64,000 nucleotides of DNA from positions 813-64,812 of the forward strand of contig JAJDCL010000017.1 in the NCBI GenBank assembly GCA_029260875.1. The letters are read 5' to 3'. The position numbers were made by a program, and so were the translations under genes. The stretch is from Candidatus Saccharimonadota bacterium. Its GTDB lineage: Bacteria; Patescibacteriota; Saccharimonadia; Saccharimonadales; OFTM59. How positions within the stretch are numbered: the first letter of the stretch is position 1; every line of letters starts with the position of its first letter. The notes under the pieces are model-generated. The model was not told the origin of the DNA and searched no databases. It was given only the letters and a program-made list of their open reading frames with translations. Shown piece by piece: positions 1 to 64,000 of this stretch.

Positions 1-2
1 AG

Positions 3-527
3 ATTGAATTAATTCAGCAGCGAGCAGCGTTCAATGACGCCTTAAACGCAATGACAGACAGTGAATATGTTGCGTTAAAGCACTACGCTGATTTTGTTTC
101 TTCAAGCTTGAATCTACCTTCATCAGGAGACGACCTGATTCAAGAGGCCAGCCTCCGTATTTGGTCGGGTGAACGGGTGCTACCTTCCGACATCGCCGTA
201 GGCCGTGTGTTGCGGCAAATCATAAGAAGCTTAGTATCCGACTTATGTAAAAAACGAAAAAGGAGGCCAGACGAGTTTTCGCTGGAGGACAAACATGACC
301 GGGCTCAACTACCCGAAGACTACGAATCTTTCAAAGATGACCGAACAAGGAAGATATTGGAGTATTTTAAGGATGATGACACAGCCACGTACATAATCGA
401 GGCACTGCTCGACGGCTTCTCTCGGACCGAGACGGCTGCGGATCTTAACCTCACACCTGAAAAATATGACGTGCATAGGCGGCGAATTTCGCGATACGCT
501 CATCGATTGAACCAAGGTGATACATGA
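3..527 (+). CDS. ECF/sigma-70-like sigma factor; 5' end probably lies outside the window
   Basis: The frame is open from nt 3 through the ATG at 51 (IELIQQRAAFNDALNA...). There is a region-2-like stretch (DDLIQEASLRIW) and a C-terminal region-4-like HTH (RTETAADLNLTPEKYDVHRRRISRYAHRL). The stop overlaps the next start (ATGA at 524-527). Confidence 0.5.
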   Translation: MELIQQRAAFNDALNAMTDSEYVALKHYADFVSSSLNLPSSGDDLIQEASLRIWSGERVLPSDIAVGRVLRQIIRSLVSDLCKKRKRRPDEFSLEDKHDRAQLPEDYESFKDDRTRKILEYFKDDDTATYIIEALLDGFSRTETAADLNLTPEKYDVHRRRISRYAHRLNQGDT

Positions 528-922
528 CCAAGCAAGATTACGAACGACTTATCTTCGAGCTAGCAGACCTGATCGAAGAAATGGACCCAGGTGAAATTTG
601 CCAAGATGTATTAGATGGCGATAGCGAACGCATCAAGGTAGAAGGGCAAGCCACACGATCCATGTTGGCTTCATATTTAGATAACGTGGCAAAAGCCGAT
701 GTATCCGATCAGACAAGTTCGGATCCCAGGACCCGTTGGCAACGTTCAAGGGAGCAATTGCTACTATTCGTCAAAAGCCTCACCAGTGGACAGGGGCAGA
801 TCGCGTTCCAGCACCGATCAATGACTTCGGTGGACAAAATGAGCGATGACGAGTTGATCGATTTCGTTGACCAACTCATCTCAAGTGGTGAGTATACACT
901 CGATGATGTCGACAATCCTTGA
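524..922 (+). CDS. hypothetical acidic protein between the sigma-like and ImmA-like genes
   Basis: 132-aa ORF with ATGA overlap upstream and overlap with the downstream peptidase ORF. It is D/E-rich and I recognise no motif. Confidence 0.4.
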   Translation: MTKQDYERLIFELADLIEEMDPGEICQDVLDGDSERIKVEGQATRSMLASYLDNVAKADVSDQTSSDPRTRWQRSREQLLLFVKSLTSGQGQIAFQHRSMTSVDKMSDDELIDFVDQLISSGEYTLDDVDNP

Positions 923-1679
923 TCCAAACACCTTATTAAAGGCGTCGCGAGTCAGAGATCCCCGAGACATAGATGTCGAACGAATTGCGATCGAGCTTGG
1001 ATTTCGCGTGCGGTATGTTCGGATGTCGAGCTGCGATGCGCGAATCCTCATGACAAAGAACGTCAAGTCCATCACGGTGCATGAAGAGCTTTCTCGACAC
1101 CGCCAACGTTTCTCGGTCGCCCACGAAATCGGTCATTTTTGCCTTGGGCATTTGGCCAAGAACTCAGCGTGGTCTTGTGAAGCGAACTCCCGAATATATG
1201 ACCGGCATGATCCAGAGATTGCAGCGAATCGCTACGCCGGAGAATTGCTGATGCCGGAGTTTCTGGTACGACCTTTTATCGATAACAAGGAAATCGACTT
1301 CCAACTATTGCAAAGTTGTTCCGACGTTTTTCGAACAAGTAAAGAAGCCTGCGCGTTTCGGTTTTGTGAGATCGTTGATCGCCCCATTATGTTGGTCAAT
1401 TTCAATACTCAGACACGCAAGATCTCCTTTAAGAGAGGTCGGACTTTTCCGTCCTCGCTGCGGCTCATTTCACATCTGCCTAGCCATACTCTGGCGGAGG
1501 ACGTTTGGAAGGGTGGTCATTCGCGAAGTGAAGAAACCAACGCTTGGCATTGGTTTCCAGATGTGGAAGTTGATCCAAGAAATTATCTGGTTGAGACGGC
1601 ATTCCGAAGTGGCGAGCGAATTGTCATAATGCTTTGGTGGTCAAACGAACAAGCGCTTATCGATTTGAACGAGAACTAG
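867..1679 (+). CDS. ImmA/IrrE family zinc metallopeptidase
   Basis: HEXXH motif in SVAHEIGHFCLGH, followed by ANRYAGELLMPEF, the usual ImmA/IrrE (DUF955-like) signature. The real start is more likely ATG 903 or 906 (MMSTILD). Confidence 0.75.
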   Translation: MTNSSQVVSIHSMMSTILDPNTLLKASRVRDPRDIDVERIAIELGFRVRYVRMSSCDARILMTKNVKSITVHEELSRHRQRFSVAHEIGHFCLGHLAKNSAWSCEANSRIYDRHDPEIAANRYAGELLMPEFLVRPFIDNKEIDFQLLQSCSDVFRTSKEACAFRFCEIVDRPIMLVNFNTQTRKISFKRGRTFPSSLRLISHLPSHTLAEDVWKGGHSRSEETNAWHWFPDVEVDPRNYLVETAFRSGERIVIMLWWSNEQALIDLNEN

Positions 1680-1789
1680 TCAGCCTTGTGTGACGACCAA
1701 CGTGCCTATCTATTTTGGGAGGGGAGTGGCGTCGTTTTAGAGCAGTGCATGATTTCCAAGACTAAATATGTTCCCATCGGCAGGCTACA

Positions 1790-2500
1790 ATGTTCCTCAG
1801 GTATGCCCAGTCCAAGTCAAATTTGTTACTCATGAAAGAAGTCAGAGACGTGAAAATACATTGGCTGATGGTTCTCATGTTTGCAACCGCATTTGGACAG
1901 GTCTTCGGTGGTGTCGATAAGTCCGGTCGGGTCGGCGTCAAGAAGTGCACCGATACGTTTGCCTTTAGCCGTGTGCACAACACCAAGACGGACGACCCTC
2001 ATCTGAATAGAGCCATTCGATTTTCGAGTCTCACCTTGTTCGGAGATGACATTGAGTATCCGGAAATAGCCGCCTTTGGTAAGCGGGCCGATTTGGCTGC
2101 TGCAGAAAAATTCGATACGCAATATATAGATCAAGAGTTTGATGGCCTAAGTGGCTTCAATTGCATGAAAGGCCGATTCCAACTACCCGACCAAGCCAAG
2201 TTCAATCGACCCGACCCGATGCGCGACTGGAGCTGGCTCCAACCCCATTCGATAAACCTTTATGAATATGTCGGAAATGACCCGATAAATGCCTGGGGTC
2301 CGACAGGATTTGAGTTTAACGTATTAGATCTTGAGGATCATAATCTCGATCTAATGTTAGACGAGCTATCTCAAATTACGGGGTATACACGTGACTTCAA
2401 GACAACTGACGACGGGAGCACCATTCCGTTGGGAATATATGTTGATGATGACGGGAATGTTCAAGTTGCCGAAAACGCGGCTTTTGAAGACGGGTCATAG
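1790..2500 (+). CDS. small secreted protein with a degenerate RHS-repeat-associated core junction and a short C-terminal tip
   Basis: Signal-like hydrophobic segment (IHWLMVLMFATAFGQVFG). GRFQLPDQ..RPDP...NLYEYVGNDPINAWGPTG resembles the GRFxSxDP...NLYxYxxNNPxNxxDPxG end of Rhs/YD cores. About 75 aa of unrelated tail follow. Confidence 0.5.
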   Translation: MFLRYAQSKSNLLLMKEVRDVKIHWLMVLMFATAFGQVFGGVDKSGRVGVKKCTDTFAFSRVHNTKTDDPHLNRAIRFSSLTLFGDDIEYPEIAAFGKRADLAAAEKFDTQYIDQEFDGLSGFNCMKGRFQLPDQAKFNRPDPMRDWSWLQPHSINLYEYVGNDPINAWGPTGFEFNVLDLEDHNLDLMLDELSQITGYTRDFKTTDDGSTIPLGIYVDDDGNVQVAENAAFEDGS

Positions 2501-2675
2501 ACATCAAGAGATTTCTTGAAAAACGTAATAGAAAGCGATTTTTCGACTTTTGTCACCAACACAAAACCTTCCGAGAAGAAAAAACTTGCGCGCGCTCGCT
2601 TAGGCAGTGACGGAAATCCATCCCCAATTTTGAGAGGCAGTGCAGGTGACTATAGACAACTGATTTAGGCAATTT

Positions 2676-2706
2676 ACACCGGTACACTTTTATGTTGTCA
2701 AACGCA
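2676..2706. repeat. 31-bp direct repeat, left copy (acaccggtacacttttatgttgtcaaacgca)
   Basis: Perfect 31/31 match to 7627-7657 in the same orientation. The flanking sequences are unrelated. Confidence 0.9.
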
Positions 2707-2926
2707 TTGTCTAACCTGCCCTGACCCTCCACATTACAAAGATGACCAAGATTATGAAAAGACTTGCGTTTGAAACATATTTCTTGGACGTTGGGGGAAG
2801 GTGATCTGTCGGCTCCGTTTAGGAGTTCTCGAAACAGCTTGCATTATTGAATGCATGCATCAAATCATAACCTCAATATTTGTTGCGGGTTGGCCTTATC
2901 TTCGCTGGCTCAGATGGGACTAAATC

Positions 2927-3874
2927 ATGCACGACGAAGTCAACCGATATCTAGTTTTTTGTGACGATGTTCGCTCACTGTCAGGTCACACAATAAGAGC
3001 CTATCAGTCGGATCTGACCATGTTCATCAAATACGCATTTAGTCTTGGAATTAGAACGTCTTCTGAGATCTCAAAAGAGACTGTAAATTCGTTTGTCTCG
3101 TGGCGCAAAGAAACGGTCATCGCATCACGAAAAAGATATCTATCGAGCATTTTGGGATTTTTCAAATGGTTAACTCACGAAAATGTTCTGAAGGCAAACC
3201 CGTGTTCGGGGATAACAATCCGAGACCCGAGGAGGCGAGTATTACCTAAGTTGTTAAGCCGATCTGAAGTAACCAAATTGATTGCATATGCGTCAAACAA
3301 CTGCGCAACTCCGCCTGCCAAAGAGTGGCCGTCAATTCGTGCTGACGAATTAATGACGGATCAATACCGGACAATTATTTGTACGTTGGGATTGAGGTTC
3401 CTATATTATTCCGGAACCAGAATTGGAGAAATGGTGAGGTTGCCTGTTTCCTCGATCGATTTTCGAAAGGGAAGCGTGCTCATTTCCGGAAAGGGCAAGA
3501 AAGAAAGGGTTATCTATTTTTGGGACAAGGCTTTCCAGACTGATCTTCGTCACTACGTCCAACTTAGGAACTCTCTCTCATCGAATGAGGGTGCCTTGTT
3601 TTTGAGACAAGATGGAATACCCGCTTCTGACCAGTTTTTCAGGCGGCATTTTGGGAATTTGGGAAATGAGGCATTAAAAAAGAAAGTAACCCCACATATG
3701 CTCCGCCACTCCTCTGCTACTCACTTACTTGAGGATGGGGTTGATATCCGGGTTGTACAGAGGTACTTAGGCCACGCAAGTATAAGTACAACAGAAATTT
3801 ACACGCACGTTGCAGATGAATTTCTGAGAAAAGAAATGGCGAGAGTGGCACGTAAACGTGCCGCAAGGGCGTGA
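2927..3874 (+). CDS. tyrosine recombinase / integrase (XerC/XerD-like)
   Basis: C-terminal catalytic signature HMLRHSSATHLLEDGVDIRVVQRYLGHASISTTEIYTHV, an earlier GTRIGE box, and an N-terminal core-binding-type domain. Its TGA stop (3872-3874) lies inside the 27-bp inverted repeat. Confidence 0.9.
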   Translation: MHDEVNRYLVFCDDVRSLSGHTIRAYQSDLTMFIKYAFSLGIRTSSEISKETVNSFVSWRKETVIASRKRYLSSILGFFKWLTHENVLKANPCSGITIRDPRRRVLPKLLSRSEVTKLIAYASNNCATPPAKEWPSIRADELMTDQYRTIICTLGLRFLYYSGTRIGEMVRLPVSSIDFRKGSVLISGKGKKERVIYFWDKAFQTDLRHYVQLRNSLSSNEGALFLRQDGIPASDQFFRRHFGNLGNEALKKKVTPHMLRHSSATHLLEDGVDIRVVQRYLGHASISTTEIYTHVADEFLRKEMARVARKRAARA

Positions 3875-3898
3875 TTGATAATTAGGAATTATCTGTTG
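3872..3898. repeat. 27-bp inverted repeat, left arm (tgattgataattaggaattatctgttg)
   Basis: Perfect reverse complement of 7435-7461. It contains the TGA stop of the recombinase gene, then TTG and 7 further codons (MIIRNYLL). Confidence 0.95.
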
Positions 3899-5029
3899 CG
3901 AAGAGCAATATTTGAAGAATTGTTGTCCGGTCTCCACACTTTTGGACCGTACTGCAATGAATGTGGGGTAATTGCAGTAATTAATGTTGTCGGCCTAACC
4001 AACACGACAAAAGATTACGTTGGCTTTAGCGTACAAAACAGTTTCTTAACAGACGACGAGATTGACGAATTCATTAATGGCTGGCGGGCTTTAGGAGTTT
4101 ACGTTCAGCATTTTTCAGAGGAACGCGATTTTATGTCGTGGGTACTCTCTGGCGGATATCAAACGCTTAGAATTGCAAACAAATTTGTTTATACATCAGC
4201 TTTGAATGGAATTGGTCCAGGGCGTCGAGCTCTTATTCCATCTTTTTGTAATTACTTCGGGATTCCGACATTGAATTCGGACCCCTATGCATGTGCGATT
4301 AATCGGCATAAATTTCACTGGACACGCTTGCTCTCCACGTTTGGTATTCCCGTACCTCGAACATGGTGTCTTTCAAGTAATGGCGGCTGGGAAGATGGGC
4401 TAAAGCCTCCACAAGGAACTCAGGTCATCGCAAAGGCGACATACGAGGGCAGTAGTTTGGGTGTAAGTGAGGACAGTAACGGGACATTTGATACTAGACT
4501 TCATGACACCATACGTGAATTGGCGAATACGCTTAATCAACCGATTACCGTTCAGGAATTGATCCCAGGATTCGAGGCCGAAGTTCCCGTTATTTTCTTA
4601 GACAGGCACGTATCACTTGGCACAGCATTTCTCTCTATCAACGGTTCCGTCAATTTAGAGAACACCATTCTCACGTATGACACAGCCGCTGAGAATCTTT
4701 ACAGGTACACGACCGAAACTCACTTGCCAGGTGCTGTGCCTTTAAAGCTGTCGGCGATTGCCGAGCGTGTTGCTGGAATTATGAATTATGAAGGAATAAG
4801 TAGAGTGGACTTCCGAGTCACGAAGAACGGTACGCCATATGTGATCGACATTTCCAGTACGCCTCATTTAACTACAAACAACGCCGTTGGGTTTTTGTTT
4901 ACGCAGGCTGGACTTGAGTATCGTCAACTACTTTCTTCATTGCTATTTTCGACAATTAGAAGTGGAAATTACTGCTACTCGTCAGACCAAAATTCCAACT
5001 CAGATGGTAGAAACCCTCCGCGAAAGTAG
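3875..5029 (+). CDS. ATP-grasp fold ligase (D-Ala-D-Ala ligase-like)
   Basis: VIAKATYEGSSLGVS, VQELIPGFEAEVPV and GISRVDFRVTKNGTPYVIDISSTPHL match the ATP-grasp phosphate-binding, central and Mg-binding segments. It is in the same frame as the recombinase, separated only by TGA. The TTG start lies inside the IR. Confidence 0.7.
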   Translation: MIIRNYLLRRAIFEELLSGLHTFGPYCNECGVIAVINVVGLTNTTKDYVGFSVQNSFLTDDEIDEFINGWRALGVYVQHFSEERDFMSWVLSGGYQTLRIANKFVYTSALNGIGPGRRALIPSFCNYFGIPTLNSDPYACAINRHKFHWTRLLSTFGIPVPRTWCLSSNGGWEDGLKPPQGTQVIAKATYEGSSLGVSEDSNGTFDTRLHDTIRELANTLNQPITVQELIPGFEAEVPVIFLDRHVSLGTAFLSINGSVNLENTILTYDTAAENLYRYTTETHLPGAVPLKLSAIAERVAGIMNYEGISRVDFRVTKNGTPYVIDISSTPHLTTNNAVGFLFTQAGLEYRQLLSSLLFSTIRSGNYCYSSDQNSNSDGRNPPRK

Positions 5030-7458
5030 ATCCAACCTGGACCGACCAAATGAGACTGTTTTGTTGCGGCATATGAAGACCAATCTAATGCCTGGTTTGC
5101 TTCGTGGAATATGCCGGTAATAATTTCGTGGCGCCTCCTATAGTACATTTCGTTTGGACCGATCAGCTCTCCGAGAAAAGTGCCGGCCAACTTCCAGTGC
5201 ACAAGAGCTTGGTCACGATCGCCTAGCATAAATCTGCATCCCGCAATATTATTTTCGACGTAGTAATGGTAAAACCCATCAAAATCGCTCTTCAGCTTGA
5301 GCTGTTTTTCAACAGGAAGAAGTATTTTTAGGGCCCTTTGATATTCGCCTCCTACTGCCATTGCCCATGCAGCGTTGCTGACAATTAGAGATCTATCATT
5401 TGTTAAATCTGATTTCTTTGCCAAGCCGAGGAAATGACTTATCACATCACCTCTAGTTATCTTGCGGGCAAAGTAACCTGAAATTATCAGATTATTGACA
5501 AGAATGTCCATCCGCGGAAATACAAATGTACGATGATTTGAGACAACTTTCTTCCCTTGAAGGGCGGCGGAGTATGCGGATTCAAAATCTCCAGCCACTA
5601 TTCGATTTGCGGACAGATTTGTATGGCCGATGTAGGCGTGAACTGGGTCATAGGTGGGATTTCCCTCAGTAGAGGCGAAGTAGTCAATTGCCTGAAGAAT
5701 TCTCTCACGTGCTACTTCCGATGTGTGTAGCATATTGGCTTTCAGCCTGATACGGTTCAATAAATCGTTAGAGCTAGGATCGAAACCGAATCTTGCTTTC
5801 AATCTTTTCATAAGCAACCGCTCTGCACGCGCGGCCCTCGTTGTGTCTCCAAGAAAAAAGCACGCCACTATATAGTAAATCATCACCCTCCCCCAAACCT
5901 CAAACTCCTGAAGATCAACCTCAGCCCAGATGCTAAGGATCTCAACAGCGTTGCGTCTGTTAAACAAAGTAAGCAGCTTTATGTGGCTTCGAGCTTTGAG
6001 AATATCTCGTTCCGCGAGGAGCGAATCGGTGTATAAGTCCTCTACACTGTCTAGGAATATAAGCGCTTTTCTGTACCTCCCTGTATTGAAAGAGCACCAT
6101 GCTTGATTCATTTTCTCCAGAAATATCTTGATGCCAGGCACTAGTCCAAGAGTTGTAGCACTTATATCTACTTTCCTCCCGGATCTTTGTTCACTCAAGA
6201 AATCCAAGGCAAGAGCCTCAGAAACTCTCTTGTGGTCTTTCGCCTGACCAAGATGATAAGCGCGTCGTCTATATTCTCCTGGGCTAAGCAAACGTAGACA
6301 CTCTGCGAATTTCATGTTCTGTTCCACATGCCCAGCTTGGTTCTTTGTGAAAAAGAAATCATGAATCAACTCATGCGAAAAACGTCGTTCATTTCCTGAT
6401 TCAATAACTAATCTCATTGTCTGTGCAGGCCTCAAGATTTCTCGTATGTTCGAAATCGATAATTCGGTCAAGCATGAAAGTTCATTCTCAGAGAACGTCT
6501 GGCCGATAATTGAAGCCGATCGGAGTATGCTAATTGTCGAGTCGGCAGGCAATCGAAGTCCATGTAGGCGTTGCTCGATGAGTTCTTTTAAGAGGAAAGT
6601 CTTGTCAATTGATTCCTCGTCTAACAGTTGTGTTCCTTCAATAGCGTTTTTGCCCAATTGACGTGCAAATTCGAGGTGGCCACCGCATATACGATACAGA
6701 TCCTTAGGTAGGCTGGAGCCCGACCCAAATTGCAATCCGAAATCCCTCAGAATCTTCTCGAAGTATTCCTCGCTACAGAATCCCAGGCGGTAAGTCGCTT
6801 TGCAGTGCTTCTTTAGGAGGTCATTCATGATAATTGGTTCAGAAACTGGGCAGTCTTCGGTATCTACGACGAGAACAACCATATTTGCCAACTGAGGGAA
6901 AGCAGCATGTACTACCTTTTCGAGCATCATCGAAAGTAGCTCAAGTGACGCTTTGTCCCACCATTGGATGTCGTCACATATCAACAAGAGTCGCTGATTC
7001 TTGGCCAGAGAGCAGAGTTTAGCTAGTAGCCCTCTTTCAGTTTCAGAAAGGAACGGTGCCATAGACATTCTTCGGCGATCCGGGCTCTTCGATATATAGT
7101 GGAGTAGTTCACGGATGATTTTGCCAGCTAAAGGCAATGCTGCAGTCGATTCAATTATTGTGTTTTTTGCTGCATTCAATTGCTGACGTGCACTCTCGGA
7201 TACTACGGCTAAGTGTAGTGCATAAAAACTTCGATGACTCTGAATTTTGTCGCCTAAAGAGAATAGCGAAGAGCCGATATTTTCTTGCCATTTCTTTGCC
7301 AGAGCGTGCGCTAGCCAACTCTTGCCTGCTCCGCTTGGTCCAGTCAGTCGCATTAAAAGCCGTTTATTGCTTGAAAGCCTGCTGAATATTTCAGAGAGTA
7401 TTTCTGTTTGACCGGTAAGATCAGCTACTGAATCCAACAGATAATTCCTAATTATCAA
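4975..7458 (-). CDS. STAND/AAA_16-type NTPase with a long C-terminal helical (TPR-like) repeat region
   Basis: Walker A LTGPSGAGKSWLAHALA and Walker B LLLICDDIQWWD, followed by about 550 aa of helical repeat-like sequence. The TTG start and first 8 codons (MIIRNYLL) lie inside the right IR arm. Its 3' end overlaps the ATP-grasp gene by 55 bp. Confidence 0.7.
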   Translation of the reverse strand: MIIRNYLLDSVADLTGQTEILSEIFSRLSSNKRLLMRLTGPSGAGKSWLAHALAKKWQENIGSSLFSLGDKIQSHRSFYALHLAVVSESARQQLNAAKNTIIESTAALPLAGKIIRELLHYISKSPDRRRMSMAPFLSETERGLLAKLCSLAKNQRLLLICDDIQWWDKASLELLSMMLEKVVHAAFPQLANMVVLVVDTEDCPVSEPIIMNDLLKKHCKATYRLGFCSEEYFEKILRDFGLQFGSGSSLPKDLYRICGGHLEFARQLGKNAIEGTQLLDEESIDKTFLLKELIEQRLHGLRLPADSTISILRSASIIGQTFSENELSCLTELSISNIREILRPAQTMRLVIESGNERRFSHELIHDFFFTKNQAGHVEQNMKFAECLRLLSPGEYRRRAYHLGQAKDHKRVSEALALDFLSEQRSGRKVDISATTLGLVPGIKIFLEKMNQAWCSFNTGRYRKALIFLDSVEDLYTDSLLAERDILKARSHIKLLTLFNRRNAVEILSIWAEVDLQEFEVWGRVMIYYIVACFFLGDTTRAARAERLLMKRLKARFGFDPSSNDLLNRIRLKANMLHTSEVARERILQAIDYFASTEGNPTYDPVHAYIGHTNLSANRIVAGDFESAYSAALQGKKVVSNHRTFVFPRMDILVNNLIISGYFARKITRGDVISHFLGLAKKSDLTNDRSLIVSNAAWAMAVGGEYQRALKILLPVEKQLKLKSDFDGFYHYYVENNIAGCRFMLGDRDQALVHWKLAGTFLGELIGPNEMYYRRRHEIITGIFHEANQALDWSSYAATKQSHLVGPGWIYFRGGFLPSELEFWSDE

Positions 7459-7461
7459 TCA
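7435..7461. repeat. 27-bp inverted repeat, right arm
   Basis: caacagataattcctaattatcaatca is the exact reverse complement of 3872-3898. Confidence 0.95.
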
Positions 7462-7472
7462 AAACTACGAAT

Positions 7473-7481
7473 ATTCTATCA
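7473..7481 (-). promoter_or_regulatory. candidate extended -10 element (TGaTAGAAT) reading into the right IR arm
   Basis: The minus strand reads tgatagaat, 14 nt upstream of the TTG at 7458. I saw no clear -35 or Shine-Dalgarno. Confidence 0.25.
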
Positions 7482-7619
7482 CAGAATTTGGGTATCCATA
7501 ATTAGTTTCGAATTGTGACTTAGTTCCCAAATCACCACTTTTTGTGCGATACACATTTCGCTCGTTATTGGCTCCTTAGAGTAACGGCTGTCTTTTTTAA
7601 CCTAGGTGGGACACTTTTA

Positions 7620-7770
7620 CATGATCACACCGGTACACTTTTATGTTGTCAAACGCACTTGGTTTACGACTTTGTCGGGCGCTATCACCACACACCACAC
7701 AAAGGCTTGGCCGGTTACACACCCCACCAAGCTTCTATCGGCGACTGGATTCAAGCCTTTCACCACCGCC
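7620..7770 (+). pseudogene. remnant of a DDE (rve-type) transposase C-terminus
   Basis: Translation ...LVYDFVGRYHHTPHKGLAGYTPHQ resembles the YNxxRPHxxLxGxTP tail of IS481/IS3-type integrase-fold transposases. No upstream catalytic domain is present. Confidence 0.4.
7627..7657. repeat. 31-bp direct repeat, right copy
   Basis: Perfect match to 2676-2706. It lies within a DDE-transposase C-terminal remnant. Confidence 0.9.
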
Positions 7771-8515
7771 AGCGTTCCTTGGATGACTCTTACCGAAGCC
7801 ACTCTTCACGATTTGCCTATCCACGACTCGCGAAACCCTTACCCAATCACGTCTCAATCAATATCCGACAATTAGTGCACAACGAACAACTCAGTGGCCC
7901 GAACATACATACCCTTTTGGAGATCCAGTAGTTCACACCCCAAAAATCAGCCCAGAATCCATCTCTACACATATGGGCAAAAATGCAAGTTTGGGGCGAG
8001 TTGGTTCGGAGAAACGCGCTCAAAGAAAAACGTGGTTTGTCAATTTGAAGCAAGCGATCGTTGAATAACCGTCGATTAGGCTTAGCGACTTAATGTCAAA
8101 AATTTTCAAGCAAAATTATGGGCCTATGGGATCACCAATCTACGGCGAGCCAATAGTACCAACTGTTTAGGGGCGAAGTCATGTAAAAGAATTTCCAGTT
8201 TCATAATGGTCCATAACTCTAATGGGATAGGTTGAATCAACGACATTAGGCAGATTTCGACGCATCGGCACCCAAAATGTGGTCATCGAAGACTATTTAC
8301 GTCGGACACGCCAACTGTTTGTAGACGGTGTTAACACCGCCAAACACAAGGAGTGTCATTATGCTAGAAAATCTGATCCTAATACTTAAGCTTGTCTACT
8401 TGGTTGAGAGCGTTTGGCAGATCTACTGTCGCGTCAGAGCGAAACGAAGGGCAAATGAAGAAGAGAGCAAAGTTCAAAATCCGGGAATCCTCTCAAGCGA
8501 CCGAACCCCCCAATG

Positions 8516-8985
8516 TGTCTCTACCCCGAATCGAAGGACAGTGTAAGTTTTATGCGGCGGACCTAGCGATTGCTTGTTCATATTCATTGGGCGAGATGTC
8601 GCCCAATGAATGATGGATTCGGATCGGGTTATAGAACCCTTCGATGTAGTTAAATACAGCATGCTTGGCCTCAAGACGGGTTGCGTATTGCTGGCCGTAG
8701 ATCATTCCGTTTTCATAGAGCCAAAGAAGCTTTCCATTGGCGCATTATCCCAACAGTCGCCCTTCGCACTCATACTTTGTTTGAATCCCCACCCTTTGAG
8801 TTTCATACGCAAGGCGTAGCTCGCGTATTGGCTTCCACGGTCGCTGTGGAAAATTAGGCCTCTACCCGGGCAACGCCTCCGATACGCCATATTCAAGGCG
8901 TCTATGACCAGTGACTGAGTCATTCTTGGTTTCAGTGACCATCGACATTTCAAGATCATCGTTGGCTGTTTCGTCCGCATGCCAC
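8516..8985 (-). mobile_element. IS3-family fragment: 3' part of orfB plus terminal inverted repeat
   Basis: The terminus TGTCTCTACCCCGAATCGAAGGACAGTG at 8516 recurs at 14401. The coding remnant is listed separately. Confidence 0.75.
8550..8980 (-). pseudogene. IS3-family transposase OrfB, 5'-truncated and frameshifted
   Basis: [10 protein letters not shown]...[23 protein letters not shown], then a stop. A shifted frame continues [43 protein letters not shown]...AA*. Confidence 0.8.
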
Positions 8986-9270
8986 CTAATATTTTCGACC
9001 GTCCATTCGTTTCGGAACATTAGACCCTAAACGTTGATCCTGACACCTACAGGTGCACGTTCTTAGACCAATCAAGGTCGTACTGTGGAGATAGACCTCC
9101 ATTCTGCGAGAATCGTCGCAACTGTTGTCATGAAAGAGAATCTGCATCACAATGAACGTGATCCTTCGCTTCGAGCCTCATTTTCTGGAAAAGAAGATGA
9201 GAGAAAAATCCTAGAGAATCATACAATTCGAGGCCGAGAAAATAGACAAAATTGATCGAGGATAACATTT

Positions 9271-9837
9271 TTGAGCTGTGAAGAACCTCACGAACAAATC
9301 ATAACAGAGGGCGAATATTGGAAGCACCTTACGGCACTCGAGCTGGACTCGAGTGCACGATTTGACAAAAATCTGGTGACGTTATCTACAGGGGCGCTAG
9401 GTGTGTCCCTGATATTTCTCCCAAGGATTGAATCCAGTGTGATTCTGTTGTGGCTAGGAGTGTCTTGGATCCTACTGACAATTTCACTCGGATTGAGCCT
9501 TTACTCCCATCTAACAAGCCAGTGGACAGCACAGGCTTTACTTAATGAACTAACAGACCAACATGCTAATTGTCGGTGGAGTGGAGTGACAAATTGCCTG
9601 AATAAATGGGCGTTTTGGACGTTTGTTTCTGGCGTAGTAATTATGTTGGCTTCGTTCCTTATTAGTGTTGGGATGCAAAACATCAAAAGTGCTAGTGTCG
9701 AATTGAGACCAATGATCAAGGAAAACGTATCGATATTTAAGAACGATGAGGCTGTTCAAGAATCAGGAACGGAGGGAAGAGATGAGCAACCACCAAAAGG
9801 AAGGACCGACGCCTTCAAGGAAGCCACGAAAAGGTGA
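9271..9837 (+). CDS. hypothetical membrane protein (about 3 predicted TM helices)
   Basis: Hydrophobic segments LGVSLIFL, VILLWLGVSWILLTISLGLSLY and WAFWTFVSGVVIMLASFLISV, with a charged C-terminal tail. TTG start. Confidence 0.45.
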   Translation: MSCEEPHEQIITEGEYWKHLTALELDSSARFDKNLVTLSTGALGVSLIFLPRIESSVILLWLGVSWILLTISLGLSLYSHLTSQWTAQALLNELTDQHANCRWSGVTNCLNKWAFWTFVSGVVIMLASFLISVGMQNIKSASVELRPMIKENVSIFKNDEAVQESGTEGRDEQPPKGRTDAFKEATKR

Positions 9838-10039
9838 GTTTGGGGCAGAACCACCCAAATTCCCGGTTAGACCTAATAACAACAACGATAAGCAAAAACT
9901 TCCTCGCGGCTAGGACTTCTTTGGCGCGAGCGCCATTTTGAAATGTTATGTTTTACGAATAGCACAAGTTGTTTATCACTAGATACTTACGTCCGATAAT
10001 CTTTATTATGTTAACTTATGGGTTTGGCTACCACGCCAT

Positions 10040-11632
10040 TCACTCGACGGTGCCTTGACCTATCTGCGAAGCACTCGCGGCCGTCTGTCGACCGTGGCCA
10101 GTGGGATACCACACGTCGATATACTTTTGAATCGAGGATGACCACAATTTGATTATCTTCTCATGGATCGGTGTGGCCGTAGCGTCAATATGCTTGCTGT
10201 ACAAGTAACAGGCATGATCACAAGATTCCGACTCGAAAGCATCCCACCCGATTCTTTCGAGTCGACTCAGTCTTGCAAGGACGACGATTTGTCGCTGCCC
10301 AAGTACATATGTCACGATCATCTCCCATTTTGGCAGGTTTCTGACACTTGGAGTTGCGGTGATCGTGAGGTCACGCCAAGGCCCTTCTTCGGTACGTGAA
10401 AACGAAATCACACTGCTTGATTTTTGATACAACGCTTGAATAAACAAATTTCGTATCGATTGCAACCGATAAGCAAGAGTGGAGTCTCTTCTGACTTTGG
10501 CGCGCAAACGGTCGACTTCTTTGTCCGATAATCTATTTCCAGCAACATCTACGTAGAAAGACTCTCTCTTGAGCTTCAAGAAAAGTTTTGGGATGTCATT
10601 GTCCTGAAACCACTGGCAAAAGTAAGAATCACCATAAATCAAAGAAGCGGACTGGTCATCTATTGACAAGTCGTAACACGACGCAATTTCGCTTTCAAGC
10701 CGTAAAGAATCGAAGTTACTTCTTAGCACCGACAAGTAATTGTTCGCTTCATCTTGCTTAAAGTACATCTGTTCATCGTGGTGGATTCGCGATGTTATCG
10801 ACGGAGCTTCGTGTTGGTCTTCGCTTGGCAATTTTACGCCGCCTATATAGGGTATCAGTGCATTGCGCAATTCAATGGACACTGGTACGAATTCCACATT
10901 TATGTCGCTCTGGCACACCCAATGAGGAGTTTGCGAGTATTTTTGAAATTTGTCTTGAAGTGATTTTACTAAATCTGGGTACGTGAGTGAGTCCTCTACA
11001 AAGGTGGCAACACTATCTACCAGGTGATGCGTAAATAGAGAAAGTTGATTAATACCGTCCGGAGGGTAAGGGCCACTTGAACCCTGGTCCCACCGCGACG
11101 AGGAAAGGAAATACAAGGAATCAAGAGCGGGTGAAGGATCGTTTCGAAGATCTCCTCCCCTGAAATGGTCTGTACCCTTGATATAGTTTGTTCCACAGAA
11201 ACAGGAATCGATTATACGGCAATAAACCTTTGGCTGAACGACACGTATCCAATCGTCAAGTTCAGTTAAGCTGATTGATGTCGACCTTTCACGGTCATAA
11301 ACAAATTGCCGTAGTGCGAAAGCGTATTCATTGTCGACACGCGTTCCATGTCCCGATAGATAGATGACAATGTCCCCTACGTCCTGTTTTAGATACGCAT
11401 GAAGAAATCCCCGAACTTCCTTTTTCACGCTTGGCGCTGATTTCAAAGTATCTGGTACCAATATGTTTTCCTCTGAGTACTTCCCCGAATGGACCAGCAA
11501 GGTTTTCATCGCCTTCACATCGTGATTGCAGAACGGCAGATCGATCTCGTGGTCATACTTTGAGACACCAACAAGGACACCTATATTCACGTTAACTCCA
11601 ATAGTCAATTGTACTAATTTTTCACAGGACAA
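10040..11632 (-). CDS. caspase-like (peptidase C14) protease with an uncharacterised C-terminal domain of about 330 aa
   Basis: VGVSKY...HDVKAM, a catalytic His context IVIYLSGHG and a catalytic Cys context RIIDSCFCG, in the order and spacing of the caspase/metacaspase fold. Confidence 0.7.
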   Translation of the reverse strand: MSCEKLVQLTIGVNVNIGVLVGVSKYDHEIDLPFCNHDVKAMKTLLVHSGKYSEENILVPDTLKSAPSVKKEVRGFLHAYLKQDVGDIVIYLSGHGTRVDNEYAFALRQFVYDRERSTSISLTELDDWIRVVQPKVYCRIIDSCFCGTNYIKGTDHFRGGDLRNDPSPALDSLYFLSSSRWDQGSSGPYPPDGINQLSLFTHHLVDSVATFVEDSLTYPDLVKSLQDKFQKYSQTPHWVCQSDINVEFVPVSIELRNALIPYIGGVKLPSEDQHEAPSITSRIHHDEQMYFKQDEANNYLSVLRSNFDSLRLESEIASCYDLSIDDQSASLIYGDSYFCQWFQDNDIPKLFLKLKRESFYVDVAGNRLSDKEVDRLRAKVRRDSTLAYRLQSIRNLFIQALYQKSSSVISFSRTEEGPWRDLTITATPSVRNLPKWEMIVTYVLGQRQIVVLARLSRLERIGWDAFESESCDHACYLYSKHIDATATPIHEKIIKLWSSSIQKYIDVWYPTGHGRQTAASASQIGQGTVE

Positions 11633-11740
11633 GTGCTAAAACATGCGGATGTGACGCCATTATAGACTTCCCCAATCTGAAAGCTACGATGAAGCCACAA
11701 CGACAGAAATCCGGTGCCCCCCGATGATTGGGAAATCAAA

Positions 11741-12847
11741 CTAAAGTTGGTACAAGATAACTAGGAAAATGAACCCTGCAATCAGTAGAGTCGCACAACC
11801 TGATTTATTGGTCGACCTTGCAATAGATTTGCTAACTTGCAGTAATTCACGGTTCCAATTTACTTCCCAATTGTCTGGAACATCGAATACGATCGAAATC
11901 GTCTCACTACGAGCCTCCGCACCATCCTCGACGTTGGCGTTCATCCTTGCTATTTGGTCAAGTTGATCAGCTAAATCAGCAACCTTGTTAGCATGAACGC
12001 TAGTTGTATCGCGAAGCAACGCCAATAGTCTTTGATAATTATCCGATACCAACACAAATCGCACAGACTCCTCGAAGTTGATAACTTGTTCAAACCAGCG
12101 ACCGATCAGACATGTAGTATGACGAATTTCGTCAGCATCTCCCGGCTCTCCAGGCAATCCCCAGCTGTTGTTCAAGCGCGTAAAGAGTTTAGTAATTGGG
12201 GTTATCATTTCCGATAGCTGAGATAACCGACCACGGATCCACGTCAACGCATTGTCGTCTTCTATAGGTATTTGCGGCTTCACATAATATCCTCCACGTA
12301 GGTCATGTAGCCGTCTTATGAGCGGACTGTTGTAGTGACGCATTAATTCGGCCGTCAACCTATATTCCCATGCAACTGGTTTATCAATGATGATTCGTCG
12401 AATAAGCGGTGGGAACTCCATGAATTGAGATAGTTGAATGGACAATTCGTCCTTGAGGATACGATCAGTGGCATTGCCTAACTCCGACAGAACGTATACT
12501 TCATGTGACTCTCGCCAGGTAAACAGTACAAAGGCCGAGTAATGGTTTTCTGAGTCAATAAGCTTATGGCAGTTTCGACACAACCAAAGTCCATTTGTTA
12601 TGTCCGCACGAGATTGATCGGTCATATTGGGATCAAATCTCATTGCGTTGGGACGTGCCCCAAAGATATGGGCAGCCTCACCAATCAACGTTGCCTTTGT
12701 CGGTATCGAGTTGGGCCCAACGGTGGTGACTCGGCAATCAGGATTTGAACACCTAAATGCTGCCCGCTTTGCGAGAATGTCAATTGTACTTTTGTTAAAA
12801 TCAGGATACATTGCGGAAATTCTACATCGTAAATGTAAGTAGACCAA
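11741..12847 (-). CDS. HNH-like nuclease-domain protein with a C-terminal transmembrane anchor
   Basis: CSNPDC...GEAAHIFGARPN...NGLWLCRNCHKLID (Cys4 HNH pattern) at the N-terminus, a helical middle region and a terminal TM helix (ATLLIAGFIFLVILYQL). The start is possibly ATG 12811 (MYPDFNK). Confidence 0.6.
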   Translation of the reverse strand: MVYLHLRCRISAMYPDFNKSTIDILAKRAAFRCSNPDCRVTTVGPNSIPTKATLIGEAAHIFGARPNAMRFDPNMTDQSRADITNGLWLCRNCHKLIDSENHYSAFVLFTWRESHEVYVLSELGNATDRILKDELSIQLSQFMEFPPLIRRIIIDKPVAWEYRLTAELMRHYNSPLIRRLHDLRGGYYVKPQIPIEDDNALTWIRGRLSQLSEMITPITKLFTRLNNSWGLPGEPGDADEIRHTTCLIGRWFEQVINFEESVRFVLVSDNYQRLLALLRDTTSVHANKVADLADQLDQIARMNANVEDGAEARSETISIVFDVPDNWEVNWNRELLQVSKSIARSTNKSGCATLLIAGFIFLVILYQL

Positions 12848-13171
12848 AGTTATGCCGTTGCCTTACTAGGCACGTGCTTATCGAGGAAGGTGATCGCACT
12901 TGCCAAAAGGGATTGATATCCATGGAGGGCAGCTGGTTGTTCCTCGTGGCATGTCCGACATCAATATAGCGGCGCGTCTTGATCGGTGCTTGGCTTCTTT
13001 TTGCTTCAATTCGGGTCGCAAATTTAAGTTCGATCCGATGATTTTGGTCGCCGATCCCCCTAAACTGATATTCAAGTCGGCGCTAAATAGATGGACTTTC
13101 AACTCCATGATGCATTCACGGTAACATAGCTATTCTGGACAAATGGATTGAAGGAAGCGACAGTGAGGGCA

Positions 13172-13990
13172 CTAACGAAAAAACAATGATCCCGGACGTC
13201 TGCTGATACCGTCACAAATCACGATGCCTCCAGTCCACTTTCCATTAATGTTGTATCGATACTGAAGGTTCCTGATTCTACTCGAAAACTTACTTTTAAT
13301 TTTATTGTAGTCTCGAATATGAACGCTGGAAATATGTCCTTTGCAATACGATTCGATAGCGATTGGACTGACAATTGCTGAAACCAAGAGATCCGCTATC
13401 TGTAGACCTGCATGATTGTTGCTGTGGCCAAAAACGGGCATTTCCCGCATATTATCTAAGCTGTCCCCAGCCGCTTGATATTTTTGTGTGAAAACGCTAT
13501 GGGCAACCGATGTGTTTAAATATTTATTTCGACTGTCGGCTATGATAAATCCTCGTTTAGAATAATATTTCATCATGTCTTGAAAAGCAGAGCAAATGGA
13601 TTGAACTGACGACGTGTAAATGGCTCTGCCATCGAACTTTGCAGCGATTGGCTTAACCCAAACCCTGCCAATCAATTTCATTTGATAACGTTCTGCAAGA
13701 CGTACAATACAATCTAAAAACCAAATTGCCGCACGGCGTCGCGAACTGGATCCAACAGCGATATCCTTACGTAGATCGGATCCCTTTATTTCCCAATCAA
13801 TTAAATCTAAATACCGATACGGACGGCCATGCCGTCGGTACTTCTTTTTTAGGTCCAACACAGCGAAAGTGACTTTACGGAGATCTCTTTCCTGCATCAC
13901 CAATCCCAGTATTGAAAATACAGGCTCTACATTTGAGATTGCCGAAGGCAACTCTCCGGGGCAGCCAGCTTCATCAAGGTACAGGATCAT
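13172..13990 (-). CDS. DUF3800-family protein
   Basis: N-terminal MILYLDEAG (the hhhDExG motif) and a distal LQIADLLVSAI, both typical of DUF3800. Confidence 0.6.
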   Translation of the reverse strand: MILYLDEAGCPGELPSAISNVEPVFSILGLVMQERDLRKVTFAVLDLKKKYRRHGRPYRYLDLIDWEIKGSDLRKDIAVGSSSRRRAAIWFLDCIVRLAERYQMKLIGRVWVKPIAAKFDGRAIYTSSVQSICSAFQDMMKYYSKRGFIIADSRNKYLNTSVAHSVFTQKYQAAGDSLDNMREMPVFGHSNNHAGLQIADLLVSAIVSPIAIESYCKGHISSVHIRDYNKIKSKFSSRIRNLQYRYNINGKWTGGIVICDGISRRPGSLFFR

Positions 13991-14271
13991 GAGGTCAAGA
14001 TACAGCTATGGCCACCCAAAAGAGTGGCCATAGTACCCGCCGCCTGGCTTTCACCAGTTCGGCTCATAAGTAACAAATTACTAGTTGAAGTATATATCTT
14101 CGCGAAGACATGCGTCAAGTAATCTACTTCTTGCATGTTTATTTCTTTGTATCGATGCATCAATAAAGATACTTTGATCTTGTCAACCACGCGATTTTCC
14201 TTCTGGTAGATACTAGCACCGAGTTTCCAATATTCAACCACTAAGCATGTGACTGACTGCCTCCTCCCCAA
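13987..14271 (-). CDS. hypothetical 94-aa protein coupled to the DUF3800 gene
   Basis: ATGA stop/start overlap at 13987-13990. I recognise no motif. Confidence 0.3.
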   Translation of the reverse strand: MGRRQSVTCLVVEYWKLGASIYQKENRVVDKIKVSLLMHRYKEINMQEVDYLTHVFAKIYTSTSNLLLMSRTGESQAAGTMATLLGGHSCILTS

Positions 14272-14400
14272 TAGGCCCAGTGTCCCCTAAGCCGCGATAG
14301 CCGCCAATCCTCAGACTAAATTTGTCTCCCAGTTCAGTCTCTTATACATCTGAGCAGATAACACTAGAGTAAATGTGACTCAGCACAGAATCCATCTCTA

Positions 14401-14554
14401 TGACTCTACCCCGAATCGAAGGACAGTGTAAGTTTTAGGCGGCCACTTCAACGGTTAATCTTGTATTCATTTCCAGCACAAATATTTCATAAGGATTCAC
14501 ATGGGAGTACATCAGCGGCGTCAATGCTCTGAAGCCTTCCATTTCTATTCCAAT
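14401..14554 (-). mobile_element. second IS3-family terminal fragment (terminal IR plus a short coding tail)
   Basis: 14404-14443 matches 8519-8558 (34 bp perfect, 39/40 overall). The terminus begins TGACTCTACCCCGAATCGAAGGACAGTG. Confidence 0.6.
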
Positions 14555-14648
14555 CCAATAATCTAGATGCGTGCTTTTGCCTCCCCCATCAACATAATAG
14601 ACGCCCTGAGGTATGTCCGATCATGCTCTGCAGCGACTGTCCCGATTC

Positions 14649-14830
14649 CTATGCGTCACCTGTTTTCTTTAGTTCTGCTGAGGTCCTCATCTGAGCTACC
14701 ACCTGATTCCGTCCGTTGTCTTTCGCTTGATATAGGCTTCGATCGGCTATGTCTACCAGTTGCGACGGCGTTGTTTGCGAATCTTTCATCTCGCCGACAC
14801 CAACGCTGATCGTCACAATACCCATTACTG
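14649..14830 (-). pseudogene. C-terminal fragment of a GGDEF diguanylate cyclase
   Basis: ...TISVGVGEM...LVDIADRSLYQAKDNGRNQVV matches the end of GGDEF domains. The GGDEF motif itself and the N-terminal part are absent. Confidence 0.55.
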
Positions 14831-15289
14831 TTGATTCATGGGTCATATTCATTTGCGCCACGGTATCACAAAGGTTCAGAACGGCATACTGCCATTGGTG
14901 ATGCGCAGGCAACACGCATTCTTTATTTGAAGCTGATGACCATTTTTCGGCAAAACTTTCCTAGATTGGGTTCAAGGCCACATGATATAGAGCCAATCTC
15001 ATCCTCTGAACCTGGGAGCATCTCGAGTTTTGAAACACGTGTATAGCCGATTCGAGTTGAACCTCAGGTACCAAAATTGACGCCTACCAGAGTCATTTTG
15101 CATGGCCAGATTCTGATCGCTGTCGACCCGCCAGCACGACCGATTAGCATGGGTTCTTCATTTTCAAAACTCATGTTTAGGGGATTTGGCGAGAATGGAT
15201 TCCGATTTCGCGAACACAACATTCCAACAAACAAAACCATCCAGCGGCCAGATTAGATTGTGTATCCAAAGAACATTTTGCGTTACAGA

Positions 15290-15700
15290 TCACTTTGTGA
15301 GAGTCCTGAAAGTTCCGGGAGGTGGAACTCGTAGAGAAAACCAGTCAAATTCGAATATCGCATCTTGTTCATCCGCAACTGTCATGCCTGGCCGGACTAT
15401 GACCTCATTCCCTGGCTCCCCTGTTATTTGATTTACAACTACTACATTAAGCGTCGGGATATCATTGTTAACACAGTGTTTACCTATTAACCCGAGTTGC
15501 CGACCCAATGTATGACCCGCCCTTCGGTCATAATATCCCATTTGAATGGCTAAATCTCCATATGTCAATTTACGGGGTCCAGTTAACGAGAATCCAAACC
15601 TTCTTCCCATCACAAAGGCAACGAGAATCACCCATATCTGATGTGCTTGTTCGTAATGCCTATCGCCAGTTTTGGTTCGCTTTATTTTCGGATAATTCAT
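15290..15700 (-). CDS. hypothetical protein
   Basis: The ORF has a GAGAGGTG-like RBS upstream of ATG 15700 (MNYPKIKR). LTYGDLAIQMG...GRQLGLIG is faintly reminiscent of winged-helix DNA-binding modules, so no firm family call is made. Confidence 0.35.
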   Translation of the reverse strand: MNYPKIKRTKTGDRHYEQAHQIWVILVAFVMGRRFGFSLTGPRKLTYGDLAIQMGYYDRRAGHTLGRQLGLIGKHCVNNDIPTLNVVVVNQITGEPGNEVIVRPGMTVADEQDAIFEFDWFSLRVPPPGTFRTLTK

Positions 15701-16034
15701 TGTAAACACCTCTCTGTTTGTGCAGTTTAGCACATATTGAGCAAAATGCCCGTAATTTTGAGGCATTTTGACCATCGCGAATCCGAATATCGAATAATTT
15801 GGACCCTGGCTTGAGCCTCTGAGCGCCACAATTGCGGGTCAGTACATCGGACGACACGATCGCGGCCTGATTTCCGAAGCCTTCGTCACCAAAGGGGATC
15901 CACAACAAGGCGTGAGGTTGCGTGATTGTCTCGAGTAGGGGTCAACTCCGTGAATATAGTCTCTTCGAAGTATTGGCGGAACCAAAAACCTTGAGGGACA
16001 TCTATCAACAACTTGGTGAAAAGATTGAGCACAA

Positions 16035-16440
16035 TCAAGGAAAATGCGTTGTTTGCAGAGGCACGATAGTTTCCGGGTTGAGGATCTGGGTTTGTCGATT
16101 CGCGCTCTCAAGTGAAATGTGAGTCAGGTCCTCGTGCCAGACTACCCACCTGTTAAGGATACTACACGCCGTTAAATTTTGTGCATTGCTCAGGTCGCTT
16201 TTAACTGTTGAGAGGGTACGGCTCCCTCCGAGGCTCATCAGATAGGCAGGAATCACTCCTGCCGATGATAGGGAGTCGTTGATGAGCTTGGCTCTTGCTT
16301 CGGCTTTCAGAATATCCGTCTTATTCAGCCGTGATTTCACTTCGATCCATGCGCGGACACCTTCAAGGAAGAATCCCTTGTCATGATCTGTAAAGGACAA
16401 GAGTGGAAAGCGAGCATCATAGATCACAATGTCGTATTGG
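16035..16440 (-). pseudogene. 5'-truncated gene fused behind the truncated tnpA (possible PD-(D/E)XK-like fragment)
   Basis: The reading frame continues out of the tnpA junction. YDIVIYD...EGVRAWIEVKSRL has a D...E.K-like pattern. Weak. Confidence 0.25.
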
Positions 16441-17517
16441 CCTGCATCGACACTGATCAGCCTCAATGGCGGCGAACGGATCTGTTCCGGTCTGCTTGGC
16501 TTGTAGCAAGGCTCGCCCGATCCGTGAGTAGAGTCGCACCTTGTCGTTGATCGCTCTGCCGTCTTTGTGAAACCGTTCGACATGGCGGCGTTTCGCGCGG
16601 CTAAAGAGAGCGCTGAGCACGCGACCGTGGAGATCGATTGTCTCGTCGATCAGTGTCGCCTGTGTGTCGAGCGTGATCGCGACTAGGGTGGCGTAGCGCC
16701 GAATAGGCTCCAGGTCACGAAGGTGCTGGGCAGTCATCTGCCCTCCTTCGCGGGCAAGCTTGAGAAGTCTGTTCTGGTGGGCAGCATGTTGCAAACCATC
16801 AGGTAAGCTGATGTCACGAATTACCTCAAGGCGCGAGATATGGGCGAGGATATGCTTGGCATTCGGCGGTCCTGGAGACTGGCGCAGCCAAGCGAGACTA
16901 CTCACTTTGGAGTCATCGCGTATCGACAGCAAACTGTCCAGAGCGCGGCAGTGGTGTTCTGCCAGCGGCTCAGTCAGGGCTTCGTAGACCAGGCGAGTGC
17001 CAAGTGTCAGGGCTTCAGCACAGAGGCGGTCGATTACATCGACCCCGGGTATTATAATGTGCTGTTGACGCAGCATCTTCACCATGGCTACAGCAAGCAC
17101 GATACCGCGGTCAGTTTGCTGGGCCAGCTCGGAAAGCCGGTCCACCATGCAACGGTAATCGAACTGACTAAAGGTCGACAGATTAAGCCATGCCTGTAGC
17201 TCGATAAGATGTTCACGCCGCGTTTCCGCCCGCTGCGCGTATTGTTGCCAGATAGACACATCCACGCCCAACTGCATAGCGACCAGTGCAAGCAAGGAGG
17301 CTGGTGGTTCTGCGTCGGTCGGTAGTGAGGAGCCGGGATAGCGCAAACAGCAGAGTTGCACCGCAAACCCAAGTCGGTTGTGGCTCCCGCGTCTTTGGCG
17401 GATCGTTGACAGATCGGATTCGGTGAACGAGTAGTAGCGGATCAAATCATCGTCGGTTGTCGGAAACGCCAGTATCATTTCTCTCTCAGCAGCGTTGAGC
17501 AAACGTCGGCGGGGCAT
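16417..17517 (-). pseudogene. tnpA: Tn3-family (Tn21-like) transposase TnpA, N-terminal about 360 aa only
   Basis: MPRRRLLNAAEREMILAFPTTDDDLIRYYSFTESDLSTIRQRRGSHNRLGFAVQLCCLRYPG is the DUF4158 N-terminus of Tn3-family transposases. The DDE domain is missing. This patch is visibly more GC-rich than its surroundings. Confidence 0.85.
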
Positions 17518-17520
17518 CGA

Positions 17521-18081
17521 TCACTTGTCCATCTTGAGGTACTGGTAAACGGTCTCGCGACTAATCCCGAACTCTCGGGCAAGAACAGCCTTTTGTTCAC
17601 CAGCAGCAACACGATTGCGTAGCTCGTTTGCTCGTTCACTGGAAAGCGCCTTCTTGCGGCCACGGTACGCGCCTCTCTGCTTGGCCAACGCGATCCCTTC
17701 GCGCTGCCGCTCACGAATTAGGGCCCGCTCAAACTCAGCGAAGGCGCCCATCACAGACAGCATGAGGTTCGCCATCGGCGAGTCCTCCCCTGTGAACGTG
17801 AGACTTTCTTTGACAAACTCGATTCGTACGCCGCGCTCGGTGAGGGTCTGAACGAGACGTCGGAGGTCATCCAAGTTACGCGCCAGACGGTCCATGCTGT
17901 GCACCACCACGGTGTCGCCTTCGCGCACAAAGGTGACGAGGCGCTCAAGCTCGGGGCGCTTGCTGTCCTTGCCCGAAGCCTTGTCGGTGAAGACCTGGTT
18001 CACCGGGACATGCTCTAACTGACGCTCTGATTTCTGGTCGATGCTGCTGACCCGCACATAGCCGATGCGTTGACCCGCCAT
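17521..18081 (-). CDS. tnpR: serine recombinase, Tn21-type resolvase TnpR
   Basis: MAGQRIGYVRVSSIDQKSERQLE..., DRLARNLDDL and a C-terminal HTH (REFGISRETVYQYL). It sits immediately upstream of tnpA on the same strand. Confidence 0.9.
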   Translation of the reverse strand: MAGQRIGYVRVSSIDQKSERQLEHVPVNQVFTDKASGKDSKRPELERLVTFVREGDTVVVHSMDRLARNLDDLRRLVQTLTERGVRIEFVKESLTFTGEDSPMANLMLSVMGAFAEFERALIRERQREGIALAKQRGAYRGRKKALSSERANELRNRVAAGEQKAVLAREFGISRETVYQYLKMDK

Positions 18082-18093
18082 GCCGTACTCCAA

Positions 18094-18230
18094 TCGATCT
18101 GTCAGGAAAGACTCTAAAACCCTACATGGGTCGTGTCAATAAATTAAAATCCGAAGCCTATTCTGACGTGATTGGTGGTGATCCCTGACGCCAAGTTAGC
18201 GTATACCTCATTTAGACGCCATCCAATGGC
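18094..18230. promoter_or_regulatory. probable res / tnpR promoter region of the truncated Tn21-like element
   Basis: The call rests on position only (between the tnpR start and the terminal IR). Subsites were not resolved. Confidence 0.35.
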
Positions 18231-18268
18231 CTTAGCGTACGATATTTTCCGTTTCGTGAGCGGACCCC
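18231..18268. repeat. Tn3-family 38-bp terminal inverted repeat (outer end at 18268)
   Basis: CTTAGCGTACGATATTTTCCGTTTCGTGAGCGGACCCC is the reverse complement of the GGGG...ACGCTAAG pattern of Tn21-group IRs. Confidence 0.8.
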
Positions 18269-18484
18269 TCGAAGCTCAAAGTGATCGTCAAACGGACGTT
18301 GCGGCAATTTGGGTACCCGCCCGATATGCAGAAACTGGCGACCGAAACAGTCTTGAAGCAGGCGGAACTGATTGCGGATGAACTAACGACAGGTGCCTAA
18401 GCGGTACCCCCCGAGTTTAATTGCATACTCTAGCTTGGAGACTATCCGAGGCGAGAAAGATACACATTTGCATCGTATTTCCTA

Positions 18485-19675
18485 TCAATGCCTGGTGATC
18501 ATTTTCGGCGCGAAAAAATTGACGCCATCAAAGTCAAAACCCATGATTTGAATGTTAGCTTCATTCGTTACCTCGACCACATACTCACTGTCGGGAGTCG
18601 CATCGAATAATTCTGAGACAAGCAGAAGCTGTTTACTCCCGGATCCAATCCCCTCGATGAGCACCATGCCAAGCATTTCAGAGCCGAAGCGGTGCGAGAT
18701 CATAACGTCCGCGCTCTGGGTGTTGGCGAGGTTCAGAATCGCTAAGCCTTCTTGGAAATCCGGTGTACGGCGTGCTGGCATGGAGAAACGGCGCCCGACG
18801 ACCGGTTGGTTTTTGAAGTCAACTTCGCGAACCCAACTCGTGAACTCGCTGGATTTACTCTCATAGCTCACCGCCACTTCCGTGCCAAACGGTCCCTGAA
18901 CGCCAATATGAGACACCTCATCCACAAAGTCAGCAAATAGCCCACCTACTCCCATGGGCTCGACCCGAATGCCGTCAACACTGACAACTTCGGTACGTAG
19001 AGGATGGCCTTGGCCATCAAAACCATTCAAATACATAGTCCCGGATCCACTGAACCGAAGCGCACTCTTGAACCCGCCCTCTAATTTGGGGATGTGAAGC
19101 AACCATCTCTGGATCACATTTACTTCAAACATGTCACCCTGCCAAATAGGATCGGGCTTGGGGGGAGGAAAGGGATACAGAACCCTAACTGAGGCATGGC
19201 CAAAAAGGCGTCGAGAGACTCCGATAAGATTCATACTTGGAGGTCGCCTCTCGCGGCCAATCGAAATCGTCTGAGGCCATTCCGTTCCTAGGACGCGCCA
19301 GGCACCCAACAACGTGCAGTCACGCAAAAAAAGGAAAAACCATTCAGCCTCGCCTTCGCCTGTAGGATCATACCCGTCGCTATTGGGATCAGGACAAAAT
19401 ACTATCAAATTGTCTTCAGGGTCGACCGAGATAAAATCCGAGAGAAAGAAATTGGGGATGGAGGAAAAAGGGTCGACGAACTCAGGTATTGACCCATCAC
19501 ATACGTTACATCCCTTGTCAAAACAAACCGACGAGAGCGAAGTCCCATCCGCACAGCGTGTTACGTTGTTCACGCAAATCACGCCTCCATGGTGAGAGCA
19601 ACACCCCTGACAGTCTTTGTAGGACGAAAGGCCGTTCAAAAACGCTGCGACTGAAAAAATAAGAGAATGGATCAA
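18485..19675 (-). CDS. hypothetical secreted protein with a Cys-rich N-terminal module
   Basis: Signal-like N-terminus, then DCQGCCSHHGGVICVNNVTRCADGTSLSSVCFDKGCNVC. The rest carries no motif I recognise. Confidence 0.45.
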   Translation of the reverse strand: MIHSLIFSVAAFLNGLSSYKDCQGCCSHHGGVICVNNVTRCADGTSLSSVCFDKGCNVCDGSIPEFVDPFSSIPNFFLSDFISVDPEDNLIVFCPDPNSDGYDPTGEGEAEWFFLFLRDCTLLGAWRVLGTEWPQTISIGRERRPPSMNLIGVSRRLFGHASVRVLYPFPPPKPDPIWQGDMFEVNVIQRWLLHIPKLEGGFKSALRFSGSGTMYLNGFDGQGHPLRTEVVSVDGIRVEPMGVGGLFADFVDEVSHIGVQGPFGTEVAVSYESKSSEFTSWVREVDFKNQPVVGRRFSMPARRTPDFQEGLAILNLANTQSADVMISHRFGSEMLGMVLIEGIGSGSKQLLLVSELFDATPDSEYVVEVTNEANIQIMGFDFDGVNFFAPKMITRH

Positions 19676-20201
19676 TTCAACGTCCTCTACCTTAATATAA
19701 CGTTACGCCACTTGAAATCAACTGTCACCCCGGCCTAATGTTATTAGGACCGTACACTTCATCAATGCCGACAAGAGTTCCTTTGAGGGCCAGCCTAGAG
19801 TCTTAACTCAGCGGAACACAAAATTCGGTAACATGTTGACAAATATAATAAGGGTGGCCGGAGATAACTCCAAATTTATGTCAGCGATAGACACCGAACA
19901 CGTCAGGTTTGGCTTTCTTCAGAAACCAAGGGGGTGTCACCTTTGGCCGAATCGTCGCCTATTGATCAGGCGAAGCCTTGTAGTTTATGGGAGTCGAGGC
20001 TCAGAGCGACCTGGTCCTCTCCCTCGGAACATAATACCAGGAAATTCGTCATTGTAGGAAGTGTGCTTTTCGAGTGCTTCTGTATGTTGAACCCCACTTC
20101 TTTGTCGCGCGGCTTAAAGCGATCTTACTTGCCAAGTGAATGAAGGGAAGAAGACGATAACGTAGGTAGGTCATCTGCATAAATACGGAACAAGCGACCT
20201 C

Positions 20202-20939
20202 CTAGCCAGGGTAAGGACCATTGCACCTGATGTGGTGTTTTATAGAAATAGAGTCTTTCCAGGATCTGACCATCAGGAGCGCTTCTTCTTCTTTCTTGAC
20301 CCAGACGTCATTTGGAAGATTACCTTGGTAACGGTGACTAGTGACCATTACGACCCATTCAATTCCTCCTGCAACCCAATACCAAACTGCATGACCATTT
20401 TGCCTTGATAAAACCATCGTTGTGATTAACCCTTTTTGGACGCTATTATTTTCATCGACCAATAGGGTCGCCCACATTTGATATTTATTTAGAATTGAAT
20501 CGTCTCTGTTCAGCAGCGCTTCACGTATTAATTCATTGTGTTTACGCCCCAAATCGACATGCTTCCAGGTATCACCTCTTGCTACACTGGCTCTCCATAA
20601 TATGCTCAAAACGAAACGGCGAACATGTTCTGCATCTTCTTTAGCAACAATGTGATGATCAGCATGCATTGTTGTTGGGATCTTTTCCCAAACAGGCCAA
20701 AATGGGATTTCTGCAAACAAATTAATGCCTGAATCGCATTCAGCACATAACAGTTTCTCGTAAATTCCTGACTGTAAAAAACGTGTTCTCCAGTCATCTT
20801 CGACAAGAAGCAGTCGATGGTTAGAATCGAACATATCTTTGTAAAGGTGGTTTGAGACAATGTGTGATTTGCACAAAGGTACTTCATTTAAGCATAGAGC
20901 ACAGTATGTTTCGATTTGGTGTTTATTGTTCATTTTCAT
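20202..20939 (-). CDS. hypothetical protein with two CxxC pairs (putative zinc ribbon)
   Basis: CALC...CKSH and CAEC near the N-terminus. No further recognisable motif. Confidence 0.4.
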   Translation of the reverse strand: MKMNNKHQIETYCALCLNEVPLCKSHIVSNHLYKDMFDSNHRLLLVEDDWRTRFLQSGIYEKLLCAECDSGINLFAEIPFWPVWEKIPTTMHADHHIVAKEDAEHVRRFVLSILWRASVARGDTWKHVDLGRKHNELIREALLNRDDSILNKYQMWATLLVDENNSVQKGLITTMVLSRQNGHAVWYWVAGGIEWVVMVTSHRYQGNLPNDVWVKKEEEALLMVRSWKDSISIKHHIRCNGPYPG

Positions 20940-20993
20940 AATGTAACTGAAGTATGTATGTTTTCCAAGATCCCGTTCGCACGAGATTCGAGT

Positions 20994-21286
20994 TCATCTT
21001 GTAGTGCTCCCCTGTTCTTTCTGCCGCCGGATCTCCCGCTGCATCTCAAATGGGCTCCCCGAAAACTCATCTCCACCTGCGCTTTCGTTCACCTTTATCC
21101 AATTTCTAATCGTGACGGCATGCACCCCTAATCGATCGGCTGCCTTCTGCAACGAATAGCCTTCTTTCTTGACCAGATTCACGGCCTCTGCCTTGAACTC
21201 GTCGCTGTACCTTGCTCCTCTGTTTCCCATTTGACACCTCTTTTACTATTCTATCTCTTGGTGTCCTTTTTTTCGGGGTAACGTCA
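20994..21286 (-). mobile_element. IS3-family fragment: left terminal IR plus truncated orfA (HTH)
   Basis: OrfA-type HTH: YSDEFKAEAVNLVKKEGYSLQKAADRLGVHAVTIRNWIK. The terminus at 21261-21286 reads (minus strand) TGACGTTACCCCGAAAAAAAGGACAC, cognate with the ends at 8516 and 14401. Confidence 0.7.
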
Positions 21287-21299
21287 GTTGACACATATG

Positions 21300-24020
21300 T
21301 TATCTTGAGGGACAGGCTTTCCCTAGATCTAACCATTGCTCTTTGAAACCCCCATCAGTTGCGCGCCTCACATCTGGAAGCACGTCTGACTTCAGTTCCT
21401 CGACAACTTTTTCGAACCTAGATGAAACTGAAAGCTGTGCTTGGTTGTGCCAGACGCGCATGGCATAAGTCAACTTTGCAACCTCGTAACGCTGTACTGG
21501 TTTAGCTTCATCGTTACTTCGTTGTTGAATGCTCATTGGCCCTAGACTTGTAACCTCTTGCCAGGCGTCCAAGCTTGAATCAAGCAATCGCATTGATTGC
21601 TCATTGAAACGGCTCGGTGATTCTCTGATCAAACAACTCAAATGATACAGGCCCCTTTCTAGATAACGGCCACATCTAAAGGCTACTCGATATACCAATC
21701 TTTGATTGAGATCCTCCACCATATCTAGCAACCTATGATCGGATGTTTCCTGTTGATTCAAAACTCTAATAGCAAAATAGGAACAATCCTGTTCTTCTAT
21801 GTCCAAAGAGTCCATTGATTTCCTTATTAATTCGTAAGTTCGGTTTCGCATACCCGAAGATCGTGACGCTAATGAAGCAAAAATTGAGTGGTAAAAGCGA
21901 CATGGTCGGTCAACAGTGTTCAGCTGCTCCAATACCTTGGTTATCTGGCCATTGTTCAAGCTCGGAATGATGATCCCCGCGATACATCTCGCTATGTACT
22001 GAAAAGCGTCTTGATTTAAGATAAATTCAAGGTCAGGACTAACTGATATCAATTTATGGTCCTTGTCAATTGCTTCAAGAATCCTTTCAAAGATGGTCAT
22101 AAGCTCGTCTTGCTGCCAAACAACAGGGCCTCTCGGTGAATCACAGAATTCAACTGTTGGTTTTGAACAGTGCAGTAATTGACTGGCGATATTAGTACGT
22201 TGGCTCCTTGCACCACCGATGTAGTGATTGACAAAACCCTCAAATACTTGCTTCTTAGAAGCTTCCCTCGGCGAAAATCCATTTTGAAAATCTGGAAGAT
22301 GAACCAACAACGAGGTTCCAATCGTTAGTTTTCTCACTTCTACCGTCTTCTCGAATAACAACCGCTGACTTTTGGTCACTTTTTTCGCTAACATTAAATA
22401 AACAAATCTCTCCGCGCCGATGTTTGCCATAAAGGGTTCGGCACGGCGGATAAGTTCCACTAGCTTATCCACCGCCTGTTCGAGGTCCAGATGTTTTCTC
22501 GTACGATTCCGCAGCCTACTGAAGATAATGACTCCCACAGCATCTTGGAATGCCGACGCTACCTTAGCGTCAACCGTAGAAGGTATTAATCTAGGTAACC
22601 ATTCAAGAAATTGGCGGTCGTCGGCATCCTCACATATTCTCATCAGCCAGAGAGTAGTTTCGCTTTCGTAATCAGAATCATACTTCAAGCGTCTATTCCC
22701 TAGTATCTTAAGTGCAATGTCGAAAGATCGCTCGCGCTGTTCAATGTTCATTCGAAAAGCCAACCTTGATAAGACTTCCTGTGCTGCTCTGACTACATGA
22801 CAACTTGACTCTGTCACCTCTTTTTCAAGATGCCTCTCGACTATTTCTAGGCATGATTGGCCTATATCCTCTGCGTAACTAGTGGTTAGTTGTGCGATCG
22901 AGCGTCTGCCAGATTCCGTCGATTTTGCCAATGCACTCCACATCCCTGCCCGAATCAAATAAAACGGGAAGTAGACGCCAAACCCGGCGGTAATCCAAGT
23001 GCTTACAGCTTCAAGAGTTTCACGATGCTTTCTAAATCTTGAATTGAAAGGGATGCCTGTTGTTTCAAAAAGACGTAGATAAGCAAATGCTGGGAAAGAA
23101 TCTTTAAAACTGCTTCGTAAAGAATGCACTGACTGGGTAATTGAGATCGAATCAAAGTCGTAGTTGACCGTGCTATGTTTTTGGACTGGGCGACTCAATG
23201 GTTCTTGCAATTCAACTATTAACGTCTTTGGGTTGCAATCCCATTGTTGTAATTGAGACCAGCGCTCATCAAGAAAACTCTTTTCCAGTCTTTTCCTGGA
23301 AATGACTCGTAATTCGAATAGGACGAATTCCATCCATCCTTCATACGATAGCAGCTCGATATCATTGTTGTTTTTGTAGAGTGCAGTTCGAACAGACTCT
23401 AGCCCTTTTTCCAACAATTCAGTCCCTTTTTCCCGCTCTCCTAACTCTACAAGCGTTCCTGCCTTCCAAAGCAGAGCTCTGGTGGAATTAGTTGACACGT
23501 CCCATTGATTGACCACATTCCTAGCTTTGTCTCGCTCGATATGCCACAGATGAAATAAGACTTGTTCATAAGTAATCCTGTGCATCAAAAAACCGTCCAA
23601 TGGTGACAGTAATTGAGTTGACTTAAAGAGATCCCCCCAACCATTTACATCAAAGTTCTCTCGGTAATGCCTCAAGAGTGTCAGTGCCACCATTGCTTTA
23701 TCATCGTCAAGGCTCTTCTCACCACCGATCTGATCAAGAATTGACTTTAAAGAATCAGCGATCTTGGCATCAATGGGAAGCAACGCGATCTCGATTCGCC
23801 AACAGAACAGAATGAGTAAACGTAGCCTCAAGTTTAAATCTAAATCGTCAAGAAGGATAAGACAGTTGGGGAGATAGTGCAGGGTTTCGTCCTCAAGAAT
23901 CTGCCTCCGCCTCTTGTTAGCTATTAGCCAACCTGGGTATGATTCGCGCTGGAACGTCCAACGTTCTATTAGCGCCTTGAGTTGGTCTACGGTCTCTATC
24001 GTCACGATATGTTCGGCCAT
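21300..24020 (-). CDS. large (906 aa) all-helical repeat-like protein, partner of the SIR2-like gene
   Basis: Long uninterrupted ORF whose start overlaps the SIR2-like ORF end by 19 bp. I found no Walker or nuclease motif. The composition suggests HEAT/TPR-like helices. Confidence 0.55.
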   Translation of the reverse strand: MAEHIVTIETVDQLKALIERWTFQRESYPGWLIANKRRRQILEDETLHYLPNCLILLDDLDLNLRLRLLILFCWRIEIALLPIDAKIADSLKSILDQIGGEKSLDDDKAMVALTLLRHYRENFDVNGWGDLFKSTQLLSPLDGFLMHRITYEQVLFHLWHIERDKARNVVNQWDVSTNSTRALLWKAGTLVELGEREKGTELLEKGLESVRTALYKNNNDIELLSYEGWMEFVLFELRVISRKRLEKSFLDERWSQLQQWDCNPKTLIVELQEPLSRPVQKHSTVNYDFDSISITQSVHSLRSSFKDSFPAFAYLRLFETTGIPFNSRFRKHRETLEAVSTWITAGFGVYFPFYLIRAGMWSALAKSTESGRRSIAQLTTSYAEDIGQSCLEIVERHLEKEVTESSCHVVRAAQEVLSRLAFRMNIEQRERSFDIALKILGNRRLKYDSDYESETTLWLMRICEDADDRQFLEWLPRLIPSTVDAKVASAFQDAVGVIIFSRLRNRTRKHLDLEQAVDKLVELIRRAEPFMANIGAERFVYLMLAKKVTKSQRLLFEKTVEVRKLTIGTSLLVHLPDFQNGFSPREASKKQVFEGFVNHYIGGARSQRTNIASQLLHCSKPTVEFCDSPRGPVVWQQDELMTIFERILEAIDKDHKLISVSPDLEFILNQDAFQYIARCIAGIIIPSLNNGQITKVLEQLNTVDRPCRFYHSIFASLASRSSGMRNRTYELIRKSMDSLDIEEQDCSYFAIRVLNQQETSDHRLLDMVEDLNQRLVYRVAFRCGRYLERGLYHLSCLIRESPSRFNEQSMRLLDSSLDAWQEVTSLGPMSIQQRSNDEAKPVQRYEVAKLTYAMRVWHNQAQLSVSSRFEKVVEELKSDVLPDVRRATDGGFKEQWLDLGKACPSR

Positions 24021-25039
24021 TCTTGATACCTGTCCTTGATAGGCCTTGAATTTTCTAAATAGCTGATAAATTGAGATAATGCACCACTGTGGTCTATCTC
24101 CCCATTGAGTGGCGTCATATCAATCGTAGAAACTCCTTCTTTCTCGAGCAACCGGCGTTTTGACCGAGAAAACTCTAACCCTACCAAATAGACAGGGAGT
24201 TTTTTGTTATCCAGTACATCTCGAGTCCATCCTAGCCAGGCTGAGAAATTGGGATCATCTCCTGAGAACCCAACCAGGACAAATGCGTTTTGAATTAATG
24301 CCTGACGTACCGTGTTCACAAAAACCGGATAATCTTGTGGATATTTCCGAAAATTCTCTTTTGTCATCACGAAGGGTGTTTCACTAGGTAACGATCCATG
24401 GAGTTTAATAATTCTTGGAGCAGCAGCGTAAGTCAGTTCATCAGGTTTCGTAATAGGAGAGTATCTTCGTTGCGCGTGCGTTCGTTCCAACAACGTGTCG
24501 TAGTTAGTAGTGAACACATCGACCCATGGCAGATTAAGCAAACGAGTATGTAATTGGGAGGGTTCAAATTGGTTATCATCAATCATCTTCCGTATTTTTT
24601 CCCAAAGCCTATTTTCCCCAAACACCGCTGCGTACTCGCTGGCAATGGTTGTGGGATCAAAAGTTTTTTGTGACGTGTTGTACCCAAGTTCACACGATAG
24701 CGTTTGAACAAGTTTATTCCATCTTGGCATTCTCTTTGATGAGCACGAAGAATGGCGGGAGTTCATGCTAAAACCCGCTCCGACCATTAGCGCGGCACGA
24801 CGCGGGGAATGCCATAGGTATTCGGATAGCGTCTTGAGGTGATTATCGTCAGCTGAGTTGGTATTTGGCTTGACAGTCACATGCACACCAATGGCGAAAC
24901 TAGTATAGGAGTGGCTGAATGGACGTCGGCATTTTGTCTCGATTTCCTGGAAAATGCCAACCTGAAAAGTGGGATTTACAGATACACAAATAGAGTACCG
25001 GTTTTTCTGGTTTTTTGCAAAATCATGATTGTCCTGCAT
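24002..25039 (-). CDS. SIR2-like (SIR2_2 family) putative NADase
   Basis: LMVGAGFSMNS, VDVFTTNYDTLLERT, IIKLHGSL and FVLVGFSGDDPNF match the four conserved blocks of the defence-type SIR2_2 family. The true start may be downstream of 25039. Confidence 0.75.
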   Translation of the reverse strand: MQDNHDFAKNQKNRYSICVSVNPTFQVGIFQEIETKCRRPFSHSYTSFAIGVHVTVKPNTNSADDNHLKTLSEYLWHSPRRAALMVGAGFSMNSRHSSCSSKRMPRWNKLVQTLSCELGYNTSQKTFDPTTIASEYAAVFGENRLWEKIRKMIDDNQFEPSQLHTRLLNLPWVDVFTTNYDTLLERTHAQRRYSPITKPDELTYAAAPRIIKLHGSLPSETPFVMTKENFRKYPQDYPVFVNTVRQALIQNAFVLVGFSGDDPNFSAWLGWTRDVLDNKKLPVYLVGLEFSRSKRRLLEKEGVSTIDMTPLNGEIDHSGALSQFISYLENSRPIKDRYQEWPNIS

Positions 25040-25617
25040 TCAATATTCATAACAATGTGAACACAAGTCCGATTAGACCTATTAAGGGTAATACCCATTT
25101 TCGATTGCAAAATTACTCTAGGAAATTGATTACCCATTTTTCAAAGATTGGATCAGTGGATTCGACGCAGTAACGATGAGATTTGTGCGTGATAAATGTC
25201 GTTTGATTTCGTTTCTGGCCTAGTCCTCATCATTGGGCCGAACAACGCGCATATGTAGCCAAGCGTGACGTCCACCTCAAGAAATCGAAAGGCAAATGCC
25301 GAAAATGGGGTTTTTGGTTTCCCTAAAAATCAAATCGTCGGTGAATTTCAATCCCAGCATAGCGTCGAGTTGAAAATTTTTCGTCTTGAGTTATTTTGCT
25401 GACTCGAACATAACCTAGTAGCCTTCCCATCTCGCAACTTCATCACTTTTAGATGAGTTTGTGATAGGTAGTTTGTTGAGACGGAAATTTGCTAGGAAAC
25501 CGACCCCATCTCAGGAAGACTTAACCTCATTGAGAAATACACTCATCAAACGTTCGTATGATGAGTACCCAGCATCGAGTGGGTAAAGCCTGACTCTTAC
25601 AGAGGGGGCCCGCGTCG

Positions 25618-25652
25618 ACACATAAAACCGACAGACGATCGGTTTTATGTGT
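25618..25652. promoter_or_regulatory. perfect 14-bp-arm palindrome upstream of the blaI-like gene (candidate operator)
   Basis: acacataaaaccga-cagacga-tcggttttatgtgt lies about 40 bp upstream of ATG 25695. It is not followed by a T-tract, so an operator is favoured over a terminator. Confidence 0.4.
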
Positions 25653-25694
25653 TAAACTGGCCAGAATCAGAGATCTTACAGGTTGATTTACTTT

Positions 25695-26084
25695 ATGAAT
25701 TTAGGCGAACTTGAGAAAAAAGTGTTGAAATACTTCTGGCGCGTTCATGTCTCAGATGCCAAACAAGTCCATGAGTTTTTTGAAAAACGACGAGGAGGAT
25801 CTCTCAATACGATTCAAAGTACACTAGACCGTCTTTTCAAAAAGAAACTGTTGATACGAAACAAGGTAGGCCACGCTTATCAATATAGTGCCGCAACAAA
25901 TCGCAAAGAATTTATTGGGTTGCTTATCAAAGATGTTACGTACGATTTTACATCGGGTGATGGCGAAAGCCTCCTTGCTGCATTTGTTTCGTTATCGGCC
26001 GAGCTAAATGAAGAGCATCTCGATAAGCTTGAAAAGCTAATTCAAGACTATCGTTCCAATTGCCTCTCGGATAAAGACGAATGA
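25695..26084 (+). CDS. BlaI/MecI/CopY-family winged-helix repressor
   Basis: MNLGELEKKVLKYFW...NTIQSTLDRLFKKKLL is the typical family N-terminus. There is no C-terminal CxCxxxxCxC copper motif. ATGA overlap with the next gene. Confidence 0.8.
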   Translation: MNLGELEKKVLKYFWRVHVSDAKQVHEFFEKRRGGSLNTIQSTLDRLFKKKLLIRNKVGHAYQYSAATNRKEFIGLLIKDVTYDFTSGDGESLLAAFVSLSAELNEEHLDKLEKLIQDYRSNCLSDKDE

Positions 26085-27043
26085 TAGTAGGTGGATCGGC
26101 AATTTTTCTGAATATCATTGGCCTGGAAGCCTTCAGTATCCTTGTAGTGGTAGGTGCCATCACGTTATTGACCAGGTTGAGACCGTCATACTTGGACTCA
26201 TATTCTGCACTAATTCGATGTCGCATCTTGTGGTTGATCGCCTTATCACCTTGGTTGGTCGGACTGTTTTCAGGAATTCTTGCCCTTGCTCCCCGAAGCC
26301 GATGGCCTTTTCCTGATGTCCTCAAATTTCTCCATTGGCATCATCCTCAAATGTTTACATTCTACAGCTGGCACGGGCTCTTCGTTTTCATTGCAGTCTG
26401 CAGCATGGGCTCCTTAGGAATTCGAAGTTTGATTCGGATGAGCGTTAGTATGCGTCAAGCGAAGTTAATTCGGTTTTTTGCAGAGCCTGATGGGCGGGGT
26501 TTTTATCGACTCGAAACAGACGTCCCTTCGGCGTTTACGACAGGCTTTTTTCGGCCTTGCTGCTATGTGACATCAGCTCTACGTCGTCAGCTCACGGATC
26601 AGGAGTACTTAATAGTCCGGTTGCACGAATTTGAACATTCAAGGCAGTTCGATCCTTTGAAAAAGTGGCTATTTCAGCTGTTGACCTCTTTTTTTCCTCA
26701 TGAAACATGCAGACACTATAATCAATCCTTGGCCCTTGCGATGGAACTGGCCGCAGATTCCGCAGTGTTACGAAAGGTAGACGACAAATCGTTGATTGCC
26801 ACCACGATGCTGAAGGTAAAACGGTTGATGGCATCGCCTTCCTATACTTTGTATGCCTCCATATGTCATTTTGGGATGAATGATATTGAGGAACGAATTG
26901 GCTATCTATTTGCAGAGAAACACGAAAAAAGATTCCCATGTCTCTCTGCAGTTTTCGGTGCAATATCATTGTCTTTGGTAAGCGTTTTGTGCGCTGACAT
27001 TTTTCATCACGTTGTCGAATATTTTCTCTCACACTCACATTAG
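26081..27043 (+). CDS. M56-family (BlaR1-like) membrane metallopeptidase without a penicillin-binding sensor domain
   Basis: Four or more TM segments and HEFEHSRQFD (HEXXH followed by D). At 320 aa it is too short to carry a C-terminal transpeptidase-like sensor. Confidence 0.7.
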   Translation: MIVGGSAIFLNIIGLEAFSILVVVGAITLLTRLRPSYLDSYSALIRCRILWLIALSPWLVGLFSGILALAPRSRWPFPDVLKFLHWHHPQMFTFYSWHGLFVFIAVCSMGSLGIRSLIRMSVSMRQAKLIRFFAEPDGRGFYRLETDVPSAFTTGFFRPCCYVTSALRRQLTDQEYLIVRLHEFEHSRQFDPLKKWLFQLLTSFFPHETCRHYNQSLALAMELAADSAVLRKVDDKSLIATTMLKVKRLMASPSYTLYASICHFGMNDIEERIGYLFAEKHEKRFPCLSAVFGAISLSLVSVLCADIFHHVVEYFLSHSH

Positions 27044-27052
27044 GATCATTAT

Positions 27053-28381
27053 ATGTTTATGAACAAGATAGTTTTCTCGCAAACAAAACCGACCAGCAGT
27101 CGGTTTTTACCCAAGACTATGGTGCACAAGTTGAAAGGACTCTCGGTTGTGCTACTTTCGACGCTAGTTTTCTCTGTCTCAGCCAGTGCTAGTGAAAGTT
27201 TGACGCTTTCAGAGGCTATACATAGAACTTTCGCGAGCAACCCTGAATTAAAGCCTTTTATCCACAAACTCGAAGCCCAGCAGGGAAAAATCGTTCAAGC
27301 AGAGCTACCTTCAAAAATTGACGTTGGAGTCGAAGTTGAGGATGTAATGGGGACCGGCAGTGTTAGTGGTATTAGCAATGCCCAAACGACGCTGAGCATT
27401 GGATGGGTCTTAAACAGCGACTTGCGACAGAAACGCGTTGATGTAGCCAGCTACGAAACGAAGCTCATCGAAAGCGAAAGAGAAATAGCGCGACTTGACG
27501 TAGCTTCCCAAACCGCTAGATATTTTATAGCTGCACTTTCACACCAAGAGCGAATCTTGATCGCCGATAGGGCTTTCATATTGTCGCAAACAACAGCGTC
27601 AGAAATAAAGAAAAGAGTAGGTGCAGGTAAGGCTCCTGAGGCAGAATTACTGAGAGCAGAGGCGGATATCGCCAAGCGGAGGCTTGTACTCATTGATCTG
27701 AAGTATGCGCAAAGATCGGCATTCCACCAACTCGCTGCCCAATGGGGTTCGACAGAACCCGATTTTCAGACTGTGTCTGGTGCCCTCTCGTCCTTGCCGG
27801 AAATCATCACCTTCAAGGCTCTGAAGGAGCAATTAGGCAACAATCCGGATTTGATCAAATATCTTTCGTTGGAACGATTGGCCGAAGCAGAGCTGAAACT
27901 TGCGGAAGAAGAGCGAAACCCCCTGTGGCGCTTTTCCGCAGGGTTGAGGCGATTTGAAGGTTCTGATGATAGCGGTCTTGTTGCCGGGTTTTCGTTACCA
28001 TTAAACGGGCGCAACCGCAATCAGGGGCGCATTGCTGAAGTAGCTGCCATTATCGACCGTCACCAATCTGAAGCCAGCGCAGAGCGGATTAGAGCACAAA
28101 CGGCTCTTTTTATCTACTATCAGCAATTGCAGCGAGACATCCAGATATGTAACACATTGAGAACCGACGTCATTCCGCGATTGGAAATGGCATTAATAGA
28201 AACTAATAAAGCCTATGAGTCGGGGAGATACAGCTATCTCGAATTGATATCGGTACAAAACGAGTTACTGGCTGCTCAGTCGTCTTTGTTGGATGCAAGC
28301 TTGCTATCTCATCTTAACAAGATCGAAATCGAACGATTGACCGGGGTACGCCTAAATACACTTAAGAGAGCAGAACAATGA
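27053..28381 (+). CDS. czcC: TolC/CzcC-family outer-membrane efflux factor
   Basis: Signal peptide, two-repeat coiled OMF architecture and position ahead of the MFP and RND genes. ATGA overlap with the next gene. Confidence 0.8.
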   Translation: MFMNKIVFSQTKPTSSRFLPKTMVHKLKGLSVVLLSTLVFSVSASASESLTLSEAIHRTFASNPELKPFIHKLEAQQGKIVQAELPSKIDVGVEVEDVMGTGSVSGISNAQTTLSIGWVLNSDLRQKRVDVASYETKLIESEREIARLDVASQTARYFIAALSHQERILIADRAFILSQTTASEIKKRVGAGKAPEAELLRAEADIAKRRLVLIDLKYAQRSAFHQLAAQWGSTEPDFQTVSGALSSLPEIITFKALKEQLGNNPDLIKYLSLERLAEAELKLAEEERNPLWRFSAGLRRFEGSDDSGLVAGFSLPLNGRNRNQGRIAEVAAIIDRHQSEASAERIRAQTALFIYYQQLQRDIQICNTLRTDVIPRLEMALIETNKAYESGRYSYLELISVQNELLAAQSSLLDASLLSHLNKIEIERLTGVRLNTLKRAEQ

Positions 28382-29616
28382 AAAGATTATTAAGTATTGT
28401 GGGCTTCATGACATGTGTTATCACACCATGGGGGTTCAGCATAGAGGCCCCTCCATCCAAGAGTAATGATGATGCTAAAAATCAAACAGACGTAGAAAAG
28501 GGTCCTCGTGGGGGACGTTTGCTAATAGACGGGAGTTTCGTTCTTGAGCTCTCTATCTTTGAGACTGGCGTACCCCCCGAATTCCGGGTCTGGTTGGCAA
28601 ACGATGGGGTACCGATCGCTCCTAGTGATGTTTCACTGAACATCGAATTGACACGCTTAGGTGGGGTTAAAGATATTATCAATTTTTCGGTACAAGGAGA
28701 CTTTCTCCGGGGTGACATGGTGATCTATGAACCACATTCATTCGTCGTATCTGTAAAGGCTGAATACCAAAACAAGACCCACGCCTGGAAATATGACAAT
28801 TTTGAGGGCCGGACACAGATCGAAATTGACGTCGCCAAGGCCATGAAAATAGGTACATCAATCGCGGGCCCGGCAGTGCTCAAAGAAACCGTCAATGTCT
28901 ATGGAAAATTGGTCGAGCATGTTGAAAACAAACGAGAAATCTCTGCTAGATTTGAAGGCATGATTAAAAATGTTTATGTGTCGTTAGGACAACGCGTAAA
29001 GGTGGGTCAAAGTCTTGTTACCGTTGAAAGTAATGAAAGCCTGAAGCCCTATTCAATCGTTTCACCAATAGATGGAATCATCGGAATGCGTTCTGGCAAT
29101 CCAGGCGAGCAAACGAGCGGCAGAATTCTATTGACTATTGTCAATAGTTCGATATTACTGGCCGATTTGGCAGTGTTCCCTGCAGACCGCCAACGTGTTA
29201 AACGAGGTTCAAAGGTCCAAGTCCTAGTCAAAGGCGAGGAGATGACTAGAGGGGGTGTGATTAGTTACATTGACGGCATCATTCAGCCAAACCAGTCGAT
29301 CATCGCGCGGGTTCAGCTCAAGAATGATGATGGCTCATTGGTACCTGGGTCCTTTGTCATAGGTGAAATTGAAGTAAAGGAGCACAATGTACCGCTGGCG
29401 GTAAAGAGATCAGGCTTACAGGCATTTCGCGATTTCACCGTAGTATTCGCCAAAATAGGCAATGAATACGAGGTGCGCATGCTTGAATTAGGCTTTGCGG
29501 ACGGTGAGTGGGTTGAGGTTTTAGGGGGTCTCGAACCTGGAACCGAATATGTAAGTGAAAACAGCTACATCATCAAAGCCGATATAGAAAAATCCGGCGC
29601 ATCGCACGACCATTAA
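28378..29616 (+). CDS. czcB: RND efflux periplasmic adaptor (CzcB-like MFP)
   Basis: Lipoyl/beta-barrel MFP motifs (VKVGQSLVTVES, GSFVIGEI), a signal/TM N-terminus, and its position in the operon. Confidence 0.8.
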   Translation: MKRLLSIVGFMTCVITPWGFSIEAPPSKSNDDAKNQTDVEKGPRGGRLLIDGSFVLELSIFETGVPPEFRVWLANDGVPIAPSDVSLNIELTRLGGVKDIINFSVQGDFLRGDMVIYEPHSFVVSVKAEYQNKTHAWKYDNFEGRTQIEIDVAKAMKIGTSIAGPAVLKETVNVYGKLVEHVENKREISARFEGMIKNVYVSLGQRVKVGQSLVTVESNESLKPYSIVSPIDGIIGMRSGNPGEQTSGRILLTIVNSSILLADLAVFPADRQRVKRGSKVQVLVKGEEMTRGGVISYIDGIIQPNQSIIARVQLKNDDGSLVPGSFVIGEIEVKEHNVPLAVKRSGLQAFRDFTVVFAKIGNEYEVRMLELGFADGEWVEVLGGLEPGTEYVSENSYIIKADIEKSGASHDH

Positions 29617-32742
<3,126 letters not shown>

Positions 32743-32842
32743 AGTCAGTCAGATGTCTTAGGACTGTATTGAGATGCGTTGTAGCGTTTTCGTTCGTAAA
32801 TTTGGGTTTAATGCCCTTTATTAAACCAATTTATTAGGAGGA

Positions 32843-33565
32843 TTGATGCATAATCTTTCCGGGTATCTAACATTCAGGAATAGAGATTTCATATTGTTGG
32901 TTCTATTGGCGATCATTTTTACGATAAGTCCTGAGGCTTACGCTCACGGTGTCACGGATGGCGATAAGGGTTTTATTATGGAAAGCAGCGGACCCATGAT
33001 CGTCCCGTTTATTTACCTTGGCGCCAAACACATGGTTACAGGATATGATCACCTGTTGTTTTTATTTGGCGTCATTTTCTTTTTGTATCATGTTAAGGAT
33101 GTGAGCATTTACGTCACGTTATTTGCCGTTGGCCATTCAGTTACGCTCATATCTGGGGTTCTTTTTGAATTTAGTGTGAATGCTTACTTGATTGACGCAA
33201 TAATAGGATTCTCAATTGTCTATAAGGCTCTCGATAATATGGGAGCCTACCAAATATGGTTTGGATTCCAACCAAGCACAAAAAAGGCGACTCTCATTTT
33301 TGGCCTTTTCCATGGCCTAGGATTGGCTACTAAAATTCTTGATTACAACGTATCCCCAGATGGTTTGGTCCCCAACCTCGTGGCATTTAATGTAGGGGTT
33401 GAATTAGGTCAGATAATGGGTTTGGTGATGATACTTATTATCATGGGGTTTTGGCGTCGTACCGGCGGGTTTTTGCGCCATGCCTACAATGCCAACGTAG
33501 CACTGATGGTGGGCGGCTTTATTTTTGTCGGCTATCAGATGACTGGATACTTTATTTCTAATTGA
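32843..33565 (+). CDS. HupE/UreJ-like metal transporter family membrane protein
   Basis: Signal peptide ending AHG, then GAKHMVTGYDHLLFLFGVIFF and multiple TM helices. Confidence 0.6.
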   Translation: MMHNLSGYLTFRNRDFILLVLLAIIFTISPEAYAHGVTDGDKGFIMESSGPMIVPFIYLGAKHMVTGYDHLLFLFGVIFFLYHVKDVSIYVTLFAVGHSVTLISGVLFEFSVNAYLIDAIIGFSIVYKALDNMGAYQIWFGFQPSTKKATLIFGLFHGLGLATKILDYNVSPDGLVPNLVAFNVGVELGQIMGLVMILIIMGFWRRTGGFLRHAYNANVALMVGGFIFVGYQMTGYFISN

Positions 33566-34206
33566 GAAAAGGAAACGACGTGAAAAATATCAACATTCCC
33601 GCAACTGAGGATCTACCCACGGTGAGAAAGCTCGTCAAATCAACCTTGTCAGCAATATTAGTCGCTGCCTTTATTCTAGTAGCCGCTGTTCTTCCAGCCG
33701 AGTATGGAGTAGATCCAACTGGAATCGGACGTCTCATTGGGTTGAAAAGGATGGGAGAAATTAAGGTCTCGCTTGCTCAAGAATCTGAAGATGATACACA
33801 ACTAGAACAAGAACAGATGCCAGAGAATGGTGAGCCTCAACTGACCTCACCATCAGAATTGGTGTCGAAAGCCAACCCGCTTGGATCTCCCAGTGACGAA
33901 ATGACAATAACTCTTAAGCCGAATGAAGGAAAAGAGATCAAGTTGTCAATGGAAAAGGGTGCTCAAGTAAATTACGTTTGGTGGACAGATGGCAGCAAAG
34001 CAAATTTCGATGCCCACGCAGATTCAAAAGAATTGAATATTAAATATCACAATTACGAAAAAGGCGCAAAACCGCGTTCGGAAGGTGTACTAGAAGCTGC
34101 CTTCGATGGACAACACGGATGGTTTTGGAGAAATCGAACTGCTGGAAATATGACTGTTACCCTAAAAGTAAATGGTCAATATACAGATATTGGTCTGGTG
34201 AATTAG
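33562..34206 (+). CDS. hypothetical membrane-anchored periplasmic protein
   Basis: Single N-terminal TM (LSAILVAAFILVAAVL), an acidic linker and a beta-rich C-terminal domain. It overlaps the HupE-like gene, and its stop abuts a Tn3-type IR. Confidence 0.45.
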   Translation: MRKGNDVKNINIPATEDLPTVRKLVKSTLSAILVAAFILVAAVLPAEYGVDPTGIGRLIGLKRMGEIKVSLAQESEDDTQLEQEQMPENGEPQLTSPSELVSKANPLGSPSDEMTITLKPNEGKEIKLSMEKGAQVNYVWWTDGSKANFDAHADSKELNIKYHNYEKGAKPRSEGVLEAAFDGQHGWFWRNRTAGNMTVTLKVNGQYTDIGLVN

Positions 34207-34242
34207 GGGTCGCCTCACGAAACGGAAAAATCGTACGCTAAG
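34206..34242. repeat. Tn3-family terminal IR (outer end at 34206)
   Basis: GGGGTCGCCTCACGAAACGGAAAAATCGTACGCTAAG is about 34/38 identical to the reverse complement of 18231-18268. Confidence 0.8.
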
Positions 34243-34591
34243 GCCTTGAGAACGATCGAAGAGGCCGAAATTTACCGCGTACGACCCGTTTGCTCTGCCG
34301 CCAGGTAAATGGCCCAAATGGAGCGTTCGCGCAAAAACGGCAATTCACCGCTACAAATGTTTTAGAACCAAGAGTTGCGTGAAAAAACAATCTGGACGTC
34401 GGATTCTTAAGTTGTTTAAATCCAGCATCTTCAGTCGCTCCAGAAGTTGTCGAATCTATTCGAGGAAAGATCGGTGTATCGAATGGTGTGACGGATCTCT
34501 CGATGACCCAGATACAACTGGATGGCTCTTGTGTCTTGTCCATCATTCGCAAGCTTGTATCCGGTTGCGTGACGCAACATGTGAGGATGGA
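34238..34591 (-). pseudogene. probable 3'-terminal remnant of a Tn3-family tnpA, cut by the nested transposon
   Basis: The minus-strand ORF ends inside the IR, as Tn3-family tnpA genes do, with ...RGKFRPLRSFSRP*. The upstream part is replaced by the insertion at 34592. The call is mostly positional. Confidence 0.4.
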
Positions 34592-34690
34592 AGGGTGCCA
34601 CGAACATTCGTGCGTAAATATACGCTAAGGATTATCGCCCCCCTCCGAAAAAGAGTGGAACAACACGGATGCCCCGGTAATCATCTGGCT

Positions 34691-35320
34691 TTACGCAAGA
34701 TTCGACATGCTTTCTTTAATTGACCTTTTTTTGATGTAGGTGTTAAGACCAATATGGTTGGAATACCCCAGCACCTTTGAGATTTTTCTGACAGAGAGCC
34801 CTAAGGCAAGGAGCTCTTTTATCCTTTCGAGATCGTTGTCGAACTTGCTCTTCTGAATGGTCCCTTTCGGTTTGCCGAGTCTTATTCCTTGTTTCCTTTT
34901 CGAGGCTAACGCCTCCTTGGTACGCAAGCTGACAAGGTCCCGTTCTAGTTCACCGAACAGTGAAAAGAGTGTGACGATGATTTTTGAGCTCATGTCGTGC
35001 TTGCTGATGTCGAGGTTCTGTTTGATGATGATGACGCGAATGTCCCGGTCAATTAAACCGTTCACCAGAGAAAGGACTTCGGCGGTGCTTCTCCCGAGGC
35101 GGCTAAGCTCCGTAACGATTAGGGCATCCGACCCGCTGAGTCGTTCAAGTAGGTCGTCGATTCGCCGCTGCTTACTCGTCATTCTTGAGGAGACGGTGAT
35201 CTGGATGAACTCGTCGATCTTGAGGTCTTTCTTCCTTCCGAACTCTAAGATCTCGAGCTTTTGGTTATTGAGGTCCTGCTTGCCCGTTGACGCCCTTAGA
35301 TAAGCTACTGTTTTTCCCAT
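34691..35320 (-). CDS. tnpR: serine recombinase / resolvase TnpR
   Basis: MGKTVAYLRASTGKQDLNNQ..., LSRLGRSTAEVL and a C-terminal HTH (RKISKVLGYSNH). Confidence 0.9.
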   Translation of the reverse strand: MGKTVAYLRASTGKQDLNNQKLEILEFGRKKDLKIDEFIQITVSSRMTSKQRRIDDLLERLSGSDALIVTELSRLGRSTAEVLSLVNGLIDRDIRVIIIKQNLDISKHDMSSKIIVTLFSLFGELERDLVSLRTKEALASKRKQGIRLGKPKGTIQKSKFDNDLERIKELLALGLSVRKISKVLGYSNHIGLNTYIKKRSIKESMSNLA

Positions 35321-35341
35321 ATCTCCAGTCCGTAAAGACAT

Positions 35342-35452
35342 AATGTTTAAAACTGCTGGTAATTATACACGACAAGTATCATTTATAGAGTCTTATTGAT
35401 ACCTATTCTGTGTATATAATAACGTTCGTTTTTTCTTATACAATCACGGACC
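35342..35452. promoter_or_regulatory. probable res site / divergent promoter region
   Basis: AT-rich intergenic region between the divergent tnpR and tnpA. It contains aacgttcgtttttt, which recurs in palindromic form at the relic near 50456. Confidence 0.45.
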
Positions 35453-38362
35453 ATGAAATCGCTGAACTTCACCCATGAACACCTTCTAAATCAGGCCCAA
35501 TTCACAAAGAAGGACACTGACCGGATATTCCAATGCAGACGGCAGCATAACCGGCTTGGGTTTGGGTACCAAATCGCATTCGTCCGGCTCGCAAATCGAT
35601 TCCCAATCCAGCAGCCATTCGAGATTGTTACCGAAATCCTGACTTATGTCAGCGTTCAGCTCAGTATCCCCAGCACGGCTATTGGCGTGTACTCCAAAAG
35701 GCAGGCTACTATATCCGACCATCAGGATGCGATCCGCAAATTCCTTCACCTGTCAAGGTTTGCGGGAAAGAAGACCAGGGAGACTGTCCGGAAGTTTGTG
35801 TTCGACACCGCATGCCGACTGGAACAGGCTGGGGCGCTTATCGCTAAGACGGAGCAATACCTGAAGGAAAAAAGAATACTCCTGCCATCCGATGACACCA
35901 TGCGGCGGCTTGTTGCAACTCAGCGCGAGGAGGCCAAGCAGTCCATATATATAAGGATAGAGAACTCACTTTCAAAGGAGAATAAGCAACCCCTGGACGC
36001 ACTTCTAGAGACCTGGGAAAGCCGAACCAGCGGAATCCAGATATTGAAACAGGCTCCAGGCCGTCCCAGCCCAACGGCGATGCTTCGCCTCACAAAGAAT
36101 ATCGACGAGATTCAAAAAACCGGGGTTCTTGATCTCGATCTTTCGTGGCTCAACAACAACTTCCAGCGAGCTCTGTCCCGGTATGCAAAGCGATGCACCG
36201 CATCGCGGCTGCGGAAACTTGAAGAGACCCATCGCCATGCTGTTCTTGTCTGTTTCCTCTGGCAGACTTACCGGGATACCGTCGACTTCATGGTGGATAT
36301 GTACGATAAGCTGATAAATCGGATCTACAATCACGCTCAGAACGACATCGACAACCATAACAAGTCGCAGCGAAAGCAAATTCGGCAGTCATTGAATACA
36401 TTTGCGATCATGGCTGATCTCGTCCTCGATGAATCCGTAACTGACTCAGACCTGAGATCCGAGCTGTACCTTCGAGTTGAGCGGGAGAAGCTTGAGTATC
36501 AGATGGCCGAAGTTAGCGTATGGCTCAAGGGGAAGCACAGCCATGTGTTCAACCTAGTGAAGGACCGATTCGGCTACATTCGACAGTTCTCTCCGATGCT
36601 GCTGAAGCATCTCCAGCTCATGTCTGAAAATGAAACGGATGCCGGTGTGATCAAGGCCATGGACGTGCTTCGTGTCCTCAACGAAAACCACAAGCGCAAG
36701 CTGCCGAACAATGCTCCAATGGAATTCATCCCAAAGAAGATTCTGTATTTAGTCGAGTCGGACGGTGTGGTGAACAAGGCGGCCTGGGAATGCGCACTAT
36801 TGACCGCCATTAGGGACGAGATTAAGTCGGGCAACGTGTCTGTCCACTCAAGCAAAAGGTTCGGAAGATTAGACGACTTCTTCATTCCAGAAGAGAGCTG
36901 GGCAACGAAAAGAGAATCGTTTTTTAGAAGGGCGGGGCTACCATCCGACAAGTCTACCGTTGCGGCCTTCCTAGCGAGGACATTGAACGATGCTTATGAA
37001 GATTTTCTGAAAGCTCTCCCGAGAAACGCATTCGCTTCGGTGACCGATGACGGATGGCACCTTTCCTCCGACGGTGCTGAAAAGCTAGACCATGAATCGG
37101 AAACCAAGCTTGAATCGCTGAAGAGCTGGCTCGGCGAGAACATGAGGCTCATCAAACTGCCCGAGCTACTCATCGAGGTCGACAATGAACTCAAGATCAC
37201 ACGAACCTTCATGCCAACGTCGCAGCAGGACGGAACAAACCCAGAAGAGATCTGTACGATCCTGGCAACAATAATGGCTCATGGATGCAACATTGGACCA
37301 TACACGATGTCCCATCTCACAGGGATTAGCTATGGGCGGATCAAGCACGTTACCGACTGGATGATAACCGAGGACAACCTTCGCGGGGCTCTCGCCCAAG
37401 TGGTGAACGCAATTAGTAACCTGGACATCACCCAGTCATGGGGAACTGGAAAGACGTCAAGCAGCGATGGGCAGCGTTTTGCGTTGAAGCACAAAGTGCT
37501 CCAGCAAACATACAGTCCAAAATTCAATGATTTCGCGCTGGAATTCTACTCTTTCGTCGCGGATAACTATGCGCCCTTTTACAGCCTACCCATTGAGTGC
37601 ACCGATCGTGATGCCCCGTTCGTGCTCGACGGGCTCCTTTATAACGAAAGCGACCTTGAGCTTGAAGAACATTACGTGGACACCCACGGATACACCGAGA
37701 ATAACTTTGCGGCTTTCGCAATGCTGGGGAAGCGGTTTTCACCGAGGATCAAGGGCCTCCACAAACAACGGATCTACCGCATCGACAGAGATTTCGACTA
37801 TGGACCGCTATCATCGCTCGTGGCTCGGAGTGACCGCACGATCCACATGGATTGGATTGTTGATCAGTGGGACAGAATCGGCCATTTCTATGCGTCACTC
37901 GAATCTGGGCATTCGACTGCTTCAACGGCCATGAAGCGTCTGAACGGGTTTTCTGGTAAGAACCACTTTTATCGAGCGAACCGCGAGCTCGGGCGGGTCT
38001 TCAAGTCCGCACACATCCTCCAGTACATGTCTGATATCGCGTTGAGGCGAAGGACACGACGAGGACTTCTGAAGGGAGAGCAGCTCCACGGGCTGGCCCG
38101 GGACCTGAACTACGGTAAAAGAGGACGAATCAGTAAACGTGACTTGCAGGAGCAACGAAATTCATGCAGCTGCCTCACACTCATCCTTGCATCCATTATT
38201 TACTGGCAGGCAAAGGAGATAAATCGGGTCGTTATCGAATGCGATCCTGAGAAAACCGGGATAGATCTGAAGCTCGTAGAGCACATCAGCCCAATCGCTT
38301 GGGAAAACGTAATTCTATATGGTGAATACATCCTGAACCGTGACCTGGTAATAATCTCTTAG
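35453..38362 (+). CDS. tnpA: Tn3-family transposase TnpA (full length, 969 aa)
   Basis: DUF4158 N-terminus (RRQHNRLGFGYQIAFVRL) and a DDE_Tnp_Tn3 C-terminal domain (SSSDGQRF, VDTHGYTENNFA, ISPIAWENVILYGEY). Confidence 0.95.
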   Translation: MKSLNFTHEHLLNQAQFTKKDTDRIFQCRRQHNRLGFGYQIAFVRLANRFPIQQPFEIVTEILTYVSVQLSIPSTAIGVYSKRQATISDHQDAIRKFLHLSRFAGKKTRETVRKFVFDTACRLEQAGALIAKTEQYLKEKRILLPSDDTMRRLVATQREEAKQSIYIRIENSLSKENKQPLDALLETWESRTSGIQILKQAPGRPSPTAMLRLTKNIDEIQKTGVLDLDLSWLNNNFQRALSRYAKRCTASRLRKLEETHRHAVLVCFLWQTYRDTVDFMVDMYDKLINRIYNHAQNDIDNHNKSQRKQIRQSLNTFAIMADLVLDESVTDSDLRSELYLRVEREKLEYQMAEVSVWLKGKHSHVFNLVKDRFGYIRQFSPMLLKHLQLMSENETDAGVIKAMDVLRVLNENHKRKLPNNAPMEFIPKKILYLVESDGVVNKAAWECALLTAIRDEIKSGNVSVHSSKRFGRLDDFFIPEESWATKRESFFRRAGLPSDKSTVAAFLARTLNDAYEDFLKALPRNAFASVTDDGWHLSSDGAEKLDHESETKLESLKSWLGENMRLIKLPELLIEVDNELKITRTFMPTSQQDGTNPEEICTILATIMAHGCNIGPYTMSHLTGISYGRIKHVTDWMITEDNLRGALAQVVNAISNLDITQSWGTGKTSSSDGQRFALKHKVLQQTYSPKFNDFALEFYSFVADNYAPFYSLPIECTDRDAPFVLDGLLYNESDLELEEHYVDTHGYTENNFAAFAMLGKRFSPRIKGLHKQRIYRIDRDFDYGPLSSLVARSDRTIHMDWIVDQWDRIGHFYASLESGHSTASTAMKRLNGFSGKNHFYRANRELGRVFKSAHILQYMSDIALRRRTRRGLLKGEQLHGLARDLNYGKRGRISKRDLQEQRNSCSCLTLILASIIYWQAKEINRVVIECDPEKTGIDLKLVEHISPIAWENVILYGEYILNRDLVIIS

Positions 38363-38511
38363 CGTATATTTACGCACGAATGTTCGTGGCACCCTGTCAT
38401 AGGATCCAGTGAGATGTACAACTCAACCATCGGACGTGATAATGGAATACAGGCCGTTATGCGAGTCGCGGGCTCGGCCCCAATTGACGAGGACTGAGCT
38501 TAATCGATCGA

Positions 38512-38871
38512 TTAACGGTCGTTTGCTAATGCTGAAGTCAACATATCCACAAGCACGGACTTTGAGAACGGTTTAGACATCAATGAAACAGAGTCCATAG
38601 GTTGAAGGATGCCGTTACCTGTCATAAGAATACTGATCAAGTTTGGCAAGAATGACTTCGCACGGGCGATGAGTTCCGGCCCTTCCATCTTTGGCATTTC
38701 ATAGTCTGTTAGGAGAATGTCGCCCTTGTTCGACTTCAGACATTCCAATGCCTCGACAGGGCAATGGTGAAAGCATGTGTTGCAGCCCAACCCATCAAGA
38801 GCGCGTCTCATGAATTGAAGGATGGTCGTGTCGTTGTCGACAATTTCGATTCTTTTCAAATGGGGAAGCAT
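38512..38871 (-). CDS. stand-alone CheY-like response-regulator receiver domain
   Basis: IEIVDND..., ILLTDYEMPKMEG and ILMTG are the receiver acidic pocket, phospho-Asp and T/S blocks. Confidence 0.75.
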   Translation of the reverse strand: MLPHLKRIEIVDNDTTILQFMRRALDGLGCNTCFHHCPVEALECLKSNKGDILLTDYEMPKMEGPELIARAKSFLPNLISILMTGNGILQPMDSVSLMSKPFSKSVLVDMLTSALANDR

Positions 38872-39094
38872 CGACTAGGCCCTTTCACGATTTCCGCGTG
38901 ACAACTGTACGGAGGTGACGTGACAATTGTTTCACGGCTGTCGTATTCTCGTTCGCTGTCAACATGTACGCTGGCCCGCGAAAACATCGCTCATCGATGT
39001 ACCTATCGCAGTGGAATTCAATCGGCACAACAATCCTTCACGGATGCCGTGCTTTGGAAGTAGTCTCAGACGGATCCAACACCGGAATAGAACT

Positions 39095-40006
39095 CTATAA
39101 TTTCTTAACTTCTACCGAAATATGAGACAGGTGAGGTAGGAGTCGTTTGAGGATCTGCTTATACTCATATGGCTCAAGTGGCTGTTTAGAAACAACAGAT
39201 AGAATCGCAGCTTGATGTGACGTTCCGATTCTCCAAATATGTATGTCGTTAATAATTCCCTGGTCTTCTCTCTTAATGGCCGCAGCTATTTTCTCGTAGG
39301 AGGAAGTCCGAACAGATTTATCAAGCAGCACATCGCTCGATTCTTTAAGTAATCCATAAGACCACCGTGAAATGACAGCTGCACCGACAATCCCCATCAC
39401 TGCGTCCATCCAGATCCAATCGAAATACTTACCTGTAAGTAATGCAACAATGGCTAGTAGCGAGGTTAATGTGTCTGCCAAAACATGGAAATATGCTGCT
39501 TTCATATTGTGATCATGGTGTTGATGCCCATGGTCTTCGTCATGATGATGATCATCGTCATGTAAAACAAAAACTGAAACAATATTAACTGTAAGTCCAA
39601 CTATCGCCACCCAGATTGCTTCATCAAAATGAATCTCTTTTGGCTCAATGAGTCGTTGAACAGATTCTAGCGCCATCATCAAAGCAACAATGGCTAGCGC
39701 AACTGCACTGGCAAATCCTCCAAGATAATTGACTTTACCTGTACCAAAACTAAATTCCCGATTATTGGCATGTTTCATTGCGTACGCATACGCAAAGATG
39801 GTGATCAGAAAAGCAGCAGAATGCGTCCCCATGTGCCATCCATCAGCAAGTAACGCCATTGAGCCAGACCAAGTACCGGCACCAATTTCTAAAACCATGA
39901 TGACCGTTGTTAACCAAAAGACGATTTTGACCTTGGTTGCACGCTGTCTATTGTCGATACCGAAATCGTGCGAATGATCCCATTGAATATTGCTGTCGTA
40001 TTGCAT
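39095..40006 (-). CDS. cation diffusion facilitator (CzcD/ZitB-like) Zn/Co/Cd exporter
   Basis: Six TM helices, a His-rich loop HDDDHHHDEDHGHQHHDHN and CDF signature segments (ALLADGWHMGTHS, HVLADTLTS). Confidence 0.9.
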   Translation of the reverse strand: MQYDSNIQWDHSHDFGIDNRQRATKVKIVFWLTTVIMVLEIGAGTWSGSMALLADGWHMGTHSAAFLITIFAYAYAMKHANNREFSFGTGKVNYLGGFASAVALAIVALMMALESVQRLIEPKEIHFDEAIWVAIVGLTVNIVSVFVLHDDDHHHDEDHGHQHHDHNMKAAYFHVLADTLTSLLAIVALLTGKYFDWIWMDAVMGIVGAAVISRWSYGLLKESSDVLLDKSVRTSSYEKIAAAIKREDQGIINDIHIWRIGTSHQAAILSVVSKQPLEPYEYKQILKRLLPHLSHISVEVKKL

Positions 40007-40071
40007 TGAATTTCCTCATCTGGATGGCTTACCATCAAACCAAGCATGGTGACGTTCACATAGAGATAGTA

Positions 40072-40086
40072 TACTAGGGTATAGTA
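40072..40086. promoter_or_regulatory. candidate CsoR/RcnR-type operator (TACT-N7-AGTA with a central G tract)
   Basis: tactagggtatagta lies in the divergent promoter region between the CDF gene and the csoR/rcnR-like gene. It resembles the TACT-G-tract-AGTA operators described for RcnR. Confidence 0.35.
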
Positions 40087-40114
40087 TTTTGACACTTGGC
40101 CGCAAGGAGCGAAT

Positions 40115-40390
40115 ATGTCTCATACAATCGACGGAAAGAAGAAACTGCTCAGCCGCATCAGGCGGATTAAAGGACAGTCCGTCGCTTTAGAAGGCTCACT
40201 TGAAGGCGAACCTGATTGTATGAAGGTCCTACAGCAGATTGCTGCTATTAAGGGTGCGGTTAATGGACTAATGAAGGAGGTACTTGAAGGCCATTTGAGG
40301 CAACATTTGGGTGCAGAAGATATCTCCCAACTGCAAAGGCAGGAAGAGGTAGAACAAGTGATATTGGTTTTGAGAAGTTATCTAAAATAG
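40115..40390 (+). CDS. CsoR/RcnR/FrmR-family metal-sensing repressor
   Basis: 91 aa with LLSRIRRIKGQ...EGEPDCMKVLQQIAAIKGAVNGL...EGHL, the DUF156 fold pattern including Cys and His ligand positions. Confidence 0.85.
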   Translation: MSHTIDGKKKLLSRIRRIKGQSVALEGSLEGEPDCMKVLQQIAAIKGAVNGLMKEVLEGHLRQHLGAEDISQLQRQEEVEQVILVLRSYLK

Positions 40391-40568
40391 CTGATCAATG
40401 GGGTGGCTCTAACGTAGATTCACCTCTTGTTCACTAGCAGTTACGTTCGTGGACCGCATATACGGCTACCGTGCCATCAGGCAAATGACATTGATAATAC
40501 TGAACAACGTTGCAGCCCTGACGTCACCGTGGCCACCAATCGACATGGCAACGCAACCGGACCGCGAA

Positions 40569-41015
40569 TCATCGTGAACAGGCTCGACACAGCGATGTTT
40601 CTCGCATTTCGACCCGCCCCGAATCATCTTCGTATGTCAAGTTTGCGTAGATGTCTTCGATCTTGGGTAACTCATTAACTTGCCAACCCTTGTCTATTAG
40701 TGGCTGCCTGAGCTGCTGGTAGCGTGCCTCGATATCGCGGTCTTTTCGGTGCTCGGATTGATCGACAATGTAAACTTCATTCAGCCCCTCTTTGTCGAAA
40801 TTGAACATGACATGAAATACAATCCCCTCACCTGCTTCCAACGCAACATTCAGGTCGCCATGGCCGCCGCCAAACCTTCGCTTTTTCGGAGCTTTCTCCT
40901 TAAGTACTCGAAACCCCTTTTCGGTAACGAGAGCACGTACATCTTCATATCTCATGTTCCATTGGAACTCTTGAAACACACCGGCCCTACGGCCGGTTCC
41001 TGGACCATTCCCCAA
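40569..41015 (-). CDS. hypothetical protein
   Basis: ORF only. The likely start is at MRYEDVRAL (about 40955). Confidence 0.3.
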   Translation of the reverse strand: MGNGPGTGRRAGVFQEFQWNMRYEDVRALVTEKGFRVLKEKAPKKRRFGGGHGDLNVALEAGEGIVFHVMFNFDKEGLNEVYIVDQSEHRKDRDIEARYQQLRQPLIDKGWQVNELPKIEDIYANLTYEDDSGRVEMRETSLCRACSR

Positions 41016-41334
41016 TTAGATATCAACCACATATTCCCTCCCAGTCTTCTAAAGTTCGGTTGGCAACACCAGGTCGAATACGACCAGTTCGCCACCGTTG
41101 TATGCTAGCTGTAGGTGCTCACGCTTTTCTGGACGTGCTCACATTCTTTTGGAAGGAGATAGAAAATTATGGCGTGTTGCGGCGTGGGCAAACACTATCG
41201 ACAATCCACAGAGTTTCTCCCGGTCTTCCCACGCACGAGGGTCGTGGTCTACCCCGCAATCGGGGCTGCAACTTCTGCAGGAGCGGATGAAATCCTAAAC
41301 TTGCCTTTTCACCCTTCTAATTAAATCGATTCCC

Positions 41335-43518
41335 CTAACCCCCGACATCCGTTCCCCTCAGCAACCTTAGGCCATTGAAAACAACAATCAGCGATGCGCC
41401 CATATCGGCGGCAATAGCCATCCAAAGCGTTGCTAGCTGAAATAGTGCCAAACCCAAGAAGGTCGCTTTTACTCCAAGAGCAAACACGATGTTTTGGCGG
41501 ATGATTCGAACGACGCGTTTTGAATGGAGAATGAGCCAGGGGATTTTCGATAGATCATCCGACATCAAGGCGATGTCGGCTGTCTCGATCGCGGCATCGG
41601 TTCCCGTAGCGCCCATTGCGATGCCGAGTGACGATGCCGCCATCGCAGGTGCGTCGTTTACACCATCTCCGATCATTGCCACGTGTCCATATTGTTTGAC
41701 CAACCTCTCAATGGCTGCCACTTTGTCTTCCGGCAACAATTCGGCATGGTATGTGTCGATGCCTGTTGCATTCGCTACGGACCTGGCAGTCGCTCGGTTA
41801 TCACCCGTCAACATCACAATGTGATTGACGCCTGCTTTCCGAATAGCTTTTACTGTGGAGGAAGCTGTTTCGCGAACACGATCAGACACGCCAATTAAGC
41901 CGCACACATGCGAATCCGTACCGACCGCGATCAGGGAGTGTGCTTCATCTTCGATGCGAATCGCCGACTTGTGCGTTTCAGGGAGTTCGGCGCCTTTCTC
42001 ATGCATAAAACGATGACTGCCAACCCAAAAGGGCTTGCCTTCGATAAAGGCCTCTGTTCCTCTTCCCTTAACATCGCGAATTCCAGCCGCACTTGGGCTT
42101 GTCATGCCCCGACGCGTGGCTTCTCGATTTATCGCACTGGCGATTGGATGGCCGCTCTCCGCCTCAAGCGCTGCTGCTCGCGACAGAACGTCATTCTCGG
42201 TGTGATCGTCAAAGGCCAGTATTCTTTCGACTTCGGGAGTTCCATAAGTGAGCGTCCCGGTTTTGTCCAAGGCCAGCGCATTCAGTCTAGATGGTACCTC
42301 CAGATACAATCCGCCCTTTATTAGCACGCCTGCCCGGGCTGCCGATGACAAGCCTGCTACGATGCTAACTGGCGTTGAAATCACCAACGCACAAGGACAA
42401 GCGATAACGAGCATCACAAGCGCTTGGTAGATCCAGTCTTCCCAGGATCCCACTCCGATGAGAGGGGGAACCACCGCGATGGCGACCGCAAACAACATGA
42501 TGATCGGTGTGTAATAACGAGCAAATGAATCTACCCACTGCTCAGAGTCCGATCGCCGTGACTGAGCGTCCTCCACCATGTGAATGATTCGAGCCAGAGT
42601 TGTGTCGTCGGCTGATTTCGTGGACTTGAATTCAAAGGCACCTTGTCCATTGATGGTGCCGGCAAAGACATCGTCGCCTACATGTTTGGAAACCGGACGT
42701 GATTCGCCGGTAATTGGAGCTTGATTAATAGTTGTTTCTCCCCTTAGGATCACTCCATCCAAGGGCACTTTTTCCCCGGGACGCACCAAGACGATGGATT
42801 CTTGGGGGATGCTGTCAATGGGCTTTTCCAAAATCTCCTGGTTCACCGGGTCTCTGTACCGGCCAGTAGTCGGAGACAAGTTCATCAGATCGGAAATCGC
42901 ACGACGAGCTCGCCCGACAGTCCACGATTCCAAGACCAATGACAAAGAGAAAAGAAAGGTCACAGCTGCCGCTTCGAACCACTCACTAATAAGAACAGCA
43001 CCAATGACCGCGATCGTCATTAATAAGTTCATATCAGGGCGCAGCCTTCGTGCAGAATAGAGGGCCTTGGGGGCAATGAACCAAGCACCGGCGACCATAC
43101 TCAATACATACAACAGCACAACTTCGACCGGTAATGGGTGTCCTTCACGCCCTCCCAAGGCATGAAGCAATCCCTCATGCTTGCACCAATGGACCAAGAG
43201 TCCAAGGATCATGGAGCACCCGCTAAACCCGGTCATGACTACCCGCCCTCGCTGAGCCCAGAAGGAGGCCTCCGGACGATGGTGCCATTCTTGCCACGGG
43301 ATCGCTTTCATACCAGTTCCGGCAACCATCGCTAACACCACCTCGGGATTGAAGTCAGAAGTGCACTCCACTGTCATCTTTGCATTCAGGACGTCAAACC
43401 GGATTTCTACGATGCCGGGAGCGCCATTCAACGCTTGGTTCAGTACCGCAACTTCTTCGGCACAATCCATACCCCTTATGCGGAAGTGTCTTGTTTGGGT
43501 AGATTGTTCAACCGTCAT
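41335..43518 (-). CDS. P1B-type heavy-metal ATPase, Zn/Cd/Pb (ZntA/CadA-like) subtype
   Basis: N-terminal HMA-like domain (RIRGMDCAEE), TM6 CPC (ACPCALVISTP), DKTGTLT, GDGVNDAPA, and a TM8 AADMGASLIVVFNGLRLL motif typical of P1B-2 pumps. Confidence 0.93.
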   Translation of the reverse strand: MTVEQSTQTRHFRIRGMDCAEEVAVLNQALNGAPGIVEIRFDVLNAKMTVECTSDFNPEVVLAMVAGTGMKAIPWQEWHHRPEASFWAQRGRVVMTGFSGCSMILGLLVHWCKHEGLLHALGGREGHPLPVEVVLLYVLSMVAGAWFIAPKALYSARRLRPDMNLLMTIAVIGAVLISEWFEAAAVTFLFSLSLVLESWTVGRARRAISDLMNLSPTTGRYRDPVNQEILEKPIDSIPQESIVLVRPGEKVPLDGVILRGETTINQAPITGESRPVSKHVGDDVFAGTINGQGAFEFKSTKSADDTTLARIIHMVEDAQSRRSDSEQWVDSFARYYTPIIMLFAVAIAVVPPLIGVGSWEDWIYQALVMLVIACPCALVISTPVSIVAGLSSAARAGVLIKGGLYLEVPSRLNALALDKTGTLTYGTPEVERILAFDDHTENDVLSRAAALEAESGHPIASAINREATRRGMTSPSAAGIRDVKGRGTEAFIEGKPFWVGSHRFMHEKGAELPETHKSAIRIEDEAHSLIAVGTDSHVCGLIGVSDRVRETASSTVKAIRKAGVNHIVMLTGDNRATARSVANATGIDTYHAELLPEDKVAAIERLVKQYGHVAMIGDGVNDAPAMAASSLGIAMGATGTDAAIETADIALMSDDLSKIPWLILHSKRVVRIIRQNIVFALGVKATFLGLALFQLATLWMAIAADMGASLIVVFNGLRLLRGTDVGG

Positions 43519-43838
43519 ACCGCATCTTCTCCTCCTTCGCCCGTACTGATTCGTAAGGCCTGTCCGATTTCACTTACGAAAATAATCCCATCGCCTTTAA
43601 GTCCCGTGTGGGCAGCCGCTGCGATCGTCTTAACCACCGCATCGACCACCTCATCTTTGCAGACGATCTCGATCTTTACGCCTGGGCGACAGTCCGCCCC
43701 TCCTTCACCTATTCTCCAGCCTTGACCAAAGCCAGAGGAGTGAAGAACGCTCATTCCGGTTAGATTTCCCACCTTTCGAAGAGCAGTAACCACCGGGTCA
43801 AGCTTGTGCCTTTTGATATATGCCTTTATCTCCTTCAT
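43515..43838 (-). CDS. P-II (GlnB-like) family small signalling protein
   Basis: MKEIKAYIKRHKLDPVVTALRKVGNLTGMSV...GFGQG parallels the GlnB N-terminus and T-loop region. ATGA overlap with the ATPase gene. Confidence 0.7.
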   Translation of the reverse strand: MKEIKAYIKRHKLDPVVTALRKVGNLTGMSVLHSSGFGQGWRIGEGGADCRPGVKIEIVCKDEVVDAVVKTIAAAAHTGLKGDGIIFVSEIGQALRISTGEGGEDAV

Positions 43839-43853
43839 CGCATTCTCCTTTAA

Positions 43854-46800
43854 TCATTTTTCCTTTTCAACGGGTACGGCGAACCATTTGTAGAGAGCCG
43901 GTACGACCAGAAGGGTCAGAATCGTCGAAGTCACCAGTCCCCCCACAACAACCGTAGCTAGGGGCCGTTGAACCTCACTACCGGTACCGCTGGAGAAGAG
44001 CAAAGGGATCAGACCCAATGCCGTTGTGATGGCCGTCATGAGGACCGGTCTTAGCCGCAGGCATGCGCCTTGTACCGAGGCTACGTCAAGGGATACACCG
44101 TTCCTGAGAAGTTGATTCAAATAAGTCACCAGAACCATCCCGTTTTCCAAGGCAATACCAAAAAGCGCAATAAATCCCACAGATGCCGGGACTGATAGAT
44201 TCTGTCCAGTGAGCCAGAGGGCAACTACTCCACCTACTAAGGCGAGTGGGATGTTCAACAAGATAAGAATCGAGTTCTTTAGCGAGTTGAAACTAGAAAA
44301 CAAGAGCAGAAAGACGATCAGCAACGTGATTGGAACCACGACGGAGAGTCTCCTATTTGCTTGCTGTTGGAGTTTGAACTGGCCACCCCAAGTAACAAGG
44401 TAACCGGGAGGCAAATCCACTCCTGCATCGATCGCATTCTGAGCGTCTTCAACAAAGGAGACAATATCTCGCCCCGTTACGTTGCATTGCACGGTGATAA
44501 ACCGCTGATTGTTCTCACGGGTGATCTGACGGGGACCAATAATCTCCTCAATCGACGCGAGTTGGTCCAAAGGCACCTTAGTGCCAATGGGCGAGGTAAT
44601 CAGAATCTGCCGAATCACGCTAACGCTGTCCCGAGCCTTTTTGTCGAAACGTACAAAGATATCAAATCGGCGGATTCCTTCGAAGATTTGACCCGCCGTT
44701 TCGCCACCAACGGCTGTCCGAATGACGTTTTGCACGTCTTCGACATTGATTCCATACCGCGCAATGGCTTGCCGATCGACCGTAATACGCAATTGCGGTG
44801 TTCCGGAGACTTGGTCGGCTTGCACATCTGCTGCGCCTTCCACTTCGCGAACGACTGCCGCAATTTCGTCAGCTTTCTTCTTGAGTTCGGCCAAATCAGC
44901 ACCGAAGAGCTTAATAGCGAGTTCGGCACGGACGCCTTCCAGTAGTTCATCCACCGTCATTGCGATTGGTTGGGTGAAATTGGTGAGTACACCCGGTATA
45001 TCACCTAACTCGTCGCGTATAATCTCGCGTAGCCCTTCTTGTGTTTGAGTTCGTTGCCACTGGTCTCTCGGTTTGAGCAGAACATATATTTCGGCACTAT
45101 TGATCGGGTCCGTATGCGCCCCAACCTCACCACGCCCGATGCGAGTCACCGCCCCCGTCACCTCGGGGATCGCAGTCAGTCTTTTTTCAACCAGCATGGT
45201 GACCTTCGTGCTTTCGTTCAAAGAGATGGACGGCGCCATTGTCAGGCGCACGACGATTGTCCCTTCCTGGAGTTCCGGAGTGAATTCCGCACCGAGCCGC
45301 GGAAAAATGAGGCCACCTATCAGCATTAGAGTCCCAGCCAGTACCACGGCCAGATAACGGCGCTTAACGAAGAATCCGACTAATGGTTTGTAGGGTTTCA
45401 TCATCAATCTGACAATAAAGGCATCTTCATTCGAGGCCTTGTCTTCTTTCTTATCCGGTCGTTTCATCAGGAATGAGGCAACGACCGGGGATAGAAAAAT
45501 CGCAAAAATGAGTGACCCAAGCATCGCCAGGGCCACTGTGTATGCCAGGGGTCGAAACGTCTTTCCTTCGACTCCCTGAAGCGTAAAAAGAGGCAAGAAG
45601 ACAATGATGATAATGGAAATTGCAAACAAAATCGGCCGGGCCACTTCTGCACAGGCCTTTGCAATGACGTAGACCCTGCGATCGCCGGCACTTGACATCC
45701 GCAGCCACCGATCAATATTTTCTGTGATAACGATTGTGCCGTCCACCATCATGCCAATTGCGATGGCTAGACCCCCAAGTGACATTAGGTTTGCAGAGAT
45801 GCCAAAGAAGTGCATACTCAGTGTTGCGAACAGCACGGAAAACGGAATCGACAGAGCCACAACAATACTAGGCCGGAACCCACCCATGAAAACCATGAGT
45901 ACGATGATCACAAGTACGATTCCTTGAATCAACGCGTTCGTTACCGTCGCGACGCAGGCATTGATGAGCGTTTTTTGTTCGTAATAGGGAACAATCTCGA
46001 TTCCATCGGGCAGGATGCTGTTGATTTCGGTGAGCTTTTCTTCAACTTGTCCGATGACGGTAGAGGAGTTGGTGCCGAAAAGCTTAATCACCATTCCGGC
46101 CACAACCTCTTCAACACCATTTCTCGTCTGCACACCTCGTCGAACGGCGCCACCGATACCAACCGTACCCAATTGATTCAGAAAAACAGGTGTCCCATCT
46201 AGGGTCTTGATAACAATGTGCTTCATCTCCTCCATGTTGGAGGTAAGCCCGACCGATCGAACAATAAATTCTTCGGCGTCCTTCTCAATAAACTGGGCGC
46301 CGACATTCAGATTGTTGGCCTTGATCTTTTCGATCACTTCGTTAATCGTGACATCATACCGAAGCAGGGCGGATGGGTCGATATTCACATGGTATTGTTT
46401 CTCCCAGCCTCCTATGCCAAGAATCTCGGTCACTCCTGGAACTGTTTGAAGGTGGAATTTGACAAGCCAGTCCTGAATGGTCCTCAACTCCTCAAGAGAG
46501 TGGGACCCGTTTTTGTCTTCGAGGTAATAGAAAAGAACCAACCCCATCCCAGTTGATATAGGCCCCATTACCGGCTCACCAAAGCCTTCGGGAATCTGAT
46601 CCTTTGCCTCTTGAAGGCGCTCATTTAACACCTGCCGGGCGAAATAGATATCGGTGCCATCTTTGAAATAGACATTGACGACCGAAAGCCCGAAGTTGGA
46701 GACGGATCGAATCTTCTCCAGGTCGGGCAAGCCATTCATTGCCGTTTCGATTGGGTAGGTGACGTATTTCTCAACATCTTCGGGCGACAACCCTTCGGTT

Positions 46801-46952
46801 TCGGTGAAGACTTGGACCAGTGAAGGAGACACGTCGGGAAAGGCATCCACTGGGAGCTGTTTGTAGCTTAGCAGTCCTGATACCATCACAAGGGCGCCCA
46901 GCACAATGATCAGTAAGCGATTGTGAAGGACAAAATGAATTAATTTTTCCAT
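43854..46952 (-). CDS. heavy-metal efflux RND pump (CusA/CzcA family)
   Basis: 1032 aa with RND architecture. The TM4 motif here is GGLAIAIGMMVDGTIVITEN (AIG..DGT..TEN), different from the DFG..DGA..VEN of the first pump. Confidence 0.9.
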   Translation of the reverse strand: MEKLIHFVLHNRLLIIVLGALVMVSGLLSYKQLPVDAFPDVSPSLVQVFTETEGLSPEDVEKYVTYPIETAMNGLPDLEKIRSVSNFGLSVVNVYFKDGTDIYFARQVLNERLQEAKDQIPEGFGEPVMGPISTGMGLVLFYYLEDKNGSHSLEELRTIQDWLVKFHLQTVPGVTEILGIGGWEKQYHVNIDPSALLRYDVTINEVIEKIKANNLNVGAQFIEKDAEEFIVRSVGLTSNMEEMKHIVIKTLDGTPVFLNQLGTVGIGGAVRRGVQTRNGVEEVVAGMVIKLFGTNSSTVIGQVEEKLTEINSILPDGIEIVPYYEQKTLINACVATVTNALIQGIVLVIIVLMVFMGGFRPSIVVALSIPFSVLFATLSMHFFGISANLMSLGGLAIAIGMMVDGTIVITENIDRWLRMSSAGDRRVYVIAKACAEVARPILFAISIIIIVFLPLFTLQGVEGKTFRPLAYTVALAMLGSLIFAIFLSPVVASFLMKRPDKKEDKASNEDAFIVRLMMKPYKPLVGFFVKRRYLAVVLAGTLMLIGGLIFPRLGAEFTPELQEGTIVVRLTMAPSISLNESTKVTMLVEKRLTAIPEVTGAVTRIGRGEVGAHTDPINSAEIYVLLKPRDQWQRTQTQEGLREIIRDELGDIPGVLTNFTQPIAMTVDELLEGVRAELAIKLFGADLAELKKKADEIAAVVREVEGAADVQADQVSGTPQLRITVDRQAIARYGINVEDVQNVIRTAVGGETAGQIFEGIRRFDIFVRFDKKARDSVSVIRQILITSPIGTKVPLDQLASIEEIIGPRQITRENNQRFITVQCNVTGRDIVSFVEDAQNAIDAGVDLPPGYLVTWGGQFKLQQQANRRLSVVVPITLLIVFLLLFSSFNSLKNSILILLNIPLALVGGVVALWLTGQNLSVPASVGFIALFGIALENGMVLVTYLNQLLRNGVSLDVASVQGACLRLRPVLMTAITTALGLIPLLFSSGTGSEVQRPLATVVVGGLVTSTILTLLVVPALYKWFAVPVEKEK

Positions 46953-46964
46953 GCTCTCCTCTTT

Positions 46965-48215
46965 CTAGTGGCTATGGCCTTCATCGAAGGCCCCTTTGGA
47001 CAATTGGGTTTTGAGCGTGAATGCGCCTTGGCTCGCGTAGGATTGGCTCGCTTGTAGTCCAGACACGATTTCTATATGCGTTTCGCTTTCCTGCCCAGTT
47101 TCGACTTGATGAGGTTCAAAACCATCGTCAGTCTTCACGAAAATGACGGTCCGATCGTCAACCGACTGCATTGCGGTTTTGGGCACACAGATATCGACCT
47201 GAACTCGAGCTAAGGCGACTCGTGCGGTCACGAATTGGCCGGGCCTCAGGTCGCCATTGGGGTTGGATAAAACAACACGAGCTTTCGCCGTCCGCGTGGA
47301 TTCACCCACCAACGGCCCGACCCAGTCAATCTCACCAACGACATTGTCGAGCCCAGAATCGATACTAATAGCGACGCGTTGGCCCTTCCGAACGGCTGCG
47401 AGGTCTTTTTGATAGACATTGATATCGACCCAAACCGAGGACAGATCGGCGATCGTAAAAACCGATGTGTTACTTTCCAATGTCTCCCCCAAGGTGATGT
47501 GTTTGTCAATTATCGTGCCTTGGAATGGTGCTTTGATTTCGTAGTAAGTAAATGAGCTGTCAGGGCTCTCTTCCAATTTGCTGACATCTGAAAAACCCAA
47601 CGCGCGTAATTTGTGCTGCGATGTAGTGAAGGCGACACGCTCTTCGGCAAGCGCTTTGCGTGCCTCAAGATAATCTCTCTTGGCAGAAATCTTTCTTTCC
47701 CACAACAACTGTTCTCGTTCCAGTGAGGCTTCAGCCAGCGCCGACCGTGCTTTTCCTGCCAAATATTCAGCTTTTGCATCCGCGAGTTCACGACTCTCAA
47801 TGACCGCCAAGACTTCTCCATTCTCAACATAGTCGCCGAGGGTCTTGAACACCTCTCTGACGATTCCCGAGAGGCGAGGAGGGACATGGGCCAATCGGTC
47901 GGAATTAAGCACGATTTCTCCAGGAAGGTTAACAAACCGATCCAGATGACCGGGCCCTGCAATGGCAATTTCTATGCCGAACTCCTCCAGCTCAGTGGGA
48001 GACAGGTTAACCACCTCCTCCTCACCCTCATGACCGTGTTCGTCCTCTTCTGAGTCGTCGTGCTGCCCAACTTGAATGTGTTCCTCATGATTATCAGACT
48101 CGTTTTCATTTGCGTGGTCTTGCTGCGCGCAGCCATAGGCAAATAGGCTGGCAACCGCCATTGCAATTAAGAGAGCACGGATTATCTTGGGTTTTTCGCT
48201 TGAGTTCATGATCAA
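46965..48215 (-). CDS. RND efflux periplasmic adaptor with a His/Asp/Glu-rich N-terminal region
   Basis: Lipoprotein-like N-terminus (AYGCAQ), HEEHIQVGQHDDSEEDEHGHEGEEE, then MFP barrel/lipoyl motifs. Confidence 0.85.
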   Translation of the reverse strand: MIMNSSEKPKIIRALLIAMAVASLFAYGCAQQDHANENESDNHEEHIQVGQHDDSEEDEHGHEGEEEVVNLSPTELEEFGIEIAIAGPGHLDRFVNLPGEIVLNSDRLAHVPPRLSGIVREVFKTLGDYVENGEVLAVIESRELADAKAEYLAGKARSALAEASLEREQLLWERKISAKRDYLEARKALAEERVAFTTSQHKLRALGFSDVSKLEESPDSSFTYYEIKAPFQGTIIDKHITLGETLESNTSVFTIADLSSVWVDINVYQKDLAAVRKGQRVAISIDSGLDNVVGEIDWVGPLVGESTRTAKARVVLSNPNGDLRPGQFVTARVALARVQVDICVPKTAMQSVDDRTVIFVKTDDGFEPHQVETGQESETHIEIVSGLQASQSYASQGAFTLKTQLSKGAFDEGHSH

Positions 48216-49561
48216 TTCTCCTCTTTTGGTGATTCGGGAATGGTTAGGATGGAAACCCCGATTAGGCGCTCCACGTCGGCCCTTGCCTTGTGATAAGCAG
48301 CAAGGACGTCGATGTATTGGCTTTTGACCTCGAAGAGCGTTCGCTGTACATCCAAGACCTCGAGAAAACTAAATTTGCCAGCTACATAGCCAAGGTCGAT
48401 AGCCGCAAAGGCCTTTTCGGCCGATGGTATTATTTCTTGTTGTAGCGTCACAACAGCGAGGTACGCCGCTCTGAGTTCACGGTATCTATTGGCCAAATTG
48501 GAGTATGCCGATAGACGTGTGGCTTCTATTTCGAAGCCAACTTGCGATTTGGCGGCACGTGCTGCGGCGATATTCCCTTGGTTGCGATCAGAAATTGAGA
48601 GAGGGATCGAGATTCCCAAGACATAAGCCCGTTCATCGGACTCCCCGAACTTACGGACACCCGCACTTACGGTCAGGTCGGGAATCGCGTTGGCCTTTTC
48701 GAGTCTAAGCCGAACGTCACGGAGTCTTTCTTCAGCCTCCCAACGTGCTATGTCTGGATTCCCCCGCAAATAAGACTGAAGTTGATCCAGAGTTGGGATA
48801 GGCTCCACTTGCTCCAAGTCGCCTACCACACTCTCGAATATCATGGTCTCCTGTCCCCAAAGGGCGGCCAGGGTTTTACGGGCCGCCTCAAGCTCAAAAC
48901 GGGCTTGTTCGCGGGCAATATGAGCGGTCGAGAGTGTTACTTGTGCTCTGGTTTGCTCCACCGGGGAGCTTTCTCCCGCTTCAACGCGTTCAACGACGGT
49001 CTGAAAAAACCGCTGCGTTAATTGTTCCAGTTCTCTGGCTTGATCAACCCCGATTTGCGCGGCCAATACTGCGACAAAGGACCGGGTCGTGGCCATCAGT
49101 ATGTCAAGGCGCTTCGATTCGTAATCCCATCCAGCCAGCTCCGCCATGAGAGTCGAGGCGGAACGGCCTTTTTGCCGTTTTCCTCCGAGCCTAATGAGTT
49201 GACTGATAGCAATCGTGTCTTCGCTTAGCCTACTTCCCGAGAACGCGCCGCTACCTGCAAAATTCTCTCGTTCCATAACCAACTCTGGGTTGGAGATAAG
49301 CCCCGATTGTATGGCTTCCGCCTCCTTGACTCGAATCTCCCAAGAAAAAGCTGTCAATTCCGGGTTATGCAACAAGACCAGCGCAAGAGCCTGGCTCAAC
49401 GTCAATTCATCAGCCAACACAACGACATCTTGTTGCACGGACTGTAGAGCGGGCAAGTCCTGTATTTGGTGCTGCTCCGTTTGAGTTGGTGGTGGTAAAG
49501 TAGCTCCCTTCGCGGCCAACGGTGCCGCCAAGAGCAACGCGAAGATGGGTAAAGATTTCAT
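48212..49561 (-). CDS. TolC/CzcC-family outer-membrane efflux factor
   Basis: Signal peptide, OMF repeats and ATGA overlap with the MFP gene. Confidence 0.85.
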   Translation of the reverse strand: MKSLPIFALLLAAPLAAKGATLPPPTQTEQHQIQDLPALQSVQQDVVVLADELTLSQALALVLLHNPELTAFSWEIRVKEAEAIQSGLISNPELVMERENFAGSGAFSGSRLSEDTIAISQLIRLGGKRQKGRSASTLMAELAGWDYESKRLDILMATTRSFVAVLAAQIGVDQARELEQLTQRFFQTVVERVEAGESSPVEQTRAQVTLSTAHIAREQARFELEAARKTLAALWGQETMIFESVVGDLEQVEPIPTLDQLQSYLRGNPDIARWEAEERLRDVRLRLEKANAIPDLTVSAGVRKFGESDERAYVLGISIPLSISDRNQGNIAAARAAKSQVGFEIEATRLSAYSNLANRYRELRAAYLAVVTLQQEIIPSAEKAFAAIDLGYVAGKFSFLEVLDVQRTLFEVKSQYIDVLAAYHKARADVERLIGVSILTIPESPKEEN

Positions 49562-49788
49562 AAAATGGGTCCTCCATATGGGCGGTTACGCACCCTTTCC
49601 TTGCCCCGAGCGGCAATGAGGATTGAAGGGTACTAACCGTGTTGATCAAGACAAACAGACTAGAAGGGTCACCCCTGAGGGCACTCACCTTACATGTCGG
49701 GCTTTAGGCTTCTTGAGAGCCCCAACGCCGTTGTTGCTGCCGAGATTAAATCTCGCTGCAGCATTTCGATCTCCGCGGTTCGCTCGGT

Positions 49789-50199
49789 CTAAATAATGAG
49801 GATCACGGTTTTTAGAATGAGAAATGTCCGGCCATGGACAGCAGAAGCCGTCAGAGCGACACCGTTGGAATTGAAGACCGTGATTTGAGGAAACCTGGTG
49901 GCCAGAAAACCAGTCACTGATTCGAATAGATTGGGAACCACACAGTCAGGTTTTTCCTGTGTAGAATAGAGACTGTTTTCCAGGGGAATATCGACGCAAA
50001 TACCGCAATGGGCTGTTGTTGAGTGAACTGGAGCGGGAGTGTTATTTTCTGATATGTCGTGCCAAGAAGAACAGTTCCCCATTGTAGATCTCTCGATTTC
50101 AATATGGCCATCAGCGCCAATACATCGAACAAGATCGTTGTTTGGGGCAGCACATATCAGCACACTGAAGATGCTGATCATTGCTATTGAGGTTCTCAT
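49789..50199 (-). CDS. hypothetical small exported Cys/His-containing protein upstream of the second RND operon
   Basis: The likely start is MRTSIAMISIFSVLICAAP (signal-like). Several Cys/His residues follow (CIGADGHIE, CSSWHD, HCGICVD). Start uncertain. Confidence 0.35.
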   Translation of the reverse strand: MRTSIAMISIFSVLICAAPNNDLVRCIGADGHIEIERSTMGNCSSWHDISENNTPAPVHSTTAHCGICVDIPLENSLYSTQEKPDCVVPNLFESVTGFLATRFPQITVFNSNGVALTASAVHGRTFLILKTVILII

Positions 50200-50461
50200 G
50201 AAAAACAACAGACACTCCTCCCGTCGCATTATTATACGAAAAAACGGGAACATCGTTGAACAAATTCTGAGTGGCAGTGACGAATTTGGGGTAATCCGGC
50301 TCAAAAAGGGAGCAAATCGTGGAATGATGCATAGCCCACGCTGTCAGCCCTGGAATCCTTGATAACGACGTAGACTTGCCTTTAAAAGTGGAAACATTCC
50401 ACGGAACCCAACGATCAGCTTGGTGTCCTGGGGGTTCGAGACAATTAGGAAAAAACGAACG

Positions 50462-50537
50462 TTTTTCCTAATACAATCACGGACCATGAAATCGCTGAAC
50501 TTCACCCATGAACACCTTCTAAATCAGGATGTCATCC
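50462..50537 (+). repeat. relic of a Tn3-family res/tnpA 5' junction
   Basis: 50480-50537 is 58/58 identical to 35438-35495 (including the tnpA start MKSLNFTHEHLLNQ). The preceding about 18 bp are similar but diverged. Homology stops abruptly at 50537. Confidence 0.85.
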
Positions 50538-50597
50538 CGATCGTTGCGCTGACGTACGCTAAACTGGTTGATCCGTGTTTCCCCACTTATCCCTGTA

Positions 50598-51482
50598 TCA
50601 TTTGAATGAACTGAACACAATACCGATTCCGATATTGAGCTCATTCCCTTTTGAAAGCTGAATGCCTTTTACCCTATCAAACGCTGGTATTTTGTACTCA
50701 GCTCTTACCATGATGTTGTTAACGTAATAGACGAACACCGGACCAAAGTGAACATTGGTGCCGCCCGTGGTTCCACTCAAATCTTCACCTTCTTCTCTGT
50801 GACGAGCGGAAACATCCATCATCAAAAAGATGCCTCTGTTTTCGAGATTATTGTGAATGGGATGGTAGCCGACATTAATGTCGAGTGCCAGCTCATCACC
50901 CTCATCGATACCACGGGTTCCGCTGTTGTTTTTCCAGTAGTAGAGATCGTAATATTGATAGATTTTGGCTGTCTCTTTACTTTTGGAAAAGCTTACCCCT
51001 ATATCAATACTTCCGTCCCCGAAAGGAAGATCACTGTCAGTGCTACCGGTCGGTAAGCGAATACTGGGTGTGAATGCTATATTTCCTGTCATGGTGGATT
51101 GGTTTTTGTATTTTTTCAGTGGAACACCAATGATAAGATCGCCGACCCCAGCATCCGTCATTTGTGCAGGTGCACCATCACGCAACAGGGTGTAACTCTT
51201 ATGAATCCACGGGAGCTTAAAAGAAAGTCGTACCCCTCGCCGAAACGTGTAAATACCTTCCAGCCAAGTTTTGTCGATCTTTTTTTCCAATCCCAATGGA
51301 TTGGCCAGATCCGTATCGCCGTTCATTAAGTTGTCGAAAAGTTGGGATTCTTGACGAATCTGGAACCCAAACCCGTCTTTCCACCTAGGTGCCATGTCCA
51401 TCACCGGCTGATGCGCCCAAAGGGAGTTAGGAATCACGCAGAAAAATCCAAGGGCGATTCTTGCCGTTATTGTGTCCTTCAT
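50598..51482 (-). CDS. putative outer-membrane beta-barrel protein
   Basis: Signal peptide (ALGFFCVIPNSLWA), alternating beta-strand pattern and an aromatic residue near the C-terminus (...GIVFSSFK). 4-bp overlap with the upstream HMA-domain gene. Confidence 0.5.
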   Translation of the reverse strand: MKDTITARIALGFFCVIPNSLWAHQPVMDMAPRWKDGFGFQIRQESQLFDNLMNGDTDLANPLGLEKKIDKTWLEGIYTFRRGVRLSFKLPWIHKSYTLLRDGAPAQMTDAGVGDLIIGVPLKKYKNQSTMTGNIAFTPSIRLPTGSTDSDLPFGDGSIDIGVSFSKSKETAKIYQYYDLYYWKNNSGTRGIDEGDELALDINVGYHPIHNNLENRGIFLMMDVSARHREEGEDLSGTTGGTNVHFGPVFVYYVNNIMVRAEYKIPAFDRVKGIQLSKGNELNIGIGIVFSSFK

Positions 51483-52003
51483 GAACTCGAATTGACCTTG
51501 TCAACGACCACCTTTAGCGGCTTCCCAGAAGGAGTCTCCTTAATTTCGGACATGACGACGTGGACCTGTATTTCAGCCTGAGAAGAGCTCTTCAAGTTCA
51601 TTGAGGCTTGGCCCGTCAACTCATAGAGTTGATCTTTTTCCTTAAGCAAGAGTAGTCCATCTTTGCTCACAATAGTTCCCACTAAATGGAGATGGATCGA
51701 GACAGTGTCGTATCCACCCTTCTCGATTGCATTCTGGATTTGAACGATATCCTTCTTTTTCTGAGGATCGAGGGCTACAGTTATTCGATGGGTGTCTATA
51801 TCGACAAGAACACCGTCTTTCCCGTAAAATGAACGGTCAACAAACTCAACTTTCGATACATTTTTCTCTGCCCCATAAGCGCAGAACGAGCAGACGACGC
51901 CTTTCACTTGGACGACAAGTTGATTGGGTTTGACGATTATACCGCCCCCCGCAAATACCGCTGTTGATAATAGTGTAACTAGAAGAGTGGCTTTGGTTTT
52001 CAC
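51479..52003 (-). CDS. exported heavy-metal-associated (HMA) domain protein
   Basis: GTG start preceded by AAGGAG, a signal-like N-terminus (KATLLVTLLSTAVFA) and the HMA-type motif VKGVVCSFCAYGAEK. Confidence 0.6.
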   Translation of the reverse strand: MKTKATLLVTLLSTAVFAGGGIIVKPNQLVVQVKGVVCSFCAYGAEKNVSKVEFVDRSFYGKDGVLVDIDTHRITVALDPQKKKDIVQIQNAIEKGGYDTVSIHLHLVGTIVSKDGLLLLKEKDQLYELTGQASMNLKSSSQAEIQVHVVMSEIKETPSGKPLKVVVDKVNSSS

Positions 52004-52016
52004 GATGAACTCCTTT

Positions 52017-52289
52017 TTACTTTTGGGTTGGTATACCGAGTCCAGCATGTTTGAGTGTTTGCAAATCAGGACCATTTTCTAGACAACAATCCGCTAAATT
52101 GCCATCAATAAGAACTGCTGGAATGGACCTAATTTTTAACCTGTTTGCTCGCGCTGCAACGTCGGGAGCAGCCATGCTTAACACCTGGACATCGCAACAT
52201 GGACAGGTATTCGCTTGGATTTGTTGAACTGTGCTTTCACAGATCGGGCACCCCGCACTGAGAATTTCGATTCTACGTTTCTGAGTCAT
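52017..52289 (-). CDS. small thioredoxin-fold protein (Thioredoxin_3/glutaredoxin-like)
   Basis: IEILSAGCPICE (CPxC) near the N-terminus and IRSIPAVLIDG later. 90 aa. Confidence 0.6.
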   Translation of the reverse strand: MTQKRRIEILSAGCPICESTVQQIQANTCPCCDVQVLSMAAPDVAARANRLKIRSIPAVLIDGNLADCCLENGPDLQTLKHAGLGIPTQK

Positions 52290-52734
52290 GTTGCGTATTT
52301 CCTTTCATTAACATATCTTCATCAAATGCCCCGAGGATGGGGCATTCGCTGGTTGGTTTATCGTCTCCACTACAGGCTTCAACCAATTCTTCGAGCTTTT
52401 TCTGTATCCTCAGTAGGTTGTTTATTCTCATTCTCACATCTGCAATTTTGGTTTCGGTTTGTTTTTTGACATGAGCACAAGAGGCGTTCGCACCGAGTTT
52501 TAGGGATAGCAATTCATCAATCTCCTTGAGTGTGAAACCGAGATCTTTGGCCCTTCTTATGAATTTCAATCGCGCAACAATGTCTTCTGGATACTGACGG
52601 TAGCCTGATTTGCGGCGTGGCGGCTCCTCAATTAGCCCCTTTCGCTCATAAAAACGAATGGTCTCTATTCCTATGTCTGCCAGTTTTGCCACTTCTCCGA
52701 TTGATAATGTGGCTATTTTCGCCCAACGCCGCAA
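52273..52734 (-). CDS. MerR-family heavy-metal-responsive regulator; 5' end replaced by an IS terminus
   Basis: LSIGEVAKLADIGIETIRFYERKGLIEEPPRRKSGYRQY (MerR HTH), a coiled-coil, and C-terminal Cys residues (ASCAH, EACSGDDKPTSECP). Codons upstream of TLSIGE lie inside the IS inverted repeat, and the only available start there is TTG 52734. Confidence 0.7.
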   Translation of the reverse strand: MRRWAKIATLSIGEVAKLADIGIETIRFYERKGLIEEPPRRKSGYRQYPEDIVARLKFIRRAKDLGFTLKEIDELLSLKLGANASCAHVKKQTETKIADVRMRINNLLRIQKKLEELVEACSGDDKPTSECPILGAFDEDMLMKGNTQHDSET

Positions 52735-55700
52735 AAAGGTAAAATAGGCGCCACCTAATTGGCTATTGCATGATTCCATACTTGTTTCAATTCGAGATCA
52801 CTCATCACCTGATCAATGTCGATGGAAGAGCCACTGGGAAACTCATAACTTCCATACAAGTTAATGTGCTGCCATGCGATCGGCGACACGAGCTTGATCA
52901 TCTCTGCCTCCGAGATACGGGCCGAGGATTCCATCCTTTCGAGAAGCTGCGATAGCACGAACGAGTTGTAAAAGATAATAGAGTTGGCGATCAACCTCGT
53001 GCACTCGCTCCACAAGTGCTGTTCGAGCTGCGTCCTGACCCGAAACTTTCCGAAGTTGGCGTAAAAAATGGCCTTCCTCAACCGGTTGTATGCTTCTCCT
53101 CTGTTCAATGCCCGCTGGACGTTAATCCTGAGTTCTCGGGAGTCGATGTATTCCAGGATGTATAGCGTCCTGATAATGTTGTCTAGCTCCCAAAGCGCCT
53201 TCTTCGTCCTGTTTTGGCGCTTGTAGGAGCTGAGCTTCCGGACAATGGTGGATTGTGTCGAAGACTTGAGAGCCAGTGATAGGATAATCTTCTCGATGTT
53301 TTGGATCTCCTCCTTGATTAGCTGAACATTCACCTTCTTCAATGGTCTCAGGATTAGTCCGTCATAGGCTTTAGGGCTCTGAAACCCGTAAAGTGTCTGG
53401 GCCTTCTTGGAGAGGTTCTTGAAGCGTGGAGCGAAGAAATACCCAAACAGGTAGAGGATGATGAAATTAACGTGGTTGATCCCATGACTGTCAGTGGAGT
53501 GCCGATCCGGAATGATCTCTGAGGTGTTGTTCTGGAGTAAATCATAGATGAAGTGGCTTTCATGGTCATTTGCTCCTATGACACGCGCGTTTATAGGAAC
53601 GTTGTTTGCGATGACAGAGCAGTTGGAGATTCCCTTGGACATTCCGAAATATTTTGGGGAATATCTTGAGTTGAAGGTGTCTATCTGAGTACCGAATTTC
53701 TGTCCGTCGCTGCTGGAGTGGATCAGGTCTTCCTCAAGGCTGTAATGTTTGAAGATGGGAAGCTTGGCCGTAGCGTTGCTGATCCTATCATTCGCTTCTT
53801 TGAGCGTCTCCGATCGGAAAAAACTGTCCACGGTGCTCGACAACTCTCCAAAGCTAAAGCCTGAACTCTCTGATATGCGGTTCAGTCCATTGTTTGTTCC
53901 GAGTCCGACGAGCCCTCCAAAAATTCTCTGGTCGTCGGCGTTGGATTTCGCATACCTACCAAGGATATGAGTGAACTCCTCAAGGAATCCCGTTTTTTCG
54001 TTGGCGAAACAGAGCAGCTGCCCCATGCTCACTTGGCGGACCGATCCGAACAGCGGGTTGTTCACCGGTTCCTTCGGATTGTTGTACGGGAGCTTCCAGC
54101 GGACCTCGTCGCCCACTTTTGTGAGCTTGATGTCGGAATTCTCGCCTTTCGTAATTCGTTGATTGACGCTTTGGATCCTGCTTTCAAGATCGTGTTCCAA
54201 CATACTGAGCAGCTCATCCATGGGTGTTTCCAAGGCCGGGACGTTCAGCTCCCTGATTATTTCGTCCTTCCGGGCAAGTGTTTTGTCGTCCACCAGGTCT
54301 TCGTCGAAACTCTTGAAGTTCATGCTTTCGTTAACGTGGATGTCGCCGGAGTCAAGGCTCTGCCGGAGAAGGTGGTACAGGTGGAACTCATACTTGTCGC
54401 CGCTGATGGTCTTCATCCGTTTTCTCTTGCCTTGCTTCACTACCTGCTCGGTCTGCATGAGGTACTTCCGCGCGCTGGACGATATGACTCTTTTGGGGAA
54501 CTGGCCGGTCGAGAGCTGGTTCAGCGTTTTGTGCCTCTCGATGTTCCGCTTGAGGAACTCAAGGGCTTCGATGAGGGCGTCATCCTCCACCTTGCTGTCG
54601 AATACAAGGCTGGTAAATAGTGGGCGCAGGTTCTTCTTAAACTTCGGAGCTATCTTGGCGATGTGCTCCCACTCGAACTCCTCGGTGTCGAATGCTGTTT
54701 TCGCCATGAAACGAGAGACGTTAACCAGGGATTCCCTCTTTACGTGAGTGAACGCGAGGTTGCGGACCTCGCCGAACTCCATCTCATCTGGAACTTGGTC
54801 GTCAGTGAACATGTCAATGATCTTCGAGGCCTTCCTGAGATAACTTGAGCCTTCCGTCTTGAGCTCCAATAGGGAGGTCTTCCCGGCGAGCTTCGCCTCG
54901 TTGGAGTACTGGTTCACATAATGTATGAATGCATCGATGAGGTGATCATTGATCTTCTGGTATCTCAGGTACACGAAGCACAGCAAGTATAGGTGGGCCG
55001 TTTCCGGCTTGAGGCGCTTTAGCTTGTAGACGGTATAATATCCAACCAGCGACGCATAGTATTTGATGTTCTCGTTCGAGAGTCCAAGTTGAGGAATGAC
55101 TTCAGACGACTTCTCATATGCGTGCTTCAGCGATTTGAGCCTGTCCTTCTCCTGGGCCATTTCTTTGAAGCTGAAATCCTTCGGTTCCCGCTTGAGGAGC
55201 GTCAATTGGTGTAGGGTATCTTCAGCCTTAAGCAAGGACGCGAGTCTGCCTATTTCGCCGTCAGTCAGCATCCTTGAAAGGTTGCCCTCGAGACGGCGGA
55301 TTTCACGAGCCAAGGCCTTTCCGATAATGTTCTGAAGAACACTGTAACCGGGAAGGACTATCCTTTCCCGCTCGAGGAAAAGTACAAGTTCCTTGAAGAT
55401 AAAGGTAGGATTCGTGCCAATCGGAGCAATGGCGCACGCTTTCTCCAGGAGTCGTGTCCGGTCAGCTTCGTTACATAGCCGATACTGAAACATCTCAAGA
55501 ACCTTCTTTTGATGGCCAAGCCTTGTGGGTTTGGACAATTCACCGCTGAGCGATTCGCGTGACCGAAACACGTTCCTCATCACAAAGTCGGCGTCCTCAC
55601 GAATGTCGTCGAAACCGAAGACGAAGATCATGCGCCGGGACTTGAAGTACCCGAGTTGAAGGACGAACATGGCCTTTGATTTCAGAGATCGGAGGTTTGA

Positions 55701-55978
55701 GAGTTCATTTTCCAGTTCTTTTGTCAGCGCGAAATGCTCGATGCGGTCAGCCTGCCCGAAGCGCGGTATTCCGTAGATTTCCTCCTTCTCTTTTGCGCCG
55801 AGAATCTTGAGACGTTTTCCGGGTGTTGCCATCTGTGAACCCTGCATAAGAAAAAACAAACGTTTAAGAAAGCATACTGAGACCCGGGTAGTGTGTTTTC
55901 CGAGGTACGCTCAAAGCTAGGCAATTACACCAGCATGCCGCCTATTTTACCTTTCTGCGGCGTTGGGCGAAAATAGCC
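52711..55978. mobile_element. tnpA-only Tn3-family IS-like element with 40-bp IRs
   Basis: GGCTATTTTCGCCCAACGCCGCAAAAAGGTAAAATAGGCG at 52711-52750, with its reverse complement (39/40) at 55939-55978. The only gene is a 1025-aa TnpA. The flanking 5-mers differ (aatgt / tactt). Confidence 0.8.
52755..55832 (-). CDS. tnpA: Tn3-family transposase TnpA (full length)
   Basis: MATPGKRLKILGAKEKEEIYGIPRF... (DUF4158) and a DDE_Tnp_Tn3 domain (SSDGQKF, HSTDSHGINHVNF, VSPIAWQHINLYGSYEF). Confidence 0.93.
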   Translation of the reverse strand: MATPGKRLKILGAKEKEEIYGIPRFGQADRIEHFALTKELENELSNLRSLKSKAMFVLQLGYFKSRRMIFVFGFDDIREDADFVMRNVFRSRESLSGELSKPTRLGHQKKVLEMFQYRLCNEADRTRLLEKACAIAPIGTNPTFIFKELVLFLERERIVLPGYSVLQNIIGKALAREIRRLEGNLSRMLTDGEIGRLASLLKAEDTLHQLTLLKREPKDFSFKEMAQEKDRLKSLKHAYEKSSEVIPQLGLSNENIKYYASLVGYYTVYKLKRLKPETAHLYLLCFVYLRYQKINDHLIDAFIHYVNQYSNEAKLAGKTSLLELKTEGSSYLRKASKIIDMFTDDQVPDEMEFGEVRNLAFTHVKRESLVNVSRFMAKTAFDTEEFEWEHIAKIAPKFKKNLRPLFTSLVFDSKVEDDALIEALEFLKRNIERHKTLNQLSTGQFPKRVISSSARKYLMQTEQVVKQGKRKRMKTISGDKYEFHLYHLLRQSLDSGDIHVNESMNFKSFDEDLVDDKTLARKDEIIRELNVPALETPMDELLSMLEHDLESRIQSVNQRITKGENSDIKLTKVGDEVRWKLPYNNPKEPVNNPLFGSVRQVSMGQLLCFANEKTGFLEEFTHILGRYAKSNADDQRIFGGLVGLGTNNGLNRISESSGFSFGELSSTVDSFFRSETLKEANDRISNATAKLPIFKHYSLEEDLIHSSSDGQKFGTQIDTFNSRYSPKYFGMSKGISNCSVIANNVPINARVIGANDHESHFIYDLLQNNTSEIIPDRHSTDSHGINHVNFIILYLFGYFFAPRFKNLSKKAQTLYGFQSPKAYDGLILRPLKKVNVQLIKEEIQNIEKIILSLALKSSTQSTIVRKLSSYKRQNRTKKALWELDNIIRTLYILEYIDSRELRINVQRALNRGEAYNRLRKAIFYANFGKFRVRTQLEQHLWSECTRLIANSIIFYNSFVLSQLLERMESSARISEAEMIKLVSPIAWQHINLYGSYEFPSGSSIDIDQVMSDLELKQVWNHAIAN

Positions 55979-56880
55979 TACTTCGGCCTCAAGAAGGGCG
56001 TGGTGGCCTACACGCTACTGGCCAGCAATGTGCCGTTGAATGCCCAGATCATTGGTGCCAATGAACACGAAAGCCACTTCGTCTATGACGTGCTGTTCAA
56101 CAACGGCACGGATATCATCCCTGAGATACATTCCACTGATACCCATGGTGTCAACCAGGTCAACTTCGCCTTGCTGCACCTATTCGGATATCAGTTCGCG
56201 CCCCGATACCGAAACTTCCGCCAGCGAGTAGAGAGTGGGTTGTTCAGCTTCCGCCACCCCAATCGTTACCGGGGATACCCACTCAAGCCGATACGGGCAA
56301 TCAAGGAGAATCTTATCATCTCGGAATGGGCCAACATAGAACGCATCCTGCTCTCCCTAGCGCTGAAGACCACCACACAGAGTGTAATCGTTTCTAAACT
56401 CAGCTCCTTTAAACGGAAGAACCGAACGAAGCTTGCGTTGTGGGAGTTCGACAACATCATCATGAGCCTATACCTGTTGGATTACATCAACTCGCCGGCT
56501 TTACGACGCAACGTCCAGAAGGCGCTTAACCGGGGCGAGGCCTATCACCAATTACGCCGGGCCATTGCCTACGCCCACGGCGGTCGATTCCGGGTTCGCT
56601 CACAACCAGAACAACAGACGTGGAACGAATGTGCTCGACTCATCGCCAACGCGGTTGTCTACTACAACAGTCTGATTATCTCCGAAGTGCTGACCGAACT
56701 AGAATCTCGCCATGCCGTCCTCGCTGCTGAGGACTGAAGCGGGTCTCACCGCTGGCCTGGCAACATGTGAATTTCTACGGGCGCTATCAGTTCGATACCG
56801 CCGATCCACCCATCAATCTCAAGGGAATCGCACAGAGCCTTGCCGCCCATACGAGCGTCAAATGGCGTGAACAACGTTAG
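55979..56880 (+). pseudogene. tnpA: 3' portion of another Tn3-family tnpA, interrupted at the conserved YFG and frameshifted near the end
   Basis: YFGLKKGVVAYTLLASNVPLNAQIIGANEHESHF...HSTDTHGVNQVNF. After a stop at 56737 the motif continues in another frame (SPLAWQHVNFYGRYQF). Confidence 0.8.
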
Positions 56881-56882
56881 TC

Positions 56883-56922
56883 ACGCTACTGCACCTTTTC
56901 GGCGGTTTGGGCCAAAAACCCC
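56883..56922. repeat. terminal IR of the interrupted Tn3-family element (outer end CCCC at 56922)
   Basis: cacgctactgcaccttttcggcggtttgggccaaaaacccc is related to the IR of the adjacent IS-like element (shared accttt..gcgg..ttgggc..aaaa). Confidence 0.6.
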
Positions 56923-57342
56923 ATATTCTCGGCCAAGCATTCCCTCAATGCCTATCTCGCGAAGGTCGCCTTCACGAGCTGTCCAGAGGGAAAAAACAAC
57001 GAGGTTATTTGTTGTGGGAATGTCGGGATTACGATTCATCAAAGATTCCACATGAGTCAACGATTCAGAAAAAGCCTTTTTTAGATAGTCTCACTTCTGC
57101 ATCGACAAAGTTCTGTACAGCGGTTTGAAGCCCCGCTGCCATTCCTTCTGCTTCTTTTCAAGGCGATTAGGGTCATCTTTCTTGAATTCATGTCTGAGGC
57201 TAACGCTAAACACGCGCATTGGCATCGTCGGAGTAGTGCTGATCCCTGGTTTGTGATTAGTTATCCCCTCAAATTCGAATTGCTTTTCGTCGTGCGCATT
57301 TGTTTTCGACATTCTTTTTCATCCATTATCTGCTGCGTATAT

Positions 57343-57379
57343 TGGGTCAACTCACGAAACGGAAAAGAATCACGTTAAG
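57343..57379. repeat. Tn3-family terminal IR (outer end at 57343)
   Basis: TGGGTCAACTCACGAAACGGAAAAGAATCACGTTAAG is closely related to the IR at 34206 and has the same orientation. The recombinase stop codon lies inside it. Confidence 0.7.
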
Positions 57380-57932
57380 ACCAAGACGAAGCGGGTACCC
57401 ATCGATACAATGTCGGTACTGAGACTCCAAGATTCTTGGCTATTTCTTTTGGGGGTACACCACTGGCGAACAGTTTTTTTGCCGAGTTGATCTTGCTGGA
57501 GGTCATTTTCCTTTTGCGGCCGCCTTTACGGCCATAACGACGGGCGATCTCTAAGCCGGCACGCGTGCGCTCGATTGCCAACTCACGTTCCATTTGTGCG
57601 AGGCTAGCCATTACGTGAAAAAAGAAACGTCCTGAAGCTGTTCCTGTATCAATCCCATCAGTCAGGCTCTTAAATTGGACACCCCCATCCTTGAGCTGGT
57701 CGATGAAGCCAACCAATTGTTTTACAGACCTGCCTAATCGATCAAGTTTCCAAACGACGAGTGTATCGCTTTCCCTCAGGATCTCTAGTGTTTTCGCAAG
57801 GCCTGGTCGATCAGCTCGCGCCCCACTAAGCCCGTCCTCGAAAATCTTTACGCAGCCGGCGGATTCTAATGCTTCGTATTGCAGTTTAATGTTTTGATCC
57901 GAGGTTGAGACGCGCGCATAACCAATAAGCAT
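57375..57932 (-). CDS. serine recombinase (resolvase/invertase; Hin/Gin-like sequence)
   Basis: MLIGYARVSTSDQNIKLQ...DTLVVWKLDRLGRS...GRFFFHVMASLAQMERELAIERT...VPTLYRW. Confidence 0.9.
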   Translation of the reverse strand: MLIGYARVSTSDQNIKLQYEALESAGCVKIFEDGLSGARADRPGLAKTLEILRESDTLVVWKLDRLGRSVKQLVGFIDQLKDGGVQFKSLTDGIDTGTASGRFFFHVMASLAQMERELAIERTRAGLEIARRYGRKGGRKRKMTSSKINSAKKLFASGVPPKEIAKNLGVSVPTLYRWVPASSWS

Positions 57933-57941
57933 AGGCTCCTC

Positions 57942-58223
57942 TTACCGGTCTTTAACCACGGGCGTAAAGTCTGACCATTGCTCGATTCGGAACGCCCGGA
58001 TATCACGTACTGAATCTGGAAACCAGTTCTGGGAGCGCAGGCTCTGAATGGCGATGAATAAGTTTGCCATATTCTCTTCGTCCGTTACATAAAGGCTGCC
58101 CTGGACACGGCGAAATCCATGTTCATTCAGGATTGATCCAATATCGGCATAGGCTTGTGAGACTCCTTGCGAATGGTGCCGCTCGGTGTCAGCTACGACC
58201 AAATCAAAAGCGATCGCGTACAT
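57942..58223 (-). CDS. vapD: VapD-like (Cas2-superfamily) endoribonuclease toxin
   Basis: MYAIAFDL...AYADIGSILNEHGFRRVQGSLY...VRDIRAFRIEQWSDFT parallels VapD along its full length. Confidence 0.8.
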   Translation of the reverse strand: MYAIAFDLVVADTERHHSQGVSQAYADIGSILNEHGFRRVQGSLYVTDEENMANLFIAIQSLRSQNWFPDSVRDIRAFRIEQWSDFTPVVKDR

Positions 58224-58453
58224 TAGCGAGCCGCTGGATCATCCTCAAGGTGAGAGAGACGGTATTCGACTGTTTCACCGGTTTCTACCAAAAAGACCTC
58301 TACCATCCAATCGCCGTTGCCTTCGAGTTGACGTATGAGATGACCCACTTCGTATTTGGGCCCAAAAGGCCCAAAACTCTTGATTTTTCCGACCGGTACT
58401 GATGGGACTTGAGCGGAAGTTAACACGACAGCCCTTCCTTTATCGAAACTCAT
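58223..58453 (-). CDS. small protein in the antitoxin (VapX) position
   Basis: 76-aa ORF whose stop overlaps the vapD start by 1 nt. The assignment is by position only. Confidence 0.45.
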   Translation of the reverse strand: MSFDKGRAVVLTSAQVPSVPVGKIKSFGPFGPKYEVGHLIRQLEGNGDWMVEVFLVETGETVEYRLSHLEDDPAAR

Positions 58454-58548
58454 CTATAAGGTATCTTTTCGAGAACTGTATTTCAAGAACTGTTTTCGAG
58501 AAGCCATTTGACGCAATTTACGTTGATCGCGGTGGAATGGGATCACTT

Positions 58549-58574
58549 TTCTCAAAAACGACCGTTTTCATGAT
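58549..58574. promoter_or_regulatory. candidate 26-bp serine-recombinase crossover site (hix/gix-like dyad)
   Basis: TTCTCAAAAACG-AC-CGTTTTCATGAT has perfect AAAACG/CGTTTT arms around a 2-bp core. By my manual alignment to hixL from memory (TTCTTGAAAACC-AA-GGTTTTTGATAA), the reverse complement matches 9/12 and 10/12 of the half-sites. Confidence 0.3.
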
Positions 58575-59244
58575 GAACACAAGATCAGAATCGAAGATGA
58601 CACCTTCAATTTGGATGGGCCATGTTTTTGCGTTCAGCGACTAACTTCGGATCACTATTTTGTCGTTCGACTCGTGGCTGGAAAAACCCATTTGCTCTAC
58701 TAAGAATTCCCTGTTCTTTTTTTCGAATGTCCAAATTCCGTCTGCAAGTTCACACTGAGTCATGATTAACATGTCAAACACGTCGTTTTTTTTGATGAAC
58801 GATTCACCCCGGATGTGCTTAACGATCAGATCTTTTAGTCTTTTCACGAATATTTCTGGCGGATCAGCTAGAAGATTTCGCGCGTGAACTGGATGAATTT
58901 AATGAGGATGAATGGTGAGCTTCGGCGGCGTTTCTATGTTTAGCAGCCCTGTTGCCTTCGCGAACCAAAACTCCGCTAAAATTTTTCAGTTGTCCCATTT
59001 TCAGAAGCATAGAATCGGATGGAGTCGGCATTCATGGAACATTTGTATCAGCATCCTACTACTGCCAAGCTCTCGCCTGCGATTGTCGTGAATTCGTGGA
59101 AGCAATGGGGTGTGCCGACATAATAAGGCTCATTAACCAGCACCGCAGTCCAAGAATTAGTTGCGATGGTAGTCACTCGACGGGGTACCATTCCAACACG
59201 AACGAGAGGAGTCCGGCCCGAAGAAATCGTAAGGTGTTTCAGTG

Positions 59245-60369
59245 TTAACCTTGCTTGAAGAAGGACGAGAAGCGGTAACTCACTGAGAAATTGATCAGGT
59301 AGTCGGCAAAGGCGGCGTCTCCATGGCGTTCGCCACCGGGATCCGATAGGTCATAAACGCTCTTGGTGCGGTTGCGGTACAAGGCAAATGGCACGCTAAA
59401 CGTTAAGTTCACATGGCCATAAGGCATGGTCAAACTCGGTTCGCCAGAGACGATTACGCCAGGACGGCGGTAGCCGTTGCTGCTACCGATCAGATCATGA
59501 CTGGGTACGCCTTCTACCCGAAAACCCATGCTGCCCTGAATGCTGTAGCGTTTGGAAAGCAAGTGATTCACACCCAGGCGTGCCGCGTACTGATCAGCAA
59601 TCGAATGGTAGGCGATCAAGGGATCAACGCCCTCAAGTGTTCCCCTGGAAAGAGTATCGTTCTGTGTTTCGGGATTGAACAGGTAGAAGCCATTGAAATA
59701 GAGAGTGGTCGAGGCGGCTACATAGCGGTAGGCCTGAAGTTCGAGGTTGAATCCCCAGCCGCCGTCACCCAACTGGATCGACTGGTCAACTGGACGGACG
59801 ATGGTGGAATCGGACCCGTCCTCGGCGCGACGATGGAAGTCGTCTTCCACACCGGAATCGCCGGTCGGCATTTTGAGGCCTAAGCCAATTTGGATATTTC
59901 CCTTGTGGCCGGACGTGGCGGGATTGAACAGCCAATGATTGGTGGTCAGCCGCAAATCACCAATGCCCGACGCGTCAGTGCTGAACCTCAATTGATCCGG
60001 ATTGCGGGTGGTGCTGTTGCCGTAATGTTCATAAAGGGAGGAGCGGTCGTAGTAAATCACGGGAAGATTGATCGAGAAACCGGTCCGATCTGTGACCATT
60101 CGGCTCAAGCCCAGGTCTACAGAGTGGGAGTCATTGATCACGTTGGTGCCTTGTTCGCGTCGATTGGTCTCCTCTTCACTGCCACGGAAGTGGCGGAAAG
60201 ACTCGAAATATCGGTATGACGTCTGAAACTGCCATTGCCCGGCCCCGAAATAACCGGTCTGGTCGAGCTGGGTGGAAGCAGAGCAGCTCATGGGTCTGAC
60301 GGCTACGCAGCCCTGTCCCAAAAGGTAGGTTCCCAAAAAAAAGCAAGTGGTAATAAGAAAACGAATCAT
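59245..60369 (-). CDS. putative outer-membrane beta-barrel protein
   Basis: Signal peptide (FLITTCFFLGTYLLGQG), alternating amphipathic strands and an aromatic-rich C-terminus (INFSVSYRFSSFF). Confidence 0.5.
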   Translation of the reverse strand: MIRFLITTCFFLGTYLLGQGCVAVRPMSCSASTQLDQTGYFGAGQWQFQTSYRYFESFRHFRGSEEETNRREQGTNVINDSHSVDLGLSRMVTDRTGFSINLPVIYYDRSSLYEHYGNSTTRNPDQLRFSTDASGIGDLRLTTNHWLFNPATSGHKGNIQIGLGLKMPTGDSGVEDDFHRRAEDGSDSTIVRPVDQSIQLGDGGWGFNLELQAYRYVAASTTLYFNGFYLFNPETQNDTLSRGTLEGVDPLIAYHSIADQYAARLGVNHLLSKRYSIQGSMGFRVEGVPSHDLIGSSNGYRRPGVIVSGEPSLTMPYGHVNLTFSVPFALYRNRTKSVYDLSDPGGERHGDAAFADYLINFSVSYRFSSFFKQG

Positions 60370-60767
60370 ATCTCAAAATATCCTTGACTGGAGTCAAATT
60401 AATCATACGGAGCGTACAGCACCGAGGTTTAGAAATCAACACGACACCGTCATGTTTCACATGAGGTCGGATGACCGATATTGTCAGCGGTCTATTATTG
60501 AGAAGTCACATTCTTGGTGTACAAAACGAGCTATTGGCTTCTTGAGCGTCGGTTCCTTAAGCATACGGACTGCCTCAGCAGCGAGAAATCGTACCACATC
60601 GCTAAACGCTGGCAGTCACCTCGTGGCAGACACATCTCTGCGAAAATGCGGAAATTGGTTTTGTTTCTTGAAGAGTCTTTTCGGCATGTCCTTATACTTT
60701 GAACGTACGGACCAGAGGCCCAGTTCGCGTTCGTATTCAATGCGAGATTCGAATCACTGGAAGACCC

Positions 60768-63089
60768 TCATTTTCCTCGAATTTCACGGTTAATAAGTTC
60801 CATCGCTCTCTCTACCAATTCTCGCGCGCGAATGGGCTTATCAATAAATGCTACGTCAGCCTCTAGCACGCCATGATGAATGATCGCAGTGTCGGTATAG
60901 CCAGACATATACATGACATGCATATTGGGCCGCGAATGACGAACAGCCTCGGCCAACTCACGACCGCCCATTCCAGGCATGACCACATCGGTAAGCAACA
61001 GATGAATCTCACCGTCGAACTGCTTACAGATCTCTATGCCACTTTCTGCGTCTGCAGATTTGAGTACTGTGAAGAATTCACGGAGAATGGCAACGACGAT
61101 TGACCGAACGCCAGGATCGTCTTCCACTACTAGTACAACTTTGGACGACGGTTCAATTGACCGACGGATCACATCACGCACAGGCTTTATTTCATCGCAA
61201 GTTTGGGGAATGTAAACCTTAAATGTCGTACCTTTGTCTATTTCGCTATAAACCCAAATATTTCCACCACTCTGTTTGACGATACCGAAGACAGTACTTA
61301 ATCCTAGCCCGGTCCCTCGGCCTAGGCTCTTCGTCGTAAAAAAGGGTTCGAAGATACGTGCTCTAGTCTCTTCGCGGATACCGATTCCAGTGTCGCTTAT
61401 TGCTAACATTACATGGGGGCCGGACTTAGCTCCGTGTTTGGCATCGACATAGGTTTCGTCTATCTCAATATCTTTAGTTTCTATTGTTAGTGTACCACCT
61501 GATGGCATAGCATCCCGTGCGTTTAAAACAAGATTCATGATAACTTGCTCCAATTGACCCGGATCGAATTTGATTGCTGCTCGAGAATTAAGCCTTAACC
61601 TGATTTCGATATCTTCGCCAATTAATCGTCGCAACATTGTGTCCAGTTGCGCCACGATAACGTTCGGATCCAATGTCTTGGGTTGTAGAACTTGCTTTCG
61701 GCTAAACGCTAATAGCTGCCGAGTAAGTGCGGCCGCTCTGTTTCCGGCGTCAAGGATTTGGGATAATTGAGCGTATTTAGGATCTGTTTCTGAGAAGCTA
61801 TCGATCATGAATTCGCTATACCCAATCATCACGGTTAATTGGTTGTTGAAATCATGGGCGACTCCACCAGCAAGGCGACCAAGTGCCTCCATTTTCTGCG
61901 CTTGTCGTAGCTGGTTTTCCAGACTTTTCTTATCTGATACGTTGGTAACGAAACCGACCATCCAGCGGACGGAACCTGTCTCGTCAAACGTAAAGTAGCC
62001 ATGATCTTCAACCGGGATATAGCTCCCATCGTTTTTCTGTAAACGATAATCTAGCGAGAACGGACCTTTTTGTTCAGTCGAGCGGCGTTTTTCCTTTATG
62101 TATTTATTCCTGTCGTCCTCATGAATAAGCTCAAGCCATCTCTCAAAGCCGCCAAGAAGTTCGGTGGGTGCATAGTCCAAAGCATGTGTATTTGCGTAAC
62201 TGATGGCGTTCGTTTCTGGGTTCCATGTATAGAACAACTGTCCACTTGCCAAGACAGCAGCCTCATGATGTTTCTTTAACTGTAGATAGGATGCTTGTAG
62301 CCGCTCTCTTGCCAGCTGTCGCTCGGTGATATCATTGACGGCTAGAAGAATGAGATCGGAACTTGTTCCTGAGTGCGCAACGTGGCGGCCATTCAAGTTC
62401 AGAATGCGACGGCCCAATTGAGGCACATGTCGATCCAATTCAAAATCCACAATCCGCTCATGTTCATTGAGTGCAGAATCTATAAGTTTGCGAAGCTTTT
62501 CGTCGTCCCAAATTCCCCCACACAGTCGGTAAAGGTATTCGCCAATAGTTTCTTCTTTCGAAGATCCAAAGTACTCGCAATACGCTCTGTTGACTAAGTG
62601 AACACAAAGTCGACGATCAACAACGATAAGGGGTTCGTGAATCGTATCTAAGATACTCTTCGTATATTCATGCGCATTCATTAACGCGGTTACGTCGGTA
62701 TGGGCCCCCAGCATACGTATAGGTTTTCCCTTTTCGTCGCGAATGGCCATGCCACGGCATCGAACCCATACCGTTGAACCGTCCCGATGCTTGTACCTCA
62801 CAATTTGATCATACGGATGTGTTGGATCAATGCAGTGCTTCTTGAAGTTCTTGAGTGCTACCTGAAGATCCTCTGAATGGATGAGGTCTTTCCATTCCTC
62901 TGCGATGTGCCGTTTTTGACTCGGATCGAAACCAAGCGTCTCCCAAAAACGTGGACTCATCCATTCATTCTCGGGTTCGATCAAGTCCCAATACCAAATA
63001 CCGTCTAGGGAACCCGATTCGATAAATTCAAAAATTTCGGGGCTTTCTTGCGCCCTCGCGTAGAGTTCACGCCTTAGATAATGTTCCAT
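60768..63089 (-). CDS. hybrid sensor histidine kinase (multiple PAS domains, HisKA, HATPase, C-terminal receiver)
   Basis: PAS-like repeats, an H-box GGVAHDFNNQLTVMIGY, N/G boxes (NLVLNARDAM, GTGLGLSTVFGIV) and a receiver domain (VLVVEDD...LLLTDVVMPGMGG...YMSGY). Confidence 0.9.
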   Translation of the reverse strand: MEHYLRRELYARAQESPEIFEFIESGSLDGIWYWDLIEPENEWMSPRFWETLGFDPSQKRHIAEEWKDLIHSEDLQVALKNFKKHCIDPTHPYDQIVRYKHRDGSTVWVRCRGMAIRDEKGKPIRMLGAHTDVTALMNAHEYTKSILDTIHEPLIVVDRRLCVHLVNRAYCEYFGSSKEETIGEYLYRLCGGIWDDEKLRKLIDSALNEHERIVDFELDRHVPQLGRRILNLNGRHVAHSGTSSDLILLAVNDITERQLARERLQASYLQLKKHHEAAVLASGQLFYTWNPETNAISYANTHALDYAPTELLGGFERWLELIHEDDRNKYIKEKRRSTEQKGPFSLDYRLQKNDGSYIPVEDHGYFTFDETGSVRWMVGFVTNVSDKKSLENQLRQAQKMEALGRLAGGVAHDFNNQLTVMIGYSEFMIDSFSETDPKYAQLSQILDAGNRAAALTRQLLAFSRKQVLQPKTLDPNVIVAQLDTMLRRLIGEDIEIRLRLNSRAAIKFDPGQLEQVIMNLVLNARDAMPSGGTLTIETKDIEIDETYVDAKHGAKSGPHVMLAISDTGIGIREETRARIFEPFFTTKSLGRGTGLGLSTVFGIVKQSGGNIWVYSEIDKGTTFKVYIPQTCDEIKPVRDVIRRSIEPSSKVVLVVEDDPGVRSIVVAILREFFTVLKSADAESGIEICKQFDGEIHLLLTDVVMPGMGGRELAEAVRHSRPNMHVMYMSGYTDTAIIHHGVLEADVAFIDKPIRARELVERAMELINREIRGK

Positions 63090-63420
63090 ACTCGGCTACT
63101 CTGTTCGTTATCGAGGATTCCTTAGGGGCGAATGCTCAGAATAAACGTCTCCATTCCCTGTACAATTTCGATATACTTCTATTATGGACCAAAATGTCAT
63201 GGATGCGAGTGAGTCGAGTACGATACACGCATGACATGTGTCACATGAAACCTGTCGTACCTCGGGGTAGACACGTGCTGTTGATGATCATTCCTAAATT
63301 GACGATCACCGCATCCCATATGCCGCCCCATAGCTGTCACCAAGGCACTGGGCCTTCGTCCAATTGTGATTCGCAAACGAAGAGCGTCGTTGTAATTTTT
63401 CACATCCTGGGAATTACCAA

Positions 63421-63846
63421 CTAAACCCAACAAACCTTTTCCTTTCTCGAACTCTTGAGTTCGGGGGGGTGACTCTGCTCCGATTCGCGAGGCTGTGCTC
63501 GGCAGCGACGTACAAATTCGAAGGAGTCAGGATTAAATTCAATAGAAGCAGTTTGGCCCGTCAACTTAACGGCGTAACCAAACCCCGGGCGACCGGTATC
63601 ACTGGGTTTCGTGGACTTGGCGTCCGTAGGTCGCAGCCGCACGCTACCGAATGTGACATACGAATGAGGTTCCTGAAGTGACAAGCCAAGTAAGGCCAAA
63701 TCTGACGCGCAAAGAACGGTTTTTATTTTGCCGGAAAACTGTCTGGAAATGAAGCTATCTATTGGCTCAGGTGCGCCTAACGGATCTGTTGGCATTGGTA
63801 CAGCAAGTTTCGTCATAACTTGACACAATTTTGGTTCGTCAACCAT
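63421..63846 (-). CDS. hypothetical protein
   Basis: ORF only; no recognisable motif. Confidence 0.25.
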   Translation of the reverse strand: MVDEPKLCQVMTKLAVPMPTDPLGAPEPIDSFISRQFSGKIKTVLCASDLALLGLSLQEPHSYVTFGSVRLRPTDAKSTKPSDTGRPGFGYAVKLTGQTASIEFNPDSFEFVRRCRAQPRESEQSHPPELKSSRKEKVCWV

Positions 63847-64000
63847 TTGCCGTTCGGCTGGATCCTATTAACCCTCCGCAGAAAACGGAATCTGAGGAAC
63901 TTATGGTCCTGGCATACTACACCAAATCTCGATTGGCTTCCGCCATCATGACGCGTGTCGCTCAGGTGATTTCTTGTGAACGTGTTGAACATGTCCTTGA

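Follow-up and report, generated by a model that had tools for sequence, protein, structure and literature searches.

In the 64-kb stretch of DNA that we analysed (hereafter the window), two copies of a 31-bp sequence, ACACCGGTACACTTTTATGTTGTCAAACGCA (tentatively referred to as R), enclose exactly one complete three-gene module, consisting of a recombinase gene and an invertible two-gene segment and nothing else. The features of this cassette and of its right flank are as follows.

2676-2706, plus strand: left copy of R, an exact match (candidate attL core or insertion junction)
2707-2926, plus strand: cassette-side leader from R to the recombinase gene, with R-related motifs
2927-3874, plus strand: XerC/XerD-like tyrosine recombinase, 315 aa (Pfam, NCBIfam, and XerD alignment)
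3872-3898, plus strand: left arm of a 27-bp perfect inverted repeat, inversion site (repeat listing and core comparison)
3896-5029, plus strand: Ddl-like ATP-grasp ligase, 377 aa from a TTG at 3896 (Pfam; the mechanical ORF starts at 3875)
4975-7437, minus strand: STAND-type ATPase, 820 aa from a TTG at 7437 (Pfam; the mechanical ORF starts at 7458)
7435-7461, minus strand: right arm of the 27-bp perfect inverted repeat, inversion site (repeat listing and core scan)
7462-7626, minus strand: cassette-side spacer from the far inversion site to R, with a degenerate R-like copy
7627-7657, plus strand: right copy of R, an exact match (candidate attR core or insertion junction)
7658-7931, plus strand: right flank, a putative C-rich ORF remnant with a YHHTPHKGLAGYTP motif and no profile or database match

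The recombinase combines a catalytic domain (Phage_integrase, PF00589, 1.6e-36) with an N-terminal SAM-like core-binding domain (Phage_int_SAM_1, PF02899, 5.2e-14). Its residues 16-302 align with E. coli XerD (1a0p, E=5.9e-31), and the conserved R, K, HxxR, H, and Y lie in GTRIGE, GKGKKER, HMLRHSSATH, and LGHASISTTEIYTHV, which align with the XerD motifs. With these XerD-like catalytic motifs kept, the enzyme is intact. Both the XerC and the XerD profile of NCBIfam match it at ~1e-59, scoring 200.6 and 198.8 bits where the cut-offs are 335 and 330 respectively. As these scores fall below the equivalog cut-offs, we regard the enzyme as a Xer-like paralogue rather than XerC or XerD, and its nearest database homologue is only 40% identical.

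The two cargo genes are convergent, and their 3' ends overlap by 55 nt. The ATP-grasp ligase (Dala_Dala_lig_C, 4.7e-16 in Pfam) is the same 377-aa product that was called on the Logan contigs. The STAND ATPase, whose exact product is P0122 (820 aa), has an AAA_16 domain (4.8e-13 in Pfam), matches NB-ARC weakly, and is extended by a long C-terminal region, and only nine homologues of it were found among 5.8 billion proteins. Together they form a candidate defence pair. PADLOC has no model for the module, and we found no description of a recombinase/STAND/ATP-grasp inversion module in the literature that was searched.

The inversion switch and its relatives

Within the left arm of the 27-bp inverted repeat lie the stop codon of the recombinase gene, the family core GATAATTAGGAATTATC, a ribosome-binding-like AGGA, and the TTG at which the adjacent gene starts, and for both cargo genes the ribosome-binding-like motif and the start codon sit within these inverted sites. 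The inversion core, ATAAYYRRGRATTAT, has dif-like inner half-sites (ATAA...TTAT), is conserved at the inverted repeats of five homologous loci (L004, L005, L006, L008, and L010), and is visible in two others (L012 and L013). Perfect inverted repeats, a conserved asymmetric core, and a recombinase encoded nearby are thus all present, as in a site-specific inversion switch. The cassette would then be a self-contained switch in which the XerD-like recombinase acts on the two 27-bp sites, and each flip of the 3.6-kb segment would exchange the ligase and the STAND ATPase between the position directly downstream of the recombinase gene and the position facing the far-side leader. Judged from its sequence, an extended -10-like element on the minus strand of the right spacer (TGATAGAAT, 7481-7473), seen by eye and not called by the promoter scan, could act as promoter for the far-end gene; the same scan called no sigma-70 promoter in the left leader (2707-2926).

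Inversion occurs naturally in a homologous module: the metagenome contigs L004 and L005 are 100% identical in DNA, and their sole difference is a flipped segment between 26-bp repeats. At the locus studied here, Logan contig L002 ends at exactly 3898, and contig L003 corresponds to 3872-7464 of the window, i.e., the invertible segment alone. The contigs are therefore interrupted at 3898 and at 3872/3901 in spite of a repeat length (27 nt) below k-1 (we take the Logan graph to be built with k=31, in agreement with the 30-nt overlap of L001 and L003). Breaks at a repeat of this length imply that reads of both orientations were present, and this assembly-graph logic suggests that the segment exists in both orientations at this locus too.

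The module belongs to a rare family conserved across phyla, and seven other recombinase-linked loci were retrieved. In L006 it adjoins Wadjet JetD and ParE, in L004 an IS3, and in L010, on the Methylobacterium plasmid pMRAD01, it lies beside TIR and IS5 genes; L008 and L012 again place it in unrelated neighbourhoods. Such differing surroundings of homologous modules indicate that the module moves horizontally and is acquired as a unit. L008 has several inversion sites and a shufflon-like look, and in L007 a STAND ATPase/ATP-grasp pair is fixed and accompanied by no recombinase. Relatives of the STAND protein were not found in genome or viral contigs, and metagenome contigs yielded one partial locus (L009). 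A search of 2300-8100 for distant DNA similarity to plasmids gave no match, and the flanks of the Methylobacterium module, compared with other plasmids, are mosaic and uninformative for defining an empty site. As pMRAD01, with the module at 401104-405562, is carried by a cultured organism, Methylobacterium radiotolerans JCM 2831, the module is open to experimental testing; no other cultured carrier was found.

Features of the 31-bp repeats and their flanks

As the initial annotation reported, the two copies of R are perfect direct repeats: exactly two occur in the window, both on the plus strand with 0 mismatches, at a spacing of 4951 bp (family D5 of the repeat listing). No further copy was found in window scans allowing up to 3 or up to 11 mismatches, no partial third copy was found by sensitive blastn of 2400-8700 against the window, and none lies in the extra 700 nt of L011. 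In the same blastn comparison the identity ends at exactly 31 bp on both sides, which confirms the unrelated flanks described earlier. None of 100 dinucleotide shuffles contained a match of this kind, which excludes a chance origin. The exact 31-mer is absent from the three public collections that were scanned (genome, metagenome, and viral contigs). The geometry given in the annotation also holds, with the recombinase ATG (2927) lying 220 nt inside the left copy, a gap of 165 nt separating the right copy from position 7461, where the right inverted-repeat arm has its outer end, and a non-coding leader of ~200 bp on each side of the module, as does its statement that the invertible two-gene segment is the only cargo beside the recombinase.

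R does not contain the family core, which in the window occurs only at the two inversion sites. No dyad symmetry was seen in R by eye, and its z-scores are positive, indicating that it forms no hairpin or other structure and ruling out a single-strand hairpin of the attC or IS608 type. Likeness to dif or pdif was rejected by eye, since only the heptamer TTATGTT is shared, and the XerC-arm position matches E. coli dif at 3 of 11 positions (by eye, against the dif consensus). The window contains no tRNA or tmRNA, so that R is not the 3' end of such a gene and an island targeting one was rejected; no Rfam family matches at R. The scan called neither a promoter nor a terminator in either copy. A perfect TTGACA hexamer can be read on the reverse strand of R.

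Enrichment of R sub-motifs is confined to the two cassette-side flanks, and no protein is known to bind these motifs. The left leader begins with an R-related motif (TTGTCTAAC, 2707-2715) and contains the 3' end of R in inverted form (TGCGTTTGA, 2765-2773), while the right spacer contains a degenerate R-like copy (GGGACACTTTTAC, 7608-7620). The left cassette-side flank has four near-matches to 9-mers of R and the right has six, numbers attained by 1.6% and 0.4% respectively of random 80-nt windows of this sequence; the outside flanks have 0 on both sides. This is the pattern expected if R were native to a once-contiguous attP-like region.

The initial annotation further placed the right copy inside the C-terminal remnant of a DDE transposase and proposed an IS as the target. 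The ORF concerned (7542-7931) has no Pfam or NCBIfam match to a transposase profile even at E<=10, no homologue among 5.8 billion proteins, and no PDB match, and its similarity to one IS3 OrfB C-terminus is weak (E=0.01 in a single pairwise BLASTP); these searches do not support the assignment. The IS target was rejected, as the ORF lacks transposase homology and no longer ORF arises when the flanks are joined: neither a transposase nor any other gene is recovered in the reconstructed empty site. Terminal inverted repeats are absent just inside the R copies, with no inverted similarity between the sequence from 2707 onwards and that up to 7626, making a transposon-type target duplication unlikely; as the cassette also encodes no transposase (Pfam), a transposon with target-site duplication was rejected. 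Around the cassette, the window is pieced together from IS3 and Tn3-family elements, resolvases, and defence genes, and its Tn3 resolvase region is ~75% identical to proteobacterial plasmids.

Origin of the 31-bp repeats

Taken alone, R is an ordinary insertion signature and a plausible candidate for one. The initial annotation read the two copies as attL and attR of an integrative element. In favour of this are the exact bracketing by identical direct repeats with the recombinase gene beside one of them, the mobility of the module, and the cassette-side sub-motifs; against it stand the relatives, in which no such repeats recur, and the dissimilarity of R to the core recognised by the family recombinase. 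The part that we keep, tentatively and with a little less than even confidence, is that the R copies are insertion-junction repeats of an acquired cassette of ~4.95 kb. We infer site-specific insertion as their origin. A circular or otherwise excised cassette would have carried a single R within a structured non-coding region (7600-7626, R, and 2707-2776), and this R may have undergone Campbell-style recombination with the same or nearly the same sequence in the mobile-element-rich defence island, leaving one R at each end, attL-like and attR-like respectively.

The att reading as a whole has further points against it: joining the flanks restores no gene, no tRNA serves as the target, and att cores seldom share 31 bp of identity with a target that is not conserved. 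An empty site, a circle junction, or a second insertion site was not found either, R being absent from the three collections scanned and the recombinase having no close homologue. The relatives add to these. In all five that have sequence on both sides (L004, L005, L006, L010, and L012), flanking direct repeats do not exceed chance; in L004, L005, L006, and L010 the longest words shared by the flanks are 9-11 nt, compared with 12-16 nt in shuffles, and the repeat listings of L012 and L008 hold no flanking direct repeats. Nothing significantly similar to R was found near the relatives' modules.

Which enzyme made the repeats is a separate matter. The documented role of the family recombinase is to flip the two cargo genes, and excision of the cassette by it is putative; we consider it unlikely that the cassette's own recombinase made the R copies or can still excise at them. 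Still less probable is a single XerD-like enzyme with two specificities, flipping genes at ATAAYYRRGRATTAT and integrating or excising the 4.95-kb unit at an unrelated 31-bp site, so that phase variation and mobility would be coupled; an extra arm-binding domain, by which a second specificity could be explained, is absent from the 315-aa protein.

The R copies may instead be inert scars of an insertion or rearrangement by other means, for example through a trans-acting integrase, by short-homology recombination with an R already present, or by duplication followed by deletion, in which case the recombinase would be purely an invertase and the cassette now fixed. The absence from R of the inverted-repeat core that is the site of the family recombinase, the relatives without flanking repeats, and the frequency of rearrangements in a patchwork of this kind all fit such an origin. 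However, parsimony speaks against two-step models, a second integrase gene is missing from the ORFs scanned around the cassette (only serine resolvases, from 17.5 kb onwards), and R-like motifs on both cassette-side flanks are not predicted by such an origin. We regard it as rather unlikely.

It is decidedly unlikely that R is a short functional or dispersed genome sequence (an operator, promoter element, or small interspersed repeat, for example) that merely happens to flank the cassette in two copies, which would then be uninformative on mobility. The left copy does lie in the recombinase leader amid TTGTCAAAC, TTGTCTAAC, and an inverted GTTTCAAAC, an arrangement resembling a set of protein-binding sites, the TTGACA on its reverse strand is perfect, and the span examined covers 64 kb of the genome only. 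However, just two copies occur in those 64 kb and none in the added sequence of L011, both are perfect and sharp-ended, R lacks palindromic character and structure, the promoter scan made no call at them, and the probability that two copies enclose exactly one module by chance is low.

Lastly, an assembly artefact, i.e., a wrong contig path through a shared 31-mer that joins a free circle to an uninterrupted chromosomal site or two unrelated loci sharing R, is very improbable. The contig does derive from a metagenome, its exact proteins turned up in a single 71.6-kb NCBI contig and in the Logan assemblies of two runs (SRR15505512 and SRR15505513) and nowhere else, and R branches in k=31 graphs, leaving linkage across it without independent confirmation. 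But an artefact cannot create the identity of R, which must therefore stand in at least two real contexts, a circle plus an empty site would favour att function rather than refute it, and the final k of common metagenome assemblers is well above 31, so that reads spanning 31 bp resolve the path. The branching itself is seen in L001 and L002, which both begin at 2677 and thus mark R as a branching 31-mer node in two independent assemblies; 31-mer assembly graphs report no junction across a 31-bp repeat.

Comparison with known recombinase systems

The nifD and hupL elements of cyanobacteria, with XisA and XisC respectively, are developmentally excised and interrupt a gene that excision restores. 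The cassette resembles them in its short flanking direct repeats and in a tyrosine recombinase gene near one end, whereas its reconstructed empty site restores no gene.

A further comparison is with XerCD/dif-dependent elements (IMEX) and with the pdif modules of Acinetobacter plasmids (PMC6863613). Like these, the cassette combines a Xer-like recombinase with dif-like inner half-sites, here in the inversion core, and belongs to small modules that move between plasmids and islands. Unlike in those systems, R shares only TTATGTT and has no XerC-type arm (by eye), and a 28-bp site with XerC and XerD arms on either side of a 6-bp spacer is lacking. In contrast to pdif modules, which use host XerCD and inverted site pairs, the cassette encodes its own enzyme.

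Small integrative elements and genomic islets of tyrosine recombinases have direct repeats as attL and attR. The cassette resembles them in that perfect repeats a few tens of bp long enclose a discrete unit, that the recombinase gene comes first after one of the repeats, and that genes of accessory or defence-like appearance are carried in a variable island. Unlike in these, the target is not a tRNA or conserved gene, R has no recombinase-type dyad, the enzyme is short and XerD-like with a family site of different sequence, and the relatives have no flanking repeats. If the R copies are working att sites, the element would be among the smallest self-contained integrative elements, made up of a recombinase and a flip-switch over two candidate immune genes and nothing else, and would show a route by which such switches spread among defence islands and plasmids.

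A likeness in mechanism is offered by inversion switches of tyrosine recombinases, such as the R64 shufflon (Rci) and the fim switch (FimB/FimE). Type I R-M hsdS invertons also belong here (PMC7672463, PMC9881135). The cassette shares with these switches an adjacent tyrosine recombinase, short perfect inverted repeats, a conserved asymmetric core, and both orientations in natural populations. It differs from them in being bracketed by direct repeats, which is not usual for known switches, in flipping two complete, unrelated, convergent genes rather than a promoter or alternative 3' segments, and in having the ribosome-binding-like motif and the start codon inside the repeat. Whatever R is, the module is one in which a tyrosine recombinase inverts a convergent STAND-ATPase/ATP-grasp pair and in which both genes of the pair start translation within the recombination sites.

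Exact direct repeats around a recombinase cassette

Two copies of the 31-mer ACACCGGTACACTTTTATGTTGTCAAACGCA, at 2676-2706 and 7627-7657, lie on the forward strand with 0 mismatches, and the initial annotation had taken this pair for the att sites of a small integrative element. Its description of identical, same-orientation copies in unrelated flanks was borne out: when 2400-8700 is compared with the window by blastn at word size 7, identity ends exactly at the 31-mer on both sides, and the direct-repeat listing of the window gives these two copies with a spacing of 4951. The window holds no third copy even when 3 mismatches are allowed, neither the window nor any fetched locus holds a degenerate copy at up to 11 mismatches, and no shuffle of the window produced a match to the pair. 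The distances were also given correctly: 220 nt separate the left copy from the recombinase ATG, and 165 nt the right inverted-repeat arm from the right copy. The following features lie between the two copies.

2927-3874: XerC/XerD-like tyrosine recombinase (Pfam Phage_integrase 1.6e-36, SAM_1 5.2e-14)
3872-3898 / 7435-7461: perfect 27-bp inverted repeat (repeat listing)
3896-5029: Ddl-like ATP-grasp ligase gene (Pfam)
4975-7437, minus strand: STAND-type ATPase gene (Pfam AAA_16 and weak NB-ARC matches)

Both domains of the recombinase align with E. coli XerD, and the catalytic R, K, HxxR, H, and Y motifs are retained, but the protein scores under the XerC and XerD equivalog cut-offs and is therefore a paralogue; no homologue above 40% identity was found. 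In its leader, a 10-bp perfect palindrome (ATGCATGCAT, 2853-2862, about 65 nt upstream of the ATG, noted by eye only) is a possible operator. The first triplet of the inverted repeat is the recombinase stop codon, and the repeat surrounds two convergent cargo genes with overlapping 3' ends (by about 52-55 nt in the window, L004, and L006, the latter two being loci of relatives). Both cargo genes begin with the TTG on the repeat's inner edge, each start having an AGGA motif 8 nt upstream within the repeat, and this TTG gives the products of 377 aa (ATP-grasp) and 820 aa (STAND) that are called on independent assemblies.

The direct repeats as candidate attachment sites

The 31-mer repeat is not due to chance and encloses one complete module that is found elsewhere in unrelated neighbourhoods, so that a repeat-bounded insertion is the simplest history. 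Sub-motifs of the 31-mer are found again near each junction, solely on the side facing the cassette.

2707-2715: TTGTCTAAC, left junction
2765-2773: TGCGTTTGA, inverted, left junction
7608-7620: GGGACACTTTTAC, right junction

Near-matching 9-mers of the 31-mer number 6 at the right junction and 4 at the left, counts reached by 0.4% and 1.6% respectively of random 80-nt windows drawn from the same sequence in a post hoc test, and neither outside flank contains any. Judged from sequence, these putative motifs form the pattern that an attP-like region split by integration would leave.

Against the att reading, relatives with sequence on both sides of the module have no flanking direct repeat, and the longest words common to their two outer flanks (9-11 nt) compare with 12-16 nt in shuffles. 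The inversion-site core of the module family, ATAAYYRRGRATTAT, is missing from the 31-mer, which shows no dyad symmetry (by eye) and no folding. When the outer flanks are joined, no gene is regained; the left one carries the last part of an orphan RHS core-plus-toxin ORF (TIGR03696) and then non-coding DNA. The right copy had been placed within a DDE-transposase remnant, but the right flank gives no profile, database, or structure match and a pairwise E-value of only 0.01 to an IS3 OrfB; an IS as the insertion target is accordingly not supported. The att reading is partly supported: the exact repeat, the enclosed whole module, and the one-sided sub-motifs stand in favour of att sites, while the relatives and the missing core stand against them. 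That the 31-mers mark the junctions of an inserted cassette is, in our judgement, the likeliest reading, though a tentative one that falls a little short of even. Their use by the cassette's own recombinase is unlikely, since its conserved site differs from the 31-mer and the relatives lack such repeats. A target duplication made by transposition is also unlikely, as the cassette encodes no transposase and its ends, just within the direct repeats, lack terminal inverted repeats. A 31-mer within a tRNA, tmRNA, or Rfam family was rejected, none being found there, and a dif-like 31-mer was rejected by eye.

Exact scans of genome, metagenome, and viral collections did not find the 31-mer, and the exact cassette proteins occur only in one 71.6-kb NCBI contig and the Logan assemblies of two runs. 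Logan contigs begin at 2677, which makes the 31-mer a branching node; as no 31-mer spans a 31-bp repeat, these contigs cannot separate integrated, excised, and empty forms.

Mobile and defence genes around the cassette

The window is pieced together from mobile and defence genes, and in such a mosaic the gain of a further cassette would be unsurprising and rearrangement scars are plausible.

867-1679: capP-like M78 peptidase (PADLOC capP model 1.2e-46)
1790-2500: orphan RHS-associated core domain and C-terminal tip, without the long RHS body (TIGR03696, 4.4e-9)
about 8550-8980, minus strand: IS3-family rve remnant
10040-11632: caspase-like Peptidase_C14 protein
11741-12847: HNH protein (PADLOC PDC-M68A 1.3e-23)
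13172-13990: DUF3800 protein
21300-24020, minus strand: remainder of split Dsr2-like gene (1.1e-57)
24002-25039, minus strand: SIR2 part of the same gene (PADLOC Dsr2 2.6e-102)
34587-38400: Tn3-family transposon (resolvase 34691-35341, TnpA 35453-38362)
52711-55978: second Tn3-family transposon (TnpA 52755-55859)
27053-32742, 39095-49561, 51479-52779: heavy-metal resistance cluster, interspersed with transposons

CapP is the protease in the CapH/CapP pair, which regulates CBASS-type defence; a small upstream ORF (524-922) could be the partner of the peptidase, and none of the scanned ORFs was identified as a CBASS gene. The left-flank Logan contig L011 stops at 2193, inside the RHS ORF. This stop is unrelated to the 31-mer and points either to a branch of the graph where rhs is conserved or to a toxin tip that varies among strains. 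The IS3 remnant is genuine, and lies to the right of, and on the opposite strand to, the claimed DDE remnant. A solo copy of its end (8516-8558) lies at 14401-14443 (95%), and the 21-mer adjoining that solo copy (14380-14400) recurs at 7947-7967, about 550 bp from the IS end, which suggests insertion or rearrangement within the IS3 flank. Candidate defence genes run to the right of the cassette (10040-13990). The two ORFs of the Dsr2-like gene (21300-25039) overlap, and could reflect a frameshift, a pseudogene, or a sequencing error.

Terminal inverted repeats of 43 nt (95% complementary) delimit both Tn3-family transposons. Of three resolvases, one belongs to the first transposon; further Tn3-type remains, among them regions 16417-18093 and 56000-57932, comprise truncated TnpA fragments, the two other resolvases, and solo ends at 18228-18269, 34205-34245, and 57344-57382. 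A 78-nt direct repeat (94%) links the start of a Tn3-family tnpA (35418-35495) with an intergenic site 15 kb away (50451-50528), and is probably a stranded transposon fragment. The heavy-metal cluster comprises two czcCBA-like RND operons in opposite orientation, a CDF transporter, a P-type ATPase, an HMA-domain protein, and a MerR regulator.

An invertible module conserved in relatives

In this module family, inversion is what the recombinase has been shown to do, on two lines of evidence. L004 and L005, from different metagenome assemblies, are 100% identical except that the 3.6-kb segment between their repeats is reversed relative to both flanks, and they represent one locus in its two orientations. 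In the window itself, the Logan contigs of SRR15505512 and SRR15505513 break off at 3898, and at 3901 with an overlap onto a neighbour that begins at 3872; the inner one covers 3872-7464 exactly. Since the 27-nt repeat is shorter than k-1 (we take k to be 31, with which the 30-nt overlap of contigs L001 and L003 agrees), such breaks require k-mers joining the repeat to two different continuations, which by the logic of the graph implies both orientations in the reads.

A search of 5.8 billion proteins gave only nine homologues of the STAND protein. The loci of these homologues are listed below.

L004, L005: recombinase and 26-bp inverted repeat
L006: 28-bp inverted repeat; adjoins Wadjet JetD and a ParE toxin
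L007: STAND and ATP-grasp genes, without recombinase or repeats
L008: recombinase (6912-7823) and two site pairs
L010: Methylobacterium radiotolerans plasmid pMRAD01 (NC_010510, 401104-405562), 17-bp inverted repeat
L012: GC-rich genome, core GATAACTAGGAATTATC
L013: Logan contig of only the segment between its repeats

M. radiotolerans is a cultured carrier, and its plasmid genes bear the annotations ATP-binding protein, D-alanine--D-alanine ligase, and tyrosine recombinase. The core ATAAYYRRGRATTAT, obtained by aligning the module's inversion sites, contains the start codons of the STAND/ATP-grasp pair; as a pattern, it is found at all repeat pairs of the five recombinase-linked loci L004, L005, L006, L008, and L010, and nowhere else in them. 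The same core is visible in the repeat listings of L012 and L013.

The recombinase with its invertible STAND-ATPase/ATP-grasp pair is thus a rare conserved module, for which we found no PADLOC model and no description in the literature searched, and it is a more notable result than the direct repeats. At L008, two or more repeat pairs within 6846-13575 share this core, one (CACATAACTCTGAATTATGATGCG, 7999-8022 / 9792-9815) around a UbiA-like gene and two unknown genes, and the other (CATAACTAGGAATTATG, 9968-9984 / 13559-13575) around the STAND/ATP-grasp pair, and this locus is a shufflon-like multi-segment switch.

Follow-up and report, generated by a model that had tools for sequence, protein, structure and literature searches.

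Within the window, that is, the whole 64-kb stretch of DNA analysed, a gene for a Xer-like tyrosine recombinase (hereafter REC) is followed by two convergent genes, one encoding a Ddl-like ATP-grasp ligase and the other a STAND-type P-loop ATPase. A perfect 27-nt inverted repeat, TGATTGATAATTAGGAATTATCTGTTG, surrounds these two genes, leaving 3.56 kb between its arms (Table 1). A sequence-only reading of this DNA had already drawn attention to the repeat and it was borne out: the two arms were the only matches in 64 kb, even with three mismatches allowed, and shuffled sequences gave an expectation of 0. The first 3 nt of the repeat are the TGA stop codon of REC (3872-3874). Inside the repeat lies a 16-nt core, GATAATTAGGAATTAT, whose centre, AGGA (3884-3887), is a Shine-Dalgarno sequence located 8 nt 5' of the TTG at 3896.

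Table 1. Features of the cassette and its borders, in window positions
Feature	Position	Strand	Description
Direct repeat, left copy	2676-2706	+	Perfect, 31 nt
Xer-like tyrosine recombinase (REC), presumed invertase	2927-3874	+	315 aa; Pfam Phage_integrase (PF00589) 1.6e-36 and SAM_1
Inverted repeat, left arm	3872-3898	+	Perfect, 27 nt; contains REC stop TGA, core and ATP-grasp TTG start (3896-3898)
Recombination core	3877-3892	+	GATAATTAGGAATTAT; 16 nt, conserved, dif-like (ATAA-N7-TTAT)
Ddl-like ATP-grasp ligase	3896-5029	+	377 aa from second TTG; REC-proximal here; Pfam Dala_Dala_lig_C 4.7e-16
Convergent overlap of cargo 3' ends	4975-5029	.	55 nt; ATP-grasp ...SSDQNS... opposite STAND ...EFWSDE*
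STAND-type P-loop ATPase	4975-7437	-	820 aa from second TTG; distal here; AAA_16 4.8e-13
Inverted repeat, right arm	7435-7461	-	Core 7441-7456; STAND TTG start 7437-7435
Direct repeat, right copy	7627-7657	+	Perfect, 31 nt

By its PF00589 match and its catalytic residues, REC is a tyrosine recombinase of the lambda-integrase fold. R165, K189, H257, R260, H283 and Y292 (the RKHRHY set) were invariant in an alignment with 11 site-associated relatives. REC scored 200.6 bits against the XerC model (equivalog cut-off 335) and 198.8 bits against the XerD model (cut-off 330), which makes it Xer-like, though no orthologue of the XerC/XerD dimer resolvases. An integron was rejected as well, since the integrase_gron model gave 127 bits against a cut-off of 265 and the sites are 16-nt cores, not attC. 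Scans of the window for tRNAs and Rfam families found nothing, and hence no tRNA-type att site. PADLOC gave no match for REC or for either cargo protein.

The solved structures nearest to the ATP-grasp protein are D-Ala-D-Ala ligases (1e-17). Its family comprises about 35 clusters at 38-52% identity; a phage collection held no specific relatives, and a phage origin was rejected on this ground. The STAND protein has a weak NB-ARC match in Pfam and a helical repeat region after AAA_16, and no relative of solved structure was found by sequence. The overlap of the two cargo 3' ends measures only 0-22 nt in distant relatives, and the C-terminal motif SSDQNSSS of the ATP-grasp protein is kept in the nearest clade.

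In the window at large, Tn3 transposons are interspersed with efflux and defence genes in a mosaic. One protein grouped in a cluster with a protein from an Acidobacteriota MAG. CapP, a SAVED/HNH-like nuclease and a caspase-like protein are encoded near the cassette, and the CapP and SAVED/HNH-type effector models were matched in PADLOC. Together with the TIR or STAND cargo of relatives, these neighbours suggest that the cargo may act in defence or in modification of the cell envelope. REC and the cassette are enclosed together by 31-nt direct repeats, forming a 4951-bp unit that the sequence-only reading did not mention, and an rve-type transposase C-terminal remnant lies directly downstream of the right copy. 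On inspection, these direct repeats did not obviously resemble the core. Flanking direct repeats were missing in 9/11 loci and are not a family feature, so that an element bounded by them, with REC as its integrase, is unsupported for the family; their role at the window locus is uncertain. The ORF of the right flank had no plasmid match.

A conserved core beside the recombinase in several phyla

The core recurred at more than 25 loci with the consensus GATAAYTRGGAWTTAT. ATAA and TTAT were near-invariant, being found in 43-44 of the 44 distinct sites that make up the logo, one or two of which are probably chance matches. The recombinase stop codon abuts or overlaps the core, and the start of each cargo gene is only a few bases away. 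The five closest recombinase relatives looked up (36-40% identity) all had the core at their stop codon, and three of them also had an inverted partner site around different cargo. The same site pair was present on pP66_d of Phaeobacter inhibens. Two Xer-like recombinases of similar identity, L043 and L044, lacked the site. At some loci (L014, L021, L042), the recombinase is divergent from the cassette.

Other cargo associated with the same recombinase and core included glycosyltransferase/STAND, TIR/methyltransferase, UbiA and carotenoid cyclases. The hosts include Proteobacteria, Actinobacteria, Chloroflexota and Firmicutes, that is, at least four phyla, and some are cultured isolates (Tahibacter aquaticus DSM 21667, Methylobacterium radiotolerans JCM 2831, Phaeobacter inhibens P66 and Paenibacillus sp. 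IHBB 10380). Neither a conserved fourth gene nor a shared motif was found in the distal flanks. Terminal inverted repeats of an IS or a MITE were rejected: the segment contains no transposase, its content is conserved, and so is the site beside a recombinase.

A possibility was that the inverted sites serve chiefly mobility, as in the pdif modules of Acinetobacter, modules being exchanged between replicons and inversion being incidental and non-regulatory. Unrelated cargo does lie between the same cores, the cassettes are found in several phyla both on plasmids and within mobile or defence islands, and pdif modules, too, have inverted Xer sites at their borders (PMC6449649, PMC9947245). Furthermore, L012 carries two adjacent site-bounded modules amid housekeeping genes, and no recombinase was found in its available 14 kb. 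Yet mobility alone would not impose the constraints on start codon, Shine-Dalgarno sequence and stop codon that we observed. At most of about 40 scored sites, the start codon lay between 2 nt before and 7 nt after the end of the core, and most cores contained a Shine-Dalgarno-like motif; the REC stop codon abuts the core, and at both ends of most complete cassettes the cargo 5' ends point outward. Moreover, most loci have a dedicated recombinase, and no case was seen of a module transferred to a different backbone. We therefore consider it unlikely that mobility is the chief function of the sites. Mobility and an inversion switch are compatible explanations, not mutually exclusive ones.

Probable start codons at the inner end of the repeat

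In the sequence-only reading, both cargo proteins started at the first TTG of the repeat (3875 and 7458) and shared the N-terminal peptide MIIRNYLL, one gene being expressed from the REC operon and the other from an outside TGTGATAGAAT promoter. In the window, both frames are open from this codon, the maximal ORFs (3875-5029, 384 aa, and 4975-7458 on the minus strand, 827 aa) both begin with LIIRNYLL, and the AAGGG described 5 nt 5' of the first TTG is present at the recombinase junction. It is missing, however, at the distal junction. The lengths of 384 and 827 aa turned out to describe maximal ORFs only: exact look-ups of these products gave no match, and the likely starts, at the second TTG, which closes the repeat on its inner side, give 377 and 820 aa. 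The exact 377-aa product is recorded in Logan and the exact 820-aa product in NCBI and Logan. The second TTG, with AGGA 8 nt upstream inside the repeat, was also the start chosen by gene callers and by a 32-member family alignment. In relatives, a stop codon within the core or adjoining it shuts this frame at most sites. Given this closed frame and the start at the second TTG, the repeat would provide the REC stop, a Shine-Dalgarno sequence and a start codon, not a peptide, and MIIRNYLL is probably not translated. As for TGTGATAGAAT, described as an extended -10-like element, it was not conserved at other loci. A scan for sigma-70 promoters and terminators was uninformative: it returned fewer matches than shuffles did, with nothing above chance and no promoter identified on either side of the cassette. 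In its unchanged form, this model of expression appears very improbable to us.

Both orientations of the cassette in nature

Both orientations of the cassette were found among homologous loci, in contig pairs from four related lineages with breakpoints at the repeat. L007 and L017 shared 8155 nt leading to the site at 100% identity, beyond which the same DNA followed in reverse, one reading REC then STAND and the other REC then ATP-grasp. L013 and L014 were identical inward from the first core base, and their outer flanks were unrelated. The flank joined to ATP-grasp in L024 was joined to STAND in the isolate genome of Tahibacter aquaticus (L008, 96% identical), and a flank 100% identical between L011 and L029 was joined to ATP-grasp in one and to STAND in the other. 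Complete plasmids of isolates showed REC then ATP-grasp in Methylobacterium radiotolerans (pMRAD01) and REC then STAND in Paenibacillus. The sublineage formed by L011, L012, L018 and L029 inverts, and no recombinase was found in the sequence available, namely 6 kb to the left of L012 and 1.7 kb past its second cassette, and 2.3 kb for L029. As had been claimed, all three ORFs survive inversion, and it is the complete gene directly behind the recombinase that is exchanged.

For the exact locus of the window, the evidence is indirect and comes from assembly-graph break points. Logan k=31 contigs of identical DNA spanned exactly 2677-3901 and 3872-7464 in SRR15505513, and 2677-3898 in SRR15505512. 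The 31-nt direct repeat accounts for the start at 2677. The two SRR15505513 contigs share 30 nt, that is, k-1. When a de Bruijn graph was simulated with a single orientation, one unbroken unitig was obtained (2677-7656); adding the k-mers of the alternative junctions reproduced the observed contig ends exactly. These break points indicate that the window segment inverts. The proposal of a recombinase-linked invertible segment is thus supported, directly in the four related lineages and indirectly, by k=31 break points, in the window itself. That the repeat is a static relic which no longer flips in the window lineage, or an assembly artefact, is hardly credible: the window itself holds one orientation and the evidence for its lineage is indirect, but a 27-nt repeat is unable to branch a k=31 graph, and yet in two runs the contig ends matched alternative junctions. 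In addition, the repeat is perfect, REC retains its catalytic residues, and four independent contig pairs broke exactly at the site. Misjoins at repeats of 21-27 nt are unlikely, as these lengths fall below the final k that contig titles such as k141 indicate for the assemblers.

The proposed switch and known inversion systems

We consider it probable, with good confidence, that the cassette is a site-specific inversion switch, in which the Xer-like REC recombines two inverted dif-like sites and flips two unrelated genes. REC, the presumed catalyst, would act on the inverted copies of GATAATTAGGAATTAT and flip the 3.56-kb ATP-grasp/STAND segment, the central region of the core being the likely crossover region. 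With the ribosome-binding sequence inside the site and a start codon right behind it, the translation-initiation region would be identical in either orientation. Inversion would alter only the upstream context, placing one gene behind REC and the other facing the outside flank. The REC-proximal gene begins 21 nt behind the REC stop, a gap too short for a promoter of its own, so that co-transcription with REC would be the simplest reading; it is probably also translationally coupled. Inversion would swap the transcriptional inputs of the two genes, and we infer that it changes expression, as well as the direction of that change. Co-transcription is not universal, given the three loci with a divergent recombinase. 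In about 8/10 loci, the nearest gene of the distal flank reads into the cassette; transcription may therefore reach both positions, and the switch may work otherwise than ON/OFF. The enzyme and the STAND ATPase look like partners, for which reciprocal regulation would be surprising.

The sequence-only reading knew of no switch that swaps complete unrelated genes through a shared N-terminal coding repeat. Whole-gene swaps as such are known from expression-site switching in Mycoplasma, at the vpma locus of M. agalactiae (Xer1) and the vsp locus of M. bovis (Mbr tyrosine recombinase), where an adjacent Xer-like recombinase links complete silent ORFs to one promoter via sites in the 5' UTR (PMC2268961). 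This is the closest precedent; the adjacent Xer-like recombinase and the sites just 5' of the start of each complete ORF are common to both. However, each vpma/vsp locus contains several paralogous surface lipoprotein genes and one mapped promoter, whereas the cassette has a single segment with two genes, ATP-grasp ligase and STAND ATPase, that are not paralogues. Its core is in addition a Shine-Dalgarno sequence abutting the REC stop, and it occurs in at least four phyla with varied cargo. The swap of two unrelated genes appears to be new.

The cassette resembles pdif modules in its inverted Xer-type sites, palindromic inner arms (ATAA...TTAT) and modular cargo, and in adjacent modules as in L012. 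The pdif sites are 28 bp long with a 6-bp centre, are recombined by XerC/XerD of the host and are not known to stand in any fixed relation to start codons. In the cassette, by contrast, ATAA and TTAT are 7 nt apart; it has a single dedicated recombinase and a site locked to stop, Shine-Dalgarno sequence and start, and was not assigned to the pdif modules with their XerC-6-XerD sites. In the G segment of Mu (Gin), the C segment of P1 (Cin) and the R64 shufflon (Rci), an adjacent recombinase (a serine invertase in the case of Gin and Cin) flips convergent alternative genes. These systems exchange C-terminal parts within one family (tail fibres, PilV), and their repeat lies inside the constant N-terminal coding part. 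In the cassette, no coding sequence is exchanged; a C-terminal exchange of this type was rejected, since the repeat extends no further than the start codon and most relatives have a frame closed at the core.

Promoter invertons (fimS, the Bacteroides capsule promoters, C. difficile cwpV) and intragenic or gene-altering inversions (PMC9881135, PMC10028968) share with the cassette short inverted repeats and a nearby recombinase; they show mixed orientations within a population, and both orientations were likewise found for the cassette. The cassette is an inverton if the term is taken broadly (inverted repeats, a recombinase close by and both orientations, the latter seen directly in four related lineages). 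Yet those systems flip a promoter or a terminator, recode a gene or shuffle paralogues, while the cassette flips two whole non-homologous genes from sites that carry the ribosome-binding sequence. In the survey of PMC9881135, repeats tied to CDS pairs had at least one repeat strictly inside a CDS, and ATP-grasp proteins are not mentioned. Integrons also have a tyrosine recombinase beside promoterless cargo and position-dependent expression, but the cassette lacks attC hairpin sites, and its cargo is inverted in place, not excised and inserted. A literature search found no description of a recombinase-flipped two-gene cassette or of its core, and the switch family is apparently undescribed.

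A broader proposal, which we make tentatively and with somewhat less than even confidence, is that these cassettes represent an unrecognised cross-phylum class of compact toggles, whose crossover site is the ribosome-binding site and which reciprocally rewire two unrelated genes. If so, a toggle would consist of a recombinase of about 300 aa and a 16-nt core, typically with a STAND ATPase as the counterpart of a small-molecule- or envelope-modifying enzyme, and soil and marine bacteria would possess phase-variable, two-state defence or envelope functions. Programmed inversions have so far come mostly from host-associated bacteria, in which promoters are flipped and paralogous surface or specificity genes are shuffled. 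The family would extend them to soil, freshwater and marine bacteria of several phyla. The design would also differ, the crossover core being a ribosome-binding site welded to the REC stop, with coding and initiation sequences unchanged by the swap. For defence islands, the family suggests that STAND, TIR and enzyme modules undergo phase variation. Since cultured hosts exist, the idea is directly testable, and the recombinase/site pair may offer a very compact tool for synthetic two-state switches. Such cassettes would escape standard inverton finders, which deal with short segments, as well as searches aimed at paralogue shuffling. The switch would explain recurrent assembly breaks that yield cassette-sized contigs. 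Finally, the analysis flags a systematic mis-annotation of start codons, the ATP-grasp gene of the window being annotated as 298 aa in NCBI.

Orientation of the cassette in relatives and in the sequenced populations

The 3.56-kb cassette lies between the arms of an inverted repeat whose first three bases are the TGA stop (3872-3874) of the adjacent Xer-like tyrosine recombinase, hereafter REC. With 3 mismatches permitted, no third copy of the repeat was found in the window, and shuffles gave an expectation of 0. Inside the arms, a Ddl-like ATP-grasp ligase (+) converges with an AAA_16/NB-ARC-like STAND ATPase (-). A sequence-only reading had described this repeat and gene layout and proposed that the segment inverts. 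Both points were borne out, the 27-mer being unique, with the REC stop inside it and two convergent ORFs behind it, and homologous loci showing both orientations.

Coordinates of the features in the window and, where indicated, in a related locus
Feature	Coordinates	Strand	Remarks
27-nt inverted repeat TGATTGATAATTAGGAATTATCTGTTG	3872-3898, 7435-7461	+, -	perfect
REC, tyrosine recombinase	2927-3874	+	315 aa; upstream of cassette
ATP-grasp / STAND 3'-end overlap	4975-5029	convergent	55 nt
Perfect direct repeat, 31 nt	2676-2706 / 7627-7657		encloses REC and cassette; 4951-bp unit
CapP-type M78 peptidase	867-1679		PADLOC capP, 1e-46
Caspase-like Peptidase_C14 protein	10040-11632	-	near cassette
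Protein matching SAVED-HNH and PDC-M68A endonuclease effector models	11741-12847	-	near cassette
Truncated third DUF4158 ORF	16417-17517		
RND efflux pumps	29626-32742, 43854-46952		between/around Tn3 transposons
Tn3-family transposon	34587-38400		transposase 35453-38362 (+), DUF4158 + DDE_Tnp_Tn3
P-type ATPase	41335-43518		between/around Tn3 transposons
Tn3-family transposon	52711-55978		transposase 52755-55859 (-), DUF4158 + DDE_Tnp_Tn3
Two adjacent site-bounded cassettes, related locus L012	6136-12553		94 nt between them

Among 5.8 billion proteins, just ~35 clusters were related to the ATP-grasp protein. Many of these relatives stood on Logan contigs as long as the cassette (3.55-3.64 kb). 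Genome and metagenome scans yielded 28 loci. In nearly all loci with a complete ATP-grasp relative, this gene was closely preceded by a 16-nt core, GATAAYTRGGAWTTAT, and an inverted copy was present just 5' of the STAND gene wherever the contig extended far enough. Four contig pairs displayed both states. Loci L007 and L017 matched at 100% identity over the 8155 nt leading to the site, beyond which the same DNA ran in reverse, the recombinase being followed by STAND in one and by ATP-grasp in the other. L013 and L014 were identical inward, starting with the core's first base, and had unrelated outer flanks. The distal flank was joined to ATP-grasp in L024, which has no recombinase and represents the L008 lineage in its inverted state, and to STAND in L008 itself (Tahibacter aquaticus DSM 21667, 96% identical). 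Last, the flank was 100% identical between L011 and L029 and led into ATP-grasp in one and into STAND in the other. Complete isolate plasmids also exhibited either order, with the recombinase preceding ATP-grasp on Methylobacterium radiotolerans pMRAD01 and STAND on a Paenibacillus plasmid. Among the hosts are Alpha-, Beta- and Gammaproteobacteria, Actinobacteria, Chloroflexota and Firmicutes. STAND was the proximal gene in two (L007 and L037) of the assemblies whose adjacent recombinase is aimed at the cassette; in most, this position belonged to ATP-grasp. Collectively, these comparisons show that inversion genuinely occurs, with breakpoints at the site, and that the recombinase/site pair is conserved.

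Two Logan assemblies (k=31), SRR15505513 and SRR15505512, contain the window's own sequence, identical but split into contigs. Those of SRR15505513 span exactly 2677-3901 and 3872-7464, and one of SRR15505512 spans exactly 2677-3898. Since the first two contigs share 30 nt (k-1), the break stems from branching of the graph and not from a lack of coverage; the 27-nt repeat by itself is unable to branch a 31-mer graph. In a de Bruijn simulation, one orientation only produced a single unitig (2677-7656). Adding the flank::repeat::ATP-grasp junction k-mers produced exactly the two SRR15505513 contigs, and adding the REC::repeat::STAND junction k-mers produced exactly that of SRR15505512. The match is specific, though indirect, evidence that the sequenced populations contained both cassette orientations.

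The core site and its cargo

Core statistics were taken from 44 distinct sites, one or two of which are probably chance matches. ATAA and TTAT were all but invariant (43-44/44 sites) and enclosed 7 nt with the consensus YTRGGAW. The core is laid out like a dif site, with palindromic inner arms and an asymmetric centre, and this asymmetry would account for inversion between sites in inverted orientation. Rich in purines (AGGA, GGGA or AAGGAG), the centre serves as a Shine-Dalgarno sequence; in the Firmicute version, GGAGG follows the core, still within the repeat. Recombinases aimed at the cassette have a stop codon that abuts or falls inside the core. On Phaeobacter inhibens pP66_d (L042), the recombinase is divergent from the cassette. 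In the related locus L038, a degenerate core, GAAAATTAGGAATAAT (7984-7999), stands one base 5' of the recombinase's own ATG, and its site/Shine-Dalgarno/start arrangement matches that at cargo genes.

REC is without close relatives, the best being 40% identical. All five nearest relatives looked up had a core on the recombinase stop codon, and for three of them an inverted partner around other cargo was visible on the contig. Cargo comprised an unknown protein and a FAD/lycopene-cyclase-like protein (L033), a TIR protein and a methyltransferase (L039), a family-2 glycosyltransferase and a 1202-aa AAA_16 STAND ATPase (L040/L041), or a UbiA prenyltransferase (L038, whose contig stops short of any second site); in L034, IS elements interrupt the cassette. 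On pP66_d, an AAA ATPase and a HAD hydrolase occupy one side of the segment between the paired sites, opposite two glycosyltransferases. The cassettes of L012 sit amid housekeeping genes (SHMT, sigma factor, phytoene synthase-NUDIX); no recombinase turned up within the 14 kb fetched. In the second cassette, a 500-aa and 219-aa pair of unknown function is opposed by two CrtYc/Yd-like lycopene-cyclase-domain ORFs. The R, K, H, R, H, Y catalytic residues were invariant among 11 site-associated recombinases, and two Xer-like recombinases of similar identity used as negative controls (Bradyrhizobium, Marinovum) had no site. The switch is generic, and its cargo varies.

The varied cargo and L012's tandem cassettes are compatible with a pdif-like role of the inverted sites in mobility. 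Yet, such a role leaves unexplained the tie of the site to a stop codon, a Shine-Dalgarno sequence and a start codon. Mobility and regulatory roles may coexist.

Start codons of the cargo genes and a proposed mechanism

The maximal ORF of ATP-grasp opens with a TTG (3875-3877) directly after the REC stop, and from this first TTG both maximal cargo ORFs would have the peptide MIIRNYLL in common, as the sequence-only reading had proposed. The evidence instead favours predicted starts at the second TTG (3896-3898 and 7437-7435). Indeed, products in public collections begin there (377 aa for ATP-grasp, 820 aa for STAND), as does the ATP-grasp family alignment (32 members), and AGGA is found inside the repeat, 8 nt 5' of this TTG. 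At most sites in relatives, the cargo frame meets a stop within or at the conserved core, and the start codon mostly lies no more than 2 nt short of the core's end or 7 nt past it. Recorded products, alignment and closed frames all contradict the shared peptide, and the repeat is thus the source of the REC stop codon, a Shine-Dalgarno sequence and a start codon, but of no peptide.

Public annotations put starts wrongly around the site. NCBI's call for the window's ATP-grasp gene (P0122) begins at an internal ATG and is 298 aa long, as against the likely 3896-5029, and PGAP starts the Phaeobacter AAA ATPase (L042, 817-4023) upstream of the core, which the annotated CDS crosses. At the other end, the ATP-grasp tail motif SSDQNSSS, kept in the nearest clade, is coded opposite the STAND C-terminus (..EFWSDE). 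The latter fits the FxSxx-COOH pattern and the STAND N-terminus weakly matches NCBIfam FxSxx_TPR, which may be a coincidence.

In the mechanism that we propose, REC would catalyse strand exchange in the 7-nt centre, and inversion would retain each gene's ribosome-binding sequence and start codon while swapping the upstream context. The REC-proximal gene begins 21 nt past the REC stop, a gap too short for its own promoter, so that most simply it would be co-transcribed with REC, to which it is probably also translationally coupled. The distal gene would rely on the outside flank. A promoter scan identified none, and distal flanks compared across loci had no common motif. Because in ~8/10 loci the closest gene of the distal flank points into the cassette, inversion may exchange two transcriptional inputs rather than act as an ON/OFF switch. 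That the segment is a static relic, or its inversions an assembly artefact, is contradicted by the Logan contig ends, which match the simulated alternative junctions, and by the contig pairs from related lineages carrying both states.

The closest principle is Mycoplasma vpma/vsp switching, in which a Xer-like recombinase encoded alongside recombines sites in each gene's 5' leader and inversion sets another complete ORF behind one promoter (PMC2268961). Given this precedent, whole-gene exchange as such was already known, and what appears to stand of the novelty first claimed is that the two genes swapped here are unrelated. Also unlike vpma/vsp, the core of the cassette family doubles as ribosome-binding site and is fused to the recombinase stop codon, and the family covers several phyla with varied cargo. 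A survey of gene-altering inversions dealt with repeats linked to CDS pairs, at least one repeat being strictly inside its CDS, and ATP-grasp proteins go unmentioned in it (PMC9881135). A literature search covering part of the journals found neither the core sequence nor this gene combination.

Genomic surroundings

The window is a mobile mosaic, in which each Tn3 transposon is bounded by 43-nt terminal inverted repeats, 95% complementary. The cassette has defence-island neighbours, namely the CapP-type peptidase, the caspase-like protein and the SAVED/HNH-like nuclease. PADLOC did not recognize REC, ATP-grasp or STAND. Together with the TIR/STAND cargo in relatives, the window context suggests, as a conjecture, a role in defence or envelope modification.

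The 31-nt direct repeat may represent an att-like scar, or else have arisen by partial duplication; flanking direct repeats were missing from 9/11 related loci. A degenerate extra copy is found at 7608-7630, and the right copy lies just 5' of an rve-type transposase C-terminal remnant (..LVYDFVGRYHHTPHKGLAGYTPHQ..). Two other direct repeats were noticed, one of 78 nt (35418-35495 / 50451-50528, 94% identity, 15 kb apart), whose first copy begins just 5' of a Tn3 transposase gene and takes in its first codons, and one of 59 nt (8500-8558 / 14385-14443, 85% identity, 5.9 kb apart). Finally, the Limnocylindrales-type contig of L007/L017 has a second, decayed cassette copy (1675-4765) ~3.4 kb upstream of the active one, with its ATP-grasp gene intact and its STAND gene in frame-shifted pieces.

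Follow-up and report, generated by a model that had tools for sequence, protein, structure and literature searches.

The 64,000-nt stretch of DNA analyzed here (the window) carries a 3.59-kb (~3.6-kb) segment that is almost certainly an active inverton. The segment contains two convergent genes, one for a Ddl-like ATP-grasp ligase and one for a STAND NTPase with TPR-like repeats. It is bounded by inverted repeats and adjoins a gene for a Xer-like tyrosine recombinase with intact catalytic motifs, and both orientations are documented among related loci. We propose that the segment probably acts as a programmed inversion switch, in which the ligase is swapped for the STAND protein in a phase-variable manner. 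No prior account of a ligase/STAND/recombinase module was found in the literature searched, and the PADLOC defense catalog contains no match to it.

The recombinase gene (positions 2927 to 3874, plus strand, 315 aa) ends with a TGA stop codon at 3872 to 3874, which supplies the initial three bases of the left recombination site (3872 to 3898, 27 nt; TGATTG-ATAATTAGGAATTAT-CTGTTG). The right site (7435 to 7461) is the perfect reverse complement of the left one. The two sites enclose exactly the ligase gene (3896 to 5029, plus strand, 377 aa) and the STAND gene (4975 to 7437, minus strand, 820 aa), with both start codons inside the repeat copies: the final TTG of the left site is the ligase start codon, and the right site holds the STAND start codon TTG (7437 to 7435). 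Within the first 12 kb of the window, no other perfect inverted repeat exceeds 14 nt; by our own arithmetic, the chance expectation is about 4e-9. The left site has a dif-like layout with inner arms ATAA and TTAT, and its purine-rich spacer AGGA could serve as a ribosome-binding site. The preliminary description placed the two genes in open reading frames (ORFs) at 3875 to 5029 (plus strand) and 4975 to 7458 (minus strand) with a 55-bp overlap of their 3' ends. The ORFs and the overlap (4975 to 5029) were borne out by the stop codons of the ligase (5027 to 5029) and STAND (4975 to 4977) genes. The starts were not, as 3875 and 7458 are mechanical ORF limits inside the repeat. The real starts are TTG 3896, backed by homolog alignment and a 377-aa gene call on Logan contigs, and TTG 7437, backed by homolog alignment and an 820-aa NCBI gene call. 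The overlap itself had been given excessive weight, since it is created by a disordered read-through tail of the ligase (residues 369 to 384 of the 384-aa ORF 3875 to 5029) lying antisense over the 3' end that encodes the conserved STAND C terminus. No intrinsic terminator was predicted between the two genes or in the 55-bp overlap.

The recombinase gene and the invertible segment are together enclosed by a perfect 31-nt direct repeat (ACACCGGTACACTTTTATGTTGTCAAACGCA; 2676 to 2706 and 7627 to 7657), which has just two copies in 64 kb, with none expected, and could delimit a mobile cassette. Logan contigs L001 and L002 begin at 2677, which fits a 31-mer that occurs twice. The distal flank, which runs from the right site to the right direct repeat (7462 to 7626, minus strand), contains TGATAGAAT at 7481 to 7473, an extended −10-like sequence read straight from the minus strand and directed into the segment. 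It is a candidate promoter element, which the consensus promoter scan of the window did not call. Promoter scanning was uninformative, with 4 hits in the window versus 9 expected and 25 hits in Paenibacillus versus 24.6 expected. Several other distal flanks contain −10-like hexamers. Neighboring genes in the window encode M78, caspase-like, and HNH proteins, a Tn3 fragment, and a resolvase; the last lies at 17521 to 18093, 10 kb away, beside the Tn3 fragment.

Evidence for inversion comes from the comparison of related contigs, in which four lineages show either gene attached to identical flanks. Contigs L004 and L012 agree at 100% identity as far as the site and are inverted beyond it, and L006 and L023 share one flank, which is joined to the ligase start in the former and to the STAND start in the latter. 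L005 and L020 are mutually flipped, and one and the same ligase gene has differing flanks in L008 and L009. Among reference assemblies, the recombinase is followed by the ligase in nine cases and by the STAND gene in three. In Logan assemblies (k = 31) of the read sets of the window organism, contigs stop at 3898 or 3901, and the segment stands alone as 3872 to 7464. The 27-nt repeat is shorter than k, and a hand check found no 30- or 31-mer common to the repeat copies with their flanks, so breaks at the repeats can arise only if both junction types are present in the reads. Several homologs also occur on contigs of 3.55 to 3.65 kb, which are bounded by the sites in the two cases whose ends were checked (L028 and L111).

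The recombinase matches the Pfam families Phage_integrase (1.6e-36) and Phage_int_SAM_1. Its best solved relative is Escherichia coli XerD (1a0p; 5.9e-31), with which its catalytic R, K, H-x-x-R, H, and Y motifs align, and it probably performs the flipping of the adjoining segment. An assignment as an XerC/XerD chromosome-dimer resolvase was rejected, since the protein scores 200.6 and 198.8 bits (also given as 200 to 205) against equivalog cutoffs of 335 and 330. An integron was rejected as well, because the integron-integrase models give 127 and 76 bits against cutoffs of 265 and 435 and the sites are inverted and not attC-like. A serine-invertase segment of the Gin/Cin/Pin kind was rejected because the adjoining enzyme is a tyrosine recombinase. 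Across lineages, the dif-like site at both 5' ends has the consensus GATAACTAGGAATTATG, and the site family G-ATAA-yTnGGAa-TTAT-G flanks the convergent ligase/STAND pair in about 27 lineages. The ATAA-N7-TTAT pattern occurs in 37 of 37 tabulated homologous sites, which were selected with that pattern. The site layout is compatible with a XerC/XerD core site, in which two arms of roughly 11 bp surround a spacer of 6 to 8 bp. The spacer is identical between partner sites and differs between neighboring invertons of one locus, and the homologous inverted repeats of related loci measure 16 to 30 nt. In 11 lineages, the distance of the recombinase stop from the site core is −4 to +12 nt; in three loci, the gene is divergent or lies 50 to 162 nt from the site. 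In Paenibacillus, the repeat is 30 nt long and takes in a canonical GGAGG, and an ATG or TTG start codon lies immediately inside it. Other convergent pairs are enclosed by this site family as well, such as the L031 genes for a methyltransferase and for a protein of 432 aa. It is conceivable that these sites and recombinases operate a broader, undescribed class of toggles between two genes, with cargo of other kinds.

The ligase matches the Pfam family Dala_Dala_lig_C (4.7e-16), and its AlphaFold model (pLDDT, 88.9) has the three-domain ATP-grasp fold and matches Ddl/VanA-type ligases, which agrees with the Ddl-like identity proposed earlier. The top Foldseek chains are Ddl enzymes (E about 1e-17), with TM scores of up to 0.83 (normalized to the target) and sequence identities of 15 to 19%. 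By family score and by motif, however, the protein is not a Ddl/Van enzyme. Its best Ddl family score is 67.8 bits against an NCBIfam cutoff of 243. The protein retains the ATP-binding lysines, the GSS loop, and the R-x-D motif, whereas the Mg- and substrate-binding motif E-x-N...P-G of Ddl is replaced in the ligase family by D325-x-S327...P-H331, and the histidine at the position of the substrate-loop glycine is nearly invariant. None of the 50 best structural matches of the model is a RimK- or LysX-type chain. Homologs are named “D-alanine–D-alanine ligase” in some sources, and an NCBI-derived record calls the ligase at 298 aa instead of 377 aa.

The STAND ORF matches AAA_16 (4.8e-13) and, weakly, NB-ARC, and its translation contains the Walker A motif GPSGAGKS and the Walker B motif LLLICDD. 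The top structural matches of its AlphaFold model (pLDDT, 77.5) are the STAND-TPR protein PH0952 (6mfv), Apaf-1, MalT (8bob), and Avs3 (8dgc). The domain order is an NTPase, a winged-helix region, and about 400 aa of TPR-like helices (about residues 367 to 780), that is, the P-loop NTPase, winged helix, and repeat sensor array common to these four proteins. The AAA_16/STAND assignment, the helical repeats, and the lack of a recognizable effector domain in the preliminary description were all upheld. No effector domain was found in the protein, and because the P-loop occupies residues 33 to 40 of 820 aa, there is no space for an N-terminal one. The suggestion of an Avs-like antiphage sensor gained no support, as Avs proteins have a fused N-terminal effector, which is absent here, and the protein matches no Avs model; PADLOC (E ≤ 0.01) returned no match for the STAND protein, the ligase, or the recombinase. 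Unlike Avs3, MalT, Apaf-1, and PH0952, the STAND protein carries neither a fused effector nor a DNA-binding domain, and its family (193 clusters at 50% identity, E ≤ 1e-30) has an obligate ATP-grasp neighbor and its own conserved, acidic C-terminal tail. The tail reads ...SELEFWSDE-COOH in the window protein and [DE]-[LI]-Q-F-W-S-[DE]-x-COOH in the family, and 110 of 131 members have tryptophan at position −4.

The same layout was found in about 27 other lineages of at least three phyla, including Methylobacterium, Tahibacter, Paenibacillus, and Limnocylindrales. In each of them, the ligase and STAND genes converge and have dif-like sites at their 5' ends, and a recombinase usually adjoins them (about 15 lineages). 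Every related locus that extends far enough has the partner gene next door in convergent orientation, and the pairing is kept down to 22% STAND identity, with four of four distant STAND representatives paired. The pairing is far from chance. It had been called unusual at the outset, and it proved to be both real and conserved; the contrary expectation, of families that do not co-occur and genes with housekeeping homologs, is contradicted by this distribution and by NCBIfam scores far under the Ddl and XerC/XerD cutoffs. The view that the two genes are functionally unrelated is probably wrong, as their strict co-inheritance argues that the two proteins are functionally linked. Variants include L007, where the pair has no recombinase within 15 kb, L030, a locked derivative with only a half-site and both genes intact, and L018, where a second ATP-grasp gene comes after the STAND gene in the same direction, apparently as one operon. 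The module occurs on plasmids and in variable islands beside insertion sequence (IS) elements, and the Tahibacter unit is enclosed by diverged repeats of about 280 nt. Neighbors in related loci are frequently defense or mobile-element genes, among them Wadjet JetC/JetD, ParE, AbiEi/AbiEii, TIR, SduA-like, HipA, and BrnT/A genes. A role of the module in conflict or defense is possible and is suggested only tentatively.

In the proposed mechanism, the recombinase would recombine the inverted dif-like sites and flip the 3.59-kb segment. Each site has a purine-rich candidate ribosome-binding spacer and includes or abuts a start codon, so that a ready-made translation start lies at either segment end. 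Since the recombinase ORF stops in or next to the site, the proximal gene would be transcribed with the recombinase and probably be translationally coupled to it. The proximal gene would be the ligase in the window orientation and the STAND NTPase after a flip, and the distal gene would rely on a promoter in the outer flank. The distal gene would also be antisense to proximal read-through because of the tail-to-tail overlap without a predicted terminator. A population would thus consist of two heritable, reversible states differing in ligase/STAND balance. The earlier proposal that the genes are alternatives set by segment orientation is sustained as far as inversion is concerned, by the repeats, the recombinase, and both orientations. 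Orientation-dependent expression is rather probable, judging from an architecture of recombinase stop, start codons at the sites, and missing predicted terminator, and on the same architectural grounds expression may be mutually exclusive.

The −10-like elements in some distal flanks count against the swap, since both genes may be transcribed in either orientation. Further points against it are the divergent or more distant recombinase genes of three loci, the lack of a recombinase gene near the L007 pair, and the absence of PADLOC matches. The ligase and the STAND protein could then be partners needed together, as sensor and enzyme or as enzyme and substrate, with promoters acting from both flanks and inversion shifting their ratio or the fraction of recently flipped cells containing both proteins. 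The strict pairing of two families over a large evolutionary distance fits such a partnership better than a choice between alternative genes, and it is joined by the two intact genes of the locked L030, the same-strand ATP-grasp gene of L018, and the conserved acidic STAND tail. However, intact sites, a recombinase, and flipping across phyla are hard to explain if orientation has no differential effect, the overlap without a terminator disfavors strong simultaneous transcription, and the occurrence of the site family around other convergent pairs (L031) suggests a general either/or device. We regard joint requirement as rather unlikely. In its most specific form, which is improbable, the two would be a write/read pair in which the ligase modifies the acidic STAND tail and inversion alternates sensor-making and modifier-making phases. 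Such a modification would parallel RimK, LysX, and tubulin-tyrosine ligase, which act on acidic C termini and whose substrates the tail resembles; the ligase fold, though, is that of Ddl, a small-molecule ligase, without RimK or LysX chains among the 50 best matches. The tail could also be a pseudo-ligand of the protein's own TPR array. If the write/read form were true, a DNA flip-flop would set the armed and disarmed fractions of cells, and the recombination site would double as a ribosome-binding site.

The sites and recombinase might instead serve mainly to move the cassette between replicons, as in pdif modules or integron cassettes, with inversion as a side reaction. The dif-like sites, the Xer-like recombinase, the repeats around the window and Tahibacter units, and the location on plasmids, in variable islands, and beside IS elements are compatible with mobility. 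However, the inversion site has no relation to the direct repeats, no continuous ORF results when the outer flanks of the window unit are joined, and the observed outcome is flipping, with neither an empty target site nor an excised circle seen. The sites are also bound up with translation signals, namely the ribosome-binding-like spacer and start codon of both genes and the stop codon of the recombinase gene, which argues against mobility since a pure mobility site needs none of these, and we consider this explanation a long shot. A static locus, with a housekeeping D-Ala-D-Ala ligase beside an unrelated ATPase and a chance inverted repeat, would suit the label given to some homologs and is extremely improbable. 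It was ruled out by the Ddl score of 68 bits against 243, the replacement of E-x-N and G by D-x-S and H, the perfect 27-nt repeat, which is unexpected by chance, and the documentation of both orientations.

The preferred reading, a swap of the two genes by inversion, would have wider consequences. The programmed inversions known so far turn a promoter around or exchange homologous portions of one protein, whereas here whole genes for two unrelated proteins are exchanged at a common translation start built into a dif-like recombination site. If confirmed, this would be a new logic of phase variation, A or B instead of ON/OFF, and the first link between an ATP-grasp enzyme and a STAND/NLR-like sensor. 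Direct tests could be made in three named, sequenced strains, Methylobacterium radiotolerans JCM 2831, Tahibacter aquaticus DSM 21667, and Paenibacillus sp. IHBB 10380. Assemblies break at such segments or freeze an arbitrary orientation, and annotation pipelines are inconsistent in their gene calls.

A close parallel in layout is the invertible G segment of phage Mu with its invertase Gin (also C/Cin of P1 and P/Pin of e14), which spans about 3 kb, adjoins its recombinase gene, and holds two convergent alternative gene sets. Expression enters from outside via a common 5' part, and the orientation of the segment selects the set that is expressed. Gin belongs to the serine invertases and requires an enhancer and Fis, and the alternatives are homologous tail-fiber variants with a constant N-terminal coding part. 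The present segment is alike in size, adjoining recombinase, and convergent genes but has a Xer-like tyrosine recombinase, two unrelated products, and a common part limited to a ribosome-binding-like spacer and the start codon region. In shufflons and gene-altering inversions (R64 Rci/pilV and hsdS with CreX/PsrA), a tyrosine recombinase acts on short inverted repeats, reversibly in clonal populations and often in phage defense contexts, and alters the encoded or expressed product; the repeats are intragenic, and inversion exchanges homologous domains of a single protein (PMC7672463, PMC7096588, PMC9881135). Neither ATP-grasp nor STAND proteins are mentioned in the systematic inversion survey (PMC9881135). 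In contrast to R64 and hsdS, whole unrelated genes are exchanged here, at the start codon. As for XerCD/dif, the recombinase is closest to XerD, XerC, and XerA, and the site is compatible in layout, with ATAA/TTAT inner arms, a short asymmetric spacer, and a length of 27 bp in the window against 28 bp in dif; Acinetobacter plasmid pdif modules are also enclosed by inversely oriented sites. Unlike in XerCD/dif and pdif, a single recombinase under the XerC/XerD equivalog cutoffs is encoded beside its own sites, the sites are integrated with translation signals, and inversion is seen rather than dimer resolution or module transfer. The fimS switch (FimB/FimE), the Bacteroides capsule promoters, and Clostridioides difficile RecV likewise represent phase variation by tyrosine recombinases at short inverted repeats, but there a 200- to 400-bp promoter element flips and turns expression ON or OFF, whereas here the promoter side is fixed and a 3.6-kb two-gene cargo flips to give A or B.

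The ligase and STAND genes of the window are convergent, and the stop-codon positions agree with the 55-bp overlap that the preliminary description had given for their 3' ends. As mechanical ORFs in the ORF listing and translation, they extend from 3875 to 5029 (+) and from 4975 to 7458 (-), respectively, and both begin with the same eight residues, MIIRNYLL, because their 5' ends are located inside a perfect 27-nt inverted repeat (TGATTGATAATTAGGAATTATCTGTTG; 3872 to 3898 and 7435 to 7461). Within the first 12 kb of the window, no other inverted repeat without mismatches exceeds 14 nt, and we calculated a chance expectation of about 4e-9 for such pairs. Alignment with 36 homologues places the true start of the ligase at TTG 3896, giving a protein of 377 aa that is matched by a gene call on a public Logan contig, and the NTPase is an 820-aa protein in the NCBI-derived gene call, i.e., it starts at TTG 7437. 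Thus, both start codons are the final three bases of the repeat, and an AGGA in the middle of the repeat sits 8 nt upstream of each. The ligase is called inconsistently, with 298 aa from an internal Met in the collection's NCBI-derived record versus 377 aa by homology and in the Logan call.

Directly upstream of the ligase and in the same direction is a gene for a 315-aa tyrosine recombinase (2927 to 3874, +; Phage_integrase, 1.6e-36), and the left repeat opens with its TGA stop codon. The recombinase aligns best with Escherichia coli XerD, with all catalytic motifs in place, and its score is well below the XerC/XerD family cut-offs. A possible operator or promoter element of the recombinase gene is the palindrome ATTATTGAATGCATGCATCAAATCAT (2843 to 2868), which precedes the start codon by about 60 nt.

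In all related loci, similar sites are located at the 5' ends of both genes, with the consensus G-ATAA-C-T-A-G-G-A-A-TTAT-G over 37 sites. Their asymmetric spacer and the inner arms on either side of it (ATAA and TTAT) resemble the XerCD dif site, and the 27-bp window repeat is about equal in length to a full Xer core site. The spacer, which is purine rich in most sites, is always identical between the two sites of one segment and differs between side-by-side invertible segments (related loci L031, L007, and L018), a sequence pattern as would be expected if strand exchange requires identical spacers and neighbours need mutual insulation. An ATG is present at the end of 22 of the 37 sites, and in the others the distance to a start codon is no more than about 10 nt. 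The perfect repeat of Paenibacillus is 30 nt long and takes in a canonical GGAGG; ATG and TTG starts follow just inside. A reading of the site's GATAAT as the -10 element of a leaderless mRNA was ruled out, since 27 of the 37 sites have GATAAC. Across 11 lineages, the recombinase stop codon ends -4 to +12 nt from the site core.

The segment inverts in nature. One Limnocylindrales genome is represented by two assemblies, which agree at 100% over the 8.1 kb leading up to the site and beyond it differ in the orientation of the segment. A pair of soil contigs shares a flank that continues into the ligase start on one contig and into the STAND start on its counterpart, a metagenomic relative of Tahibacter (96% identity) has the segment flipped relative to the isolate, and a further contig pair shares the ligase gene with different flanks. 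For the window itself, k=31 contigs from SRR15505512 and SRR15505513 match at 100%; their ends lie at 3898 or 3901, with the segment on a contig of its own (3872 to 7464). The 27-nt repeat is shorter than k, and a hand check of both copies plus flanks found no 30- or 31-mer in common. If the reads contained only one orientation, assembly would thus have continued across the repeats, and it follows from the breaks that both types of junction occur in the reads. Several homologues are found on contigs of 3.55 to 3.65 kb, and the two whose ends were examined (L028 and L111) are both bounded by sites. Among reference assemblies, nine lineages have the ligase beside the recombinase, and three have the STAND gene there.

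DNA around relatives of the ligase, which belongs to a small and distinct family, was fetched from genomes and metagenomes. In every ligase locus long enough to judge, a STAND homologue is adjacent and convergent, usually overlapping, and the same layout was found in further loci reached via STAND homologues and plasmid records. An exhaustive search yielded 193 STAND clusters (50% identity) at E <= 1e-30, whereas a word-index protein search badly undercounted the family, with three to seven matches; nearly all of the full-length members listed have about 825 aa and can be aligned over their whole length. Of four STAND representatives at 22 to 25% identity, three have a convergent ATP-grasp gene, and the fourth (L107) faces a 74-aa gene fragment at its contig end that is a candidate ligase. 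The recombinase is also present in these distant loci where the contig allows. Named hosts belong to three phyla, namely, Pseudomonadota (Methylobacterium radiotolerans JCM 2831, plasmid pMRAD01, 401104 to 405562; Tahibacter aquaticus DSM 21667; and a Hyphomicrobiaceae MAG), Chloroflexota (a Limnocylindrales MAG), and Bacillota (a Paenibacillus sp. IHBB 10380 plasmid, 5762 to 9357). The preliminary description had considered the pairing unusual and would have taken its reading as refuted if the two families did not co-occur elsewhere and each had a housekeeping homologue; with the pairing found throughout the related loci and across three phyla, this refutation fails. The scan of viral contigs with the site consensus gave 73 single matches, about the number expected by chance by our own estimate, with the related locus L064 as the sole real member, and the ligase matched just two entries of the phage collection, both weakly, so that neither search provided evidence that the module is phage borne. 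An Rfam search over 2400 to 8300 of the window gave nothing above noise.

The domain assignments of the preliminary description were also upheld. The Ddl-like ATP-grasp identity of the ligase is supported by Pfam (Dala_Dala_lig_C, 4.7e-16), and its top 50 structural matches, obtained with a confident model (pLDDT 88.9), are only D-Ala-D-Ala, D-Ala-D-Lac, or related ligases at 14 to 19% identity. The family profile aligns the ATP-grasp core of Ddl, but the family has D-x-S...P-H in place of the Ddl motif E-x-N...P-G, and the ligase scores far under every Ddl cut-off. Judged by its sequence, it is a Ddl-like enzyme and not a cell-wall Ddl. Its final 16 residues are disordered in the model, and its SSDQNS tail is the antisense reading of the STAND C-terminal motif. 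For the other protein, AAA_16 was recovered at 4.8e-13, with a weak NB-ARC match, and both reported Walker motifs, GPSGAGKS and LLLICDD, are present in the translation. The NTPase model (pLDDT 77.5) has a P-loop domain at its N terminus, followed by a helical and winged-helix region and then by TPR-like helices over about 400 residues, with no recognisable effector domain, as had been stated. Its best structural matches are a STAND-TPR protein (6mfv), Apaf-1, MalT, Avs3, and plant NLRs. PADLOC gave no match to the recombinase, ligase, or STAND protein of the window.

The STAND family ends in a strongly conserved tail, [DE]-[LIV]-[QE]-[FY]-W-[ST]-[DE]-x-COOH (window 4975 to 5000), in which 110 of 131 members have W at -4 and which is also conserved where the ligase gene does not overlap. 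Assignment of the protein as an FxSxx-COOH system TPR protein was rejected, since the NCBIfam match reaches 27 bits against a cut-off of 300 and covers just 45 residues around the P-loop; the likeness of the FWSDE tail to FxSxx-COOH is treated as coincidence. Acidic protein C-termini are classic substrates of ATP-grasp enzymes (RimK, LysX, and tubulin-tyrosine ligase), and by analogy it is an attractive idea that the ligase might modify the STAND tail. However, the Ddl-like fold of the ligase does not favour such a modification.

The two families remain paired over very large distances, which is evidence for a functional link between the two proteins, as are the conserved STAND tail, the locked derivative L030, and the variant L018 (both described below). 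Retention of the sites, recombinase, and flipping by selection across phyla argues that orientation matters. In the proposed switch, the recombinase ORF, which ends in or beside the site, would leave no room for a terminator, so the neighbouring gene would have to be cotranscribed with it and would find its start codon, together with a ribosome-binding-like spacer, within the site or immediately beyond it. A flip would swap which gene occupies the slot next to the recombinase. The distal gene would rely on the outer flank and, because of the tail-to-tail overlap without a predicted terminator, would also be antisense to read-through. Promoter scans in the window and in Paenibacillus were at or below chance and are uninformative on which flank drives expression. 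The distal flank of the window contains an extended -10-like sequence, TGATAGAAT (7481 to 7473). Between L003 and the Tahibacter locus L005, conservation of the distal flank was no better than that of shuffles (17 versus 15.4 ± 2.1), so the distal flank is not demonstrably part of the element.

Several variants of the arrangement were observed. Two locked derivatives are located next to an acetyl-CoA synthetase (acs) gene. In L030 (2650 to 6254), both genes are intact and only the half-site AATTATG is left, and in cassette 1 of the Limnocylindrales locus L012 (1591 to 5400), the ligase is intact, the STAND gene is frameshifted, and a 214-bp inverted duplication of the acs 3' end replaces the sites. 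In L018, a second ATP-grasp gene lies behind the STAND gene on the same strand; its product has a marginal PADLOC match to a CARF model (E = 0.065). A RelA/SpoT-like effector role for a 295-aa protein of L018 was a motif-level impression and was dropped after Pfam, PDB sequence, and PADLOC searches came back empty.

The same site family brackets other convergent cargo (L031, 4491 to 6651; L007, 9796 to 12552; L107, 76 to 245; L018, 805 to 819), with a different spacer sequence for each of the neighbouring invertons. This cargo includes a SAM methyltransferase (in L031) opposite a 432-aa protein, again with a tail-to-tail overlap, small membrane proteins opposite 500-aa and 219-aa proteins, and a FabH-like gene preceded by a lone site. 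These sequences point to a putative wider class of two-gene toggles. A marginal PADLOC match of the L031 methyltransferase to mad2 was read as generic methyltransferase similarity. The 15-kb locus of L007 is without a recombinase, and the enzyme may act there in trans. L007 also carries two identical 41-nt copies (5060 to 5100 and 5202 to 5242) that resemble tRNA 5' halves, some 0.9 kb upstream of its invertons.

A perfect 31-nt direct repeat (2676 to 2706 and 7627 to 7657), unrelated to the inversion site, brackets the recombinase gene and the invertible segment as a 4951-bp unit, which may be mobile in its entirety as a cassette. The Tahibacter locus L005 has, in the same position, direct repeats of about 280 nt that are 82% identical (6618 to 6898 and 12008 to 12265). 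Joining the outer flanks of the 31-nt repeat gave no continuous ORF, and its interpretation as a target duplication in a transposase-like ORF was discarded. Just outside the right repeat, the tail (7658 to 7931) of ORF 7542 to 7931 (+) looks like a DDE (rve-type) transposase C-terminus (FVGRYHHTPHKGLAGYTPHQ); the ORF has no Pfam match, and its tail is probably an insertion sequence remnant. On the other side are a sigma-70-like gene (51 to 527), an M78 ImmA/IrrE peptidase (867 to 1679), and an ORF without a Pfam match (1790 to 2500, +) in which YVGNDPINAWGPTG looks like the point where an RHS/YD-repeat core ends and a variable toxin tip takes over. Downstream are genes for a caspase-like C14 peptidase (10040 to 11632), an HNH_2 protein (11741 to 12847), DUF3800 and DUF6602 proteins (within 10040 to 18093), a Tn3-family transposase fragment (DUF4158; 16417 to 17517), and a serine resolvase (17521 to 18093). 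The module is located in a variable region rich in mobile elements. Neighbours in related loci include Wadjet JetC/JetD, NERD-UvrD, and ParE (L029), an Mrr/SduA-like gene and M78 (L031), AbiEi/AbiEii (L018), TIR and P-loop NTPase genes (Methylobacterium), and HipA and BrnT/A (L108). Such frequent defence and mobile-element neighbours fit a conflict system but are not proof of one.

A systematic survey of gene-altering inversions (PMC9881135) does not mention the ligase and STAND families. Full-text literature searches with combinations of ATP-grasp, STAND, inversion, shufflon, and recombinase and with protein accessions found no description of the module. Site-specific inversion that chooses between alternative genes is a known principle, as in the Mu G segment and shufflons. 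The window module differs from these systems in its Xer-like enzyme, in a dif-like site that also serves as the start of translation, and in exchanging two genes that are unrelated yet form an obligate pair.
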